NCBI GenBank assembly: GCA_903813345.2
Contig: CAIIXF020000001.1
Coordinates: 21,018,001 to 21,082,000 of the forward strand
Direction: 5' to 3'
DNA from: Owenia fusiformis
Lineage: Eukaryota
Length of the DNA stretch: 64,000 nucleotides
This document shows, in pieces, positions 1 through 64,000 of the stretch. Both the position numbers and the translations under genes were made by a program. How positions within the stretch are numbered: the stretch's first letter is position 1; the number at the start of each line of letters is the position of its first letter. Below the pieces are notes generated by a model, which did no database searches, was not told where the DNA came from, and saw nothing but the letters and a program-made list of their open reading frames with translations.

Positions 1-320
1 GATTAAGAAATTTCAACTTTTTTTGAAAAATGGCGGGAAATTTGAATATTTGAGAAATGAAATGCTCACAACTTTTTTTTCAAAAAATTTTTTTTGTTCA
101 AAAATCACTTTTTAAGTCCTGACAAATAGTAAATGAATGATAAAAAACTATTTTCAAACTTTAGACGGGGACTTTAACTGTTAAATCCACTGTAAAAACA
201 CTTTAAAACCAGTGGTTTCCCCCATTTTTCTGTGACATCATTGATGTTTGAATTTTTAGTCAATGTTAATCGAATAGTCAATGGAAGTTTAAATTATATT
301 TTCACATCCCATCAAACAAT

Positions 321-1742
321 TTAGTAATCTAAATATATATCATTTTTGACCATTTCAATTCCGTCTTTGTTATTCCCATCAAGATACACTATTTTGTTTT
401 GATCATTAATGTTCTCAGAATCAGCAGGTGTATCATATAACACATCTTCCACATAATCAGTCTCATCTGCATAATCATCCGTAGCGTTGTTATAGTCCTT
501 AGTGTTGTAATATACCACAGGTAATGTTGGACTCTTCGTTTTTACATTGATTTGTGTGTATAAATCCTTCGGGTCAGGGTCCAGGTGTAAGTTTGGTGGG
601 ACCATAGCCACACTTTGGTTCATTCCTCTATCCTTGCTGTTAGTAGGGTGGTCTCTGGGTTCTTTTGAAGAGTATTTGTGATCCTGCCTTTTGCGATTTT
701 GAATTGTCAGTAACAGTAAAAGCAGTAGAATAATTGTGATGATGGCTAATATAGCAATTCCAGTTATAAGTCCAATAACCAATGGACTGAAGACAGACTC
801 TTGGGAGAATTTGTCTGCGACATTTTGATTCACTGTCACTGTATCAGTAGTGGAGGAATTTTCCTTTGTTAGAATGCAAGATTCTGTTTCCGTGATGCAC
901 ATGTAGGCTAATTTGGAGCAACATGACATGTGTTGGAACTGGAGGTCACCTCTTATTATAGCCGCAAAGGGGCATGTTCCACAAAAGTCACTTGGACAGC
1001 TGTGATGTGAGATCAAGAGATCAAATCTTATTGCATTATAGCTATTCCAAGTTTGTGGGTATAAGCGTACAAATTGTGCATCAAATGGCTTTGTAAAGTT
1101 ATTGTAAACTGGTGTTATACTGTCATTATTCCCCAGTAGTATTTGTTCCTGTTGATTGTATATTAATTTCGTAAAATGGTCACCATCATCACTGTATTGT
1201 AACTTGTAAGAAGTGGTCCATTGAGGATGATCTGCACGTCCTTTTGTAACAATACCATATACGCACATTGCTTCCCCAAGATTAACCTGGATCCATTCAC
1301 CCACATAACCATATTTAGGTACCCAGGCAGTACGACTATTGATATTAGCATATTTTGGGGTTATCCCACTACTATGACTTGAAGATGCTGAAAACTGGTC
1401 ATCTGAGATGTTCCCCATTATAAAATAAGGTTCTGTTGTATCTGATATCCCCAACTCTGTTTCTCCCACTTCAGTATTGCTTGAGTATCCTATCCACACT
1501 TTCCTTATTGAGTTTCGGTTCATGGCATCTTTCACAGCCTGTTCAGCTTGATTGTCCTTCACTGTGATGATTGTAGCATTCATTCTTGTACACTCCATGG
1601 CAGCCTCAGACCAAGTCATAATTTCAGAGTTCACCTTTAATACAGAGTCTCTTGAGGTCATATATCCAACCGGACACACCATTCCCTCCATGTATCTAAC
1701 TGAGCATATCAGAATTAAAGTCACTTTGAATAAATATTCCAT
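321..1742 (-). CDS. Intronless type I membrane protein: signal peptide, C-type lectin-like domain interrupted by an F5/8 type C (discoidin) domain, TM helix, Tyr-rich tail
   Basis: 473-aa ORF. It shows a hydrophobic N-terminus and a CTLD N-half (CPVGY...TWSEAAMECT...VWIGY). Discoidin motifs follow (ISDDQFSASS, AWVP, EWIQVNLG, GIVTKGR, WTTSYKLQYSDDG, GNND, AQFVRLYPQTW...IRFDLL), then a CTLD C-half (C...SCCSKLAYMC). The TM segment LVIGLITGIAILAIITIILLLLLLLTI is followed by RKR. Confidence 0.88.
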   Translation of the reverse strand: MEYLFKVTLILICSVRYMEGMVCPVGYMTSRDSVLKVNSEIMTWSEAAMECTRMNATIITVKDNQAEQAVKDAMNRNSIRKVWIGYSSNTEVGETELGISDTTEPYFIMGNISDDQFSASSSHSSGITPKYANINSRTAWVPKYGYVGEWIQVNLGEAMCVYGIVTKGRADHPQWTTSYKLQYSDDGDHFTKLIYNQQEQILLGNNDSITPVYNNFTKPFDAQFVRLYPQTWNSYNAIRFDLLISHHSCPSDFCGTCPFAAIIRGDLQFQHMSCCSKLAYMCITETESCILTKENSSTTDTVTVNQNVADKFSQESVFSPLVIGLITGIAILAIITIILLLLLLLTIQNRKRQDHKYSSKEPRDHPTNSKDRGMNQSVAMVPPNLHLDPDPKDLYTQINVKTKSPTLPVVYYNTKDYNNATDDYADETDYVEDVLYDTPADSENINDQNKIVYLDGNNKDGIEMVKNDIYLDY

Positions 1743-3239
1743 ATTGTCAGTTTGTATGTATTGTCATCCCTCATCAATTATGACATTTTAACACAAGTTT
1801 TTTAATCTCAGAATTCTTATTAAGTAAAGTATTGTAGAATTATAAAGAGAGACACGGAAGAGAACCTGTCTTTTCTAGTTATTTTTTGCCTTCCTAGTTC
1901 CTGATATGAATAACATGTTTGGCTATCACGACTTTGCCTCTGGCAATATATGATTAAAGAGGCGTATCATTAAGTATGAACATCAACATTCCACTCCAGT
2001 TAATGTGAGTTATCATAACACAATGATATCATGACTGAGGATCCAGTCAATGTTTTTTTAGATACTTAGGGATGGACCATACACCATTAGGGGATATAAT
2101 GTGAACTTGTAATTATATGAATATCTTGAGACAAGAATGGCACAAAAAATTGACCCTGGTTGGAAAGAAATTCTGAAATACTACCTACTGAATAGGACAA
2201 ATAAATATACAGTTTTATAAGATCAAAAAGTTTCTCAAAAAGTGTCATGAGAGTTAAAATAATCGTCCACCCCATTTCCCTATTGAAAAAGTCATAATGG
2301 TTAGCCACCCCCCTTCTCTTTCACTTTTAATACAAAAGATTAATGTTTAAATTCTAAGAAAACAACGATGCCAGCATCAGATAGATAACTTGATGACCCG
2401 GTATGTTTCTTTCACACAAAAACATTAATGTGAAATACTAAGAAAGTTTTACTCAGATTTGGACATCAGATATGTGACAAATGATAACCTGTATCACTTT
2501 TACCTGTAAATAAATTAGCAAGTAATTAGCATCTTTTCTCTTAATTAAGACTAGAATAAAGAAGATAATAATGCAATTACAAAAGTAATTTCAGCTTTAT
2601 CTCTATTTTATAATAATTTATTGACCATTGAATATAAGTTGAATGTATGGAACCACTGGCACTTTAAACCCTCAGCCATTTATTCCCAAGTATTAATGTC
2701 CCTTCAACCAACCTGAACCCTCTCAATTAAGTTGATTAGTTCATAAGGTCATCAAAACCATTCTAAGAAGGCAATAACTTTTGGAAAAATACTTTTTGGG
2801 AAATAAAAATTATTTTGAGTGTATTTAAGAAATATTTTTTAAATTACCTTAATATTAATGAAGAAAATTGGACTGTGTTCATCTTCATTTGAGTTCATGT
2901 ATCTGTGAGTGGTTGAATTTGTAACATCAATGATCTTTTGTGTGTACAATGTATGGTTTTTTGTTGATGTATCAACATTAAGTAAAAAAAATGAAAGTCA
3001 CTTTTTCCTGAGGGAGAGGAATAGAATAATTTATATCTTTACGAACAAGTTTTCTTGTTAAGTATACCAAGCACTATATATTTAAACGTCCAATAAGTCT
3101 ATGACTTTAGCAACAACATGAAATGTTATACATGATAAAAATAGATTAAATAGAGGGATGTGAAATACTGATGTATTAAAAAGGTTGTATAGAATAGCAG
3201 GATTAAGACTAATGCTGATTATCTTTATCTATTTTGCAG

Positions 3240-6200
3240 TGCTCTGTCCAAATATCCCGTTGTACTTGATAGAAGACAATGCAAAACCAATCAACAATAC
3301 AACAAGTCTACATACAATGCAACAGACGTATTCACCAATCAAATACCTCCGACACAATGTAATCCAGCAGACAACAAGTAATACTACAGCGCCATCTTTG
3401 TTTGACCAAGTGTGGAATCAGACAACAACTGTACCATTGTTTTTGATTCTGGTCTTGTTTCCACTGATGAACTTTAAATCTCCAACATTCTTCACAAAAT
3501 TCAACTCACTAGGTATGTATGTTATGATATTTGTTCAATTTTGAATACAATTTGAAAATTTAAGTTTGGAAGATGTAGATATACTTAGGTTTTTACCCCT
3601 TCTCCAACTATTTTTAAGTTTAAGACTATGGATGTACTATATATCATATATACTTGTTTTCAAAATAATACTGTAAAAGATATTAGCAAATTAAATGTAT
3701 TGCGCCAAAGTCTTGGTTTTGTTGAAATAGTCATTTGTCATTTCCTTTCTGAACTTTCTCAGCCTTTCAACTAAATGTATGTATCAAACCATAGGGAGGG
3801 ACTAGATCAACAAAAGATGGCAGCATTAGTTTGTCCATTTATATCTTCTGTTTATATTCCTACCCAGTCTATATGCATTAAACCCTTGCTATAGTAGTAT
3901 CCTATGAAAGTGTATAGACATACATTGTAAAGTAAAAACATCTTGATTTATAAACCTCCCTGTGCTGTATTTTTTTCTCCAGATTGCTCTAAAAGCTAAG
4001 GAATATTAGAAGATTGATAATAAGTGCGTTTGTTTCAGGAACGATCTCTGTGCTTTATCTGCTCACATTTACTACAATCAAGGGAGTCCGTTGGGGCTTC
4101 CATCTGGATTTCAACCCTGCACATGTTAACACATATGTACCTGGTAAGTTAGAGCTTTATATCATATGTCTATATTAATATCAAATGGACAAATGTAGAC
4201 TATGAGGGCTGTTTCAAAAGTTATGTAATGAGGGACTCTAAGGTTGCTAAGATACAAGGGTGATACAAGTTCTAATTGCTGTCACTCAAGTACTGTTTGT
4301 GCAACATACTGTATTTTATATGACCCATGTTTCAAATTGGACTTTTTTTTTTATTGTATTCTATTCTTCGGGTTACAATAAGTATATTTTGTTACACAAC
4401 ACAACAAATCTTTTATTTAATTTGGAACCAGGTATGGCTTGTGGTCACTACTTTATTTGTTGATACTGCATGTATATTACAAGCTATTCAGCAGAAGATG
4501 TGTCTCATGCAGTATGTAATACAGATTGTATGCTATGTTAAAATTGTTGTTCGATTGATATCAAGATGGTTGGTCATCATTAAAACCAAAGATGCTATTC
4601 GACTGAAGTCGATGCCCTTTGGAAAGGTATGTAACCACCTCTGAACCTATCGGCACCAGTCAAAGGTAAACTCAACTTGATGCAACAATGAATTATTTAA
4701 GAATTTAATTTAAAAATTGGAGTTAACTGTTGCTGGACCAAGCCCAGAATGATTGATTAAACTCCTAAAACTCACTCACTACAAGGCCAAAAAACTTTGC
4801 TCAACTCAACCGGCACATCACGCTACATACCTTTATTATGAACCATGCCTCTCTACACTTCACTGCACATACCATGGTGTATAGAAAACATTAATTTTAT
4901 TCTTAAATCGCTTTGCTCAAATGAATATAAATAAAACAATTGTTTATTGGAGCTTACTTGACATTTATCTTAATTTAGCCCCAAGAATCAACAAGCCATA
5001 ATTATCCAAAATGTCAACACCTGCCATTTGTTACAGGTGCCAAACACCAACCACCAACCACTGGTTGGTGACCATAATGACATGAAAATAACATTTTAAA
5101 ATGAGCTTTATTTTGCAGATTATATACAGTATTTGAAATAATTTTATTTCAGAATTTGAAACTACATTATTTACGATGACAGGAATCCTTTCCCTGGGGC
5201 TGTTCATCCACAATGCAATCATTAGCATTATGAGGACCCACTCTAATCCTAAAGCTGTTGTATGTGTTGTGTATACCTTCCTATTTAGCATGTAGCATAC
5301 CACATTGATGATTATGTCACTCATATTCACAATACTACAGATATAGTATTAAATAATAACATGTGTGTAATAATTTCTCTCTGACAGTATCTGGAGAGTC
5401 TTTTATTATTTGTTCACATCTCACAATGGCATCCTAGTGATCCCAGCTAATCTAGTTTCTCCTGTTCTGTGTTGGGACTTAGAAATGTGATAATGAGACC
5501 TCTTTCCCATGACTTGTTTTATGAGAAGACAAATTGTATTGTGCTATTTGATTGACATGATCATTGTGGTATATTTTGGATTGGAATGAACTTTTCATCT
5601 GCTTGTGTTATAGTGCTGTTAACCAATTTATTAATATTTAATATATTGTTGTTTTTAATTTGTGTTTTGGGGGTTTAAACTAACTTAATATGGTGCTTAG
5701 CTTACTGTGGTAGTTGTAATCAATTAACATTTGCTTTTACTCTAAAACATTCAACATCAGCCATAGAGATGTTGCTCAGTGATAGAGCTGATACTATCTT
5801 GTAATTTAAGATTAAGGAGATCTGGCTTAAATCCTTAATTGAAGATCATTCCTTTAAACTTTAAATTTTAAGATCATACTCTGAGAGAAAAAACTATTCC
5901 AGTTTTCACACTGAAAGAAACACTTATGTTGCTGGACAATTCTTATTAGGACTCATTAGAAAATTAAGATGGCTTCAGACTTGGTGTCCAGTTGCACATA
6001 GTTTTACTGTTAAAAGAAAACTCTCATTTGATCTTTGTCTGTAGATTGTATGGAGAATAGGATTAGTCAGTAGTTGAATTAACCTATTAACATAGTTATT
6101 AACTAATATAACATATAACATTGTTTTTGCATTGTGTGTATCTCAACAACTAAATGCCTCTCTTATATATAGGTAAATGTTGGATAAATGGAAAATTATC

Positions 6201-9200
6201 AATAAGTCAAATGTGATTGCAAACTTAAATATTATGCCATACAGGGATGCTGCCTATTAATGTGTACTAGGTTCTGTGACTAGCCAGTGATTTCAGAGGG
6301 GTAGTCACTAAAGAGAGGTGTTCAACAGAAAGAAATGTAGTCATGTTTGACTTATGGTATTTACTATTTTTTCCCTAAAGCATGCTTGTTTTGTTTTAAT
6401 TAGAGTTCGAGTTCTCCTTCTTTGCTTTGAGTGGGACTATGGCCCTTGCCTATTTTATACATAACTGTGTACTGTCAATCCTCCGCAATCAAAAAAATCC
6501 AGAAAATAGTGTAAGTAGATTAAATGGGGGTTAGCTTCAAATAGAATTACAAAAAGTTTCTTAGAACAGTCTAAATATTATTTTCAATATAAAGTTTCTA
6601 CCATTGACCTACTACATGTATTGTGCAATTCTCCGATTAAAATTATTATATACCAAGTCGGTATGTTTTAATTTGTGAAAATATTGTTTTCCCTGCATGT
6701 CAAAGTTTAAGATTAATGAAGAATTATATTTTGGTAAAATAAAAGTACATACGAGGGTTGATCATAAAGTTCTCATAATATCTCTCTAATTTCTTTATTT
6801 TTCAATATTTTCCTTTGAAATTTTCACAGAATATGCAGCATGGAATGTTTTATTAATCCAACAAACAATATTTACAATAACAGAAATATTAAATAAGAAA
6901 TAGTTGCCATAGTAACTTGAAATCAAGGCACCCGAGGCAAATAAAAAAACTAGCTAGAATAGCCCCCATTAACCATGTTTAAATACAATATAAGTTGTCA
7001 AATGAGCTATCAAACACATTAAATTGTCAAATAATATGGGCTCTCGACTGTTGTGAACTATTATAATGGTCAGGTGAATTGTATGATCTCATAATGGATG
7101 ATTGTTATGCTTCATTAGAAGTGACTGTTAGACCCCGTGACTGTTTTGTCAAATATCCCGAGGAAAATTGATTTTGCCCCTTTAGTTCATTTTTAACATG
7201 TACAGACCATACACAGGGTGTCATTTTGCTGATATCTTAGCAATATATTTGTTTTAGACCATGTTTAGTCTGACCAGAGGATCTTACAAACTTAACATAA
7301 CATTTTATCTGTATGAATTTTATTTTTCTGAAGATCTCTGCATCTATCGCATTCTCTTACTCAGTCATTTCTGATCATTAAATTTGAGTCTCAGACTCTG
7401 GTATCACATCTAACGGAGCATGAAAGCACCCCTTTTGACATCACACAATTTACACAATCGGTTTATTTAATTGTTAAAGCACTTTACAACATATTCAAGT
7501 TAACATTTTAACGTGTTTGGTAATTCATGAGAGTTTATTATGTATGTAAACATGGTTAATTAAGCTCATTCTCTCAATTATTTTTATTTGCCCTGAGTGC
7601 CTTGATTTCCAGTTACTATGGCAACAATTTCTTATTTAATATTTCTGTTAAACTAAATATTTTTTGCTGAATTAATAAGACATTCTATGCTGCACATTCT
7701 GTGAAAATTTCATTAGAATATATTGAAATAAAAAAATTAGAGAGATATTATGAGAACTTTATGATCAACCCTCGTATGTTCAAAACTACATAAAATTAGA
7801 CTTATGTTGTATTCCAGGGAAGAGACCTGACCATAGCATACATACTGGTAGCCCTCACATACCTTTACATTGGGGTATTCTTCTTCGCCACCTTTCCTTT
7901 ACACAAATACTGCATAGAAGATGTAAGTACAGCTACTGTCAATTGGAGAAAAATATCTACCCTACTTCAAATTTCAAATTATCGTTCAAATAGTGTTTTC
8001 AATACTAATTTAATTTTTTAAGCACTTTTGTAATACCATATAATAATCGAAAAACATAATTATGCTGTGATTATTTTATTCCAGAATTTTTTAAACAATT
8101 TCCTGAAATCAGATACTCTATCAGTCGTAGCCAGAGTTGGATTGTTCTTCCAAATGGTGACTGTATTCCCTCTGCTCATCTATATATTCCGTCTACAGTT
8201 CATGCACAGCATGTTTGGGGCCATATATCCCAGGTGAGTTGCTTTATACAAGGGTGGATCAAAAAGTTTCTCACCTTTATATATTTTGTCTGTCTAGGTA
8301 ATATCTCAAGTACCAGTTGACAGATTTGGGTAGTGTACATCTGCTCAAGAAAATTGATGGGCACTTTACTTTCAAAATGTAAACTATTTTGCATAAAACA
8401 ATGTAGCCTTTGATAACTGAAATACTAACTCTTTAATTGATTTGGTATATGCTGATGCTTTGATGACAAAATTGCCTCTAAACTCAAAATTGAATAGTTA
8501 TTTATGTAAATGTACTTTTTGATAACTTGAATACCACTTACCAGATTTGGTCCTTTTATAGGACAGTGTATTATAAGCATTGGGCATCTGCTCGGGAACA
8601 AATTTTCCATATGGCTGTACCAAATTACATTTTTTCTGAGACCCAGAAACTAAATATACAGTGTAGTAGCAATATAGATGAAGCTCTTTTAAAGTAGAGA
8701 TGTCAAATTTTTGAAAAAAGTGCATTATAGCTTAGCACTCTTGTATTCCTGGTATCTTTCTCCAGCTTCAGCCATGAATGATGTATGAACCTCATTGAAG
8801 TGTGGTTGGAGGTTTGCTTTCACCTTTTCCATCCATACTGCCAGTTTTGGACGTTGTTCAGTCAAATATCCCTTACCATATGCCTCTAGTTGGCTTAGCT
8901 CACAAACACAATGGAGGTCAGCAATTGTTAATTTTGAACCTGCCAGGAATGGGTTGGCTTTCAACCATATTGTCTCCAAATTGTCTAACATTGCCTCATA
9001 GTTACTCTTGGCTGTTGACTCATCAATGCTTCCTCCCCCAAACTGGAATCAACAATATTTATCTGTAGGCTTCAAAGAGAAATTGTTAGAATACTACAAT
9101 AAAGTACGTAATCATAAACAAATACAAAACATGATGCGTGAAAAGCCTTATGCCAGGGTTGTTTCCACTTACCTGTAGTTTTTATGTATAATGCTAATTC

Positions 9201-12200
9201 ATTTCCATGTATGTCAATAATCCTGTTATATATTGTTTTGTTGCTAAACTAGTTTCAAACTGTTTGCTGTATTTCTCACTCATCCTGTTCTTTTCTATTC
9301 AGAAAACATTTGACATTGTAATATTGTTTGCTTACCAACGCTTGGACATAGCCATGGGCATGTTTTCTCATGTCAGCTGGGTGCCAGGCCAGGTATGTGT
9401 TCACCAGGGCCCGATCCTTCAGATCCTTAGGGTACCAGTGATCAGCCACATCTTTTCTGTCCCCTAGGTACTGCAGAGCAGCCACACTGAAAGTTTGATG
9501 AAATCTGTCAAATCTGAATGTCATTGGATTATTGGCATGCTACCAGGTTTTCATGTCTGTCTATGGCAAAAGTGCTCACGTTGAGAGGTGTTCAGGTTAG
9601 GAAGGTGTTTGGATATACATGTTTTAATTTACTTTGTGAAAGGATCTATTGCAGGGAGCTTCAAAAATATGATGGCGGCAGTTTGGTTCTTTAGATGCAA
9701 ACTTTAGAGAATTTTCAAATGGAGCAGAAATAAAATGTGTAAGGTGTATGTGTAACTGTACAATTCATTTGGTTAATGTTATTTGATTGGACAAGTCAAA
9801 CAAAAAGGGGTTTTAAATTATAGTCAAATTGCCAAAAGACGTAAAATAATTCCCCAAAAATTGCAAGTAGCTGGAGGCCACTAAATACCTGTCATGGTCA
9901 TATCTATGATTACAATAATTGATCCAAATATTCGTAACTTTACAAACTATTTTTGTTAATGACAACCCCCTGTCTAACATTTTGATGGCTCTTTGTCTCT
10001 CATCAGGATTCAATTAATCTCTGGATAGTTAGGTTTCAGCAAGACTGTATTGTAAACTCTATCAGGCATCAGCTACACCAAACATTTCCCTTTGTATACA
10101 AGTGGACTTTCAATCCAAAATCAATGTTTTGTTCAGTGCTTTGAGTATTAATTATCCCATCGAACGAAGTTCGGAGGGATATAGGGAACGCCTCCGTCCG
10201 TCCGTCCGTACGTATGTCCGTCCGTCCGTCCGTCCGGGCAATAACTCAAATACCGTTGGCCCGATTTTGTTCATATTTTGTACACATATACCCTATGGGG
10301 GTAGAAGTTCTGCTCGAAAGCCGATTTTCAAAATGGCCGCTCATTTCAAAATGGCGGCCATTTTAGTGCCGATTTTAAAGTAATTTAGGTGCAATATGTA
10401 AAACTGTAATAGCAATATGTATTTTACTATATCTCGAAAAGTAGTGAAGGGATTTTGTTCATATTTGGTATGTGAATACTATAAGCATGGCACCCTGTCT
10501 AATGACACTTTTGGTAGAAGGTGGCCATTTTGAAAAATGGCCGCCATTTTAACGTATTTTACTATAACTCGAAAAGTAGTGGAGCCATTTTGTTTATATT
10601 TGGTATGTGAATACTAAAAGCATGGCACACTGTCTAATGACACTTTTGGTAGAAGGTGGCCATTTTGAAAAATGGCCCCATTTTAACGTATTTTACTATA
10701 ACTTGAAAAGTAGTTCAGCGATTTTGTTCATATTTGGTATGTTTCATTTTTTTATATGTGAATACTATAAGCATGGCACACTGTCTAATGACACTTTGGG
10801 TAGTAGGCGGCCATTTTGAAAAATAGCCACCATTTTCACGTTTTTTACTATAACTTGAAAAGTAGTGAAGCGATTTTGTTCATATTTGATATGTGAATAC
10901 TCATGAGCCTTGCACACTGTCTCATGACACTTCGGATAGTAGGCGGCCATTTTAAAAAATGGCTGTCATTTTTACACTTTTTACTATAACTCGAAAAGTA
11001 GTGGAGCGATTTTTTGTTCATATTTGATATGTGAATACTCTAAGCATGGCACATTGTCTAATAAAACTTTGGGGAGTAGTCGGCCATTTTGAAAAATGGC
11101 CACCATTTTTATGTGTGTTATTTTACAAGTACATGTGTGCGATTTTTCAAAAATTTTATAGGTGGCTACTTAAAAGCATATTATTTCTTCTGATGACAAC
11201 TTGGCTAGTGAGCAACCATTTTGAAAATGGTGGCCTTTCTGGTGTGTTGTTTTATGATATTTGCTATATATTTCGTTTGTAAAAATGCCAGCCATTTCTG
11301 TTCGATGGGATTCGCTACGCTTTGGCGTTGCCGTTGTTCTGGTTGAAACTTTACCTCTCTACTATGAACATGCCATCTATTTCCAATGTTGGGACACGCT
11401 TGAATGGATTCATCCTGGCATATTCCTCAGTGTGAATACTTGCATACACTGCACTCCCTGTAAAATACATATGTGAGGGCTCAGTTGAAAAAGACACAGT
11501 AAGAACATGCAATAGAAATATATAATAGAGACACAACACAAACATATGAGACACAATAGAAACAGACAATAAAGACACAGTAGAAAAGAAAAACGATAGA
11601 AAAGATAAATATTGGACTATTTTATAGTGTTAACTGATTTCAAACGCAAAATAGTGAAGCCAAAAATCCAAATGAGCTTTGCACCGATTTAAAAATCCTA
11701 CATTCTAACATTTGGGATGATTATTTTATTACCTTTATAAATCTGAAGGTCATTGAGTTGAAAGTCAATGTTGTTTACCTTCAGGAAGATCCCCAGGGAC
11801 CTACAAGGCTGGGATATGTAGTCCCCATGAAGGATAATTGACATTGTCAAATGTTTCTTGGCTTTTATATCCTTCTTCTTGTTTCACTTTATCTATGCCA
11901 GTTTTCTGTTTCTTGATCCCCTCCTGTATGTCAGTTAGGACATGGAGTGTTGATCCAGGGTATGTAGGTCTAAAGAATATTTAAGATATCCACATCTGCT
12001 CTCAAGTTTTACTATTGAGTACGCTGTATGTACATGTATGTACATTGTGCATTTTTGGACTTTTGCTCAAAAATGGTTAATTATTAAAAAAATTGAAGAT
12101 ATGTGTTATTTGAACACCTTAGAGATAACAATGTACATTAGAGTACATACATGTATTATAAAACCCATCTTAATTCATGAACTCTTCCACCATTCCAGAA

Positions 12201-14910
12201 CATATTCCATAAATAAACCCAATCTGTAGGAAACATCTACCTATAGATGTATTGAAATAGGTTGTGGCTTCAAAGTTGTTCACTATACAAAGCTTTTACT
12301 GCATTATACAATTCATACTTATACAAGGGGCGATCCATATATTCTGATAAAAATGCTCTCATTTTGTGACTTTTTCATATATCCCTTTTATTTTTTCAGA
12401 ACATGTAGATTATGTAATTACACATACGGTGCTAAAATATTTAAGCTATATCTTAAATTAATTTTGAAATAAGGTTGCCATGGTAGCCTGTATTTAGGGT
12501 AGGCGGGTCAGTTAAATTATAACGTCTAAAATAGATAAATATGTTAATTTACTCATTCCTCGGTACTTATTTTAAGCAGATCAAACGCATCTTCCAGTCA
12601 TTGCCAACTATTCATTGATCTGTTCCATACCCCTGTTGCCCTTGTTTGATAATTTGTACAGTGGGTAGCTATCTTTTCATAAGTAACATCTCAATTTATC
12701 GTAGTGTTATTCTCTGTCCGCAAGCTTTTCTTGCAACCAGATTGTGGATGATCTTCAACAGTGACCATGCCATCCTCTTTACGATACTACCTATAGATTC
12801 TTTATGCAGATATAACACCTTGCCCATGCTTTTAATGAGTCCATGTATGTCTCTGACAGTGTTCTCTTACTTATTCTTGATAGAAAAGAAAATCTAATGG
12901 TATTCCCTAATGTATCTGTTAATGTCACACTCTGCGTCAGCCACATTAACCTCATCTGACAATTTCATTTTTGGTGTGTTTCATAACATATAATGTCAAT
13001 TGGTCCATTCTGTCCTACAATGCTATTGTGATTTGTTGTGATGTTATAGTGAGCACATATAAACATTTGTTTAGCAACAAACAACGAGTAACAATACCAA
13101 ACTTTTTAAGAAGAAATGCATGATTTCCGCATGCTTTAAAATAATTAAAATAACAAGTTATTATGATATTTATATGTTATAATTTAATTGACCTGCCTAC
13201 CCTTAATACAGGTTACCATGACAACCTTATCTCATTGATAATTTAAGATATAGCTATAATATTTTAGCATTGTATGTGTAATTACATAATCTACATTTTC
13301 TGAAAAAATGAGAGGGATATGTGAAAAAATCACAAAATGAGAGCATTTTTATCAGAATATATGGATCACCCCTTGTATTTGCTTTCAGTATACGGCATGT
13401 GTTGGTGCTGAATGTGGTGCTTACCATAATTTGTGTGCTGTTTGCAATATTCCTGCCCAGTATTGGAACAATCATTAGGTAAATCCTTATCTCATTTGTT
13501 AGCCTCCGTGTGCCTGTATATTCTACCATAAAGGGACAATATTTCAACTCTGTATTTTGAAACATTTGTTACCTGCACCATTAATGAACTCCTTTTCTGT
13601 AAATATTAGTTTGAAAAAAAATGTTTGCCTTTTTGACATTTATTCTCTAGAAAGGAATTATTTATGTGACTTGCCTTATTTGTCTGATTGTCCACCATAT
13701 ATATTGTCTTCTCAAAAGTAATCATATTTTCACTTGCTCCCTCCATTGATAATAGTTGCTCCCTCCATTGATACTACTTTCTCCCTCCATTGATACTACT
13801 TGCTCCCTCCATTGATACTACTTGCTCCCTCCATTGATACTACTTGCTCCCTCCATTGATACTACTTGCTCCCTCCATTGATACTACTTGCTCCCCCCAT
13901 TTATACTACTTGCTCATTCCATTGATACTACTTGCTCCCCCCATTGATACTACTTGCTCCCCCCATTGATACTACTTTCTCCCTCCATTGATACTACTTG
14001 CTCCCTCCATTGATACTTCTTGCTCCCTCCATTGATACTACTTGCTCCCCCCATTGATACTACTTTCTCCCTCCATTGATACTACTTGCTCCCCCATTGA
14101 TACTACTTGCTCCCTCCATTGATACTACTTGCTCCCCCCATTGATACTACTTGCTCCCCCCATTGATACTACTTTCTCCCTCCATTGATACTACTTGCTC
14201 CCTCCATTGATACTTCTTGCTCCCTCCATTGATACTACTTGCTCCCCCCATTGATACTACTTTCTCCCTCCATTGATACTACTTTCTCCCCCCCCCCGTT
14301 GATACTACTTGCTCCCTCCATTGATACTACTTGCGTCCCCCATTGATACTACTTGCTCCCCCCATTGATACTACTTTCTCCCTCCATTGATACTACTTGC
14401 TCCCTCCATTGATACTTCGTTCTTGCTCCCTCCATTGATAATACTTTCTCCCTCCATTGATACTACTTGCTCCCCCCATTGATACTACTTGCTCCCTCCA
14501 TTGATACTACTTGCTCCCTCCATTGATACTACTTGCTCCCTCCATTGATACTACTTGCTCCCTCCATTGATACTACTTGCTCCCCCATTGATACTTCTTG
14601 CTCCCTCCATTGATACTCTATGAGATACTCCACATTGCTTTTCCCAGAATTAATATAAGTTGTAAAGCTTTTGTTTTAATTTCCAGAGTTTGATTCTGTT
14701 TATATATTTTATTTTATGTTTCTCTTTTATTTCAGATTTTCTGGAGCTTTCTGTGGGTTGGCCTACGCTTTTACTCTCCCATGCTTGGTTTACATTCTTC
14801 ATCTCAAGGACATGGGGAAGCTGACTTGGTTTATCTCCATAGTAACCAGCATCATCATCCTCCTTGGTATCGCAAATTTTATTGGACAGTTTTTAGTTAT
14901 AGAGAAATAG
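3240..14910 (+). CDS. SLC38A9: Lysosomal amino-acid transporter/mTORC1 sensor SLC38A9, 3' part (5' exons outside the window)
   Basis: GT-AG exons in consistent phase: 3240-3512, 4039-4143, [5153-5259 or 6404-6510], 7818-7922, 8085-8233, 13389-13478, 14736-14910 (TAG). Peptides match SLC38A9 as I recall it: [44 protein letters not shown]...[73 protein letters not shown]. Confidence 0.93.
5153..5259 (+). CDS. SLC38A9: SLC38A9 alternative TM6 exon A (107 nt)
   Basis: ttatttcag| acceptor and |gtatgt donor; open frame (E)[35 protein letters not shown]; phase 1 to phase 0. Confidence 0.8.
6404..6510 (+). CDS. SLC38A9: SLC38A9 alternative TM6 exon B (107 nt)
   Basis: ttttaattag| acceptor and |gtaagt donor; (E)[35 protein letters not shown]; phase 1 to phase 0; closer to the vertebrate LAFFIHNC motif as recalled. 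Confidence 0.88.
6752..7774. mobile_element. Non-autonomous Tc1/mariner-type element (~1.02 kb) with long TIRs
   Basis: TA|CGAGGGTTGATCATAAAGTTCTCATAATATCTCTCTAAT ... ATTAGAGAGATATTATGAGAACTTTATGATCAACCCTCG|TA; imperfect inverted similarity extends >200 bp; TA duplication at both ends. Confidence 0.9.
8725..11844 (-). CDS. Glutathione S-transferase theta class, nested antisense in an SLC38A9 intron (~227 aa)
   Basis: Exons 11844-11733 ([28 protein letters not shown]...), 11457-11355 ([20 protein letters not shown]), 9486-9336 (VAALQYL...[21 protein letters not shown]) and 9042-8725 ([18 protein letters not shown]...RPKLAVW). They sum to 684 nt in frame. The theta-class catalytic SQPCR motif is intact. 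The acceptor of the last exon is less certain. Confidence 0.9.
10152..11344 (+). mobile_element. Non-autonomous Helentron/DINE-1-like (HINE) element, copy 1
   Basis: 5' TTATCCCATCGAAC..GTTCG..GGGATA hairpin; (GTCC)n microsatellite; ~5 tandem ~134-bp core units; subterminal inverted repeat GTTCGATGGGAT; 3' stem-loop (ACGC-TTTG-GCGT) then ..TTCTGGTT. A near-identical second copy lies at 62819-63881. Confidence 0.85.
12324..13375 (-). mobile_element. Mariner deletion derivative (~1.05 kb) with long TIRs and decayed transposase remnant
   Basis: TA|CAAGGGGCGATCCATATATTCTGATAAAAATGCTCTCATTTTGTGA ... TCACAAAATGAGAGCATTTTTATCAGAATATATGGATCACCCCTTG|TA. A minus-strand remnant, [24 protein letters not shown], resembles the mariner ED..RSGRP linker. 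Confidence 0.9.
13733..14617. repeat. 22-bp minisatellite, ~40 copies (TGCTCCCTCCATTGATACTACT)
   Basis: Direct tandem array read in the sequence, in the last SLC38A9 intron. Confidence 0.97.
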
Positions 14911-16330
14911 TTCATGGATCATTTTTTAAGAAGTATAATTTTACTGGTTTGATCTTAAGTAATGTTTTGTTTTTAAGTAATTTAGTGTACATTGAAGGTG
15001 GAAAATGAATTTTCCATCAAATTGTTTTACAATGAATAAATAGCATTACATAGCAGTTCACTATGTATGTACAGTATACTAAGGAATTTTAATTTTATAG
15101 CATTTATAAATGATTTTTTAAAATGTGTTTCTGGTTTATTTTATTATGAGATATGAGCAATGTCCAGAGTTTATACTGCAATACTGTGTTAATTTGTCGC
15201 ATTTCAATATGTGATACAGGAATTTTTTGTTTAAACTCAGATGATATGGGACCAAAAATGTAGCTAAACTCATTAGGCTAGTAGTAGTATATTTTACAAT
15301 TGAAACAATCATATTTAGTGCAAATGGACTGGCAATATTTTCTTGATTATATATAGGTATATATTTATGGCTCAAATATCAATGTTATTCAATGTAAAAT
15401 GCATGCATGTACTATTATATACTTAATGCAGCTATTGTACAGGGCATTGTAATTATATAGTGCCTTCATTCTTGCTAAAAATCATTATTTTGATATTCAC
15501 AAAATGACATCCAATGCAAGAGCAATTTTTTGTACTGTAATTAATTGCTGGCATTCTGATTTCTGTAAAGTCATTGTAAATGAAACATTTTTTCTGGAAA
15601 TTGATATCAAATGGTAGTGCCTCATTAAACGGCAACCGTACAGTGGGTGTAGCTTCCCAAAATTGAGAGAAATATGCAGCATAAAATATAAGGATAAGCA
15701 GTACACATTATTTTCTATGTCCATTTTATGAAGCTACAGCCGCCATAAAGCAAAGTCAACTGAAGTTTAAAGCATCTCCATATGTCAAGTGTTCTTGTTC
15801 TACAAAAAGCTTTCTTAGATTGAATATGAAAGCAATGCAAATAACTGAAGAATGCTTATGTATATATATTTTATCTTGATTTTTATTCATCAATGTAAAA
15901 ACATTGCAGTTTAATATTTAATAAATATACAATATATTACAATAAACAAAATATTGAATTCAAAATATATGAATAATCTTATTCAGCTATTTACATGGAC
16001 GGTTCTCAAGGTTGGGATTAGTTTCAAACTGCCTCTAAAAAACAAACACACATAAGTTTCAATAAGTCGAGATTCAGTCAGACAAGGGTCTGTTGCACTG
16101 CACATATATTCTTGCAAACAAATAAGTGCAGTATGAAATCCTTTAAACATTACAATATCAAGAGTCTTCCTTAGTACTCTATTGTAAATGTCACTCCACT
16201 GCATTGGTGTGAATGAAGTCCTACATGTGCATTCTTTTGAGCAGTTATGGGAGAAATGATCATACGAATCCAGTCCTTATTGAGATCAAGGCTAGGTTCA
16301 TTTGATGGAATGCATTGAATTCAGTGCCCC

Positions 16331-19300
16331 CTATACTTCAGGTAGCGGTTCATCTTCCTCTTGTTTTAAGCCCAGGTCTCTTAGGAATGATGCCTCCTCA
16401 TCCAAGTAAGCATTGTATTCTTGCTTCATGCGGTACACTATTTCATCTTCTGTTAACTGGACATTAGGCGCAATCTGGAATGAACAATTTTAATTGTATT
16501 TATGAAATACAAAGACACATACGGGACATCCCAAGTACATGTACAGGACAAAACGAATGACAAATATGTAGGATAAAATCAAAATAAGTGGAGACCAAAA
16601 TACATTTTACAAGAACAAGACAAAACCAAAAGCAAATACAGAACAAAACCATATGTCAATTACATGATAAAACAAAGTAAAAGTATAGAACAATTACAAG
16701 ACAAAACCAAAGATAAGTACATGACAAAACTCAAGACACCGGGACAAAACCAAAGAAAGTACAAAACACAAATACTTGGGCAGATCAAGTGCAAGACAAA
16801 AGTGTACAAAGAAACCTGTTAAGTGGAACACCTCCATTGGTGGAACACCAGAGTCTCAAGACTACCTGACTTATGTAAGTGGAACACCTCCCAAGTGGAA
16901 CAGTTTTAGGGGTAGCACACATGTTCCATTTAGACAGGTTTTACTATACAGTACTTAGTCAAAACCAAAGACAAGTACTGGATATAAATGAAGAATAATT
17001 GAAATTCCTACCCCAGCTCTTCTTTTAGATTCTGCTTCAATTTCCATTTTCTCTCGTTCCCTAAAGTCCCACCTTGCAACAACGAACGCTCTCCTCTTTA
17101 CTTCACGATCAAAGTAGTTTGTAACACCTTGTAGCTCATTAGGGGTGGGAACACGAAGACTCCAAGGTATCTCCATGATGTGTAGGGTACCAGAGTTGTC
17201 ACCCACTGCCAGCAGGTGCTGCTTATCTATAACAGTCATTTTAGGAAAAAATCAAACTTGTTATTTATTATTTTGTTAACCTGATACTTTTCAGTCAATG
17301 TATTAGGTGTTGCTAAGGCAAATAAACCAGTTTTAATTCAATTTGTTTCAATATATCACTGAATTTAGCACGTCCAGTAATAAATGAATGGAGGATTAAA
17401 CTTACTAGTTATATGGTAGGGGTATATGCAGGTAATAGGATGAGCTGATACATTCTGATTTAGTGAAGGTTCGTGAGTACGATCCAGTATGTCCCACACA
17501 TCTATGCTGCCATCAACACGTGTGATATAGAACACTCCGGGTCTAGAAGGTGACCAGTAACCTCCTGTAAGACGCTTGGATGAAGGATTTGACTGAAGTA
17601 TAGGCCCAGACTGAAATGGAAATGAGGTATCTTATATTACAGGGTGTCACGTAATTAATAAGATATGCCTGTGTTGTCTCCCTACGCCATTACTTTTCTA
17701 AAATGTTTGAGAAATAGAGTGATGTTCAGAAACTTAATGCAAAACTGGTGTTTCATTTGCTCTGTGGTATGAATGGATAACAAACTTCCTAACAAATGCT
17801 TGCTTATTAATCCATGAAGACTTTTATATTACTACTCTTAAATTTGACGCTTTTGGATTTTAAATTCATATTTGTTTTAGTTGGACTTTGTGCTTTCTCA
17901 TCAGTTGAATTTGAAATACTTACAATGACGCCTTCCTTCCATAATGAGAAGGTCCAGCCTCCTATACATAACAAGACATCTTTGAAGAATGGAGACCTTT
18001 GAAGCGTAACTATAGGGCCATCATGAGCTTGGTGGTAAAACTCAGGCTTGGGGGCTGAAATTGAAAAATCATAAATGAGGTGTATTTGCTTAAAGAGGGT
18101 CAAATTGCATATAACAATATATTACGCCTATACATGTGCTTAGGTATAAAACCTACAAGGGTTTTGCTAATGAATAAAGAAAGAACACAAATATCCTCAA
18201 CAAGACCATTTATTATTGGAGTGTTACAGAAACAATTTAAAATGAAAATGATTTCACTTAGTATGTTTCTTTTTGGCCTCTGAGTAATAAAAGTCCAAAC
18301 TCTCTTCTTGAACTTGTAAGCTATAATAACTTACTGTTTATTTTTCCAGTGTCCTGGTCCTTCTGTGGCATCCAGTCTACATAGACAATCTCTCCATCTT
18401 CTGTCCCTACATAGAACTTGGTCTGCACACTCTTCAACAGTTTATTCTGCTTGGCAGAGCTTGGCTTACCGCCATACTGGAACCCCCCAACAGTGCTAGA
18501 TTCCTTCTTTTCCATCCCTGGGGCTTCATCCTCAACTAAAATTAAACACAATTTGAAAAAATGAATTCTACTGTTATTTGAAAATGGTTATTCAACTAAG
18601 CTAGTTCGTTTCTTGCTGATTTCCCGAGCATGGGATATAATTTCAACATAAGTATTAAGGTGCTACATATTTTATTTAGCATATTCCTGATTTAAACATA
18701 TAGGATCACCCGAAAAGCGAAAATGCCTCTGTAGAATGAAAAATTCATGAAGTTGGAATATTGGTGAATAATTGACAGGCCCTCAAAATAAACCAAGGTA
18801 CGAGTGAGTTAGATTCACAATGTCATAGTATAGGGCTTAGATAAAATGTTGATAGCCAGAATTCAAGTAATTTTTCAAACTAAGATGTGTGATGTGAGGA
18901 TATTCCGCATGATCACATCCTCATATTTTACCTGCACTTCTGTCCCCCTGTCTTTCTTGTATGGTAAATTTTGTAGGAGCGTGATCACCTCCAGGTTCAG
19001 CCTTAGATAGGAACACCTAGAAACAAAGCTTGGGAATAATCATTTAAGTATGGAAGATTCTGATATGTGTGTATCATTCATAATCGATTCTTTTTCTTCA
19101 ACCTATGAGATGCATAACAGCATATAAAATAAAGGTAAATGAACTAATCAATACAAATGTAAATAACATGTTTCCCAGTTCCTTATTTAACTGAATTTAA
19201 CTGAATTTAATGATTTAATTAAGAACCTCTTTCATGACACACATTCGTATATTTGAATTGAAATGGCAACATATTTGATGATACTTCTGGATCACCCTGT

Positions 19301-22300
19301 ATAGAACACTTTTAAACTGACTAAATAATGTACCCTTAGATGTGGTTTCCAGACCAGGTCTAGGTGTTTGAATGTGTTTGGCACCCCCATAGGACCCTTC
19401 TCATCTTGCACCTGGTGCCCCTTTGGAGGCCTCGTGTCCCACACCAACACTGAACTGCAAATCAATAAGTCATGAATATATCAGAAGACAAGAATAATAA
19501 ATTAATCGAATGGTGAATGGGATTTAAACTAACCAAATGTGGATCCAGTATTTTCAGTTAGAAATAGCACACAACCTGAATGAGAGTTTAAAGCTCAACC
19601 AACTAGGGATGGTGTAGGAGAAAAAAAATTGGAATTCGTAAAATTTCAAAATTGATAATTTTTGGGTTTGCATAGGTCCATGCACCACCTATACAATATG
19701 CTCCATCATCAGGCTTTAGTGTTGTTTACTTCAAGAAACTCTGATAACATCTGAGTAATTGAGATGATATGGGGTATATAGGTTATCTGTGCCTTGTATG
19801 TTTACAACAGAATTTACTTACTAATCCGTAGCACAAGTCATGATCTGTACACTTTGTTGAAGTTTGTTTTCCATTGCATAACCCATTCTGTTCAACTGTA
19901 AGACAAAGGTAAATTATTAATTTCTAAGTAATGTAAGAAAAGTGGACTAAGTGGGTCTTTCTTCAGTTTTACTAGCTGCAACAATTGAACGAGAGAAGAC
20001 CTATAGCTATTGATGTACATTTACAAGAAGTACAGGGTGTTCAGTAAGTAAAGCTAATTTTGCTCTCAAACTTTTATTTTTTGTCATTTATCTTTCAAAT
20101 TTTCAGTGAAGAAGCATTTGACATTTGTCTAACTACCCTGAAAAATTAAATAAGATATGATGAATAATAGGCAAACAATGGTTGTCATAGTAACGTGAAT
20201 ACGGGTTCTGCGGAGCAATTTCTTACTTTAATAAAAATGTTATAATGCAATGAAATTGATTAAGATTAATGCTGCATATGTCTTTGTTTGCTATGGCTGA
20301 AAGTCACGATAAACATAACAACAACATACACAAATATGATACCATGGCAACAGTAGTCTATGACATCACAGACAGATGATACAACAGATGGAATGATCCA
20401 GAATGATCCATCAGACACTGCTCCATGACATCATCAAAATCATGGCTGCCAGGATTGCCAATGGAAGCAAAATGAACAATGAAATGAAACAACAATTGAG
20501 AAGTAGCATCAGATACAATGTGTTGCTAGGGAAATCCAAGCAGGATACCATTAGGGATATCCAAAAAGCATATGGGACAGTGTGCCTAAGTACACAATCT
20601 ACAATGATTTTGGAGTATTTTCATGTTTGAAAAATGATCTGCGTGGTAAGATCCACACAAATATCCATGAGCTTCAGAATGCCGTTCAACGTTCGCTGAC
20701 AAAGAACTTTCCAGATGGCTTCCGCAGGATATATCAGAAGTGGATAGAACGACATCAGCTGTGTGTGAAAGCTAAGGGGAACTACTTTGAACATGAAATA
20801 GAATGCTAACTTGAAAGTAGAAATGTGGAGTAGCCACAGAACTATGGTTGAAATATAGACAAGACAGAAACTAACATTAACAAAATCTACTATGCTGTGA
20901 ACTTATAAAATTGCTCCGCAGAACCCGTATTCGCGTTACTATGACAACCACCATTTTGCTGTTATTCATTATATCTTGATCATTTTTTCAGGATAGTTAG
21001 AAAAGTGTCTGATGCTTCTCCACTGAAAATTCGAACGATGATAGACAAGAAATAAAAGTTTGAGAGCAAAATTAGCTTTACTTACTGAACGCCCTGTACA
21101 TTGGAACTAAATAATGTGTTTTGAAGATGTTACCTCCATATGATCTGGCATCCATAGAATATCTGTAATTGCTGCTTTATGACTATTCTCTATACTAGAT
21201 ACAGCACAGTATCTTACGATGGGGATATCCATGGCACTTTCATCTTCAAAACCAGGCTGAAAATAAAGCGTAACACATGATAGTTCTAAATATCACAATA
21301 TCAGCTTTTCACTTGAATAAAATTTTAGACAATCTGATTCTGTGTAAATCTCTTAGATTGCTGAAAATGAAGTTTAGGTTGTGCATCATGCTCATGGATT
21401 TGTTAGCTTTCAGAGAAATTGAGAGTTATGCAATGCACCAAGACTTTAGCACATTTTTACTGACAGCATTTATCATTTTGTCATTTTGGATTTTTTGGCA
21501 AAGTTTATAACTTGCAATCTGATTTTTTAAGGGAAATGCTACCACAACTTATCTTTGTATTTCTCTAGTAAGTCAAAACATGGGATTTCTCTTGAAAGTA
21601 TCATAAAGTAAACTTACAATAGTATTATTGTTTTTCTTCCTTGCATTAGCCCTTGGTGCTTTAAGTCTGTCTATATGTTGTGATATATCCCACAATACCA
21701 GCTGACCATTCATACACCCTCCTGCTATTATATTAGGATCTGTATTACAGAACTTGAATGAGTAGATATCATCAGGAGCCTCCAGTAGTAACTGAAAGAA
21801 GAGAACCAATTGTTGATTAGTCCAAATCACAAGTAGATGGGTCTTCTTTATATACAGGTACATTTGAATAATATATTTAAACCATTAAATATTTTTGTGC
21901 AAGATACAGAAATGTTTATTAAATGTGTATTAAAAGTTAAGACTTTTTAAAAATATGGGCCCATTTTCCAAAAAGGGTCCATTCAAAAGGCCTTTTTGAA
22001 AATGAGGCCCCCAAAATGTCCACCAGTGTTTATGGAGTTATCTATATCATAATAATAGTGGACTCATTTTTGGTTTTCAGTTACATTTGTAGAAAATCTT
22101 AAATATAGAAGGACAAACTATGCCTATTTCTTTTGTTAGACATGTCCTTTATTCAAATACCTGTGGATGAATGGGATCAGCAAAGCTCCATATGAGTATT
22201 AGAGAGGGGGTCATTATGATTTTTTCTGCATTGTCTATCCTATCATCAAATGATATCTTCTCTGATGCAGATACAGCTACAATACCTGAAATTATAGATA

Positions 22301-25300
22301 AAGCTACAATGTACCCCCTATACATAACGACATTTGAAAATGATGATTTGACAATATTTCACAATATAATAACAGTTTAATTATGATAATAGTTTTTTAA
22401 AGAAGCATCTGTTGAACCAAAAGTGCTTCCAGTTTTCACTTTACAGAGGGCCTTGGTCAATCTGCACATGTAGTGCTTTTGTGAGTCTTTCATCAAGTAT
22501 ACCTTTTATAGTTGGATGCCAATCTATGCATGTGATAGTTTTATCTTTGCTGAACTGTAGATCTGTAAATGACTGGTATTCCTTGAGGTGATTATCTGCC
22601 TTGCTGCCAAAACCACTATCGTCATCTCCAAGTTGATTCCAGTCATCAGCAAATACATCCATGATCTCATTCTGTTGCAGAGCCAGCTGAAACCTGTAAT
22701 TTATTAAATATGACAATTGGTTTGTTATACAACTTGTGCTCTAGATCTATATTGCACACCCTACCAGGTATGTAATGACAAGTGACATGGTCCCTGAGAT
22801 TCCCATTCAATATCACACTCTGTGTGTATGTACAAAGCCCATATGAACATGCGAGAAACACATGCACTAAGGGGAAAATGCTCTTCAAATTTTGATTTAT
22901 AAAATAATGTCTATTTCAGTGTTTATACCTTGGAGCCACAGATTTTAGGAATTCTCCAACTTTGGGGTTTTCATTTTCAACCTTCAGTTCTTCCTCATTG
23001 AACTCTCTTGGGTAATATTGAACCTCAGCATTCCTGGGGTGTCTCCAAGTTGTCTGACATCCCTGGTCTATAAATTGAGGGACTGCCTAAAATGGAGACA
23101 CATTATGAGATTAAAATATAAATTGGAAGTCTACCCCTGAATTTGAAATCCATCACTTATTGAAAGTCACAAAATTTGAACATAACTTAAATGTCTGAAA
23201 TATACAGTTAAACCACTTTACAGTGAACACCTATGGAGCCACAAAAATGTGTCCACGGAAGGTAGGTGTTCTCTACAGAAAGACAATTTTATACAGAAAT
23301 CAGTGGAGTATGTGCTGAGAAGGGGTGTTCCCTATCGATGTTCACGAGAGAGAGTTGTTCATTAAAACAGGATTAAATGTACCTCTATGGCATGCTTTGA
23401 TTTGGCTGTTAACAACAGATCTTACTTGTATAGACTTTGTAAGCTCTACTTTCTTCACATCAGGTGTTTTGTCTTCATATGGGGTACATTCAATGTAACC
23501 ATCTTTAGCATCTGCAACATTGCGGTCTGTAAATTTAACTGGAGCACCAAACTCTCTTCGAAGTCTCTTAACACTGATGCTGATCTGGAAAATGTGGACA
23601 AGAGTTTTGAAAGGGTTTTGATTTACATTATTTATGTGTTTTTTATAAATTACAATCCTGAATATTAGAATGCTAAACACTGCAAGGATGGTGAAATTCA
23701 TGATATATCACAGCAACTTCTACTTCTAGCAATAGAAATCTTGTGATAGTTCAACTGGACGATTCACAGAGAGTTATAAATTAAGAGACAAACGCCCGCC
23801 CACCCAACCGCCCGGCAAACTGATTACAATATAGCACCTTAAGACTTACTGAAACACATAGCCACCCAACTTATTTAGAATTCTAAATCTCAACTTTAAC
23901 TTTTTAAAAGTCTAATATAATCTTACTGGCTTTCTTGTTTCTACAACTGCTTCCTCTGCAATTTCCTTCTCACTGCCATATGATATCCAAGGCTTAGATT
24001 CTGGGGGGATGTACTTATATTCAATCTGTTCTTCTTCGACTGCCTCTCCACCTTCACCTCCCTCTGCACCCTCCTCTTCTGGCTACAGGGAGAAAATACA
24101 GAATTTACTTGTAGTAAATGTAAGAGTAAAACACAGAGTGATAAAAATATAACGATAGAAAACACAAGGTTATTAGATTGTATCACCACAATAATTCTAC
24201 AAAAACTAAAATTATTGAAAAATACAACAGGGTGAATAAAATGCAGGAGTTATTACTGTCCACTTACCCCCTTCAGCAGCTTGTCTTTAGCTTCCTCTGT
24301 GAGTGCAATAAGGTAGTTTTGTCCATGCTTGAAATCTGCATCATATACCACAAGTATATCTTCACCTGGATAATCCTGAAATTCAAAATGATTAATCCAA
24401 TCATTCAATCATCTCTAGTATCATAGATCGCCATGGAATTTGGGATAGGGCACTTACGATTTGGAATTGGTGGAATCCATGGATGAATCAAATTCGTTTG
24501 AACAAACACGTGATTTAAACATCACATCTCAAAAGGGATTCTCAACGAACTGCATAACAATGGTGATCGCAAAAGGTCCTTGCAAAGTCCTAATTATTCA
24601 CCTATTTCTAACAGTTCCTATGAATTATTTTTTTGTACGAATGAATTCTTATAACATTAGGAATAAACATCTTATAAAATAGGGTGAATTTAATCGGTAG
24701 GAAACATGAAGAAAATTATGTTCAAAGGATTGATATTTGAGTACTAAGGAACTGAATTGTATTTTTAACAAGTATAAAACACTGACCACTATTGTTTGCT
24801 TTATGACAGAAAAATCTGACACTCCAGCCCGCATTTTCAAATCTTCCAAGATTTCAGCTTTTGGAATTAGCTTGAATGGTTGCTCTTCTGTGACATGTTC
24901 ATCAGCAACACAGGAGAATATTTCCTGGGTCTTAGATGTCATGAAAAATGGTGCAACATTGTCAGGTAGTGCATTCTCATCTTTTTCTTCCTCAGGGGGT
25001 GGCTCTGGCTTCTTCTCTTCCTCCTTTTTGCCACCTTTCTTACCTAAAACAATATTTGTTATGTTATTTATGGCATCATCATATCTTTGATCTTAATTTT
25101 CTAATTAACTGAGGTCAAGAAAAAAACATTATCATGTATTCAGTGTTTTTTGCTCAATATCAATCAAAGTGGCAAAGAAGAATACCAAGTGTAAATTGTT
25201 CTTTTCAATACCCTTGGCAATGTGTTACAATCGTAAAAATAAAAAAAATTACAGCTGATCATATATGGAAGATATTGAAGATTTAAGATGCCAAAAATGT

Positions 25301-26288
25301 CTAAATTCAAAGAATTTATAAAAGATGTACTTTTTTAGAATTATTGACATATTTGTGTTTAGAGGAAAAAATTGATATTTTGATTTACCTATTATTTTGA
25401 CTATTATGTAATGCATTCTAAAAACAGTTACTATTGCCAAGTGCACCTAGTGTCATAATTGACCCTCTTAATATTTACAGATTGTAAACTTTTTGTTGGA
25501 TTGTTTTATCTTCAGGAAGACGCTTTCAATAAACTAGAGTTTACCAAACTCTCCTAATTTCTTAAAAATAGACTAATCCAGTAGACTCATTTGGAGCCGC
25601 CATATTTTTTATGAGAGAAGCTATCCCCTAACTTGTAACTACAGTGGACTGCATATTTGGATGCCTGTTACAGAGTTACAATAAAGTTAGACTTACCACC
25701 CTTTTTCCCAGCAGCTTTACTTGTTTTTCCTTTTGCAGGAGCTGGACTTTTTGCATTAGCTGGTGATTTGGACCTTTTACTAGTGGCACTCCCTGGCTTT
25801 GACTTGGCACTTCCTGGCTTGCTTCCACTGGTGTCCTGTAAGAAAACATTGTTAAGCATTGTTCATTTTAATTTCATGAAATTAACAAAACACAAAGAGT
25901 AACTTACAGATTTGAATCATAACAACTTTTAGAAATTTTAACATTTTGTTGAACCTGATATTATATTTATATGGCAGTGAAACACGTATATAGTGAACAC
26001 CACTGGAGTGTACTCTGGAGGAAGGTGTTCATTACAGAGAGGGGATTTTATACAGAAGTCAATGTAAAATCTCGAAGTGGTGTCGTCTAGAGACAGGTGT
26101 TAGCAAGAGAGAGGTGTTCACTAAGATAGGTTTACTGTATATTCTTGCTCTTGTAATTTTATTTCCAACATCCACTTAAACTCATGTATCTGAAGGCTAT
26201 AAATCTTAAAATGGGGTAGTACCTTTTCTTTTTCTTCTGTTGCATTTTGTTTTTCCTTGTCAGATATTGCCTTATCCGGGTCACCCAT
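16331..26288 (-). CDS. DNAI3: Dynein axonemal intermediate chain 3 (WDR63/IC140), 19 coding exons
   Basis: Exons: 26288-26223, 25835-25697, 25043-24787, 24375-24268, 24082-23927, 23584-23426, 23086-22929, 22693-22503, 22285-22161, 21791-21618, 21256-21134, 19895-19822, 19454-19334, 19016-18932, 18535-18335, 18054-17924, 17610-17406, 17226-17012, 16474-16331 (TAG). Motifs as in recalled WDR63: TSKTQEIFSCVADEHVTEEQPFKLI, ALQQNEIMDVFADDW, LKEYQSFTDL, LEAPDDIYSFKFC..DPNIIAGGCMNGQLVLWD, FYVGTEDGEIVY, RSPFFKD, LAVGDNSGTLHIMEIPW. Confidence 0.93.
16540..16980. repeat. Degenerate A-rich ~22-bp minisatellite (GACAAAACCAAAGACAAGTACA-like) interrupted by a short MITE-like insert (~16805-16950)
   Basis: Recurring gacaaaacc/acaagtac units resume at 16960-16980 after an insert with inverted ends aaacctgt-taagtggaac / gttccattta-gacaggttt. 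Confidence 0.6.
20033..21096 (+). mobile_element. Internally deleted mariner element (~1.06 kb) with ~190-bp TIRs, in a DNAI3 intron
   Basis: TA|CAGGGTGTTCAGTAAGTAAAGCTAATTTTGCTCTCAAAC ... GTTTGAGAGCAAAATTAGCTTTACTTACTGAACGCCCTG|TA. Internal ORFs 20403-20630 and 20582-20809 give the mariner N-terminal HTH (LRSSIRYNVLLGKSKQDTIRDIQKAYG..CLS) joined to the C-terminus (DFGVFSCLKNDLRG...KWIERHQLCVKAKGNYFE); the catalytic core is missing. Confidence 0.92.
25975..26140. mobile_element. Short MITE with CAGT..ACTG ends (pogo/Tigger-like); related degenerate copies near 23203-23345 and 16805-16950
   Basis: CAGTGAAACACGTATATAGTGAACACC ... GGTGTTCACTAAGATAGGTTTTACTG|TA inverted ends with internal GAGAGGTGT repeats. 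Confidence 0.6.
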
Positions 26289-27915
26289 TTTTATTCTTCT
26301 GAAACATAAAAGAACATTTTTTATTTTACATAACTAATTTTAAGTATATGCTTAGAGTGAGCAGATGTGGATGTGTATAAATTGGAAAGTACATGTAAGG
26401 TACATGTACAAGGGCTTATTGTTATATGTTAATTATGATAAAAAACCTGTTTTAGTATATTTGGCAGATGAGATATTCAAGTTTTTCTCATTTTAATTTT
26501 ACTTCACAAATTAGGCATAGGTATCATTCTGATACTCATAGTATTTTTCTGCTTCACCTGAAACACATCTCAGGGCTGAGAAGAAATGAGATGTTATGGT
26601 TTATCATGATGCATAGGCGTAGGTTTGAATTAATTGTGAGGGTAGCAGAATGGAAAATTTCCAGTCTGAACAATTATCATATTTATGGGAGCGGGTCTCA
26701 AGAAATTTTAAATTAATAAGTCTCCAAACAAATATGTTTTATTTGCCTCCCACGTGTACATGAATACTTATGGCCTCCCAATGCATAGGCTGAAAACCTT
26801 TAGCTATTACTCCTAAGCATTGAGTACAAAACAGAAATGCAACCGTTGGCAATTCCAGTGATCATGATGTCTATTCCGGAGATTGTATGCTTATTCTGAA
26901 GAAGTGATGCCACTCCAGATGACATCACACCATAGATTACAAAGAAACACCATGGTGTTTCTTAAAATACCTTAAAAACAATAACCATGGTTTATTTAGC
27001 CTACGTGATCAAACTGACAGATGAACATCGGACATCACCAAAACTACCAAAGCCGGACATTATCTTTTCGCTCTAAAATTTGAAAAATTGTCTCGGAAAA
27101 CTCTATTAATAGCGTCAATAGTAAATATAATGGAACCATTCAAGCTGAAATATGGAGAGGATACAGGTTCAATATTACTTGATGTTTGAAAGATGGTGAA
27201 GGCAAAAGTCAGTATGAGGGTCATGTTTTGGGTAGATCTAGTCATTTTTGGATGTACTATTTTTGGCCTTGTGTCCTGTCTGCTCATTATTTCATTGAGC
27301 CTACCATGGGCATTCAATAGAAGCCCATGAGAGACCCTATCGCACGGCATAAGTCTTGCAATAGATAGCATGCCTACCAAGCCAATGTGAATCCGATCTG
27401 GCTCAGGGCCTGTGTCAAAAGATGAGAATCAATGAAGAGGTAGGCCTAGGACCGGACTGGTAGCTTATCCACACTACCAACTCAGTGACTGATCCCAAAC
27501 ACATGAACAACTGAGTGAAAGTGAAAACTAGAAAACAATCACGATTACCTTTATCAAAATTGAAGACTGTGCATATAGGCTTATAACACTTACATTGTAT
27601 GCTTTAGATGTATTTAGTTTGTTTGGGTATGTTTCTGCTGTGCTATGGGGACGTCAGTAATCGAATAATCAGACAAAATATAAAATTTCATGAAAATGTT
27701 TGGTCCACAGTCTCCATCTTGAAAGTTCCCGGATGTAGGTTGCTATGACATAAATTTTCCGATTTTACAAGCCTGTCTTCGCATTTCTAGAGAAAAAAAT
27801 CCACCAAAATGTAAATAAGAGATATTGACGACTATTTGTAATTAAATATTTAGGTATTGCGTGATTATTTGTTTATATTATAAATATTGATAATTCCACC
27901 GCCATTTTTATCGAA

Positions 27916-27987
27916 GGGGGTATAGCTCAGTGGTAGAGCATTCGACTGCAGATCGAGAGGTCCCTAGTTCAAATCTGGGTGCCCCCT
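27916..27987 (+). tRNA. tRNA-Cys (GCA)
   Basis: 72 nt. Acceptor stem GGGGGTA/TGCCCCC with discriminator T; D-arm GCTC-AGTGGTA-GAGC; anticodon stem TTCGA-CTGCAGA-TCGAG; T-arm CCTAG-TTCAAAT-CTGGG; downstream T-run Pol III terminator. Confidence 0.97.
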
Positions 27988-28183
27988 CATTATTTTTCTT
28001 TTCTGGAAGGAAGTTTTTATTTTTATAATCCTTCTTACAACATTATTATTGGACTACTGACAGTGTTATATCTTGCCAGAATCTATGGTCTAGGGCTCTA
28101 GGCCAGAGGGAAAAGGTTATCCCGTGCCGACTAAAGTCCTGGCACGGGATAAGGAAAAGGTATCAGCATAGTACAGGCCACTA

Positions 28184-28517
28184 CAGGGTGAGCCAAAATA
28201 GGTAACCCAAACAAATTTTAATTATTCAGTCATGCATGTGTTTAGGGTCACATTGGCACAACTAACCCTTGTTCAATGTTCTTTCATTCTACCCAAATAG
28301 CCACAATTTAATGGCAATTTAAAAAGCATGCTCAAAATGCTGGTCTCTTCTCTGGAGACAAACTTGATTTCAATCAGGTGAAGTTGTTCTGACTACAATC
28401 TCACAGTCGCAGTCAATAAAATGAGTAGTAGTAGAATGAAAGAACATAGAACAAGGTTCAATTGTGCTGAATGACCGAGTTAACGTTCATTTGGATTACC
28501 TATTTTGGCTCACCCCA
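28184..28517. mobile_element. Tc1/mariner-type MITE (~330 bp)
   Basis: TA|CAGGGTGAGCCAAAATAGGTAACCCAAA ... TTTGGATTACCTATTTTGGCTCACCCCA|TA inverted ends. Confidence 0.75.
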
Positions 28518-28596
28518 TATATACATAGGATTACCACTTTCAAAGGCCAGCCTTTCAAGTTTGAAAGAGGTTAGGCCTACCACCCACCGATCACCA

Positions 28597-28710
28597 ACCA
28601 CCGTCACAAAAAATGGAGACCATAACAATATGTCACCACTTTTTGGTGGTGATATAAAAAAATGGACACCATAACAATATGTCACCACTTTTTGGTGGTG
28701 ACATAATAAC
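28597..28710. repeat. Dispersed hairpin-containing repeat end (ATGTCACCAC-TTTTTG-GTGGTGACAT), tandemly duplicated; related copies near 36695-36752 and 41065-41122
   Basis: The shared string CAAAAAA(G)TTGGAGACTATAA..ATGTCACCACTT..GGTGAC is seen at three loci and resembles HINE-type termini. Confidence 0.65.
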
Positions 28711-30438
28711 TATAGTTCTGATGGGACTTTAAAAGAGCAGGTCTGGTGATACCGAACAATGTGACATAAAAATAGAAAAATATTCTTTAATTCTTTTAAT
28801 TTATTGGTCACTATGTAATTCCACGGACTTTCAAACCTATTTGGTCTAAAGTATTGGACTATTCATTTTCATACTTGAAGAAACAGCAATTTTGTCTTTT
28901 TGTCAGTTAATATTCCTTCTTCTGCCTATGAAGTATTTTCTTCATTGCATATTCAATGAAAATAGTGAAAATGGATGATAATGTGGCATTTTTAAGATTT
29001 GTGTCCAAAAGTAACAGTTACAGTACCACAGGCAGACATACATGGACTGATGGCAGAGGAAGAAAGTATTTCCATTGAATCTGGTGGAGACATTTGTGAT
29101 TTCACATAATATATGTACATAACTATAGGCTAGTATGTAATTATAAAATAATATTTATATTTCTTGGTCAGTGGTCATTACATGGTGTACATAAATGATG
29201 TAACTATGTATATACGATATAACTTTGTGTAACTATGCAGTATGCAACTGTTGATCATTATGATTGGTTCTGAGAGAAATGACTTTACTATTTCTAAAAC
29301 GTACTTCTGCTTTGCAAATCTGCATGAAAACTATGAACTTCAGCTGCTCTCTTCCTGACAATTTGCCAATTTGATTGTTGTTGCTTATCTTGCAATATGT
29401 ACTGTTTTTCTTAAATGTGTACCTAATTCACACCAAGCTGCTTATCTTATCACACAACAATTAAATACAATAAACAACAATGAACATATACTGCAATACT
29501 CCTATGGTATTATATGACTATTTTTGTATTCCTTATTAATTTGACAATGTTTTTTGACAATTTTCTCAATATTGGCACCCATTTAATTTAACGGATTTAA
29601 ATGGCATGGCACTTTCAGTAAGGAATTATTTAGGTATAACTAGGCCTACAGTAAATGCAAATAAATTGAGTCAACACACATCAAGAATCCCAATGCAAAA
29701 GAATTACAATTACAAATGAAACTAACTCCATAATTGAAGTTACAACATATGACATCATCAATCATTCTCGCCAATATATCATAGCTTTATTTATGTACCG
29801 AAAGATTGCAGGATTTATCAGAAAGGTCCATTATAACATGGAAACAACTGCTAAATTAGCGAAAACAAGCAATTTGGGTAAAAATACGAGGAGAAAATTG
29901 GGACACAAATGCAGCCATATAGCATAGGCATGTTTAAGACAATACTTACTCAGACAGATGCCAAATAGATTAACATAATACTCAAAACTGTAAAACAGAA
30001 GTTGTGTACAAAGTGTATTTGTACCATTTATCGGCAGGAATCATTCAGACAAGTTGATACACCCATGTTGTTTAATAAAAAACATAAATCCGAAATTCAT
30101 TTTCTAATAACTTCATGGGTTTGGCAATGATGAAGGTTTAATGAATATAGTAGGTACTTATTTGTAAATGTGATTAATTTGACACCAGCATTCAAATAAA
30201 GTGTGGTAATTTTTTTTTCAAATGAAGGATGAGACCAGGGTAAGGAATATTATAAAAGTTTGTCTAGGTTCAAGAATCATATCCTATCATGGGTTAAATG
30301 CATACCACAATACTTTAGCCTAAAATACCTAGTAGGAGAAATATAAATCAATGAATTTTACTGGTGTCAAATTAAAAACAAATTACGAAATATGAAACTG
30401 AGATAGAATTCCAAAATGAAATCTTTATAAAAGATTTA

Positions 30439-33400
30439 CTATTGATCCGTTTCCATCATGTTGTTACTGTCTGTCGACTGAGCTTCCATTTTCAATGCAT
30501 GCATGGGGTCTGATGCTAATCTATTGTCTGAGCAAAGAGGACCTCCAAATGTATTTATTCCATTCGTACTTGGAGGTAGTAAATTAGATTCATTTTCAGG
30601 CATCCTGATTGGTGGATTGTTTTCAGCATTTTCTTGCTGACTGGTGCCACTATCGTCCCAGTCTATTTTGAACCTGGTCACTCTTGGGTCAGTAGCTAAT
30701 ATATTGCGCTGTAACTGGAATAAAAAATTATGTTTTTGATTTCTAATGCATAAGTTTCTTCGTCTATGGCTATTTTTATCTAACCCTGGCAGAAGATTTC
30801 TGCAAAACTGAGAAAACTGTAGAATTAAAGATTTGTTTATTCATTATCAATTTTTTGAAGCAAACCTACAATTTATTGTTACACTGATCTATGGTTTTGA
30901 AACATGGGCTCAAATGAGCAGTTGTGTAAGACTTAATTCAATAAATGTTTAAGATATTTTTCAAGATGTGAACAACTAAAAAGGCATTAGGCTAGCAATT
31001 CCAAGCTATGTCACAAAATGTCAGTTACAAATAAAAATGGTGGATAGCCTTTATAATATGTCACCACAACTAAAATGACCTGTTCTAAAATATTTTGTTA
31101 GTCTTCAATTGATTACAAGCATAGCACATACAAGATAAGAGGTAATGTGACACAGATTTATCTATTCTCAACATTTTTAATACTATTTTAACAATTCAAC
31201 ACTTGTTCAAGGCTATACTGTCAAAGAGGACCTCATACTTACTTTATCAATTTCTGGGGTAACTGGGGGATTCTCTTTCATTTCTGGGTCACTGTATTCA
31301 TTGTTGACATAATAGCCTACGCGTATAAACTCCTTCCCTCTATAAGAGCATGTTAGTAGAATCACAGTTACACCCACGATATCTTGGGTTGGGATCTGTG
31401 TTGTATCAGGGGGGTCAGCCTGAAAGATAAATGGTTATGTACCTGTACATCATTCTCTTTTATGTAAGCCCATGATGATGCCATTGGTAAAGCCGGATTC
31501 CTGTTGTTTTCCAGCTTCATAATAAATGCAATTGGCATTAATTTGGTACAAATTGAATGAAGAGACATCAGAATCATCATCAATCTGTTAAGAGGGAATA
31601 TGGGATGCTGTATGAGCCTTGAATATAAACAGATCTCTAAAGCAAATTCAACATTCAAAAACTGGTGCTTAAGATCAAGTATCATGTGGAGACATTTTTA
31701 TGTCAGTCACCTGAAAGGTCAGAAGCTCATATAAAAATCAAACTAAGGCTTTTTGATAACATATACACACATTTCTAAGTTCTTAAAATGTCAAGGTCAC
31801 ATTAAAAGCTTAAGGTCATGAAAAAGGTCAATGTCATCTCAAAAGTTCAAAGAACAATTTCTGGATATTTAACATTACTACAGTATTCCTAGAAGGTCAT
31901 GGCCACTGTGTATACTGGAATATACATTAATAAATTGATAATGTTAAGTTATTAACGATCAAAGGTCATATTAAGAGGTCAAGGTCATTGAAAAGGTTAA
32001 TATACTATTTCTTTATATTTGTGACAAATCAATAATTTTCAAGTTTTTTTTAAATCAAAAGGAAATCTCCGACTCACCTCAAAGACAAACTTGTGTTTAC
32101 CACCTGGAACTGGACCAACTAATACAGAATCTAAAGTTTGATCATACTTTTCACTCTCTGCAGATCCAACATATATCAACTTCCATTCCAAATCTGAAAA
32201 GTAAATGTTACAAATAAAATCAAGCATTTTGGCAATGCTAATCTGAATAAGTATATTATAATATTGAGGGAATTCTTTCTCGAGCTTATGTCTATAAGAT
32301 ACCAGCATATCAAATTTAAATCTTCCTGTCTAACTGTATTTGAGTTATGCCGAGACAAATGACCAAATTCAGTGTACTCATTTTGAAATATTTATTCTGC
32401 ATTTCCTGGCTTCAGGCTTTATGGTATTATTTATGTAATTCCAAATGACAATACTGTATTCCTGGTATTTTTAGCGTGCGATTTAGTTTCGCGCTTATCG
32501 CGATGTGTTTAAATTGCGAAAATTAATCTTCACGAAATTATCAATTAAGGTAACTTATAACTTAATAAAAAAATCCAAGATGGCCGTAACCAGGAAGCAC
32601 ATGGCATTTGAGTATAATCTGACCATCAAAATTAACTGTCTTTTGGTTGGATTTTCTCTCAATTTTTTAGTTCCACTTATCATTTATATAACCAGGCTCA
32701 CTGTGGTAATGCAAATAGAAACAGTAAACATTTTGGAATGGGAATTTGAGTCCTCTGAAAATGTGACAGAAAAATTCACAAAAAGAGTAGCACGGCAAAG
32801 GTCCCTGAACATTTTTTTTCTAATTTCTCTGAAACACCCCTTTAATATAGCCCAAAATGGAAGGAGCTTTAGAATTTTGAAATCTCTCATACAAATTTAA
32901 AAAAATAGAAAAAATCAATTTGAGAAGTGTACTTTTTTCCTTATTTTGATCCCAATTTTTTTATCTGGTAATTTTTCAAATTTCCGTTGCTCCTTCGTTT
33001 TTGATATATGTTTGAAGTATATTTTCTGAAATGTTCAGATATTTTGAATCAGCGGTTTTTCACGGGCTACTCCTAGAAAAAAATCTTCTCAAATCCTTTA
33101 AACGGCACTTTTTCTCAAACTAAAGTTTTTTGTTGTTCTTTGATGTCTTTGTAATGATTACAGTGCACAAACATATGTGAAATAATAAAAACGACTTCTC
33201 AGGAAGAGTTTGAAAATTTCAATATTGTGAAATTTTCAATTTTTTCTGAAAATCAATTAAGTTAACAGTCACCTTAAATCAACGGGTATTTGTGAAATTT
33301 TTCATAACCTGAGACTCCATTGCATTTTGTGTTTTGTAAAATCTTTTTTAGGTGATAAACAGGATACTTAGTAACAATGTCTGTTACAGTGGCTAATTAG

Positions 33401-33970
33401 ATCAAATAAACCAAAAAAATATGATGCAATAGAGGGTATTAAAGGTGCAGCGTGTCGTTGAACAAGATGACATAGTAGGAGGTGTACTTAGTGAAATTCG
33501 GGGAATTTAATAGCCGCGAAATCGTGTTTTCTCAAAATTCGTAAAATTAAAAATCGCGAAATTAACCAGGAGTACAAGTCTTTATTAGGCACATAAGTGC
33601 ACTCTTTGTGCAAAACTGGAAGATATAAACAATGTGGGGAAGGAGTGATTCTTGTTTGAAAAATAACATGTGACTCAATTGAAGGATATAGAAAATTTCC
33701 CATCATGCACCCTTACCTTAATAGTGGGACTTCCTGCAAATGGTAACAAAATCTGTTACAAATATGTATTTTTTTTTCTATGTCCAAAGTGAATTCTAAT
33801 GTGAAACATGCCTATAATAAAGAGACAATAACTTGTTATGTTGAATGTATGTTATCCTTACCCTCTGGAAGATCTTCTAAACATTCAAACGTGATTTCGA
33901 ACTCGAATGTGTTGGAATAATTTGTGGGGTTGCTCAGCACTGTTACATTGACAATGTTGACTTTTGCCAT
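30439..33970 (-). CDS. ASF1: Histone H3/H4 chaperone ASF1 (~225 aa)
   Basis: Exons 33970-33862 ([15 protein letters not shown]...[13 protein letters not shown]), 32193-32078 ([38 protein letters not shown]), 31419-31243 (ADPPD...[28 protein letters not shown]) and 30714-30439 ([19 protein letters not shown]); 678 nt in frame. Confidence 0.97.
32453..33578. mobile_element. TCGCGA-rich MITE, host of a nested TTAA element, in ASF1 intron 1
   Basis: Left end TACTGTATTCCTGGT...TTTCGCG and right end CGCGAAATTAACCAGGAGTACA are imperfect inverted repeats. Confidence 0.6.
32549..33273. mobile_element. Non-autonomous TTAA-targeting DNA transposon (Kolobok-like), 725 bp
   Basis: TTAA|GGTAACTTATAACTTAAT ... 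ATTAAGTTAACAGTCACC|TTAA: 18-bp imperfect TIR, TTAA duplication, GG..CC termini. Confidence 0.75.
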
Positions 33971-34112
33971 GATTTACCGCCTCCTACTTGTAACTTTAGT
34001 ATAGCTTAGTATTAGTTCTCGTGCAATAATGTTATAATATGTCTATTTATGGTTCAATAAGCTAAATATTATAAGCTTTCTTTGTGTTTTTTCTATAAAT
34101 TTTTTACGTCTA

Positions 34113-34196
34113 ATATGGCGCGAAATGTCCTTCTTTGTTACAATGAATTCTACTGGTCAGAATTTCTCGTAGTTATTTCATGCGTTATGATTGGTC
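34113..34196 (-). promoter_or_regulatory. ASF1 promoter with canonical E2F site and CCAAT box
   Basis: GGCGCGAAA at 34117-34125 reads TTTCGCGCC on the gene strand, ~150 bp upstream of the ATG; ATTGG at 34190-34194. Confidence 0.6.
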
Positions 34197-34384
34197 AATA
34201 TTTTCATCATAATACCGAACGTTGAGCTCTTTTTCAACGAAAAAGGACAACACAGATTAATAAGTTCATTGATTTAGTGGTGCAGAGGCTGAATAATTTA
34301 TACCTCCTGTCCCCTAAAATATACATTGGGTTTGACTTTCAATAAGATGTGATAAATGTTATGAGGGTGACCATACATTTTTTT

Positions 34385-35238
34385 CCCGGTATACACCAAT
34401 GGGGTAAGTTGGAACCTCCATAGACTTAACATTGCGTGGGACCTCGTGGGACCTTTTGGGATTTTGCCCCATGAAGTCTGTGGGACTCCATGGGACTCCG
34501 TTGGATTTTTCTCCATCTTACCCCATCGAGTCCCACGAGGTCCCATGAAGTCCCACGTGGGACTCAGTGGGACTCGATGGGGCAAAATCCCATGGAGTCC
34601 CATCTTGCTCCATCGAGAATGAACATGTTCATTCTTTCCATGGGGCAACGTGGGAATTCGATCATACGACGTATCACGTGACTTGCTTCATGGGACTCCG
34701 TGGGATCTGATGGGACTTCAAAGGGCTCAATGGGGCAATTTGGGATTCGATGGGGCACGATGGGACTCAATGGGGCAAAGTCATCAAGGTCCCATGGGAC
34801 TTTGTGGGATTAAGCCCGGTATACACCAATGGGGCAAGTTGGGACCTCCATAGACTTAACATTGCGTGAGACCTCGTGGGACCTTTTGGGATTTTGCCCC
34901 ATGAAGTCCGTGGGACTCCATGGGACTTCGTGGGATTTTGCCCCATCTTGCCCCATGAAGTCCCACGTGGGACTCGATGGGGCAAAATCCCACGGAGTCC
35001 CATCGAGAATGAATATGTTCATTCTTTCCATGGGGCATCGTGGGATTTTGGATCATATGACGTGTTGTGTGAAGCCTGACATACACCAATGGGGCACGGT
35101 GGGATTTGATGGGACTCCATGGGGCTTGATTGGGCACGATGGGGCAAAGTCATCAAGGTCCCATGGGACTTCGTGGGATTCGATGGGGCAAATTGGGATT
35201 CGATGGGGAAAGATGGGACTCGATGGGGCAAGTGGGAG
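34385..35238. repeat. Complex GC-richer repeat of short TGGGAC/GTCCCA and GGGGCA/TGCCCC words, with a 430-bp duplication
   Basis: CCCGGTATACACCAATGGGG..GTTGG.ACCTCCATAGACTTAACATTGCGTG at 34385 and 34815; third partial ATACACCAATGGGG at 35081. Confidence 0.85.
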
Positions 35239-36402
35239 TATTCATATGATCACGTTTTTATTTCTTAGTTATTTCTTTGAACTATACATAAATAATGAGT
35301 TTTTTCTTGGTTTGTGTATAATAGGAAGCATGTTCCTCAAATCCAATGCTCGTATGTGGATTCTGAGAAGTTGCATACCCTTCTCTTCAAAACCAATGAT
35401 TCTAGTAATTCTGATGTTCAGTTTTCAAATACACACTATTTTATCTCTTTGTATACATATCTTTGAATGTGATTTTCAGTTTGTGAGACTGTAGTAAACT
35501 TATCAACATGATAAATATTAATACAGGTAGTCATTTTACAAATGTCATAAAGTATGGGAATAATCTGAGAGTATTTATGAAATTATGAATCATGGGAGAT
35601 TATAAATAATTTTTACAATTAAGGTCAATTATAAATTTACGCCCATTATTCCAAAATTGGTTGAAAAATACTGCCCTATCTTTTGTTTATACCTCAATTA
35701 TTTGAATCAGCTTGACATCAAATTATGAAATCATCTGTAATACCATATGTAGCATCATAAGTGATATAATATGTGGGTAAAGGTTTGCCTTATTTGTTAT
35801 TCAAGGTGTACGTGACCAAAATCCCACTTTGCTTCAAATGTATAGAAAACATGAAGTAGGAATTGTTTAACCGGCCTGGTGTAGAGTGATGGCCTGGTGT
35901 AGAGTGATGATGCCAAGATTATGAGCCCCTTACTCAAATATAGAACAGTGAATTCTCCCCTTTAATTCATCAACTTTGTTGAGAGAGCATGCCTGAATGG
36001 ATAGGATAGGCTAGTACTTACTTTAAGTCAAACCATCATGGATGTTATATGAGTACATCACTCTTTCATTTCCACACTAAACACTTCATGACTGAGAAAG
36101 TAATTCCAAAATAGAGGGTTGTTTTTGTGTCACCTTGTGTGTACACATTATATTTCAGTTTTGGAAAGTCAAAATCATTCTGTCAATTCAAGGTTTGGGG
36201 CCTTATAAGGATTCTGGCAGAAATATTCCATGTTATCCAACCTGAGAAAACTCGAGACTTCAGTGAAAAATTTAAAAGTGAAACTAAAAAGTTTTCATGA
36301 TTTTTAACATATTTTAATTATTTTATCATCAAAGTAAATTACAAATACATTTCAAAAGGTTGAGACAGTTTTAAATGTTTAATCAACATTCCACTGCTAC
36401 CG

Positions 36403-39400
36403 CTAAGTATTTATTCCACAATTTTTTAAATAGTCCTTTATTATAATTTCTGCTTCAGTCCTTTTATTCAGTTTATTTGCTTTTCCTTGAAATTTTCCCT
36501 TTTTCCCAGCTCCCTTTCCTTCTAGCACTTCAGCTACCCTGAAACATAGAGGTGATCATGATTACACACCTGCAGTTTTGTTTTAATGAACATCGGAGAA
36601 TAGCCCGTTACCAGGCATTAACATGCAAAATGTCACCTCCTGCCATATGTTACAGACACCCAACCACCCATCGGATGCCAAACACGAACAGCCAAACACC
36701 ATCCACAAAAAAGTTGGAGACTATAATTATGTCATCACTTTTTGTGATGCCATGATTAAAGGATTGTATAGTTTTAAGTTTTTTCTTTTTAAAGGGACAG
36801 TTTCTTCAAATGATTTGATTTCTTTGACTTTAAACACCCAAAATCTTACTTTGGTCCTAAATGAGATATTTGGTCCTCTGTACCAGCCAGGAGAAAAAGT
36901 CCAGCTCCTTTCTCATCGCCAGTAGTTAGAAATATAAGCACATCCTGGAAAATCAGTTCACTATTTTATTGTACAAAATAGTAAAACTGCAATTTTGTAT
37001 TTTTATAAATTTTGAACTGATACATATGGAATAATATTATTTTCATGTGACAATTTCTACATTGCATTATTGTGAGTTTTTGAACTTTGAACTTAGCTAT
37101 AACTCTAAGAGAAACCATTATACATTGTATCTTATTATTGGAAATGTTCATAAAATATGTTTGAAGAATGATTTTGAAAATAATTGGGGAAATTCAATGC
37201 TTGAATAAGTAACTGAACTGGTGATTGATAATAATATATGATAAGATCAAACTCAACTTACCCCTGAGTTTATCTCATTTACAATGATATTCATGAATTC
37301 ACTATCTCCTTCTTTCCTGCAAATTAAAATAACATCAGTTTTGAAATCATTACGCACTAAAATGAACCAACTGAGATGGACCAATATCAATCAAAATATT
37401 TGTGTTTGGTCATGGTATGGCAATGCTTTATGAACAGTGATCAATGTGGGTTTATTAATATCTTAATATAAAATAAATACAGTTTATTAAAAATCTAAAC
37501 TCGAGTAGCATACTGTAAGGTAACAAATTATGTGGATTAGGCTAATCCCAAAAGCTTCAAACTGAAAAATTGTATGTATGAGTTATTGCCTACTGGTAGA
37601 GGAACAAGGTTGATTACAAGAATTTCAATATTCAATACAGTAAGGAAATAATAACCTATGTAAGGTGAAGTAGTTTCCAGCATTGCCATTGGATTTAAAC
37701 ATTTTTGCTTCCAAGATGGCTAAATCTCTCATCAATGTCAATGCACTCTGGAATAAAGAAAACAAAACAGAGACATGTCATTCTAAGTATTTTACAAAAA
37801 TTCAATGTCACAACATGCAGCTCTTCCAAAAGACAATCACTCCTTGCCTTATTTGATGTTTAAAGATTTTCAAGTTTCTAGAATCTTCAATCTGTGTTCA
37901 AAGTTCACTTTTTCATAATTTGATTCACTCCCTAGAATCGAATCTGAGATCTATTGGTCTGTATGAAGAAGCATGGGCAAGAAACTTACTTTTTGAGCAA
38001 TTTTTAAATTCTTCTGAGTTTTTTCAACCAATTCAGCATGCTGATCAGGACCAGTCCTGCAAAAATAATTTTTAAAAGATTTACTTAATGATGTAGGACT
38101 AGTTCATGAGCTCCATATTCATCTATGATATCACTAAGAATTATATGCCATGTTGGCTACACAAAGGTGACATGATGTTCCATTTGTCAATTATAGTGGA
38201 AAATGACTGATGGCCAATGGACTGAGGTAATTTGAGGCAATGGCAATAGAAAACAAGGTATAAACATGATGAAATGTCACAACCTGCAAATTGTTAGAAA
38301 GTGTTACAATTGTTTCCAGACGTCAAACACTGACACCACTGAATCAAAAAAATGTGGCTAACAATATGTCACATTTAACCATGTGGTAAACACTGTACTT
38401 GTAGCCATTACATGTAAATTATCAAGAAGAGTCATTTCGAAGTATGTACTCACTTCAGCAAGCCAGTGAGAGCCTTTTCATTATTATAAGCAGTACCCAG
38501 ATAGTTTAGCACACGATTTCCAGCAACAAAAACCAAGTTACTGTGATTCTTCTTGCCTTTTTCTACACCAAGAAGTTTTATACTCTAAAACAAAATCAGT
38601 ATCTTAATGAGTGTATCCTATATCTACAAAACAATATAACAATTATTACATACATGTGAGCATTCTATGTGTCCATTGGTCATCTACATTTACATAAAAT
38701 TCTCCACATTATTCATTGCATCAACATTTTGCTAACAAAACTGCTTTCGAAGTAAGAATTTGTTTTCTCAATAAAAAAGGTATTCTAAAAGATAATTGTT
38801 TGTTCATATATCATACCTGCAAATGACTTAAATTGGACACATGGGTACCACAACACAGGTTTGCTTCTATGCCTTCTATGGTGACAATACGTACAGGACC
38901 CACATGGTCATCAGGTAAACCTCTAGCCCTGGCCTGAAGTAAAACATTGGCAATGGAATAAAACATGCAACAGAGTTCAGTGCCTTCATTGAGACGTTAC
39001 TGTTCAACTGCTATGTTGGTTCAAATCAACATAAGAAGGAGACAAATCTTCAAATAAAAAATAAAAGTAAATGCTTGAAGGTATGCTTATCTTGATACAT
39101 TTTGAAAGCATTATGGTTAACAATGGAGTTCAGCTTGAGCATATATTCAACCCTTTTTATTGCTGTTATAACCATGATAACTTATAAGGTATGAAATGTA
39201 CCGAACTGATTACTGTAATTCCATTATTATTAAAATTCAACAGTGGACTTTTCATATTCCATTGATGTATTACCTTTTCAACTTCAGGATCTTCAGCATT
39301 CTCATATAGGGTAGGATACATTGCAATACCAGCCCTAATCTTCTCATTCACAATATTCTCTATGTTTTCCAGCTGGTCATTTGATACCTTAGGTGTATCA

Positions 39401-42400
39401 AGTTCAATAAATGATGTCTTCTCTCCAAGATTCCTGCAATGAAAACAGTTTTCATAGAAGTGCATCATAATTTTTTCTCTAGAAGACTGAACACTTTGTG
39501 TTCTGCGAAAATTATATTACACCAGCTGATTACCACAGTATTTTCATTCTTTGGTAATGTCTTAACCCCCAATCATTTCAATGCTGTAATTTGTACTTTC
39601 AAATTGTGGATCTGTATTGGTAAAATATCAGTACTGCACTTGGGTATAGCAATTAATTTAGTACAACATACAAAAAGTTAACAAAAAAACTCAAATTGCT
39701 GTATGATTGGGAAAACTTTTACACACAGTTGATTCTGGCAAAGTAGTGCATTACAGATAAGATGATACAAAAGCTGTCCACTGAAGTACTAACCAGGATG
39801 TAGTCTTGAAGCCATATACTGAATCTGCTATAGCTGTCACAAGATGTTGACCTAAAACGATTGATGTAATGCTATTAAAAAAGTAAGTGTTCAAATAAAC
39901 CTGTTAAAGTACAGTGAGTATAAAATTATTAAACTTTTCAAAATTTGTTCCAAACTTATAATCCTATACTTAGAAACAAACCTGAATGTTGCTGCATGTT
40001 GTCAAAGCGCCTTGTCCAGTCTACTTCCAGGTGCACATTGGAACCTATGTCAAATGGTGTTGGGGTGAAATGAACCCCATCAGTGCCTTTTCTTGTCACT
40101 CTCAGGACCTCCACACCACTGATCTATATAACAACACATACAAGCTATAGGAAATTAAAATTTGATGGGTGGCCTTGACATAAATTACGTACATCAAATA
40201 ATTTCATCTTCAGAAAGAAATATTTCAATTATTATAATGGCTAAAACTTGTTACGGTTCCAGTGACATCAAAAGTAGAGAAGCATGGGACGATTTTCTAT
40301 GTATGTGTACTTTAAATTAAGTATAAGAAATGCTACGGTTAATTTTATTTCAACTGACAAAAGAAAAAAATATGTCTACTCACTTTCCCTCTATCATCAG
40401 GCTGAAATAAAAAATAAAAAAAACATTAACCAATAGACTTGAGGATGGTCAAGCAGTCACCATTACCAGAAAGAATTACAAATATCTGGACAAGTATGTT
40501 TGTCAAACTAGCTCCAAAAAAGAATCACCTTTTCATAATTTTAAATTTGAGAATGACATAATCACTATGAATCCTACATATCTGTATTGAATTTGGACCC
40601 AAAGAATCAATTTGAAAAATCAATTGTCCATGTTGTCTTTTGACGTTGAAAATTTTACTTTTTCAGACCTGAGTAGGTAGTTTGTGATTAAGCTTGATCC
40701 AAAGAATCAATTTGAAAAATCAATGCTTTTTCACCTTTTGAGGTCAGTGAAGGTCAATCAAAGGTCAGATCTAAAGTCAGATTTGACCTTCTGAGAATGA
40801 ATAGATAATTATGAAAAAATTGGTCGATTTAAAACAAGATGAAAAAAGATCTTTTTTGACGTTTTTTACATCATTTGTTAACATGGTAACAGATATTGGC
40901 AGAAATGTCTTGGAACTCATTACATGTTTATCTAATGTTCACAATAAAACATCGAGGTCAGTCTAAACAGTACTTGTTAAATTATTGGAAGTTGTAACAA
41001 TTTGTGACAGACGCTGAAATAAGAATTTGTTACATATGCTGAATGCCGAACACCACCTACCAAACACCATCCACAAAAAATTGGAGACTATAACAAAATG
41101 TCACCACTTCTGATGGTGACAAAAAAAATGTTCTGATCAGTGGAATTTTATCTGAACTTGTAAGATAAAGGGAATTTGAAAATAAAAGTATGACTTTGAG
41201 CCTGCTATGAATGGGCATGACAGTAATATTGAAAGAAGAATCTGACATGCATACCTGACCTCCTCCTTCGGGGAAAAGTACAGTGTCTTCAAGAATAACT
41301 TCAAAGCCATTGAGTTTCACCTTCTTGCCGCTAAGCACAGTCTTCAATGTAGCTGGTTCACATGATTTCACAACAGTGTTAAGCTGGAACAAAAAAGACC
41401 AAAAAAATCCATATAAATATAATCTCTTATCCACTGTACAGCCCAGATACTGGTCTTTAAAGATGTTACCCGTATGTGAAGAACAACATCCAGTAAATAA
41501 AAAGCAAATCAGTCATGAGTATATACATCCAAGGGCTCCAATAATCAAGGGATAAATCCTCACATCAGCAACCATGATGTTTATGGGCTATAACACAACA
41601 CAACTAAGACACTATGAAATTCACCAGATAACGTCTTGGTTGCTGAAGTGAGAAAATTCTCACTCAATTATTTGAGCTGCTGGATATATGTGCTCAAGAC
41701 TGACTAGTTTTTCAGTAACTGGATGTTACCATTAACATACGGGTAAAATATATGGATACGAATCATTCTCTTTCTTTGTGAAAATGATAAGAATAAAAAT
41801 TTCTCTAATGGAAGTCCATCCATTTTGTTATAAAGACATCTCTCAGACCTCATGTAGACCATCTCTAGGCAAAACCTGGACTAGAGTAGGCCTAGACTAA
41901 AGAGGGGAGGTACTATTCTGCCATCGACTGAATATTTTCTGGAAATTACCGAGGCTGCCAATCAAGTCAGTGTACTCAGTTCAACATCAGAATGCGTGCA
42001 TGTCACCCGTCATCTCAGTCCTACATACGTGCCCATACGTCATCTCATACCCATACCTATCATCTCAGTTTTATTTTATTATTTTTTTTTTTTTCATAAC
42101 TTTATTTCCATAAATCAAAATAAAAAAATCATAAATCTCAGTTTTATTAAAACGCATGCATTTTGATAAAGAAAACAGGAGCATCTCTTTAAAAAAAATT
42201 GCACTGAGCTTGAAGTTCGAGCTCAGCTTGAGCCCTCATTATATAGTTATTTCAAAGAGAGAATTGAATCATTCACAGGATTTGTTGAAGGGGTTGGCAA
42301 GGATTTACTTTAAACACACCTATCTAAAGCCAACTGAGGAACTGTCATACCACCTGATGACAATATGGGGCAATATGGCCTATCTGTTGTGTTATGTGTA

Positions 42401-43639
42401 GCTAAAGTGAAGAAAATTTGGATTGGACAGCGGCATTTCTAATTCTTAATGCATGTGCACTGCTTGTTACATGCAGTTTAGTTGTAAATTGACCCACAAG
42501 GTCATTTTAAGAAATTTCACTAAACATTCTCAGAGCTGACTTCTCTCAGCTAAGTAGAATAAGAAAAGATAGACAGAACTTGTGCCACCATGTCAATGGT
42601 CATCTCAGATCCAAACCCGCCAGACCAGGCGTAAATAAAATAGGGGATGTGATTTCCTGGGGTTTTATTTCTAAAGCATTTCATCCAGTTCTTGTAGCTT
42701 CTACCAGCACAAGTTTGAAAGGTTCGTCATCTCAGTGTTCAGTAGACTTCCCATCATCTGAGTTAGAGCACCATAATTTCATTGTTACCCATCAACTCAG
42801 TTTTTCGTACCAGTCATCTCAATGAATTAGATCAATTAATTGCCAATCAAATAATAACAATAATTTTCACATTGACCAATAAAACGTCAAAATTTCCAGA
42901 CATTTTCAATTATCGACCCCAAATCAAGTTGACGGCCAATGATACTCTGATCAGACGAGACTCTCATTGAATTTGATTTATAGACTACCCTGTGCGCAGA
43001 GTCTAATTATGAACTACCCTCTGCCTATATAGACTATATTACAGTTTAGCAGCCCCACCCCCATGGCCGATGCCCGCGACAGCTTGCGTCATAAATCACT
43101 TCACACCTACCGCACGCACTGACCTATTCTCAGCCAATTAATGAGGTGGAAGGAACAAGTGATAAATGCGTACACAATAATTATGCGATTACGTCTGAGA
43201 AAATGACCACATAGAAAGTCGTCCTTATTTCGACGACTAACTCTGGCAGAGAAACATCCAAATATAAGAGGCCACACACTGTATAAGCCGAACTAGAAGC
43301 AATCCAAGATATACAAATGTCATTCATGTACATTATAAATATACTTTTCCATAATTATTGCACAATGGTCTCCCAATTTCTTATATTTGCCGTTCTACTG
43401 ACGAAATGAAGCAGTGAAATGGACTTTAGCTATGAGGAGGCTAAGAAAATGAAAAAACAAGACGAGTTTTCTGAATTGATTTCTGATGTGATCAAAATCG
43501 ATCACACATTACAATGATTTGAGCATATCAAAAATAGTCTAATCAGGCTACGATGAGACTAGTTAACCTCTATATTGAGTAAATATGTGTAAATACTCAC
43601 TTCTTTCAAGTAAGAATTTTTCTGGCAAGCTAATGCCAT
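36403..43639 (-). CDS. AARSD1: Alanyl-tRNA editing protein AlaX (AARSD1), 13 exons
   Basis: Exons: 43639-43601, 41383-41255, 40401-40384, 40123-39982, 39851-39794, 39433-39274, 38933-38817, 38584-38454, 38056-37990, 37747-37656, 37316-37262, 36944-36850, 36538-36403 (TAG). Motifs: EDTVLFPEGGGQPDDRG, QQHSGQH (HxxxH), LCCGTH (CxxxH), AEVLEGKGAGKKGKFQGKA. Confidence 0.95.
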
Positions 43640-43675
43640 ATCTCGTACTTTCTCGTGCACTTTGCGAGAGTTTGG

Positions 43676-43712
43676 CAGATGCATTGTGGGATTGAAAGTC
43701 AGCCATATTGAG
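43676..43712. promoter_or_regulatory. Putative bidirectional AARSD1/MBD5 promoter with ZNF143/Staf-like and YY1-like motifs
   Basis: TGCATTGTGGGA (reverse TCCCACAATGCA) at ~43680-43691 and GCCATATT at ~43702, just upstream of the AARSD1 ATG. A plus-strand donor CAG|GTGAGA at 43931 could close a non-coding MBD5 exon 1. Confidence 0.5.
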
Positions 43713-44328
43713 TAAGAAAATATTTCAAACTATCCACTTTTAGTTGAAAATGTTACTTAAAGCGTCAAAATATGGATATTCTGTTAACGCCAAATAATTC
43801 CCAAGACTAATATCGAATGTGAAATGTTAACCACATTTTGAACAAGGTTTTCTCTATGGATTTATTGACTGTTGAAACCCACAGGTGTCTGCATCAAAGT
43901 TGTGGAAAAACAACCACAGAAATATTTACAGGTGAGATAAATTGTTGTACACGTTGCTCCTTGTGTTTCGAATTGACAAACCAATGACCACAAGTCAAAC
44001 ACAACTCAGTTATGTTATCTATTAGATACATATCATCGTTTAAATTATCAATGTATGCCTCTGTTGTTATTGTTGCAATCTACTTGTGTAACTGTATTTC
44101 TACTGGTGTGCCTGGACTTTTCTGGTTTGACATGTGTACATCATTTCTTGTATTGTACACCACATCATGTTGTCTAAAGCATATAGACTAGGAAGAGCCA
44201 CAAACATCTGGTTTATGTTTTGTGTGATGGCTAAAGATCTATTATTTAGTTCACAGGTTTGATGTTAGTTTTTGTCATATATATCACTATCAGAAGAAGG
44301 AAAATAATATTGGACTTATCTGACTAAA

Positions 44329-47300
44329 CACTCATTCTACAAAAAGCGTGATTTTTGCTGTCACACACATTATCTTGTATATATCATAATAAACAGATTC
44401 CATACCTGTTATATCATGTGTTTTATGTTCTTTACCATATTAGAAATAAAAAAATACGATTGTTTCACCTGTGTTGTGTTTATTATTGTTGTCTCACGCC
44501 GAAAATTACGATAGGGGTCTTGAAAACAAGGTGTCACAAAATTGAATTTCTTAATTCATTCTTCCATTATGGTATTATGCGATGGGATCCACCCAATGTA
44601 TCACATCCACAGTAGTAAGGGGGTCTTCTGCTTTACTTTACTGCTTATTGTCCATCAGTTTTGTTTATTTTCTGATGTTTTGGGGATTTTGAATAAAGTC
44701 ACTCATTTCCGGCAATCTACGAGTCAGACTATGATATGGTACAATACTGACACGATAACTGACCCCTATGTCCTGTTTTAACACGCAAAATGATTCATAC
44801 CCGAGAGGTTAATATTTATGAATCGTGATTTTAATATATAATTCAACCAAGAGTCAACAGCATGATAAGGAATAACAAAAACAAAAACGTTAAATTTTAC
44901 TTGCCAATTTACGAGCACCCAATTCTGACAATACAGACACATACACATATCAATGTATCTAGCAAAAAGGATAGGCGACTAAATACTCAATCGTATGTAC
45001 AAACATTGCACCTCAGTCCATTTCCTTATTGGCACATGGTCCAAAAGACGGCATTGCACAATTTACGAGCCACAATTTACGGGACAACCCCTAAAATTAG
45101 ATACGAAAATTAATGATAAATCAGCATTGAATAATAGGGTACGACATCCTACTTTACGACAGTGAAAGAAAAGTGAAAGAGAAAGGTAGGCATTTTGTTT
45201 TGTGACTAATATTGTGTAATTTATCACCCCTTACCAGTGAAGCGTCGCTCTTCTCTTCAAATAAAGATAGCTTATGATACGTTTACACTTCTTATAGCAT
45301 GAATAAAGAATATATGACTGAAAAACGTGAAAAATTATTGCTTTGATATGCACACGTATGTTCCAACATCATGAATTGATGATGTCCCGTATATTGTGTC
45401 ATGTCCCGTATATTGTGTAATTACACCTATCTAAAGTTGATTGGATATACGGATCAAACTTGATATAATCGAAATGATTTTGCGAATTCAGCTTTATATA
45501 ATGTCTAAATTTATTATTTCCTCCAAAAATGATACCAACATATTCATCACAATATCACAGTACGGTACACAAAATGAGTCCCGTAAATTGGCCTTGTAAA
45601 TTGTAATTGTTGTACCTTACTTTGAACCCATTAATAACACTCAAATTATGAAGCATTGCTTCCATTTGTATATGACACATTTCCCATGCATTACTAAGTA
45701 ACTTAATTCAGTCTGAATACTATAACTAGTAACTATTTGCAGCAACAATGGCAAAGAGTAAAGCACAGAGGATGAAAGAATATAGGGAGAGAAAGAAACA
45801 AGAAATGGGAGAGGACTGGCTAAAGAAAGAACGCGAACGTGTTAAAAAGTATTATATACCCCTAGAACTACTACCAGCAAAAGATAGAAAAAGAAAACAA
45901 GCTATAAACAGGAACAATTGGCAAAACTTTAGAACCAAACGTCAAAAACCGAATGACAGCTCTACTCCACAGCCTTCTTCAAGTAGCGAGAATGAAGTTA
46001 CTTCAACAACTGGTTATTTACAGTTGCCATCATTGATGGACAGTATAGATAAATCAAGAAAGAGTAGTGGCAGGAAAAGGGTCAATCGTGCACTATCTAG
46101 GGCTCACGGAAAAATTAAACGCCTTCAGAAGACATCAGCAAAGAATAGAAAAATTATTTCTAGGTTAAGAAAAAAAGTAAATGACTTAAAACCCGCTAAT
46201 ACCCCAAGAAGCAAAACAGATAAACTTCTCAAAAAATCTGGATTTTCACCAAGCAAAGTGCCTAGAACAATTAGAAAAAAACTTATTTTCTCAGAGTGCG
46301 TCAGTGATGAGCTTAAACAATCAAACCAAAAAAAACCTATTTCTGGAAGGATCCTGAAAAAATACAAGTTGGCAAATCAGCTTAGGAACTCTGGGTATAC
46401 ATGGCGAAAATTGAGAGAGAAAAAGGCAAGAAAGATTGGCAATCAGAAAAAGTATGATGAGATAAGAAGTGATGTGATTGAATTTTTTGAAAGAGACGAT
46501 AACTCCAGAATGATGCCAGGAAAACAAGACTTCTCCAAATCCAAGGATGGAACGGTATTCATTTTCTCATAGTATTCTACTAGTAAATACATTCTGTTGT
46601 TGACATTTAACACTATATTTAAGTATCAGACTCAAAACTACATAGATATATTTTACATAGACTGGTCCATTATGCTATATAGGGGTGATAGGTTCTTAAA
46701 GCTCATATTGCAACATTTAATATGCGAGTAAACCATTTAAATTCATAAGAAACGCTTTATCCAGTTATCACCAATGTGTGATTGTTTTCATTTAACGTTA
46801 AGTCCTAGTATTTGTTTATTTGTATTAAGCACAAAGTTAATAATTTGAAAATTTTCTAGTTGTTTGAAAAAGATATATGAAATACTAGTAAATCGAAAAT
46901 TTGCAAATTATTAACTTTTTGTGTTAAGTTATTTTAATGATGTAATGCAATGTTTCAGGTTCGTCAGAAGAGGGTATTAAATGATTACTTACACAACCTC
47001 CATCTCAAGTACCTGAGTGAGTTACCAAGGCACAGAATATCCAGGGCTCTATTCTGCAGGCTGCGTCCCTCCTTCATCACTCTTGTCAATTTTTCATCAA
47101 GATCAACTTGTCTGTGTCAGAAGCATCAGAATTTTACTCTTAAACTACAGTGTCTTAAGAAATTAAATCTCTTTACCTGCATCAATCCAGATGTATTTGT
47201 TAGGGATGTTTCTTCAGACCAGTTAGCCACTTCACTTTCAAATATAGCTGAAGAAACCGTTACATTCCAAGAATGGAAAAGGGTTAAAGTAGATGATAAA

Positions 47301-49279
47301 TTGAAATGCAAAATTATCTCTACAAAAGTAGAAAGAGCAAAATTTAGTGATATAATGTTGAATGAGTATAATGTTTTTGTGGAACATGTGGATAAAATAA
47401 AAAAGCAATACTATGCTATCAAGCAGATGAAACTAAACATGTCAAGTCGCGATGTAATTATTCAAATGGATTTTGCGGAAAACTATACATGTCAAGTTCA
47501 AGAAGAGGTCCAAAGTGGTTATTGGAACCAAACGATGGTTACTCTACACCCGTGTGTTGTATACTACAAGGTGGAAGATGGTGGAGAACTTTTCCACTTG
47601 AACTACGTGTTTTTAAGTGATGTTCTTAGTCACAATGCCACAATGGTCAATTCTATCATTGAAAAATTAATACCTATTGTCAAAGAAAAGGTATCAGATG
47701 TACAGAGGGTACATTATTTCACAGATTCCCCAAGTAGCCAATATCGAAACAAAACAATTTTTTATATTGTGATGCATCATGAAATACGGTTTGGCTGTTC
47801 GGCATCTTGGCAATACTTCGAAGCAGGCCATGGCAAAGGACCATGTGATGGGATTGGCGGGGTTGCTAAACGAGATGCGGATAACGCTGTTAAACGTGGG
47901 TTTTCAATACAAGATGCTAATGAATTCCTGTGCTGGGCTATTCAAGAATCCCAGCATATTAACTATATTTTTGTCACCAAAGATGAGTATGAGATAAGTG
48001 TGTCCCAGCTTGTTGAATATAAAAATTCAAAACCCATCAATGGTACCATGCAACTCCACGGGGTTTGCACTTCGAAGTCTGGTGATGGCGTATCTCTCCA
48101 TACCAGAGATACTACATGTGTGTGTGAAGAATGTTTCACACCTAACGGTTTCCTCCCCAATCAACAGTGCAATTGGCAGGAGAAGATATCAAATTTAAAG
48201 TTTCTCAAACTGAGATTAAAACTTGGAAGCACATTAATTCAGAGATACACTATGGTGGTCTGACTTAATTTCTTTGACATGCGCATATACGATAATTTGT
48301 ACATACAATATTGTTGCATACAGAACTTGTTATTGTGTAATTAAGACTCTAGCATAAGTGCCTAATTTACGAGTCATTTTGCACTGTGAACAGTAAAAGG
48401 ACAGAACAATGCATGACGTTTATGGCTCACATTTATTTCAATGGTATTTACATAATTGCACAACAAATAATGTTGTGGTTGAAATTGTTACATACATGTT
48501 TGTCTTCTGGACAGTTGCTACCAGCATCACGACTGAGTATGCAATTTACGAGACTTTTGTTGTAATTCAGTCTTTCCTGAACTGTTGTGGGAGTTTAATT
48601 AAGAGAAATAACATTCAAAGCTTTGCTTGTGTCATCTGAAGATAAAGTACATTTATGTTGATTCCATAATCAAGTCTTATTCATTTTATACATAATACAA
48701 TATACGGGACAAAATATGGCAATCTACAGGACATTATCTTGAGAGATGTAGCAAAAAGGGCAGTCAATACTCGATAGCCATAATTTGTAGCGTAATTATG
48801 CATAGTTTGAAGTTCCTAATTTATCTACATGAATGACGAGAATGATGCATGGCATCAGTTTTATAATAAACAATACATCGTACTTTATGCTTTATTGGGG
48901 TGTAGACCCTGGGTCAGTTAACGTACATCTTGTTGAAAAATTAAGAATCGATGTAATTTTTGATACTCTTTGAACAATACATGCAACAAACTTTTATTTT
49001 CCTCTTCCAATACAATTGTTGACTATATCAATACTCATTAATGCTGTATACCTAACAAGACGATGACTCGTAAATTGGCGAAAGTGAAAATTTTGACCTG
49101 ACGTTTGTATATTTCTGCCAATTACAACTTCCGCATTTCGAAAGCGAGGCTGCCCAAACTTTGCCAGAATAACAAGTCAACTACAAACTTTAACGTAAGC
49201 ACTGAAATTAGTTCGGTTTTAGAGTTTTATTTCGAATTTTTTTTGACAGACTTTTGTCACGCTTTTTGTAGAATGAGTG
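44329..49279 (+). mobile_element. Full-length ~4.95-kb cut-and-paste DNA transposon, probably Sola-like (superfamily not certain)
   Basis: TAAA|CACTCATTCTACAAAAAGCGTGA ... TCACGCTTTTTGTAGAATGAGTG|TAAA: perfect 23-bp TIR and 4-bp TSD; encloses a two-exon transposase. Confidence 0.92.
45748..48263 (+). CDS. Spliced DDD-type transposase (~703 aa)
   Basis: Exon 45748-46554 (ACG|gtattc) joins in phase 0 to 46959-48263 (tttcag|GTT). Basic N-terminus; FFERDDNSRMMPGK..RQKRVL; CLCQKH; catalytic-type motifs MDFAENY, FTDSPSSQYRNK, GHGKGPCDGIGG; C-terminal CVCEEC. No internal stops. Confidence 0.88.
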
Positions 49280-49369
49280 TAAAATGAAAATCATGTTACA
49301 GTTACATGTAATTTATACTTTCAGTTACTATGCGATGAATGAGCAGAAGCGTGTGCAGATTCATTCACT

Positions 49370-52300
49370 ATGATGAATGGACCTCCAAGTGATAATGGGG
49401 GTGTCCAAACTAATGTTGCACCAACACTTGTGTGGCACATGGCCCAACAACAGGGCATTGATGGAATTAATGCTAATGCAAAAGTTGGAACTACAAATAT
49501 GGCAAGCTATCCCACCCCTGTATACCAACAACAGCAGCAATCTACATTTGAATATGCTACAATAGGTCCCCCAGGCTTACAGTCAGTCATGGGATATGTT
49601 GATACTAGTACTGGGAAGATGGTTGCAATGCAACAACAAAATATACAACAGCAATATACACAACCAGTTAATGCACAGCTAGTGCAAGGATTTAATACAA
49701 ACCCAACACAAGTCATAGTTGGGCAAACTAATATTGCATTACCTTCAATAGTTGGTCAAGATCAGACACAAATTGTGTCTGCTGTGCCTCAAAAAGCCTC
49801 ACCGGTGGGGTCAGTGACATTAATCTCAGGTCAAGGTCAGACTGTTCATGTACAGCCACAGCCAGCAGTAAACATAGGCAGTGTTGGTTTGGTTAGTCCA
49901 AGCGGAACTGTCCCAGCCAATTCTATGTCAGTTGTGGTCAACCAGGTAGCTGTGGCAACCCCTATACAGCCCACAACATATACCTTACAACAGCATAATA
50001 TCCCAAGTGCAAACCATAATCCTCTGCCAAATCAACATATCTTAGCTACCACAAATGGCCCTGATCTCACTGTGTCAACATCCCAAACTTTGCCATCAAT
50101 AAGTAGTATAGTCAGAGGTCACCATGTTATGCAACAGCCCCAGCAGCAACTGCCTAACTTTCCAGCTCAGTTCAGTGGTCAAGAGACAGGACCCAGTATT
50201 GTCAATGTAGCCCAGTCAGATCAATGGGGTTTTACCAATGCCTCAGTAGCCTCAGCAGTTGGTAGTCTCAGCCAGCTAACAGACGTTCCCAATGCTTCAA
50301 GGCACATGACAAACTCAATTTGTAATTCCGTATCTACAAATCAGTCTGTAATGACAATGACTCAAGTGACACACTCACCATTGACTAGCTGTGTGACTGT
50401 TGCAAGTCCAAACTCTACCCCTATAATGCAGTATACACAGCGTAGCCCTCACAATCGAGCTGGTCATGATAATCGCTTCACAAATCACGATCATATGTCA
50501 AAAAGTATGAACTTACCTAATGATAATAGATCTGAACTGGATATTAGGCTTCAAGATATTGAATCTGAAGGTCATGTGAGAAAGAAACGAAAGGGTCGCC
50601 ACAGTCCGCCAATGCAAATCAACGTGCCATTCGGTTGGAAACGGGTTGTTGAAGGGATTACCATTGTATATTACAGGTATGAAATTTTTCTAACTTTAAT
50701 TAACTGTTCTTGCTTGTATAATGTGGCTCCTTTATTGAGGAATGTGTATTAAATACACATGGAATAAATAATTTGTTGGAACCTTTTTTATGTATAAATG
50801 TTTCGTGGTGATATAACATAAAAATCACATGATGTACAATCAATGACTGACCAGCATCAGTATGTAATATTTATTTTTTGGTTTTACTAAGTTATATCGC
50901 TGAATGAACTAATGCCATCATGTAGACTACAGTAATCAGCATGTATTGTACAATATGCTTTAGACTAAAAAAGTTAGGTATGAAGGTTTTATTAATTTTG
51001 CTACGCTATTGTCAGATGATATAAGCATATTGTTCAGTGATTGTTCAGACCTTATTTAATTAACAGTTATGTGTATTAAATAGTAATTAAATATTGATTC
51101 TGCTTTGTTTCAATACTCTTAGTTGTAATTACATTTACCTGCTTAATCAGGAAAATATTACCATTGATAATCTCGTCTTTCTATCAGCCAACTTACAATA
51201 GTTTAGTATGTATAGTATTAGTAGTGAACTTCCCAGGGCTTTTTCCCAGTAGGGTGCAAAGATTAATTTTAACTATTTTAGTCGAATATTAAAGGGGTGC
51301 AATCAGATTTCAACAGGATCACATATAATTTTCAAATTTTCAACATGATGCAGTATCTAGTTGCTCTAAAGCTTGAGTTCACTAGTATTCACAAAAGCAA
51401 TTAAACAGAAAGATATCAGAGACATGAAAAACCTTCATTATTCCTTCAGTTATGAAATTGTTGATGGCAAAACAGGATAGAAATATTTAATGACAAACCA
51501 CATGAACCAGCAACATGTGGTCAAATAACCACATTTCGCCACATTTGTGTATTGTGTATTGTTATTTGATGAAATTAAACCAGCAATTACTTAGAAACTA
51601 ATTTATGAACCACAATTTTTGGATTATATTTTTTGTTTATATATTTTTGGATATTATTGTTAATTTTGAATTAATCAAATGATTGTCATCTGAGAATATC
51701 GATAATTCAATATTTTGACCTTGATCATATTTTTGTTGTACATCATCATTCTTTAGTATCAACATTTGCTATATCCTTGTTGTTTTTGTTCAGGGGCGCG
51801 CTTTGAAAAATTCATGCAGTAAATTTTACTCACATCAATAATACTAATTTTCTAAAAACTCCCAATAAATACAATAGTTCTGAATATGCCTTGATTTTTA
51901 AGGTTCGGCAAAAATAGAAAAACTGGATGTCTGCTATCTGCATTCAATTTTAAACAATTGAATTTCTGCATCTTTTAACATGCATGTACTTTCATGTTTG
52001 ATCAAAAAATATCTCCGATCTTTCTTCACATGTCAAGTTTGCTTTTGTAAGAGACATATTGGCATATTTGTTTATAATTTCAAAGATTCCTTCAGATATT
52101 TTATATAATCTCTCCTTTGTTGCAACTTTAAAAGAATTTTATATTTAAATATTAAAAAAATGTAATACTTTTTGCAGGTAAATATTTGCATCAATATCAA
52201 TAATTCCAGGACTTCTAAATTATACTCTGATGTTTAGTATCAAAGCTTTTTGAAATTATAACCAAAGAAAATTATATTTATCAGTCATCAATATGGAATG

Positions 52301-55300
52301 TTAAATGTAACAATTTCTAAGCAAGCGGATAGGAAATGAGGTATAAGTGGCTAGACAGACAGTGGTTTAGTTGTGGTATGTCTCATATCATTTTAATTCA
52401 ACTCAATTCAAGAAATTACAAAGTGGCAACTTATATATGGTTTACCCCAGTTTTAACCAAAATGTTTTAAAAAAGTTTTAACATTAAGGTTTGTTGTTAT
52501 TTGGTTTTTAAAAACATGTGCAGTAATGCAAATTATGATTGTAAAGATTTCAATATTTCAAACATATAACTTAGTACTATCTGTATGTTTGCCCCTGTTT
52601 TTTATCTATGACTATTTTAATTTTTCATGACGAATTTTCCAACAGGTTTCCGTAGATATGTATCTGGGGCATTGTAAAATCAATTTCATGAGCCCTGTAT
52701 TTCATAAAACAAACATGTTGACATTCTACCTTTAAATCTCTGACATAGATATTAAGATGTAGAAAATACTCTTGCTACTCTTGAGGTATATGTCCCATTC
52801 AAATTCCATGATGATGTGATAAATTTTATAAGTGTGCCTCTGCTTCAAAAGCGACTAAACTAACATGAGACACGTCGTATTTTTTCAGTGCCAGCAATGT
52901 ACGACTCGTCAACCTGGAGCATATAAAGCAGTATCTACAGACTGAGGGCACTTGTAAATGTGGACTAGAGTGCCCTCTTTTAGTTGAAAAAGTATTTAAT
53001 TTTGACCCTGGTGTAATATCTCGCCAGTGGACACCTGAAGATGTTAATAACATGGATGATGTCATTGATGGATTAACTAAGTTGTGCAATCACCGGAGGA
53101 AGATCATTGCCATGGCAACGTTCCAGAACAATGCAGTACCTCAAACTCTCAATGACTCACCCCCAAAAGCCAAGAGGAAAAAAGGTAGGTTTATACATGG
53201 GAAAAAAGGAGTCAGATAAAAGTTGTATTTATCCTGGTATAAAATAAGAATCCCCATTTTGCTCACGCATTCCAGTTTCCTGAAGTTCAATTCTCCATCA
53301 TGGCAGGATAACAACTTTTTTTTCAGTATTTGTGCCTTGGACCCAATGGTTACTTATTCTCAAAGTGAAATGATCTATTTTAATATTTAAATAATCATGG
53401 ACTCTTCTTCAGACAAAAATCACATAAGTTTTGCATATTGATTTATTGAAATTGTTTAAAGCATAACTACAGCTCTTACATAACCTGTACCAGTTTTTAT
53501 AAATGTCAGACATTGGATAAAAACATATTCTATTGCCTAAAAGAGAGGGATGATGTCTTTGTCATTCTTAATATAATTTTATATCAACAAAGTTGAATTT
53601 AGTCACTGTTCTTTTGGAAGAAATCATTTAGTTTTTTTTGAAGGGGTGTATTAAAAATTTAGTTTATGTGAAACCCAAAAAATATAGCATTACATGATTG
53701 AGAGATATAGGATTTGATTAAAAAAGCACTTCTATACGAGTTGTGGCCTAATTTCCCTAAATAATTATTGAATAAAACTCAAAGTTCAAGTTGACCCCTA
53801 TCATATAGGATGGAGTAATTGTATTCATACAATAAGTTATTTCTATTTCATTTGTCAATGATATAATTTTTAATAATTTATTGGTCCGGGTGTTGAATAC
53901 TTTATAAAAACATTCACACTAACTTTGAATACTATAATTTGGCACCAATTACAGGGTGGTCCAAAAAAATCATTTACACTTTTGATTGCGTAGCATTTTC
54001 TGACAATGGGAAGATTTCCCAATTGTTTTTCATTGACCTGTCGTTAAGATATGTAAGTTTTGTGTGATACAAGTTTTATTATCATATACCATTATGTTAG
54101 CACAGATCAATAGTTTGTAATGTGCTAATCCAAGCTCCCTGCGAACATTGTAATGTCCTGTCCATGTTGTTTTTAATATCCTCTAGCTCATCTATAGTTT
54201 GGTGATCGTTTGCATAGAACTTGACTTTAAAGTACCCCCACCAAAAACTTTATAGGGAATGTGTCTTGAGAATATGCATGGCCGGGTGTGTTCCATATAA
54301 TGGGAGATGAGTCTGTCTTCAGGGAAGTAATGACGGAGGTATTCAAGTCAAGCATTGGAGCAGTGCAATGTTGCCTTATCTTGCCAATAGATTATTACAG
54401 TTACAGTATCCATGTCAACCCCTCGCTTCCGCCCCAGTGCCAGTTCTTCTCATGACTTCAATATATCAGTCCATGTTCACAGGAAATGAATCTCCATTAG
54501 CATTCTCAAATTAAACCATATCACCCCAGTATCACCATTCTGACCTAACTTTCACCAGTCAACCTCTCTACATCACATGTTTGATGCTGATGCTCAGAAG
54601 GCTAAACCTGTGCCAAAAAGTGCATTTTCTATTTGTTGACGGTCATTACAAACTTAGCGCCAAAGATCTTGGATGGAGCACATTACAAACTATTGCCCCA
54701 TGCTCTCATTACGTTGGTATATAAAAATAAAACGTACACCACACAAAACTTACATGTCTGAAAGACAGGCCTATGAAAAAAATTGGGAAATTTTCCTGCT
54801 TCGTTGTCAAAAGTGTAAATGATTTTTTGGACCACCCTGTATATTTTAACAAATTTGGAAATTGTTCTTTTACTGTCATGTATTTAGAGTCCATCTTCCC
54901 CAAATCAATTTTAGAAAATCATGTCTGTAGTGAATTGGTCAAGAAAAACATAACAAAGTCAAGTATTCATTGCTTTATGGTTGAGAGAACAAGAAAAATC
55001 ATATTGTACATATAGTGGCTAATATTGAAATTGAAATAAAAGATTGAACTACTTTGTTCAAACCTCAACTTCACCTAAAATTACAGTATTTTATAATAGA
55101 ACATCTATGTATATTTATAATTTCCAGGGAAGAAAAAAGCCAGGAAATCAACTCCAGATAATATGTTGGTTTCTCAGATTCTGGCACAGAGGAGCCATTT
55201 TGAAGACAAAATAGGACCAACATCTCCAAAACATAGAAAATTATCGCAAGAGGATTTACCAAGTTCTGAGACTATAGAAAATCAACAATCCAGTCCAGGT

Positions 55301-58300
55301 TGTGCCAGTGCTGAACAGAATCATGACACCCCTGCACCTGCAATCATTGACCCAGCAGCTTATGTACGGGAGCACATTGAGAAGAGCAAGCAGTATGTGG
55401 AGAGTCAGAAACGATTAAAGGAGCAGCAGCAGCAACAAAGGAATAAAGACTCGGTCACCATGGTAACTTCTACAGGGGAACTCGGCCCAATAACTTGTCA
55501 GATACCTCCGAAGCTTCAGTTTGAGCAGCAATCACCAAGGCAACCAATAAATAGCTCATCAAAGATCCAGTCCCCCACCTTGCAAACTATTCAATCTCCA
55601 CCGCAACATATAATGTCTCCAAGACCATCAACCCCTCATACACTACCTAGCTCTCAACCAGTGTCTCCAGCCATGCCTCATCAGATGTACCAGCAACAGA
55701 GGCCCATGCCTGCCCCTGGCCCTCATCCACCTTTCATGGGTCAGTACAACAATCCCAATATGAACATGCAGCCACATGCTGCTAATCCAAATTTCAATCC
55801 ATATTTTCAACATCAACCTGATGCTAACATTCCAATGCCAATGCAAGGACATGGCTATGGACCTGGTCAGTTTAACCCAGGGTATCGTATGCCACAACAT
55901 AGTGGCCAGCAACCACACAGGATGCCACGCCATATGCATGACATGATGATGCAACAGATGCACACAGGTCAACCTGGCCCTCCACACATGATGCCAAAAC
56001 ACACTCCCCCACCTATAGACCCTGCCATGCCTCCATATATGTTTGACCCTTCATACAATGTGCCAAAACAAAAACCGAAAAGAAGTAGAAAAAAGAAATC
56101 AAATAGCGTGTTGGATAGGAATTCACCGTGTCCAAATGTTGATGTACGGCAGATGCCAGATGAGTCAAAAACAGTTCCTTTGGTACCACTCTCAGTTGTG
56201 ACATCCACGATGGCACAGAGTCACGCACCTACACCTTCCTCAGCATCATTCCTTGAGAACCCAACAGGATTTATGGCCCAGCAGACTGCATTGGTGAACA
56301 GCTCTATGACTATCATGCCTCAGCCAAGCCCACATGGTGCACTGCCTGATCAAGATAGTAAACTTGAGATAGATACCATCAACTCAAATGAGGATGTCGA
56401 TGCCCAATCAAAAAATGATGAAGCGAAAACAGTCAGTTCAGATTCACCTGAGAAAGTAATTGCTGACACCCAGTCAGACAAAATTGGTGTCTCACAACTA
56501 GACAATGATGATAAAAGTCTCAAGGTGTCTCATACAAATACAACAAATGTACCAACATTAACAGTGTCCACAACCATGTGTACTGTATCAATGTCTGTGC
56601 CATTAACCACGTCTGCTGCCACATCAGCTCTGTCTATAACCACACATCTACTTAGCCCAGGATCTGAATCAACTCTCTCAGCTACAAGCCCAGGCATGTT
56701 GAGTCCAGCTTCTAAGATACTTAGTCCAGCATCCACTGCAGCCACAGTTGTAACTATGACAACAATGACTGTGACAGCATCAACATCATCCACCCACTCG
56801 CCATTATCTAGTCAACACACCACTGTCACAACTGATGTCCACACAACAGGAACCTCTATTGCTATGGTTACTGGTTCAGAGGCAACTCCAATGGTTTCAC
56901 ACCCTAATATGTCTCAAGATATGGTACATGCTATGGGAAATGCCCATCCTGGTAATACTATGATGCCCAGACATCCAGGCATGCATGGGCCATATATGGG
57001 TATGCCAAATAACCCTTCTGGTGGTCCTATGGCTCCCAATCACCCTCAAGGATTTATGGGTCCTGCCCACCCACATGGACACATGGGAACTCCCCCAGGG
57101 TTTCCTATGATGCCACAACCCCCAAGCCCTCCAAAGAAGGCTGGGGCCAAGCGTAAAAGGTCTAGATCTCAACAGCAGCCATCACAACAACAGTTCCAGC
57201 AACAACAAATGATGATGCAACAGCAACAAATGATGTATGGAGATAACCTGATGCATCCAAGGATGCAAATGATGCAGCAAGGATTCCCACCACCAAATGG
57301 TCCACCCCAACAGCAAATGGTCCCAGGGCCTGACGGACAGATGAGACCAAGGGGATTCCAAGCCAGTCATATGTTGAGTGCAGCTGCCAAGGCGCAAGGT
57401 GGGCCTCCACCAATGATTGGGCCTCAGAATAGACATCCCAGACAGAGAATGATGGGACCAAATCATGCAATGGTTGATCCGATGGCAGGTCACCCTGTCA
57501 ACTACCAACAGATGAGAATGATGCAGGGTCAGGGTATGAGGATGCCCCCACATATGAGTCCACCAGGCCAAATGCAAATGCATCCAAACATGTCACCACA
57601 CATGCAGAATTTCCATGGACCTCCCCAAGGGTTTCCCAATGAGCAAATGATGCATGCTTCAAGACATGGGGCTCCATACCCCCAACAGATGATGCAACAA
57701 GGGATGAGACCCATGCAAGGTCAGAAATCTCATCTACCAGATGCTCAACAAGGTATGCATGTGGGTCAAAATCAAGGCCATAATCCTATTCAAATGGTGC
57801 AAAATATGATCACTGGACTCGATGGCCAGACTATGATGGATCACAACAGTATCATTGGATCACCTTCATCTGTACGCCGTGGTCGTTCACTTTCTGTAAG
57901 TTCAACATGTAGTAACAGATCAGATAGGTCAGGGAGCAGTAGGCTTCATTGCACCACCCCATCTGGATCCATAGACAGGGTTAACACACCATCAACACCA
58001 GGGGGAGGAAGACATACGCCTGTATATGCTGAAGACAAATTCCTTGGAGATATGGATTCAAAATTAACACATGTAGTAACGCAAGAATCAAAACAATATG
58101 ATGAGAGTAATCAGCAACCTTTAAAAGGATCAGAACACTCAGAAAAACAAGCTGATAATTCTGAATCTGTGAATTCTGAGAAGACAGTTGAGTCCACTCT
58201 TGCTGAAGATAAAAGTACTTTACATGAGAAAACCAATTCTCAGACACAAAGCAATAATTCAAATGCAACTCCAGTTAACTCAGCTGATAACACCATTGGA

Positions 58301-61300
58301 ACAGATGTTAAGGAAGCTACATCTACTGTTGCTCTACCAAATGCTGCTACACAAATTGATCACTCCAGTGTTAAACCAAAGAAGAAATCAAACCGAAGCA
58401 AGAAGTCCAGCACACCAACCATAGCAAGTATGCTCCAAGCAGCAGTATTACCTCCTAATCAACATGTTCCGTTCAATCAACAAAACGTTCAGCAGCCTCC
58501 GCAACAAATGATGCGCATGCCTCAGCAGCAGAACATGATGATGGGGCAACAGCATATGATGCAGCAGAGGTTCCCAATGCAACAGCAGCCACAGTCCATA
58601 CAAGAACAGGTCAGGTATCCTCCTCCACACATAATGGTTCAGACCCAGCAGTTGATCCCTCAGCAGGGTATAATAATGAACAACCAACAGCATGTTGGGA
58701 ACCAACAACAGTTCATGATTCAACAGAATGTGAACCATATGCAGCCCCAAGGCCAATTCCCTCCCATGCAGGAGCAGCATATGCAGCAACAGTTGATGCA
58801 GAATCCTAGAATGCCTCAGTGTTTGCCTGGTCAGCAACCAACAAGTCCGAAACAACAAGGAGTTCACATTCAGCAACAACATGTCCATGTTCAACACTTT
58901 CCACATCCTCAGCCAAGTCTCCAACCAGCCAGCATAGATGGCACTGGGGTTAATACACAACAAGTTGTAGCAGAAGATCCACAGGAGACAGATACCTCAT
59001 CTAAACCTGAACAAACACTTCCTCCAAGTCAGGATGTTCAACCAAATGATTCAGAGACTCCCAAGCCAGAAATAAGCATACCTGATGATGTTCCCCCAAA
59101 TGAACATGCTGATGTCAATAAACTACAAGATAAGGAGAATGTGGCAGTTCCATTTGAAAAGGAAAATGAAAGTGCCAGTCCTGATGAACCTAAGACTGGG
59201 GTTAATGTGAGTGATGTTGATAAGAGTAATGTTGAGTCCAGCGATCATGGTAATATCCAAGAAGCAAAGAATGATCCAACCGAGAGCTCAGAAGTTGAAA
59301 TTCCAGCTACCACATGTTTATCCATGACACTTGTTTCACCTACTAAGTCTGTAGATGTCCTGGGTTGCCAACCAGTAGAGACCAAGTCAATGGTTATGGC
59401 TGTGGAGGCTCCTGTAGCTGTAGCCACATTCCCAACTGTCTCCGCTGACAACATGATTCTTCACCAGCCTGTGAATATATTCTCCACAAATAACATGCCT
59501 CAGCAGATAAACATGCTGACAGGTCAAAATGTAAATGTGGAGCTGGTGCAGCAGTTACAACAGCAGATCATCCAACAGACCCAGCAATTGGTTGGCCAGT
59601 TGAACAACCCAGCCATAGTGGCACAGTTAAACCCTGAGCTACTACAGCAAGCAGGTGTACACATTCCTCTCGAGCAGCTTCCACAGACTGTTGGCAATCT
59701 TAGTATCCAAGAACAGGCAAACCTAATCCAGATGAATCAAGCCTTGATAAATCAGATCAGTCAGAACCTCCAGGGTCAATTGAACATGAACATACTTCAG
59801 CAAAATGGACTCCAGCAGAGAAGTTCCAGTGTTATGGTTCCTAGTACAATGATTCAAACATCTACTGTGTCCTTGGCCAATCCAGCTTCAGAGCAACCTG
59901 CTTTAGATTCAGTAGTAGCAATACAACCAAACACAACTGTTCCTATTCCGCCTGATATGTTAGCCCAACAAGCCACAGTAACACTTCCTTTAGAACAAGT
60001 GTCAGGTGTTGCAGTTACATCAACAGAAATTGTACCCTCGCCATCTAAAACTGAACTTGTCCAAGAGGCACCTGAAGTTGCATCTGAATTTCACAAAGAT
60101 ATACAAGAGGAGGAGTCAGAAGAGCAACAACAATCTGAGGAGCCTATTGGTGATGACCACATTGGAGAACTAGCTGATGAACCAAATGAGGAAGAAATTA
60201 CAGATGAGATTCCTCATGATAATGCTCCTGTTGAGACACCTAAAAGTATGAATGATTCATTGGTTGATCAGGAAGATCATGTCAAACCTGAACCTGTTGA
60301 AGATATTTCTGTTCACTCCAATGAGCCTGAAGAAAATGTTCAGGAAGATCAGATTGACAAACAGTCAACTGCAGGTGATTTTGTTGAGCAAACATCTGAG
60401 GAGGTAATTGGTGAAGAGCCACTTAGTGAACTGCCAGAGGAAATAAATAATACAAATGAGGGAGTATTTGAACAAGAAACTGCTGAGGAAGAAACCTTCC
60501 TTGTTGAAAATGAAGAACATCAAGAAAAAACCTTAGATTTACCCAAACCCATTGACAACATGTCAGTTAATAGTACTAAACAAAATGATCCTAAAGACCA
60601 AATCAATGAAGCTGATCATTCCATACAACAAAGTGCCGTCACAGATGGGTTTATAGAATTAGGCAAATCCCTCCATGATAGAATAACAGAAGGAATACCA
60701 ATTGCCATGGGAGCATGCAGTGATGACTTTCCTGAAGACCTCAGTATTAAGAAAGTGGTGGATGTTGCTTCCAGATCTGAATTTACTCCCAATACTTCAT
60801 TTGGATCTGCAGTTAGTTCATGTGCTGATGATGACTTTCATGGATCTGAAAATGTGGAAGGTCTTTCTATCGAAACTAGGGATCCTCCTGGTATGCAGCT
60901 AGAGGCTCTTGTTCCTACAAACATTTCACCTGCTGGATCTCAAAAATCAATGGTGTCATTAACTGGTATGATTGATGCTGACACAGCTATCAATGCAGCT
61001 AGAGCACTTGGTAACACATCTACTGAAGATATTGAAAATCTCTCAGAGGAACTTGAAACAACAAATAACAGTTCATCGCATAATAGTGTTGAAAGTGCAG
61101 TATGTGATGGCCACATTTCTGATACTGAAAATCCACCTAGTCAGAGCAACAGCACCCTCTTAACCATGACCAACCATGTGTCCCCAGATGCAGCGACCAA
61201 TGAGAGTATTGTGCTCAATACAACTGCAAGGTCTATGCATCTTAGTGGAAGTACAGACTCAGGGACACACAATCATGATTCTGACCACAGTGGCTCTGAG

Positions 61301-62278
61301 TCAACTGATACGTCATCCAGCGCAGATATCAACCTGAACTCCAGCAGCAGTCCAGTCTGTAATGAACTGTGTGGTAGCAGAGAAGTGAAGAAGTCACATG
61401 ATAGTGGCCTGGCTGAAGACTTTGATGGTGAGTACTCTATGTAATGGGGTTTGTGCAGGTCTTATAGTCACCATCTTGTATGTTCCACACATCATTTCTT
61501 TCATTGGGGGGGGGGTTGCCTTAACATCCATGTGATTTGTGACAGGTGGTGGCCCTGAAATCATCCTGGCACACACTTTAATGGAAAGCTTTGTAATTTT
61601 TAAGGATGTTTCTTGGTTTGAAAATCAAAAAGTGATTGGTTTTTGGGCAATGCTGTGTATATTTGAAGGTGTTCATTTTTGATTTTCCATCTAAAATTAT
61701 GTCTTGTCAACTCATTTTCAGTCAAACTGCTTCTAAGTTAACTGATTATATTTTGTGTGTCCTGGATTAATTTTAAGTCAGTCATGTCTAATCTGTTGAG
61801 CCAATCTAAACCGTGTCATAGATTCATGAACGCTGAATTATTTCTGTGACTTCATTGTAGCTAATGAAGAAATGACAGAAATTGAATTGAATCAAGAAAA
61901 TTAATATTGAAAACTTGTATGCTGAATTTGCATTGTAAATGCAATATAAATCATAAAATACCAATTGATGTTTAGTTTAAAGTGAAATATGTTTAAAAAT
62001 TTTAATTGATTGATATGTTCTTATTGATGCATAAAGTATTAAATGTCAGCATACACCAATGATTATATGAAATATTATAAAAATTAACATGCATATATTT
62101 GCATATATTTCTAGATGACAATCCAGACTCTCCATTTGAACCTGACCCTGATTACCCAAGAACATTCAACATTGGGGACCTTGTGTGGGGGCAGATAAGG
62201 GGATTCCCCTCATGGCCAGGAAAACTTGTACACGAGGTGGATGTGAAGAACAATAAAGAAACACCAGAGGATGGAAAG
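49370..62278 (+). CDS. MBD5: MBD5/MBD6-like (Drosophila sba-like) chromatin protein with MBD and PWWP domains; continues beyond the window
   Basis: Exons 49370-50676, 52889-53184, 55128-61427 and 62115-62278 are phase-compatible. MBD: VPFGWKR...[27 protein letters not shown]...[43 protein letters not shown]. It also has the LSAAAKAQ motif recalled from vertebrate MBD5. Confidence 0.92.
53952..54839 (-). mobile_element. Tc1/mariner-superfamily deletion derivative (888 bp) with decayed rosa/DD41D-like transposase remnant
   Basis: TA|CAGGGTGGTCCAAAAAAATCATTTACACTTTTGA ... TCAAAAGTGTAAATGATTTTTTGGACCACCCTG|TA. The minus strand reads WQDKATLH...[13 protein letters not shown]...[20 protein letters not shown] with stops and frameshifts. 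Confidence 0.85.
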
Positions 62279-62818
62279 GTAGGGCTTTCTGTAGCTGTAT
62301 GTTGTCGATGTAGCTGTTGGTAGCCTTTTTGTAACTCTGTATAACCTTTTGTTAGTCTCTTTCCATAGCTGCAACTAGCCTTTCTGTAGCTATATCCTTT
62401 CTATAGCTGTGCATCGCAGAGACTTGTGTTGAAGCATTTCTTGATTTTGTGTTACAATTCCACCAACCCTACATAATTAGAACAATTTAATGATTACTAG
62501 AAAGATATAATTATGTGTGGGAGAAGAATATCTAGTTTCTGTTTTGACATTTGCTTTCTAACAGACAAGGGAATCATGTTTCAGTAGCAACATCGACAAT
62601 TCTCTCCAAAGTGTTACACAAAATAATGTCATGGTATTGCAAACCCAATTAGTTCAATTGGTCAACATGTTCCTGAAATAAATCATTATGTAAATCTTAA
62701 ACTTCTTCCTCTTGCCAATTAGATGCAAATATGCAGTTTTTCTTCTTAATATGTAACTAAAAAACACATTCTAATTAATATTCTTTCATGGGACCATGCC
62801 TTGCTTCCCAATATTTTA

Positions 62819-63881
62819 TTATCCCATCGAACGAAGTTCGGAGGGATATAGGGAACGCCGTCCGTCCGTATGTCCGTACGTACGTCCGTCCGTACGTCCG
62901 TCCGTCCGTCCGTCCGTACGTCCGTCCGTCCGTACGTACGTCCGTCCGTCCGTCCGTCCGGGCAATAACTCAAATACCGTTGGCCCGATTTTGTTCATAT
63001 TTTGTACACATATACCCTATGGGGGTAGAAGTTCTGCTCGAAAGCCGATTTTCAAAATGGCCGCTCATTTCAAACTGGCCGCCATTTTAGTGCCGAATTT
63101 ACAGTAATTTAGGTGCAATATGTAAAACTGTAATACCAATATGTTTTAGATGTAAAAAAATTATATAGGACATTAATGAAGCTAGAAATGTAGATATTAA
63201 AGAAGCACATGGCAGCCATCTTGAAAAATGGCGGACTTTACTCGTTATTTTACGATTTTTGCTGTAACTCGAAAAGTAGTGGAGCGATTTTGTTCATATT
63301 TGGTATGTGAATACTATAAACATTGCACACTGTCTAAAGACACTCTTAGTAGAAGGTGGCCATTTTGAAAAATGGCCGCCATTTTGAAAAATGGCCGCCA
63401 TTTTAACGTATTTTACTATAACTCGAAAAGTAGTGGAGCGATTTTGTTCATATTTGGTATGTGAATACTATAAGCATGACACACTGTCCTATGACACTTT
63501 TGGTGGAAGGCGGCCATTTTGACATTTTAACGTATTTTACTATAACTCGAAAAGTAGTGGAGCGATTTTGTTTATATTTGGTATGTGAATACTATAAGCA
63601 TGGCACACTGTCTAATGGCACTTTTGGTAGAAGGTGGCCATTTTGAAAAATGGCCGCCATTTTAACGTATTTTACTATAACTTGAAAAGTAGTGGAGCGA
63701 TTTTGTTCATATTTGGTATGTGAATACTATAAGCATGGCACATGATCTAATGACACTTTGTGTAGAAGGCGGCCATTTTGAAAAATGGCTGCCATTTTTG
63801 CTATATCCTTTGTTTGTAAAAATGCCATCCATGGCTGTTCGATGGGATTCGCTACGCTTTGGCGTTGCCGTTGTTCTGGTT
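62819..63881 (+). mobile_element. Non-autonomous Helentron/DINE-1-like (HINE) element, copy 2
   Basis: Same termini and core repeats as 10152-11344; longer (GTCC/GTAC)n microsatellite and ~4 core units. Confidence 0.85.
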
Positions 63882-64000
63882 TACACAAGACATCATCTCT
63901 TATGTAATAGATGATATGTGCAGGGTGATTCAGAAGTAACGTCAAAGGTGTTGCCATTTCACATGAGGTTACCATAGTTACCATAAATTCAACCAATCAA

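Follow-up and report, generated by a model that had tools for sequence, protein, structure and literature searches.

A stop-free open reading frame occupies positions 321..1742 on the minus strand of the window, i.e., of the whole stretch of 64,000 nucleotides from the early-branching annelid Owenia fusiformis that was analysed. It comprises 473 codons plus the stop (321-323) and encodes a protein, P0001, that starts with MEYLF and ends in IYLDY. The parts of this protein, as assigned from several readouts, are collected in Table 1. The frame is not a chance one, because seven paralogues keep the same order of parts at 42-55% identity. We read P0001 as a type I membrane receptor, and the family to which it belongs was found here only in O. 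fusiformis. In the hydropathy profile, the most hydrophobic 19-mers begin at residues 325-329. When four other long open reading frames of the window were compared with Pfam, no match was obtained. The gene is located at the edge of the window, which is AT-rich (GC about 0.31-0.47) and has the look of animal DNA. A neighbouring gene contains a GT..AG intron at 3511-4036, as seen in RNA reads.

Table 1. Parts of the P0001 gene, with their positions in the window and the basis of each assignment
Feature	Position	Strand	Basis
Whole CDS, P0001	321..1742	-	ORF and colinear run contigs
Residues 1-20, hydrophobic N-terminus, putative signal peptide	1683..1742	-	read by eye; kept in paralogues
Residues 21-88, CTLD first half, beta0/beta1-alpha1-alpha2-beta2 with WIGY	1479..1682	-	Pfam, own HMM, hhalign, AF2
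Residues 89-105, linker from beta2 to discoidin	1428..1478	-	identity 0.25; pLDDT 49-68
Residues 106-244, F5/8 type C (discoidin) domain, very probably inserted	1011..1427	-	
Residues 245-290, Cys-rich piece, read as CTLD last third (beta3, beta4, beta5)	873..1010	-	sequence, conservation, AF2
Residues 291-315, Ser/Thr-rich stalk, length varies	798..872	-	paralogue comparison
Residues 316-347, transmembrane helix	702..797	-	hydropathy; kept in paralogues
Residues 348-473, cytoplasmic tail (126 residues), 11 Tyr	324..701	-	sequence, paralogue comparison

Coding sequence, transcript-like contigs and paralogues

Twelve listed runs contained part of the gene sequence, and none of them is recorded as RNA. 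Run X2 covered positions 182-1728 at a word depth of 357-836, with contigs that were colinear with the window on 182-924, 895-1298, 1423-1625 and 1596-1728, and it left 1838-2672 uncovered. This run also carried the spliced junction of the neighbouring gene (3510>4037). Since the neighbour's junction is spliced and the 1838-2672 region is bare, X2 behaves as an RNA assembly. At least 25 codons differed between X2 and the window (28 differences listed, 29 others), with 16 non-synonymous and 9 synonymous changes, so that the source of the contigs may be an allele that has diverged or a close copy. In the raw RNA runs X13-X15 the depth was 0-2 over the gene, as against 33-82 over the exons of the neighbour. 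The receptor had been described as intronless in the original prediction, and this holds for the coding sequence only, which lacks an intron, as the frame is unbroken and the X2 contigs are colinear over it.

A word-index search returned three relatives, all from O. fusiformis, which share 42-44% identity with the query along 88-100% of its length. A profile search against 1.84 billion representatives gave 5469 matches at E <= 0.001, the best 150 of which (at least about 143 bits) were listed. Among the matches listed, P0001, P0003, P0004, P0008, P0009, P0010 and P0012 were full-length, and the remaining rows, save P0022, matched in the discoidin columns only. In all, eight proteins with the full architecture were recovered, P0001 and at least seven paralogues, and all of them belong to O. 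fusiformis. The accessions hint at tandem groups (CAH1782117/18/19; CAH1788428/29; CAH1794661 with CAH1794664), and the family copies are spread over at least five contigs. Ten ectodomain Cys are invariant in 8/8 full members. The mean pairwise identity was highest in the Cys-rich piece (0.69), followed by the discoidin domain (0.57), the CTLD first half (0.54) and the linker (0.25). The discoidin domain, the transmembrane segment and the tail are retained in P0022, which is devoid of both CTLD halves; this absence may reflect a real co-loss or an effect of the gene model. For three paralogues (P0002, P0003 and P0004) the precomputed Pfam labels contain PF00754 only, and the names under which they appear in public records read 'F5/8 type C domain-containing' or 'uncharacterized'; standard annotation thus overlooks cases of this kind.

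Two probable CTLD segments around a discoidin domain

It had been proposed that the CTLD of this protein begins normally up to the WIGY strand and is then interrupted by a complete F5/8C domain. Pfam detected the two domains in this order: Lectin_C in residues 42-101 (27.6 bits, cut-off 22.6) and F5_F8_type_C (PF00754) in residues 116-238, the latter with 95.5 bits (cut-off 28.2) and a match to positions 1-121 of the 127 in the profile. The Lectin_C match spanned only profile positions 3-63 of 107, therefore the CTLD match ends just past WIGY (W83). When residues 21-100 were scanned alone, the Lectin_C score was 31.0 bits. The discoidin domain matched PDB profiles with E values as low as 3.4e-32, and the beta-barrel fold that characterises PF00754 was found in it. 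After the discoidin domain, the expected C...SCCSKLAYMC segment is present, with Cys at positions 249, 254, 257, 274, 275, 282 and 289. The motifs EPN, QPD, WND, EPS and EPD were sought across the whole of P0001 and were absent, in line with the earlier reading of the first three. Without EPN or QPD and WND at Ca2+ site II, P0001 is not a C-type lectin in the strict sense of Ca2+-dependent sugar binding, and it is not expected to have a canonical site of this type.

A CTLD HMM was built from 59 full canonical CTLDs contained in nine multi-domain proteins. It matched the first half in 8/8 members (E from 3.6e-12, the value in P0001, to 1.7e-5). A second, colinear match on the post-discoidin piece was likewise obtained in 8/8 members, from HMM positions 108-123 to 142-143, although the eight members are relatives and therefore do not represent eight independent tests. 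The Cys columns of the HMM landed on Cys257, Cys274 and Cys282. In the full-protein context the scores of this second match were weak (-0.4 to 4.7 bits), and when the pieces (42-46 residues) were scanned alone they were 4.8-8.9 bits across the eight members. No second HMM match was observed with P0022, which lacks the Cys-rich piece. The alignment of the first half with a CTLD alignment by hhalign had a probability of 96-97%; with alignment A3 the first half reached 72%, and no second match was reported. For the family piece, the comparison with the CTLD alignment gave P=0.003 over 14 columns, from C3 to C4, at a probability of only 3-10%.

The positions of the Cys residues were compared by MAFFT, run in three modes with nine canonical domains and two small lectins. 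In all three modes C0 was placed on Cys23, C1 on Cys51, WIGL on WIGY, C3 on Cys274 and C4 on Cys282. The E-INS-i mode additionally placed C2 on Cys257, EPN on Cys249-Pro250-Ser251 and WND on Phe-Gln-His. The placement of C3 and C4 was unchanged when 47 unrelated metagenome CTLDs, gathered from loci with degenerate DNA patterns and then translated, were used, which brings the canonical CTLDs that MAFFT aligned with the piece to 58. The C3-C4 spacing is 8, which equals the consensus, and the C2-C3 spacing is 17 versus 15. Cys residues at the C1-C4 positions (51, 257, 274 and 282) are kept in 8/8 members; this refers to the positions, and the disulfides Cys51-Cys282 and Cys257-Cys274 are putative, as are the pairings of beta5 with beta1 and of beta3 with beta2. 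The C0' partner of Cys23 is missing, both in the MAFFT alignments and in the paralogue alignment, and the additional conserved Cys of the piece (249, 254, 275 and 289) are without a canonical CTLD role. The CTLD profile positions from about 86 to 110, i.e., the long-loop region, had no counterpart in the family, which agrees with the proposal that the missing part is the loop carrying the Ca2+/sugar site.

Within the discoidin domain, the usual N-terminal Cys has no counterpart in 9/9 family proteins, and the position of its C-terminal partner (Cys249) is kept. The missing N-terminal Cys would fit a CTLD that clamps the discoidin termini together. Cys160 is conserved and is without a canonical role. 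In addition, a word-index search for short proteins with residues 21-100 gave no candidate, and a search with nine canonical CTLD stretches found only nine small proteins.

The structure of P0001 was predicted with AF2. On the family alignment of eight sequences the mean pLDDT was 34.7, with about 33 in the Cys-rich piece. Alignment A7 contained the eight family rows, P0022, 47 metagenome CTLD first halves and 15 bacterial discoidin domains. Its CTLD rows were cut 14 residues past WIGL, with WIG aligned in 47/47 and about seven stray residues per row, and its Cys-rich piece was covered by the eight family rows only, i.e., there was no canonical CTLD sequence in those columns. With A7 the mean pLDDT was 83.9 and the pTM 0.73 (the other four models had a pLDDT of 67.6-73.3). 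In ten-residue blocks the pLDDT was 76-84 in the first half, 49-68 in the linker, 87-97 in the discoidin domain and 71-80 in the piece. This increase in the pLDDT of the piece was obtained without new rows there, and therefore suggests a defined structural context. The elements of the first half were E7-22, H24-33, E36-38, H44-56 and E61-63, followed by the barrel, and those of the Cys-rich piece were E236-243, E246-253 and E258-271. Their order is that of canonical CTLDs (beta0/1, alpha1, beta1', alpha2, beta2 ... beta3, beta4, beta5). The model was read as confidence and secondary-structure order, not as coordinates, so that the AlphaFold check that had been suggested speaks for a canonical strand order, with a confidently predicted piece, at the level of element order only.

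Other designs of the alignment rows were discarded. Whole discoidin proteins spilled into the CTLD columns in MAFFT, whole CTLD rows had about 40 residues each misplaced into the discoidin columns, and C-half-only CTLD rows were misaligned, as were N-half rows that ended at WIGL or earlier. In the structure searches, the best 50 rows from 48,161 chains with VIA-align and the best 50 rows with Foldseek/BFVD were all discoidin-type, which left no room for a CTLD row, so that the lack of one there carries no weight, and the Atlas structure search returned discoidin families only.

Proposed architecture, cytoplasmic tail and alternative readings

The insertion of a discoidin domain into the long loop of a CTLD, as put forward in the original prediction, was supported by the HMM matches in 8/8 members, the shuffled controls described below, hhalign, MAFFT, the conservation of the pieces and the order of the AF2 elements; the packing of the two halves against each other is putative. 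On the basis of sequence and model, P0001 is very likely a true domain-in-domain CTLD, in which the disulfides and the half-packing are putative. The chain would run through the lower-lobe elements of the CTLD and beta2 into the discoidin domain, and then back to beta3-beta4-beta5. In the known folds, the CTLD termini lie together at the membrane side and the long loop exits and re-enters at the far side, and the discoidin termini lie together opposite the binding spikes. Given this geometry of the termini in both folds, the CTLD would be a rigid pedestal that presents, at the distal tip, the binding loops of the discoidin domain. The predicted ligand-binding head would then be the discoidin domain, not the CTLD, and the conserved Tyr of the tail (YxN, YxxP, YxxI/V), once phosphorylated, may dock SH2 adaptors or may constitute sorting signals. 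The explanation as a whole, in which the discoidin domain forms the binding head and the tail serves for docking or sorting, appears reasonably probable. PMC7618208 describes a CTLD topology with the termini together and the long loop in the upper lobe, gives the order of the elements and sees in the long loop the evolvable part of the fold.

The tail had been described as having about nine Tyr; the count in residues 348-473 is 11, and the motifs named at that time (LYTQI, YYNT, DYVED, LYDTP and IYLDY) are all present. Conservation was observed for Tyr470 in 8/8 tails, for Tyr430 in 7/8, for Tyr395 (DLY[TS]Q[IV]) in 6/8, and for Tyr411 (YxN) and Tyr436 (LY[HD]TP) in 5/8 each; in P0008 the tail module is found in three repeats. 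An ITAM has the form YxxL/I x6-12 YxxL/I and an ITIM the form (I/V/L/S)xYxx(I/V/L). When these patterns were sought by eye around all 11 Tyr of the tail, none fitted. YxN is a Grb2-type and YxxP a Crk/Abl-type SH2 context, and Y-x-x-hydrophobic (YxxPhi) is a sorting-signal pattern. A role of the tail in a signalling or immune-type receptor may be envisaged from these motifs. Alternatively, the nested architecture could be that of an adhesion or endocytic clearance receptor, with tail Tyr that act in YxxPhi sorting or have no signalling role. The YTQ[IV] sequence matches the Y-x-x-hydrophobic pattern, the tail is free of ITAM and ITIM, the discoidin receptors of closest fold include the adhesion or co-receptor proteins CASPR2, neuropilin and DDR, and a Branchiostoma discoidin-transmembrane protein (P0110) has a Tyr-bearing tail in the absence of a CTLD. 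However, five conserved Tyr in differing contexts exceed what one sorting signal needs, the Tyr module is triplicated in P0008, and SH2 domains classically bind in YxN and YxxP contexts. We consider this alternative possible but rather unlikely.

A second alternative abandons the nested fold itself. The first half would be a decayed CTLD remnant and the piece an unrelated, disulfide-rich stalk module, so that the likeness of the latter to a CTLD end would be due to chance or to its Cys composition. As expected for such a module, the 51-residue piece alone had no match in the Pfam or PDB sequence searches, the hhalign probability of the family piece was only 3-10%, and the canonical three Cys of the piece are accompanied by four more. 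Cys composition accounts poorly for the match, however: when the pieces of the eight members were shuffled with their composition, and hence their Cys, preserved, the real score was equalled or exceeded in 0, 0, 0, 0, 0, 1, 2 and 2 cases per 2000. Furthermore, the match is colinear with a C3-C4 spacing of exactly 8, the conserved Cys51 (C1) would be left partnerless, independent folding of a first half is not known for CTLDs, judging by the description of the fold, the deepening of the other parts of the alignment alone brought the pLDDT of the piece from about 33 up to 71-80, and P0022 lacks both halves together. Separate halves are thus improbable. A pseudogene, a functionless retro-copy or an assembly artefact, which might be suspected from the single exon, the scant coverage by X13-X15 and the 16:9 ratio of non-synonymous to synonymous differences from X2, is highly improbable for a gene with an intact frame of 473 codons, in a set of eight paralogues that retain the ten ectodomain Cys and all domains, and with deep coverage in the RNA-like X2.

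Comparison with known CTLD and discoidin proteins

With canonical CTLDs (PF00059; e.g., DC-SIGN and mannose-binding protein) the Owenia family shares the WIGL-type beta2, the C1-C4 positions with a near-canonical spacing and the predicted strand order. It differs from them by a 139-residue discoidin domain in place of the long loop, by the lack of EPN/QPD, WND and the C0' partner, and by its four extra conserved Cys. In the classification of Zelensky and Gready, compact CTLDs (Link modules, intimin/invasin) reportedly show the core without the long loop. In these proteins the loop is absent, whereas in the Owenia family it would be replaced by a folded domain, and the two halves of the nested CTLD would form such a core.

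Compared with the discoidin receptors DCBLD1/2, the neuropilins, DDR1/2 and CASPR2, P0001 has no CUB, LCCL, MAM or kinase domain (Pfam, E up to 1). A CTLD surrounds its discoidin domain, in contrast to the tandem arrangement of discoidin type I receptors, and the usual N-terminal Cys is absent. DCBLD1/2 are described in PMC6029619 as discoidin receptors that act as YxxP scaffolds for CRKL. DCBLD and neuropilin scaffolds have several YxxP motifs, whereas one is conserved in the Owenia family, so that a similar way of working is possible but P0001 is not a member of that group.

Both domain families are also found together in tandem CTLD and discoidin/F-type proteins (mannose-receptor-like proteins, Drosophila Furrowed and teleost CTLD-FTLD), and PMC5712786 reports CTLDs and discoidin/F-type lectin domains that co-occur in single proteins. 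Nine of the proteins compared here contain canonical CTLDs and discoidin domains one after the other, and one of these nine, the mannose-receptor-like P0063, is itself from Owenia. Their CTLDs are complete and stand next to the discoidin domains, whereas in P0001 one is very probably nested in the other. Both domains are textbook modules. The presence of a CTLD and a discoidin domain side by side is common, and one binding domain within the ligand loop of another is unusual. The combination of a CTLD first half with a discoidin domain and a CTLD end, no more than 60 residues apart, occurred in 0/143 of the non-family proteins compared. A literature search, with subscription journals outside its scope, gave no paper on a discoidin domain nested in a CTLD. 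In the Atlas, chordate clusters combine Lectin_C and F5/8C families with a score of 0.89, which is a lead only, as it reflects co-occurrence and not order.

If the nested reading of P0001 is confirmed, it would represent a natural case of loop grafting on a CTLD scaffold, and the family would be a candidate lineage-specific group of surface receptors for immunity or cell recognition in an annelid. A broader view, to which we give little weight, is that the CTLD long loop serves as a docking port for foreign binding domains, that in Owenia a lectin fold became a pedestal, with a discoidin head in place of its own binding site, and the receptor then diversified into a home-grown recognition family, and that a comparable solution may have evolved separately in the tunicate Styela clava. 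The S. clava protein P0124 begins with a weak CTLD match (13.9 bits); three discoidin domains and, by eye, two WSC-like domains come next, and its C-terminal end is CTLD-like at -0.9 bits, which is not significant.

Differences between the window copy and the X2 contigs

When the intronless coding sequence at 321-1742, which encodes P0001, was compared with the contigs of X2, a run that behaves as an RNA assembly, 25 codons were found to be altered among the differences listed, 16 of them non-synonymously and 9 synonymously. The non-synonymous changes included Ser251Cys, Tyr417Phe and Tyr424Asp, and none of the listed changes touched the ten ectodomain Cys residues that are invariant in the eight full-architecture family members of Owenia fusiformis. 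In an allele a smaller share of non-synonymous changes would be expected, so the differences may reflect either fast evolution or the presence of a near-identical copy.

Immediately downstream of the gene, window 1-180 was extremely deep in every run. Its word depth was 110,560 in X2, while the raw RNA runs gave 56-78 with both strands represented. At 177/178 many reads depart into dissimilar sequence and agreement is low. This segment has the appearance of a short element that is repeated many times.

Domain composition of paralogues and other discoidin proteins

Among the paralogues of Owenia fusiformis, P0022 (349 aa) has retained the signal peptide, the discoidin domain, the transmembrane (TM) segment and the tail, and both CTLD (C-type lectin-like domain) halves are missing; its accession number differs by three from that of another paralogue, P0002, and the contigs carrying the two are equal in length. 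The tail module DLY[ST]QVDIKTK ... YH[TS].ADVD is present in three copies in P0008 (609 aa, partial), which suggests that the tail has evolved by module duplication.

In the Styela clava protein P0124 (974 aa), residues 95-138 matched the beginning of a CTLD with 13.9 bits, and this region is followed by three discoidin domains and by WSC-like repeats, the latter read by eye. The final 40 residues resemble a CTLD end (CLAIV...DC...VICE), with a score of -0.9 bits that is not significant. P0124 may represent a second, far larger insertion into a CTLD, or else a mis-joined gene model. P0110 (783 aa), from a Branchiostoma hybrid, has no CTLD and carries two copies of a unit in which a discoidin domain is combined with a TM helix and a tail containing Tyr (contexts RIYNNA, NVLYAHA and NNLYA). 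It looks like two receptor genes merged into one model.

Other genes and open frames in the window

RNA reads connect the two exons of a neighbouring gene through a GT..AG intron, with 526 bases skipped, and a second, minor junction (3514>4041) was seen in two runs. The pair of long frames at 45733-48263, the first of which is Lys/Arg-rich, might represent a mobile element, or else a gene specific to the lineage. The 469-aa and 2107-aa frames probably represent large exons encoding a nuclear protein of low complexity; the GC content around them is higher (0.40-0.47 vs about 0.34).

Exons of the neighbouring gene and other long open frames
Feature	Position	Strand	Observation
Exon	3174-3510	+	Good coverage in raw RNA runs X13-X15; also present in X2
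Exon	4037-4143	+	Good coverage in raw RNA runs X13-X15; also present in X2
Two adjoining open frames, 279 and 440 aa	45733-48263		No match for either in Pfam scan
Open frame, 469 aa	49343-50752		Gln/Pro/Met-rich; no match in Pfam scan
Open frame, 2107 aa	55121-61444		Gln/Pro/Met-rich; no match in Pfam scan

Follow-up and report, generated by a model that had tools for sequence, protein, structure and literature searches.

Two alternative exons for transmembrane helix 6 in the SLC38A9 gene of Owenia fusiformis and their counterparts in other animal lineages

Introduction

SLC38A9 couples lysosomal arginine to Rag-mTORC1. In other transporters, of the APC/LeuT fold or for cationic amino acids, mutually exclusive exons that swap a membrane segment and thereby change ion or arginine affinity are known from SLC12A1 (NKCC2, exon 4 A/B/F) and SLC7A2 (CAT-2A/2B). 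The segment exchanged is TM2 in SLC12A1 and a loop region in CAT-2; both cases concern families and helices other than TM6 of SLC38A9, and to our knowledge neither SLC12A1 nor SLC7A2 has a signalling "transceptor" role or an N-plug.

With respect to gene structure, tandem duplicated exon substitutions in human genes are described in PMC9741552 as rare, mostly ancient and highly expressed. The exon pair of Owenia fusiformis analyzed here shares with this class neighbouring homologous exons that match in length and phase, one of which is included, and isoforms that differ only in a homologous stretch; that work, however, covers human genes, and the vertebrate SLC38A9 sampled has one Cys-type exon. 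Mutually exclusive splicing in insect Dscam1 and 14-3-3zeta is guided by docking/selector RNA structures, according to PMC6071210, and these systems have in common with the Owenia pair a tandem array of homologous exons from which one is chosen. No paper describing alternative TM6 exons of SLC38A9 was found in the literature searched. The sequence-only reading that preceded this analysis had known of no description of such a pair, which holds for the papers searched but not for databases, as RefSeq isoform pairs are annotated in echinoderms, hemichordates, amphioxus and two bivalves.

Results

The gene in the window (the whole 64-kb stretch of DNA analyzed here) is the Owenia fusiformis SLC38A9 orthologue. 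The deposited O. fusiformis protein P0001 (569 aa), the only sequence found among the 8 candidates in a search with the frame of the first alternative exon (exon A), is identical to the exons of the window and contains exon A, while no Owenia protein with the second alternative exon (exon B) was found in the protein collection, where the exon-B frame gave one match among four candidates, from outside Owenia. Chains of zebrafish SLC38A9 were the only solved structures to pass (E = 2.4e-126, for 7kgv, and 5e-121), the Pfam family Aa_trans (PF01490) matched with E = 4e-23, and among the best 120 of 891 homologues (E <= 1e-20) those with a specific name were all transporter 9/SLC38A9, the rest being unnamed or generic. 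The AF2 model (mean pLDDT 79, pTM 0.76) has a LeuT-like fold of 11 TM helices with 7kgv and 6c08 as best fold matches (target-normalised TM-score 0.84-0.87, 40-42% identity), and the identity given in the sequence-only reading is thereby supported. The TM1 stretch "iwntmmgts" aligns identically with zebrafish and includes the WNTMM and GTS motifs of TM1 that are used for arginine binding (10.1101/288233).

The exons around the alternative pair lie on the forward strand and are constitutive. The first of these, at 3240-3512, encodes luminal loop 3-4, TM4 and the start of TM5 (approximately residues 236-327 of P0001); it begins directly behind the AG at 3238-3239, and loose read ends at 3239 carry sequence of the upstream exon. 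Junction 3512>4039, represented by 57, 36 and 57 reads in three RNA-seq runs and by a contig in a fourth run, connects it to the exon at 4039-4143 (TM5 and loop 5-6, AF2 helix 328-345), which ends on the first base of a split codon and must start at 4039 rather than 4038 because the intron AG sits at 4037-4038. Downstream of the pair, the exon at 7818-7922 (TM7, AF2 helix 394-422) is bounded by junctions 5259>7818 and 7922>8085, the latter with 62, 44 and 62 reads in the three RNA-seq runs, and is followed by the exon at 8085-8233 (loop 7-8 and TM8). Loose ends past 8233 point to the next exon, and the last two exons fall inside open frames 13312-13482 and 14680-14910.

Exon A (5153-5259, forward strand) encodes the FIHNA version of TM6, has junctions on both sides and corresponds to residues 362-397 of P0001, while exon B (6404-6510, forward strand) encodes the FIHNC version, is represented by a 5' junction read and a contig and is not part of the deposited Owenia protein. 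Both are 107 nt long and run from phase 1 to 0, with AG directly before and GT directly after each, and 1144 nt separate them. G4143 completes the first codon of either exon, and the translations are the two peptides that had been proposed; the coordinates, phases, splice sites and open frames in that proposal were confirmed base by base. Exon B shows no disruption, and its splice sites are strong. The two copies are identical at 50 of 107 nt and 15 of 36 amino acids, leaving 21 residues that differ. When both peptides were searched against the whole window with tblastn, the A-B cross match had E = 6e-9 and all other matches had E >= 0.35, so no third exon copy was found in the 64 kb.

With either exon alone the frame stays open. 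If both are included, a stop codon follows 24 nt past the start of exon B, and if both are skipped, one follows at the end of the exon at 7818-7922; a frame shift in either case had been noted in the sequence-only reading. Since 107 is not a multiple of 3, transcripts with both or neither would stop early, ahead of later junctions, and nonsense-mediated decay would remove them; mutual exclusivity is therefore probably enforced mainly by the reading frame. U12-type exclusion was rejected, all sites being GT-AG with U2-like donors, as was steric exclusion, given the 1144-nt intron between A and B. A search of the flanking introns for competing docking/selector pairings, as had been suggested, gave none that was convincing among the 19 inverted pairs in the three introns (4144-7817), where the long pair consists of transposon-like foldback arms (6747-7000 and 7528-7779) and the others are AT-rich matches of 14-27 nt.

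The alternative exon covers the whole of TM6, consistent with the earlier assignment, with AF2 helices at 365-377 (TM6a) and 381-389 (TM6b) and an unwound hinge at 378-380. Exon A matches residues 342-372 of zebrafish SLC38A9 in the PDB (E = 0.0014) and exon B residues 342-376 (E = 5.5e-6). In this region of the zebrafish protein, R344 belongs to loop 5-6 and P348 to TM6a, and A357(O) is predicted to coordinate Na1 (10.1101/288233). The FIHN hinge core is common to both copies, with all four codons differing at the third position, while positions 16-17 beside the hinge are Gly-Leu in A and Ala-Tyr in B. At the positions of zebrafish Cys363 and A357, exon A has Ala and Gly, respectively; exon B has Cys at the Cys363 position and is the consensus-like copy, A being the divergent one.

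Junctions were taken from four of 15 listed runs, namely three raw RNA-seq runs assigned by species label and one run consisting of contigs only, for which the RNA label is a guess but whose spliced contigs show that it is cDNA; a junction was listed if it had 3 reads or a contig. In the three RNA-seq runs, 58, 48 and 45 reads lead into exon A (4143>5153) and 68, 47 and 49 lead from it to the downstream exon (5259>7818), so that exon A is spliced on both sides with 45-68 reads per junction and run. The junction into exon B (4143>6404) had 0, 1 and 0 reads in the same runs, where the depth over exon B was 2-3 against an intron background of 1-2. In the fourth run, the contig across 4143>6404 had a depth of 182.8 versus 250.8 for the A junction, the exon-B contig reached 475.6 at 6444, about ten times the intron contigs, and bin depth was 395 over B and 329 over A with intron contigs at approximately 12-70. 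The share of A was thus about 95% or more in three runs, and A:B was about 55:45 to 60:40 in the fourth. Exon A predominates in three of the four runs and usage differs between samples, substantial use of B being a feature of the one contig run. The variants 5253 A>G (exon A) and 6444 C>G (exon B) are both synonymous. The expectation that each transcript includes a single exon agrees with the junctions in so far as A is joined on both sides, B is joined upstream, and neither an A-to-B (5259>6404) nor a skip-both junction (4143>7818) reached the listing threshold in the four runs, rarer events being possible, but for the junction from B to the downstream exon (6510>7818) none of the runs had an entry.

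Comparison of the two copies by codon position gave identity at 19, 25 and 7 of 36 sites, and the Nei-Gojobori estimates were pS = 1.03 (saturated) and pN = 0.39, in agreement with the proposed selection on both copies, which had been based on the FIHN core being retained despite nucleotide divergence. Exon B is identical to Lingula at 25 of 36 residues and its end branch in the exon tree measures 0.29 versus 1.74 for A; as the copy closest to the orthologues, it must have been under long purifying selection. Synonymous saturation together with the proximity of B to orthologues of other phyla indicates that exons A and B are both old and constrained. With the constraint on replacement sites added, both copies are very probably functional.

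A search of RefSeq for SLC38A9 ("neutral amino acid transporter 9-like") isoform pairs of the same length that differ only in the homologous 36 residues returned 12 pairings and 8 further ones, all of them automatic predictions. The species concerned are hemichordates and amphioxus (Ptychodera, Saccoglossus and Branchiostoma, the last in 3 annotation sets), echinoderms (Patiria, Asterias (2), Acanthaster, Apostichopus, Antedon, Strongylocentrotus and Lytechinus (2)) and heterodont bivalves (Mya, and Ruditapes with 3 variants); Diadema has both exon types in separate records, of which only the TM6 segment was compared. Like the Owenia pair, these pairs consist of a 36-residue exon that ends just before a conserved x-R-D-L and carry Cys versus Ala, Gly or Ser at the Cys363 position. 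They differ from it in divergence (8-16 differences, versus 21 of 36 in Owenia), and in Owenia the Ala copy is the major one in three of four runs and the Cys copy is unannotated. With Owenia included, the homologous TM6 exon is doubled in at least five animal lineages.

Position 22 of the exon, which corresponds to zebrafish Cys363, differs in 16 of 17 pairs, always as Cys versus Ala, Gly or Ser. Differences that recur across lineages affect positions 8, 9, 12, 22 and 27, all outside the hinge core; of these, 22 and 27 are different in each of the five representative pairs. The probability that one or more positions would do so by chance was 0.17 with uniform shuffling and 0.64 with weighting by column variability; taken on its own, the recurrence at position 22 is not significant. 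In 41 species with a single exon, position 22 is C in 28, A in 9, S in 2, G in 1 and F in 1.

Current annotation holds one exon type in vertebrates (a single Cys-type exon in the SLC38A9 sampled), tunicates, sampled chelicerates, corals, pteriomorph bivalves, a gastropod, a brachiopod and a nemertean. Among those listed members in which a TM6 segment could be recognised, no second variant was present in pectinids (9), Mytilus (8) and Saccostrea (3), nor in Crassostrea gigas/angulata (15 listed of 128), C. virginica (2), Mercenaria (2) and Ostrea (2), nor among those listed for Limulus (9), Tachypleus (9), Oculina (3) and Montipora (13) or for Pomacea (2), Lingula (2), Tubulanus (2) and Styela (2); all of these negatives concern annotation, and absence there is not absence from the genome. 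The exon tree groups the copies by phylum and therefore does not show a common origin. The best tree joins the two Owenia copies as sisters, without support (55/0). A single origin of all non-Cys exons was rejected by the AU test (p = 0.019 against one clade), for a group named post hoc and an alignment of 36 columns.

Discussion

In zebrafish, Cys363 on TM6 binds the backbone of an inhibitory N-plug that carries the Rag-binding motif, as described in PMC9994763. The residue that is toggled most consistently, in Owenia as well as in homologous pairs of four other lineages, is the equivalent of this Cys363. The N-plug would then be bound more loosely in the Ala form (exon A) than in the Cys form (exon B), and a looser plug would move the arginine set-point of both transport and Rag-mTORC1 signalling; Na+ coupling could be affected in addition, through the Gly/Ala difference at the predicted Na1 carbonyl (zebrafish A357). 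We tentatively suggest, and hold it somewhat short of an even chance, that the choice between the TM6 versions adjusts how the transceptor gates and signals, without a wholesale change of substrate. The best overall explanation, a functional pair of TM6 exons with a frame-enforced choice that tunes gating or signalling, stands at about evens. The Owenia N-terminal P-D-H-V-V-P-S aligns with zebrafish P74-S80, which includes the Rag-binding P-D-H motif; because the N-plug region of Owenia is 11 residues shorter than that of zebrafish, is without the His-Glu tip (H81-E82) and has low AF2 confidence (pLDDT 52-66), a contact of the Cys363 type may be absent in this species.

The sequence-only reading had suggested a possible switch of amino-acid specificity or mTORC1 sensing. 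In a switch of substrate specificity or affinity, the two TM6 versions would reshape the central site formed by unwound TM1 and TM6, and the isoforms would handle or sense different amino acids, or the same ones with another affinity. That the exon spans the TM6 hinge and that 21 of 36 positions differ, including the hinge-flanking Gly-Leu versus Ala-Tyr at 16-17, would fit such a switch, yet the F-I-H-N core itself is identical in A and B, the recurrent differences fall outside it, and arginine recognition at the TM1a site in the cytosol-open state is described as TM6-independent (10.1101/288233, in the legend of Fig. S7). We regard a specificity switch as possible though rather unlikely, and tuning through the N-plug appears, from the comparison of the exons, at least as plausible. 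It is less likely still that the exons are biochemically equivalent and have been kept for the regulation of expression, for instance through tissue-specific splicing enhancers or a dosage control coupled to splicing, with the protein differences representing neutral drift that a membrane helix tolerates. Usage that differs strongly between sample sets, the many conservative hydrophobic swaps and a permutation test that singles out no position could all be accommodated by equivalence, but both copies have remained open and under constraint over a time sufficient for saturation of synonymous sites, and drift explains poorly why the same exon is doubled in at least 5 lineages with a Cys/non-Cys split in each. 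Finally, that B is a minor, leaky or decaying duplicate whose reads are splicing noise while A carries the function would agree with its 0, 1 and 0 junction reads against 45-58 for A, its near-intronic depth in three runs, the use of A in the deposited protein and the unlisted 6510>7818, but is highly improbable given the fourth-run depths (182.8 at the B junction versus 250.8 for A, 475.6 for the exon-B contig), the intact exon with its strong splice sites and the position of B as the copy closest to orthologues (25 of 36 residues to Lingula, short end branch).

What is new here is the recurrence of such exon pairs across phyla; the database isoforms were already annotated, while Owenia exon B was not, and for genome annotation the Owenia gene model is without it. 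Tuning of gating and signalling by the TM6 pair may extend further, in that many non-vertebrate bilaterians would have an ancient or repeatedly evolved SLC38A9 TM6 splicing switch that adds or removes an N-plug-latching thiol, a generalization that we consider doubtful at present. If true, one gene would provide two amino-acid-sensing set-points chosen by tissue or life stage, which bears on how the transport cycle and the N-terminal "ball and chain" set the signalling threshold. A natural TM6 pair with Cys versus a small residue at the N-plug contact allows a direct experimental comparison of isoforms, and the distribution of such pairs would make a comparative case of the same exon having been doubled either repeatedly or once in early bilaterians.

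Identity of the gene and of the segment encoded by the exon pair

A search with the exon A frame returned a single protein, P0001, the 569-aa Owenia fusiformis SLC38A9 product containing exon A (residues 362-397), and its sequence agrees with the exons of the window. Among solved structures zebrafish SLC38A9 was the sole match to P0001 (E = 2.4e-126), with W-N-T-M-M-G-T-S in TM1 and the N-terminal stretch P-D-H-V-V-P-S kept between the two proteins. P0001 also carries a Pfam Aa_trans domain, and the folds nearest to its AlphaFold model (mean pLDDT 79) were 7kgv and 6c08 (TM-score 0.84-0.87), all of which upholds the SLC38A9 identity proposed from sequence alone. The window does not reach the 5' exons, and reads ending at 3239 run on into upstream-exon sequence.

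Both exon peptides aligned to zebrafish residues 342-376, a segment for which the zebrafish preprint places R344 on loop 5-6 and P348 on TM6a and predicts the A357 carbonyl as a Na1 ligand (10.1101/288233). Since the Owenia model shows a helix (365-377), a break (378-380) and a second helix (381-389) across the same stretch, the exon encodes the entire TM6 including its unwound hinge, in line with the earlier TM6 assignment.

Structure and divergence of exons A and B

Closer inspection of the plus strand confirmed the observation of the sequence-only reading, namely two 107-nt exons with matching peptides, phases and splice sites. Upstream of both exon A (5153-5259) and exon B (6404-6510) stand a pyrimidine-rich tract and an AG, and the donor sequences that follow are gtatgt and gtaagt, respectively; all splice sites are GT-AG and the intron between the exons measures 1144 nt. 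G4143, the last base of the upstream exon (4039-4143; the proposed junction 4143>5153 proved right), begins a codon to which either exon supplies two bases before ending at a codon boundary. Inclusion of A or B alone leaves an open frame across the next two exons. Including both produces a stop 24 nt into exon B and skipping both a stop at the end of the downstream exon (7818-7922), so the rule that exactly one exon is usable held.

The heavy nucleotide divergence noted earlier was borne out as well. Of the 107 bases 50, and of the 36 residues 15, are identical between A and B, with identities at codon positions 1, 2 and 3 of 19, 25 and 7 of 36, which puts third positions at or below random (Nei-Gojobori pS 1.03, saturated; pN 0.39). 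Codons differ even at residues common to both exons, and no recent gene conversion has taken place between them. With both peptides in tblastn against the 64-kb window, the A-B cross match reached E = 6e-9 and no third copy was found, other matches having E values of 0.35 or worse.

Expression and proposed mutually exclusive use

Four sequencing runs were examined, three of raw stranded RNA-seq reads (X13, X14 and X15) and one of contigs (X1), which is cDNA because its contigs are spliced. Junction 4143>5153, joining the upstream exon to A, was covered by 58, 48 and 45 reads in X13, X14 and X15 and by an X1 contig of depth 250.8, and junction 5259>7818, leading from A to the downstream exon, by 68, 47 and 49 reads and a contig of depth 284. 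Junction 4143>6404 into B was represented by 0, 1 and 0 reads and by an X1 contig of depth 182.8. Read depth in X13-15 was 2-3 over B versus 29-39 in the A bin, with an intron background of 1-2, while X1 bin depth was 395 over B versus 329 over A. Given the B junction in X1 and an exon-B contig depth (475.6) far over that of the surrounding intron contigs (around 12-70), B is a real exon, accounting for a minor share in X13-15 and about 40-45% in X1. The single common variant in each exon (A, 5253 A>G; B, 6444 C>G) was synonymous.

Of the four junctions proposed for counting, only 6510>7818 was absent from those listed in the four runs, and we therefore infer the complete B mRNA joined to the downstream exon. 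Junctions from A to B, or bypassing both exons, stayed below the listing threshold of 3 reads or a contig in every run. Apart from the unseen junction 6510>7818, the proposed mutually exclusive use is thus well supported.

As to how exclusivity is enforced, steric hindrance was ruled out by the length of the A-B intron and spliceosome incompatibility by the uniform GT-AG sites. The competing docking and selector pairings suggested for the flanking introns did not emerge from an inverted-repeat scan, which gave nothing beyond a foldback repeat and some short matches rich in AT. The simplest enforcement would be the frame rule combined with nonsense-mediated decay. The foldback element, a high-copy sequence with RNA reads on both strands, occupies 6747-7779 in the intron downstream of B, its arms of roughly 250 nt (6747-7000 and 7528-7779) being 81-92% complementary; if folded in the pre-mRNA, it is a candidate for drawing the B donor near the 7818 acceptor.

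Other features of the window

The long SLC38A9 intron from 8234 to about 13300 harbors a multi-exon glutathione S-transferase gene on the opposite, minus strand (8728-11629; GST_C at 8728-9048, GST_N at 11354-11629), and an array of 135-151-nt units was found at 10419-11109. The last SLC38A9 intron contains a minisatellite (13732-14617) in which a 22-nt unit is repeated 40 times with 91% matches. A 480-aa single open frame on the minus strand (324-1763) encodes both a C-type lectin and an F5/8 type C (discoidin) domain, as well as a hydrophobic stretch; being upstream of exon 3240-3512, it probably lies inside another SLC38A9 intron. At 5003-5040, 116 nt upstream of exon A, a core of roughly 30 nt exhibited very high depth (X1 bin depth up to 68,000; hundreds of reads per RNA run, mostly in the opposite orientation to SLC38A9 exon reads). 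Its loose ends agree poorly on either side, and it resembles the conserved core of a dispersed repeat or small RNA of high abundance. Rfam and ARAGORN both called a tRNA-Cys (GCA) gene on the plus strand at 27916-27988. Open frames of very large size, rich in Gln, Pro and Met, occupy 49343-61444 (plus) where the window is richer in G+C; one of them, at 55121-61444, spans 2107 aa, and a large low-complexity nuclear regulator may be encoded here. No Pfam domains were detected in frames 49343-50752 and 52869-53219.

Recurrence and origin of the doubled exon

Nearly all of the top 120 among 891 homologues (E <= 1e-20) carried a B-like TM6. An isoform search of 30 clusters built at 90% identity yielded 12 + 8 pairings of same-length RefSeq isoforms differing only within the homologous 36 residues. 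These came from hemichordates (Ptychodera flava, Saccoglossus kowalevskii), cephalochordates (Branchiostoma lanceolatum and two Branchiostoma hybrid annotation sets), sea stars (Patiria miniata, Asterias rubens, A. amurensis, Acanthaster planci), other echinoderms (Apostichopus japonicus, Antedon mediterranea, Strongylocentrotus purpuratus, Lytechinus variegatus, L. pictus) and bivalves (Mya arenaria, and Ruditapes philippinarum with three variants). Diadema has both types in separate records, compared over the TM6 segment. By annotation, no second type was present among the members listed for pectinids, oysters, mussels and Pomacea, or for horseshoe crabs, corals, Lingula, Tubulanus and Styela, and no Owenia B-form protein was found in the protein collection. 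The three Ruditapes proteins (P0029, P0170 and P0171) have Cys, Cys and Ser types, and the Ala-type exon of Mya closely matches the sole annotated exon of Dreissena, so the bivalve cluster predates those genera.

In a tree built from 74 exon peptides over 36 columns, copies clustered by phylum. Owenia A sat on a long branch (1.74, against 0.29 for B) and adjoined B without support, and forcing all non-Cys copies, a group named after its sequences had been seen, into one clade cost 50 log-likelihood units (AU p = 0.019, 36 columns). Over so few columns, the grouping by phylum and this cost favor the same exon having been duplicated repeatedly, with a single old duplication, after which both copies co-evolved with the rest of each protein, as the possible alternative.

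Residue 22 and the N-plug

Position 22 of the 36-residue peptide, corresponding to zebrafish Cys363, differed in 16 of 17 pairs, with Cys in one version and Ala, Gly or Ser in the other, in all five lineages; in Owenia it is Ala in A and Cys in B. Two positions, 22 and 27, differed in every one of the five representative pairs; a uniform shuffle puts the probability of one or more such positions at 0.17, and weighting by column variability puts it at 0.64. Cys/Ala at position 22 is variable in species with one exon too. Compared with the fish plug, that of Owenia is shorter by 11 residues and is poorly modelled by AlphaFold.

According to the zebrafish study (PMC9994763), the inserted N-plug is jammed between TM1 and TM6 with its Ile84 carbonyl bound to Cys363 on TM6, N-plug mutants transport arginine faster, the region is required for Rag GTPase binding, and a ball-and-chain model under luminal arginine control was proposed. 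A literature search, with subscription journals and supplements outside its scope, found no paper on alternative TM6 exons of SLC38A9, as the sequence-only reading had supposed. New here are the cross-phylum recurrence of the doubled TM6 exon and the link of the toggled residue to the N-plug contact. Together, the Cys363 contact and the Cys/non-Cys toggle suggest that exon choice may tune how firmly the plug is held, which would in turn set the sensing set-point.

What the first reader, a model, noticed from the sequence alone, without database searches (positions are those of the whole stretch)
6752..21096. Three dissimilar ~1.05-kb TA-flanked elements each carry an RFX X-box 148-151 bp inside both termini
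Seen: elements 6752-7774, 12324-13375 and 20033-21096 have different TIR sequences but similar lengths (1023, 1052 and 1064 bp). Each carries the same 14-bp palindrome type at a fixed distance from both ends. Element 1 has GTTGCCATAGTAAC at 6903 (offset 151) and GTTACTATGGCAAC at 7612-7625 (149). Element 2 has GTTGCCATGGTAGC at 12474 (150) and GTTACCATGACAAC at 13212-13225 (150). Element 3 has GTTGTCATAGTAAC at 20181 (148) and GTTACTATGACAAC at 20935-20948 (148). Established: this matches the RFX X-box consensus; RFX drives ciliary and spermatogenic genes; a nucleosome wraps ~147 bp. Inference: these transposons may recruit host RFX one nucleosome length from each end, for germline timing or end accessibility, and so disperse X-boxes. 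One copy lies inside the ciliary gene DNAI3. The two ends of one element are not independent, so this is three observations.
Basis: partly seen in the sequence, partly recalled or inferred. Interest (0 to 1): 0.8.

Follow-up and report, generated by a model that had tools for sequence, protein, structure and literature searches.

The report
RFX X-box inside mariner transposon ends
Three decayed copies of related mariner-type jumping genes each carry, inside both long end repeats, a conserved 14-base site that looks like the docking site of the host's cilia regulator RFX; it most likely helped switch on the transposon's own gene, but binding has not been tested.

Summary
Three TA-flanked elements (1,023, 1,052 and 1,064 bp) each carry a 14-bp imperfect palindrome 148-151 bp inside both ends.

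They are not three independent cases. Their 189-373-bp TIRs align colinearly, with 42-50% identity against about 30% off register. E3 keeps N- and C-terminal remnants of a mariner-type transposase. They are non-autonomous copies of three diverged families of one long-TIR mariner lineage, probably in the annelid Owenia fusiformis. The fixed offset is therefore inherited, and the nucleosome-length idea has no support.

The palindrome itself still looks functional:
- It is the best-conserved 14-mer of the TIR (11 of 14 columns invariant), better conserved than the termini.
- All six copies fit the restricted Drosophila X-box consensus.
- Three are letter-identical to validated C. elegans X-boxes.
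- E3 has a second X-box-like site outside the TIR, 121 bp upstream of the inferred transposase ATG.
- No inner repeat of the terminal site was found, so there is no IR-DR structure.

Best reading: a host-RFX-type cis-regulatory site in the element's 5' region, mirrored at the 3' end by the long TIR. Binding is untested. This is a new variant of known kinds and moderately interesting.

The parts
6752..7774 (.). E1: 1,023-bp non-autonomous element with TA on both sides (6750-6751, 7775-7776). TIR arms are 6752-7124 and 7404-7774. No coding remnant was detected.
6903..6916 (.). E1 left X-box GTTGCCATAGTAAC, 151 bp from the end
   Evidence: It is identical to the C. elegans bbs-7 X-box in the table of PMC3245922.
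7612..7625 (.). E1 right X-box (GTTACTATGGCAAC on the + strand), 149 bp from the end
   Evidence: It is identical to the osm-5 X-box in PMC3245922.
12324..13375 (.). E2: 1,052-bp non-autonomous element with TA on both sides. TIR arms are 12324-12557 and 13140-13375. A possible transposase remnant on the minus strand (12694-12786) is not significant.
   Evidence: HMM E=7.6
12474..12487 (.). E2 left X-box GTTGCCATGGTAGC, 150 bp from the end
   Evidence: Its reverse complement GCTACCATGGCAAC equals the osm-1 X-box in PMC3245922.
13212..13225 (.). E2 right X-box (GTTACCATGACAAC on the + strand), 150 bp from the end
20033..21096 (+). E3: 1,064-bp internally deleted mariner-like element with TA on both sides. 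TIR arms are 20033-20221 and 20908-21096. It sits in an intron of DNAI3, which is on the minus strand.
20181..20194 (.). E3 left X-box GTTGTCATAGTAAC, 148 bp from the end and 278 bp upstream of the inferred transposase ATG
20338..20351 (.). E3 second X-box-like site GATACCATGGCAAC. It lies outside the TIR, 121 bp upstream of the inferred ATG, on the 5' side only.
   Evidence: Sites with at most 2 mismatches to GTTGCCATGGCAAC number 6 in the window against 0.19 expected.
20472..20627 (+). E3 transposase N-terminal remnant (HTH). The ATG is inferred at 20472.
   Evidence: Pfam HTH_48 E=4.8e-4, below the curated cut-off. HMM of full-length relatives, positions 3-42, E=5e-4.
20603..20809 (+). E3 transposase C-terminal remnant, ending in the stop codon
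   Evidence: 98 relatives found by phmmer. HMM positions 288-351, E=8e-23. tblastn with 11 full-length relatives.
20935..20948 (.). E3 right X-box (GTTACTATGACAAC on the + strand), 148 bp from the end
53952..54839 (.). E4, a negative control: an 888-bp TA-flanked element with about 205-bp TIRs and CAGGGTGGTCC termini, and no X-box anywhere
   Evidence: No Pfam hit for its ORF pieces.

Best explanation
E1, E2 and E3 are decayed, non-autonomous copies of three diverged families belonging to one lineage of long-TIR mariner-like transposons. E3 is a clear internal-deletion derivative.

The 14-bp palindrome is a functionally constrained subterminal site inherited from the lineage's ancestor. It is a canonical X-box and is most likely bound by a dimer of the host's RFX factor, not by the transposase. 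Its most likely job is cis-regulation of the transposase gene, as a promoter or enhancer element. In the only copy that still shows where the gene starts, it lies in the 5' untranslated region about 280 bp upstream of the ATG. The 3' copy exists because the whole subterminal region is part of the long TIR. The constant 148-151-bp offset reflects colinear descent, not a nucleosome ruler. Non-autonomous copies scatter X-boxes as a by-product.

Shown: the anatomy, the homology, the mariner identity of E3, the conservation island and the fit to the X-box. Inferred: RFX binding and the transcriptional role.
For: (1) Homology. Between-family ungapped identity is 0.42-0.50 in register against about 0.30 off register, and the MAFFT alignments are colinear.

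(2) Mariner identity.
- The E3 C-terminal ORF has 98 relatives.
- I passed 10 of the 98 to Pfam. 9 carry Transposase_1 at E<=0.001, 8 of them above the curated cut-off. 7 carry HTH_48, 5 of them above the cut-off.
- An HMM of 11 full-length relatives hits the E3 C-terminal piece (E=8e-23, positions 288-351) and the N-terminal piece (E=5e-4, positions 3-42).
- TA flanks are present.

(3) Constraint.
- The X-box window is the top-ranked 14-column window: 11 of 14 columns invariant, and between-family agreement 0.88 against a mean of 0.545.
- The terminus scores 0.70.
- Column shuffles reach 11 of 14 in 368 of 20,000 trials.
- A site that stays more constant than the family-specific termini fits a non-coevolving host protein better than the elements' own transposases. 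This step is inference.

(4) X-box fit.
- 6 of 6 sites fit GYTRYY N1-3 RRHRAC.
- 3 of 6 equal validated C. elegans X-boxes.
- The three variable positions are transitions, and every variant site still fits that consensus on at least one strand.

(5) Promoter reading.
- E3 has a second X-box-like site outside the TIR, only on the 5' side, 121 bp upstream of the inferred ATG.
- Validated C. elegans X-boxes in the table lie mostly 60-285 bp upstream of the ATG.

(6) Precedents.
- RFX1 and RFX3 bind the AAV ITR D sequence and DNA-virus enhancers (abstract of PMC5760533).
- Long Mutator TIRs harbour promoters (abstract of PMC3310237).
Against: - Only three copies from one 64-kb window were available, and no copies from elsewhere could be fetched.
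- The conservation island is only modestly significant (p about 0.02).
- Within each copy the two arms keep the motif at 40 of 42 positions, against 85-90% for the TIR overall. That is no clear excess.
- E2 shows two hits in key positions, one in each arm.
- The second, proximal site is present in E3 only.
- The ATG position is inferred from a weak N-terminal match in a decayed copy.
- A promoter element mirrored at the 3' end would also drive antisense transcription.
- RFX activity is not germline-specific.
- No binding data of any kind exist.
Confidence: 0.45

Rival explanations
1. The palindrome is an internal binding site for the element's own transposase or another element-encoded function. 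It would be an accessory subterminal site that helps synapsis, as in IR-DR Tc1-like elements and Tc3. The likeness to an X-box would then be coincidental.
For: - The site lies inside the TIR, at the distance where inner transposase sites sit in IR-DR elements (recalled, not from a call).
- It is present at both ends.
- A palindrome suits a dimeric protein.
- The conserved GC-richer stretch just inside it could be part of such a site.
Against: - No inner copy of the terminal 40 nt exists in any of the six arms in direct orientation (p 0.39-1.0 against shuffles). In inverted orientation four arms are also non-significant and the two E2 arms reach only p=0.023.
- The site is more conserved between families than the termini that the diverged transposases must recognise.
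- The chance that a given 14-mer fits the restricted X-box consensus is about 4e-5. This follows from 2.52 expected strand matches per 128,000 positions.
- Purified mariner transposase is reported to be sufficient for transposition in vitro. I saw this only as a title in the reference list of PMC3245922.
Confidence: 0.2
2. Host RFX is recruited one nucleosome length from each end to keep the ends accessible or to position a nucleosome. It would then control transposition itself, not transcription.
For: - The offset of 148-151 bp is close to 147 bp.
- The site is present at both ends.
- The X-box fit is good.
- RFX binds the terminal repeat of AAV (abstract of PMC5760533).
Against: - The offset is a single inherited character of colinear homologous TIRs. 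There is no replication of the distance.
- The other long-TIR TA-flanked element in the window lacks the site.
- E3's extra site on the 5' side only fits a transcriptional role, which is asymmetric, better than a symmetric end-access role.
- Nothing in the sequence bears on nucleosomes.
Confidence: 0.1
3. The site has no function. The 14-mer would be a chance island of slower decay among three related TIRs, and its likeness to an X-box would be accidental.
For: - There are only three families.
- The island reaches p about 0.02 in column shuffles.
- The arms do not keep the motif clearly better than the rest of the TIR.
- X-box consensus hits also occur by chance in coding sequence of the window at 53106 and 55454.
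Against: - Two things coincide: this is the top-ranked conservation window, and its borders match a 14-bp motif whose per-site chance is about 4e-5.
- There is near-perfect dyad symmetry.
- A second X-box-like site lies upstream of the ATG in E3.
Confidence: 0.15

Closest known systems
Long-TIR mariner-related clades ('LTIR-like' DD40/41D elements and their MITEs in aphids; PMC5490172, passages read)
   Same: They have the TA target duplication, mariner-type transposase relatives, unusually long TIRs, and deletion derivatives or MITEs of a few hundred to about 900 bp.
   Different: - The TIRs here are 189-373 bp, not about 460 bp.
- The catalytic spacing cannot be read because the catalytic core is deleted in E3.
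- That paper states its TIRs show no palindromic motifs, whereas here a conserved 14-bp palindrome is the most conserved TIR feature.
- The host is an annelid, not an insect.
RFX X-box promoter elements of ciliary genes (C. elegans bbs-7, osm-5, osm-1; Drosophila consensus GYTRYY N1-3 RRHRAC; PMC3245922 and PMC2375033, passages read)
   Same: It is a 14-bp imperfect palindrome with a 2-bp AT spacer. 3 of 6 sites are letter-identical to validated X-boxes. In E3 the distance to the ATG (278 and 121 bp) is within the range listed for validated sites.
   Different: It sits in transposon terminal repeats, not in a host gene promoter. It is duplicated in inverted orientation about 700 bp away. Dependence on RFX has not been tested.
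[quoted passage not shown]
   Same: A host RFX site sits in the terminal repeat of a mobile or parasitic DNA, and it affects expression.
   Different: That case is a mammalian virus, not a cut-and-paste transposon. Binding there was shown by experiment, whereas here there is only sequence.
IR-DR Tc1-like elements (Sleeping Beauty, Tc3, Bari3) with inner transposase sites about 160-200 bp from the ends (recalled; the Bari papers were seen only in the listing)
   Same: They have long TIRs of about 200 bp or more with a functional site near the inner border.
   Different: The inner site of IR-DR elements repeats the outer site. No such repeat exists here.
Mutator-like elements whose long TIRs carry promoters and transposase sites (PMC3310237, abstract seen in the listing)
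   Same: Long TIRs double as regulatory regions.
   Different: They belong to a different superfamily with 9-bp target duplications, occur in plants, and have no RFX.

Membership tests
mariner-like element (Tc1/mariner superfamily) | TA target-site duplication | tested here: met
   TA lies on both sides of E1, E2 and E3.
mariner-like element (Tc1/mariner superfamily) | Terminal inverted repeats | tested here: met
   The arms are 373, 234-238 and 189 bp long at 79-87% identity. This is much longer than the roughly 30 bp typical of classical mariners (typical length recalled).
mariner-like element (Tc1/mariner superfamily) | Transposase with a Mos1-type N-terminal HTH and a mariner C-terminus | tested here: met
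   This applies to E3 only.
- HTH_48 gives E=4.8e-4, below the curated cut-off.
- The C-terminal ORF matches the extreme C-termini of 337-412-aa proteins. Of the 10 scanned, 9 carry Transposase_1.
- The HMM gives E=8e-23 and E=5e-4.
- E1 and E2 are assigned only through TIR homology to E3.
mariner-like element (Tc1/mariner superfamily) | DD34D (or DD37-41D) catalytic triad | not testable with these tools
   HMM positions of about 43-287, which contain the catalytic core, are deleted in E3 and absent in E1 and E2.
RFX X-box | Imperfect palindrome fitting the X-box consensus | tested here: met
   - 6 of 6 sites fit GYTRYY N1-3 RRHRAC on at least one strand (consensus from PMC2375033).
- 5 of 6 fit GTHNYYATRRNAAC on both strands. 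That consensus is recalled and comes from no call.
- 2 of 6 fit the strict GTNRCCNNRGYAAC.
RFX X-box | Sequence equal or close to experimentally validated sites | tested here: met
   E1-left equals bbs-7, E1-right equals osm-5, and the reverse complement of E2-left equals osm-1, all in the table of PMC3245922. The other three sites differ by 1-2 bases from listed sites.
RFX X-box | Position within a few hundred bp upstream of the regulated gene's ATG | tested here: inconclusive
   In E3 the distances to an ATG inferred from a weak match are 278 bp and 121 bp. E1 and E2 have no readable gene.
RFX X-box | Bound by RFX, with expression dependent on RFX | not testable with these tools
   This needs EMSA, DAP-seq, ChIP or reporter assays.
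IR-DR type Tc1-like element | Inner direct repeat of the terminal transposase-binding site within each TIR | tested here: not met
   I aligned the terminal 40 nt locally against positions 45-260 of each of the six arms. The direct orientation gave p 0.39-1.0 against 300 shuffles.
MITE | Short, non-coding, TIR-bounded, high copy number | tested here: inconclusive
   E1 has no coding remnant, but at 1,023 bp it is long for a MITE. Copy number is unknown. One further E3-family copy is implied by protein P0001, which is 95% identical.

The most novel reading that the evidence does not exclude
A lineage of long-TIR mariner transposons in an annelid has built the binding site of the cilia and sperm-flagellum master regulator RFX into both terminal repeats. 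It would use the site to express its transposase in RFX-active cells, including flagellated male germ cells. Through its many non-autonomous copies it would seed ready-made X-boxes across the genome, for example in an intron of the ciliary dynein gene DNAI3. That would provide raw material for rewiring the ciliary gene network.
Probability: 0.2. Interest if true: 0.75.

Novelty: new variant of a known kind. Interest (0 to 1): 0.5.

Why it matters
It is well known that transposons carry host transcription-factor sites and spread them. My literature searches found no report of an X-box built into mariner or MITE terminal repeats. The only links they turned up between RFX and mobile DNA were motif enrichments in mammalian TE-derived elements, a study of RFX4 motifs in piRNA clusters, and the AAV ITR case.

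If the site is a real RFX site, three things follow:
- It would show how a DNA transposon borrows a deeply conserved ciliogenic and spermiogenic regulator.
- It would give a concrete, testable source of new X-boxes near ciliary genes.
- It would add a host-factor site to the anatomy of long-TIR mariners.

If it is not, the result is an ordinary trio of related mariner deletion derivatives.

Tried and rejected
- IR-DR test. I aligned the terminal 40 nt against the inner TIR in all six arms. No significant direct repeat was found, so that structure is rejected.
- Protein search with the E3 N-terminal remnant, set to longer proteins: no hit.
- Scan of genome contigs with a TIR pattern that omits the X-box. 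The pattern matched all six window ends with 0 expected. The scan gave one match, in a Bacteroidia MAG contig (L001), with no TA-bounded repeat and no X-box, so it is a chance match. No related DNA from elsewhere was obtained.
- Internal parts of E1, E2 and E3 are not alignable: z ranges from -0.7 to 0.4, and E2 against the reverse complement of E3 gives z=2.8. The similar lengths of about 1.05 kb therefore remain unexplained.
- The E2 coding remnant is not significant (E=7.6), so E2's orientation is uncertain.
- Pieces of E4 gave no Pfam hit. Its superfamily rests on the TA flanks and the terminal sequence alone.
- I found no X-box in the 25.1-27.5 kb region upstream of the first DNAI3 exon seen. 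The host's own X-box usage could therefore not be illustrated from this window.
- Rfam found only one tRNA and nothing in the elements.
- Not checked: viral contigs and metagenome contigs (closed), and supplementary files (closed, and I did not ask for them). The supplementary motif tables and repeat library of PMC9977687 may bear on whether an RFX archetype and these families are already listed.


Full report
**The observation**

Each is bounded by TA on both sides: E1 6752-7774, E2 12324-13375, E3 20033-21096.

Each has long terminal inverted repeats. blastn of each element against the window gives arms of 373 bp (78.6% identity) for E1, 234-238 bp (86.6%) for E2 and 189 bp (86.8%) for E3 (also seen).

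The six 14-mers are at the stated coordinates, with offsets of 151/149, 150/150 and 148/148 bp.

The motif count is far above chance:
- The degenerate pattern covering them has 8 strand matches against 0.06 expected.
- The restricted X-box consensus GYTRYYNNRRHRAC has 15 strand matches against 2.52 expected.
- Eleven of those 15 lie on the six sites. The four elsewhere (sites at 987, 45997 and 55454) are about the chance number.

**The elements are related**

blastn finds no cross-family similarity at E<=1e-3, but the six ends align colinearly with almost no gaps.
- Ungapped identity between families is 0.42-0.50 at the correct register (offsets 0 to -2).
- At other offsets it is 0.30-0.32, with sd 0.027-0.039.

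Four islands are conserved across the families:
- the terminus TAC.AGGG..G.TC;
- TAA.....CTCT.A at about 26-40;
- TTTTCA at about 71-76;
- the 14-mer at about 150.

The shared motif and its shared offset are therefore inherited characters of one lineage. They are not three independent findings.

**What they are**

E3 carries two transposase remnants on the + strand.
- The C-terminal ORF (20555-20806) finds 98 proteins at E<=0.001 among 1.84 billion representatives. Proteins of 337-412 aa match at their extreme C-terminus.
- I scanned 10 of the 98 with Pfam. 9 carry Transposase_1 (8 above the curated cut-off) and 7 carry HTH_48 (5 above the cut-off). The tenth, the 99-aa P0001, has no family.
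- An HMM built from the 11 hits of 320-420 aa was run over all 2,046 six-frame pieces of the window. It hits the E3 C-terminal piece (E=8e-23, positions 288-351) and the E3 N-terminal piece (E=5e-4, positions 3-42).
- The N-terminal piece also hits Pfam HTH_48 at E=4.8e-4, below the cut-off.

E3 is therefore a mariner-like element that lacks about positions 43-287 of its transposase, including the catalytic core.

E2 has only a non-significant remnant (E=7.6), and E1 has none. Both are assigned through TIR homology. The inner parts of the three elements are not alignable, so the similar lengths are unexplained.

The closest protein, P0001, is 95% identical and is named by NCBI as an Owenia fusiformis product on a 62-Mb contig. 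The window is therefore probably from that annelid or a close relative.

Long-TIR mariner-related clades are already described in aphids (PMC5490172, passages read).

**Context**

E3 lies in an intron of DNAI3.
- Exons on the minus strand between 16955 and 25092 match PDB chains named DNAI3, WDR63 and IC140.
- E1 lies downstream and E2 upstream of a GST gene on the minus strand. GST_C is at 8728-9048.
- One insertion in a gene that fills at least 8 kb of a 64-kb window carries no statistical weight.

**The motif is an X-box by sequence**

- All six sites fit the restricted Drosophila consensus GYTRYY N1-3 RRHRAC on at least one strand (consensus read in PMC2375033; matches).
- E1-left equals the validated C. 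elegans bbs-7 X-box, E1-right equals osm-5, and the reverse complement of E2-left equals osm-1, all in the table of PMC3245922.
- The other three sites differ by 1-2 bases from listed sites.
- The three variable positions among the six sites are transitions, and every variant site still fits the restricted consensus on at least one strand.

**The motif is constrained**

- In the alignment of the six ends, the 14 columns of the motif are the best-conserved 14-column window: 11 invariant columns and between-family agreement of 0.88.
- The mean over the first 200 columns is 0.545, and the terminus scores 0.70.
- Shuffling columns reaches 11 of 14 in 368 of 20,000 trials.

Two caveats apply. The evidence comes from only three families. 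Within each copy the two arms keep the motif at 14/14, 12/14 and 14/14 positions, against 85-90% for the TIR overall, which is no clear excess.

**How it most likely works**

- No arm contains an inner direct repeat of its terminal 40 nt (direct orientation p 0.39-1.0). An IR-DR arrangement is therefore not supported.
- A site that stays more constant than the family-specific termini is better explained by a host protein that does not co-evolve with each family. This is inference.
- In E3 the inferred ATG is at 20472, which puts the TIR X-box 278 bp upstream.
- A second X-box-like site, GATACCATGGCAAC (20338-20351), lies outside the TIR, only on the 5' side, 121 bp upstream of the ATG.
- Sites with at most 2 mismatches to the perfect palindrome number 6 in the window against 0.19 expected.
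- Validated C. elegans X-boxes in the table sit mostly 60-285 bp upstream of their ATG.

My best reading is a host-RFX-type promoter or enhancer element of the transposase gene, mirrored at the 3' end by the long TIR. I put this at 0.45.

The nucleosome argument rests on a single inherited distance. A fourth TA-flanked long-TIR element (53952-54839) has no X-box.

**Comparison with what is known, and novelty**

Precedents:
- RFX1 and RFX3 on the AAV ITR and on DNA-virus enhancers (abstract of PMC5760533);
- promoters in long Mutator TIRs (abstract in the listing);
- generic RFX motif enrichment in mammalian TE-derived elements (listing).

Searches that combined RFX, X-box or DAF-19 with mariner, MITE, transposon or inverted repeat found no report of an X-box in mariner or MITE termini. 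The Owenia genome paper mentions neither RFX nor mariner in its main text. Its supplements were not seen.

I rate this a new variant of known kinds.

**Limits**

- No related DNA from other loci or species could be examined. 
- RFX binding, expression and transposition effects are untested.

Noticed in passing
window 53952-54839: A fourth TA-flanked element (888 bp) with TIRs of about 205 bp at 75% identity and CAGGGTGGTCC termini. It has decayed ORF pieces on the minus strand, no Pfam hit and no X-box. It lies in a gap between ORFs of a large Q-rich gene (49343-61444, + strand).
   Followed up: partly
window about 6815-6828, 12387-12400, 20094-20107 and the mirror positions in the right arms: All six TIRs keep an invariant TTTTCA, mostly TTTTCAG, preceded by a T-rich tract about 65-77 bp inside the end. 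Read inward from either end it looks like a splice-acceptor site. After the X-box it ties with the terminus (0.70) and the TAA...CTCT block (0.71) as the next-best-conserved TIR islands. Its function is unknown.
   Followed up: no
window 20338-20351: A second X-box-like site, GATACCATGGCAAC, lies in E3 outside the TIR. It overlaps an ACCATGG and is 121 bp upstream of the inferred transposase start.
   Followed up: partly
window 13652-14500 approx.: A minisatellite with a 22-bp period and about 38 or more copies begins about 280 bp beyond the right end of E2.
   Followed up: no
window 10148-11349 and 62815-63886: Two copies of a repeat of about 1.1-1.2 kb, 90-98% identical in places. It contains a CCGT-rich microsatellite, read as an RPSV-repeat ORF, followed by 135-bp tandem units that hold the palindrome GGCGGCCATTTTGAAAAATGGCCGCC. 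The family was not identified, and the ORF has no Pfam hit.
   Followed up: no
window 34385-35240: A dense cluster of direct and inverted repeats built on TGGGACTCGATGGGGCAAAATCCCA-like units of about 10-20 bp. Long ORFs are open on both strands.
   Followed up: no
window 45733-48263: Two large intron-less ORFs on the + strand, 279 aa (lysine- and arginine-rich) and 440 aa, with no Pfam match. They may belong to another mobile element.
   Followed up: partly
window 27916-27987 (+): One tRNA gene (Rfam RF00005, 67.6 bits).
   Followed up: no
window 41463-41749: A short foldback or MITE-like unit of about 290 bp with 93-nt arms at 74% identity. Beside it, a 25-aa piece (41383-41457, +) weakly resembles mariner transposase positions 266-284 (E=0.062).
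   Followed up: no
window 16955-25092 (-), 8728-11629 (-), 324-1763 (-): Host genes in the window. The first is DNAI3/WDR63, supported by PDB matches. The second is a GST, with the GST_C domain at 8728-9048. The third is a membrane protein with C-type lectin and F5/8 type C domains.
   Followed up: partly
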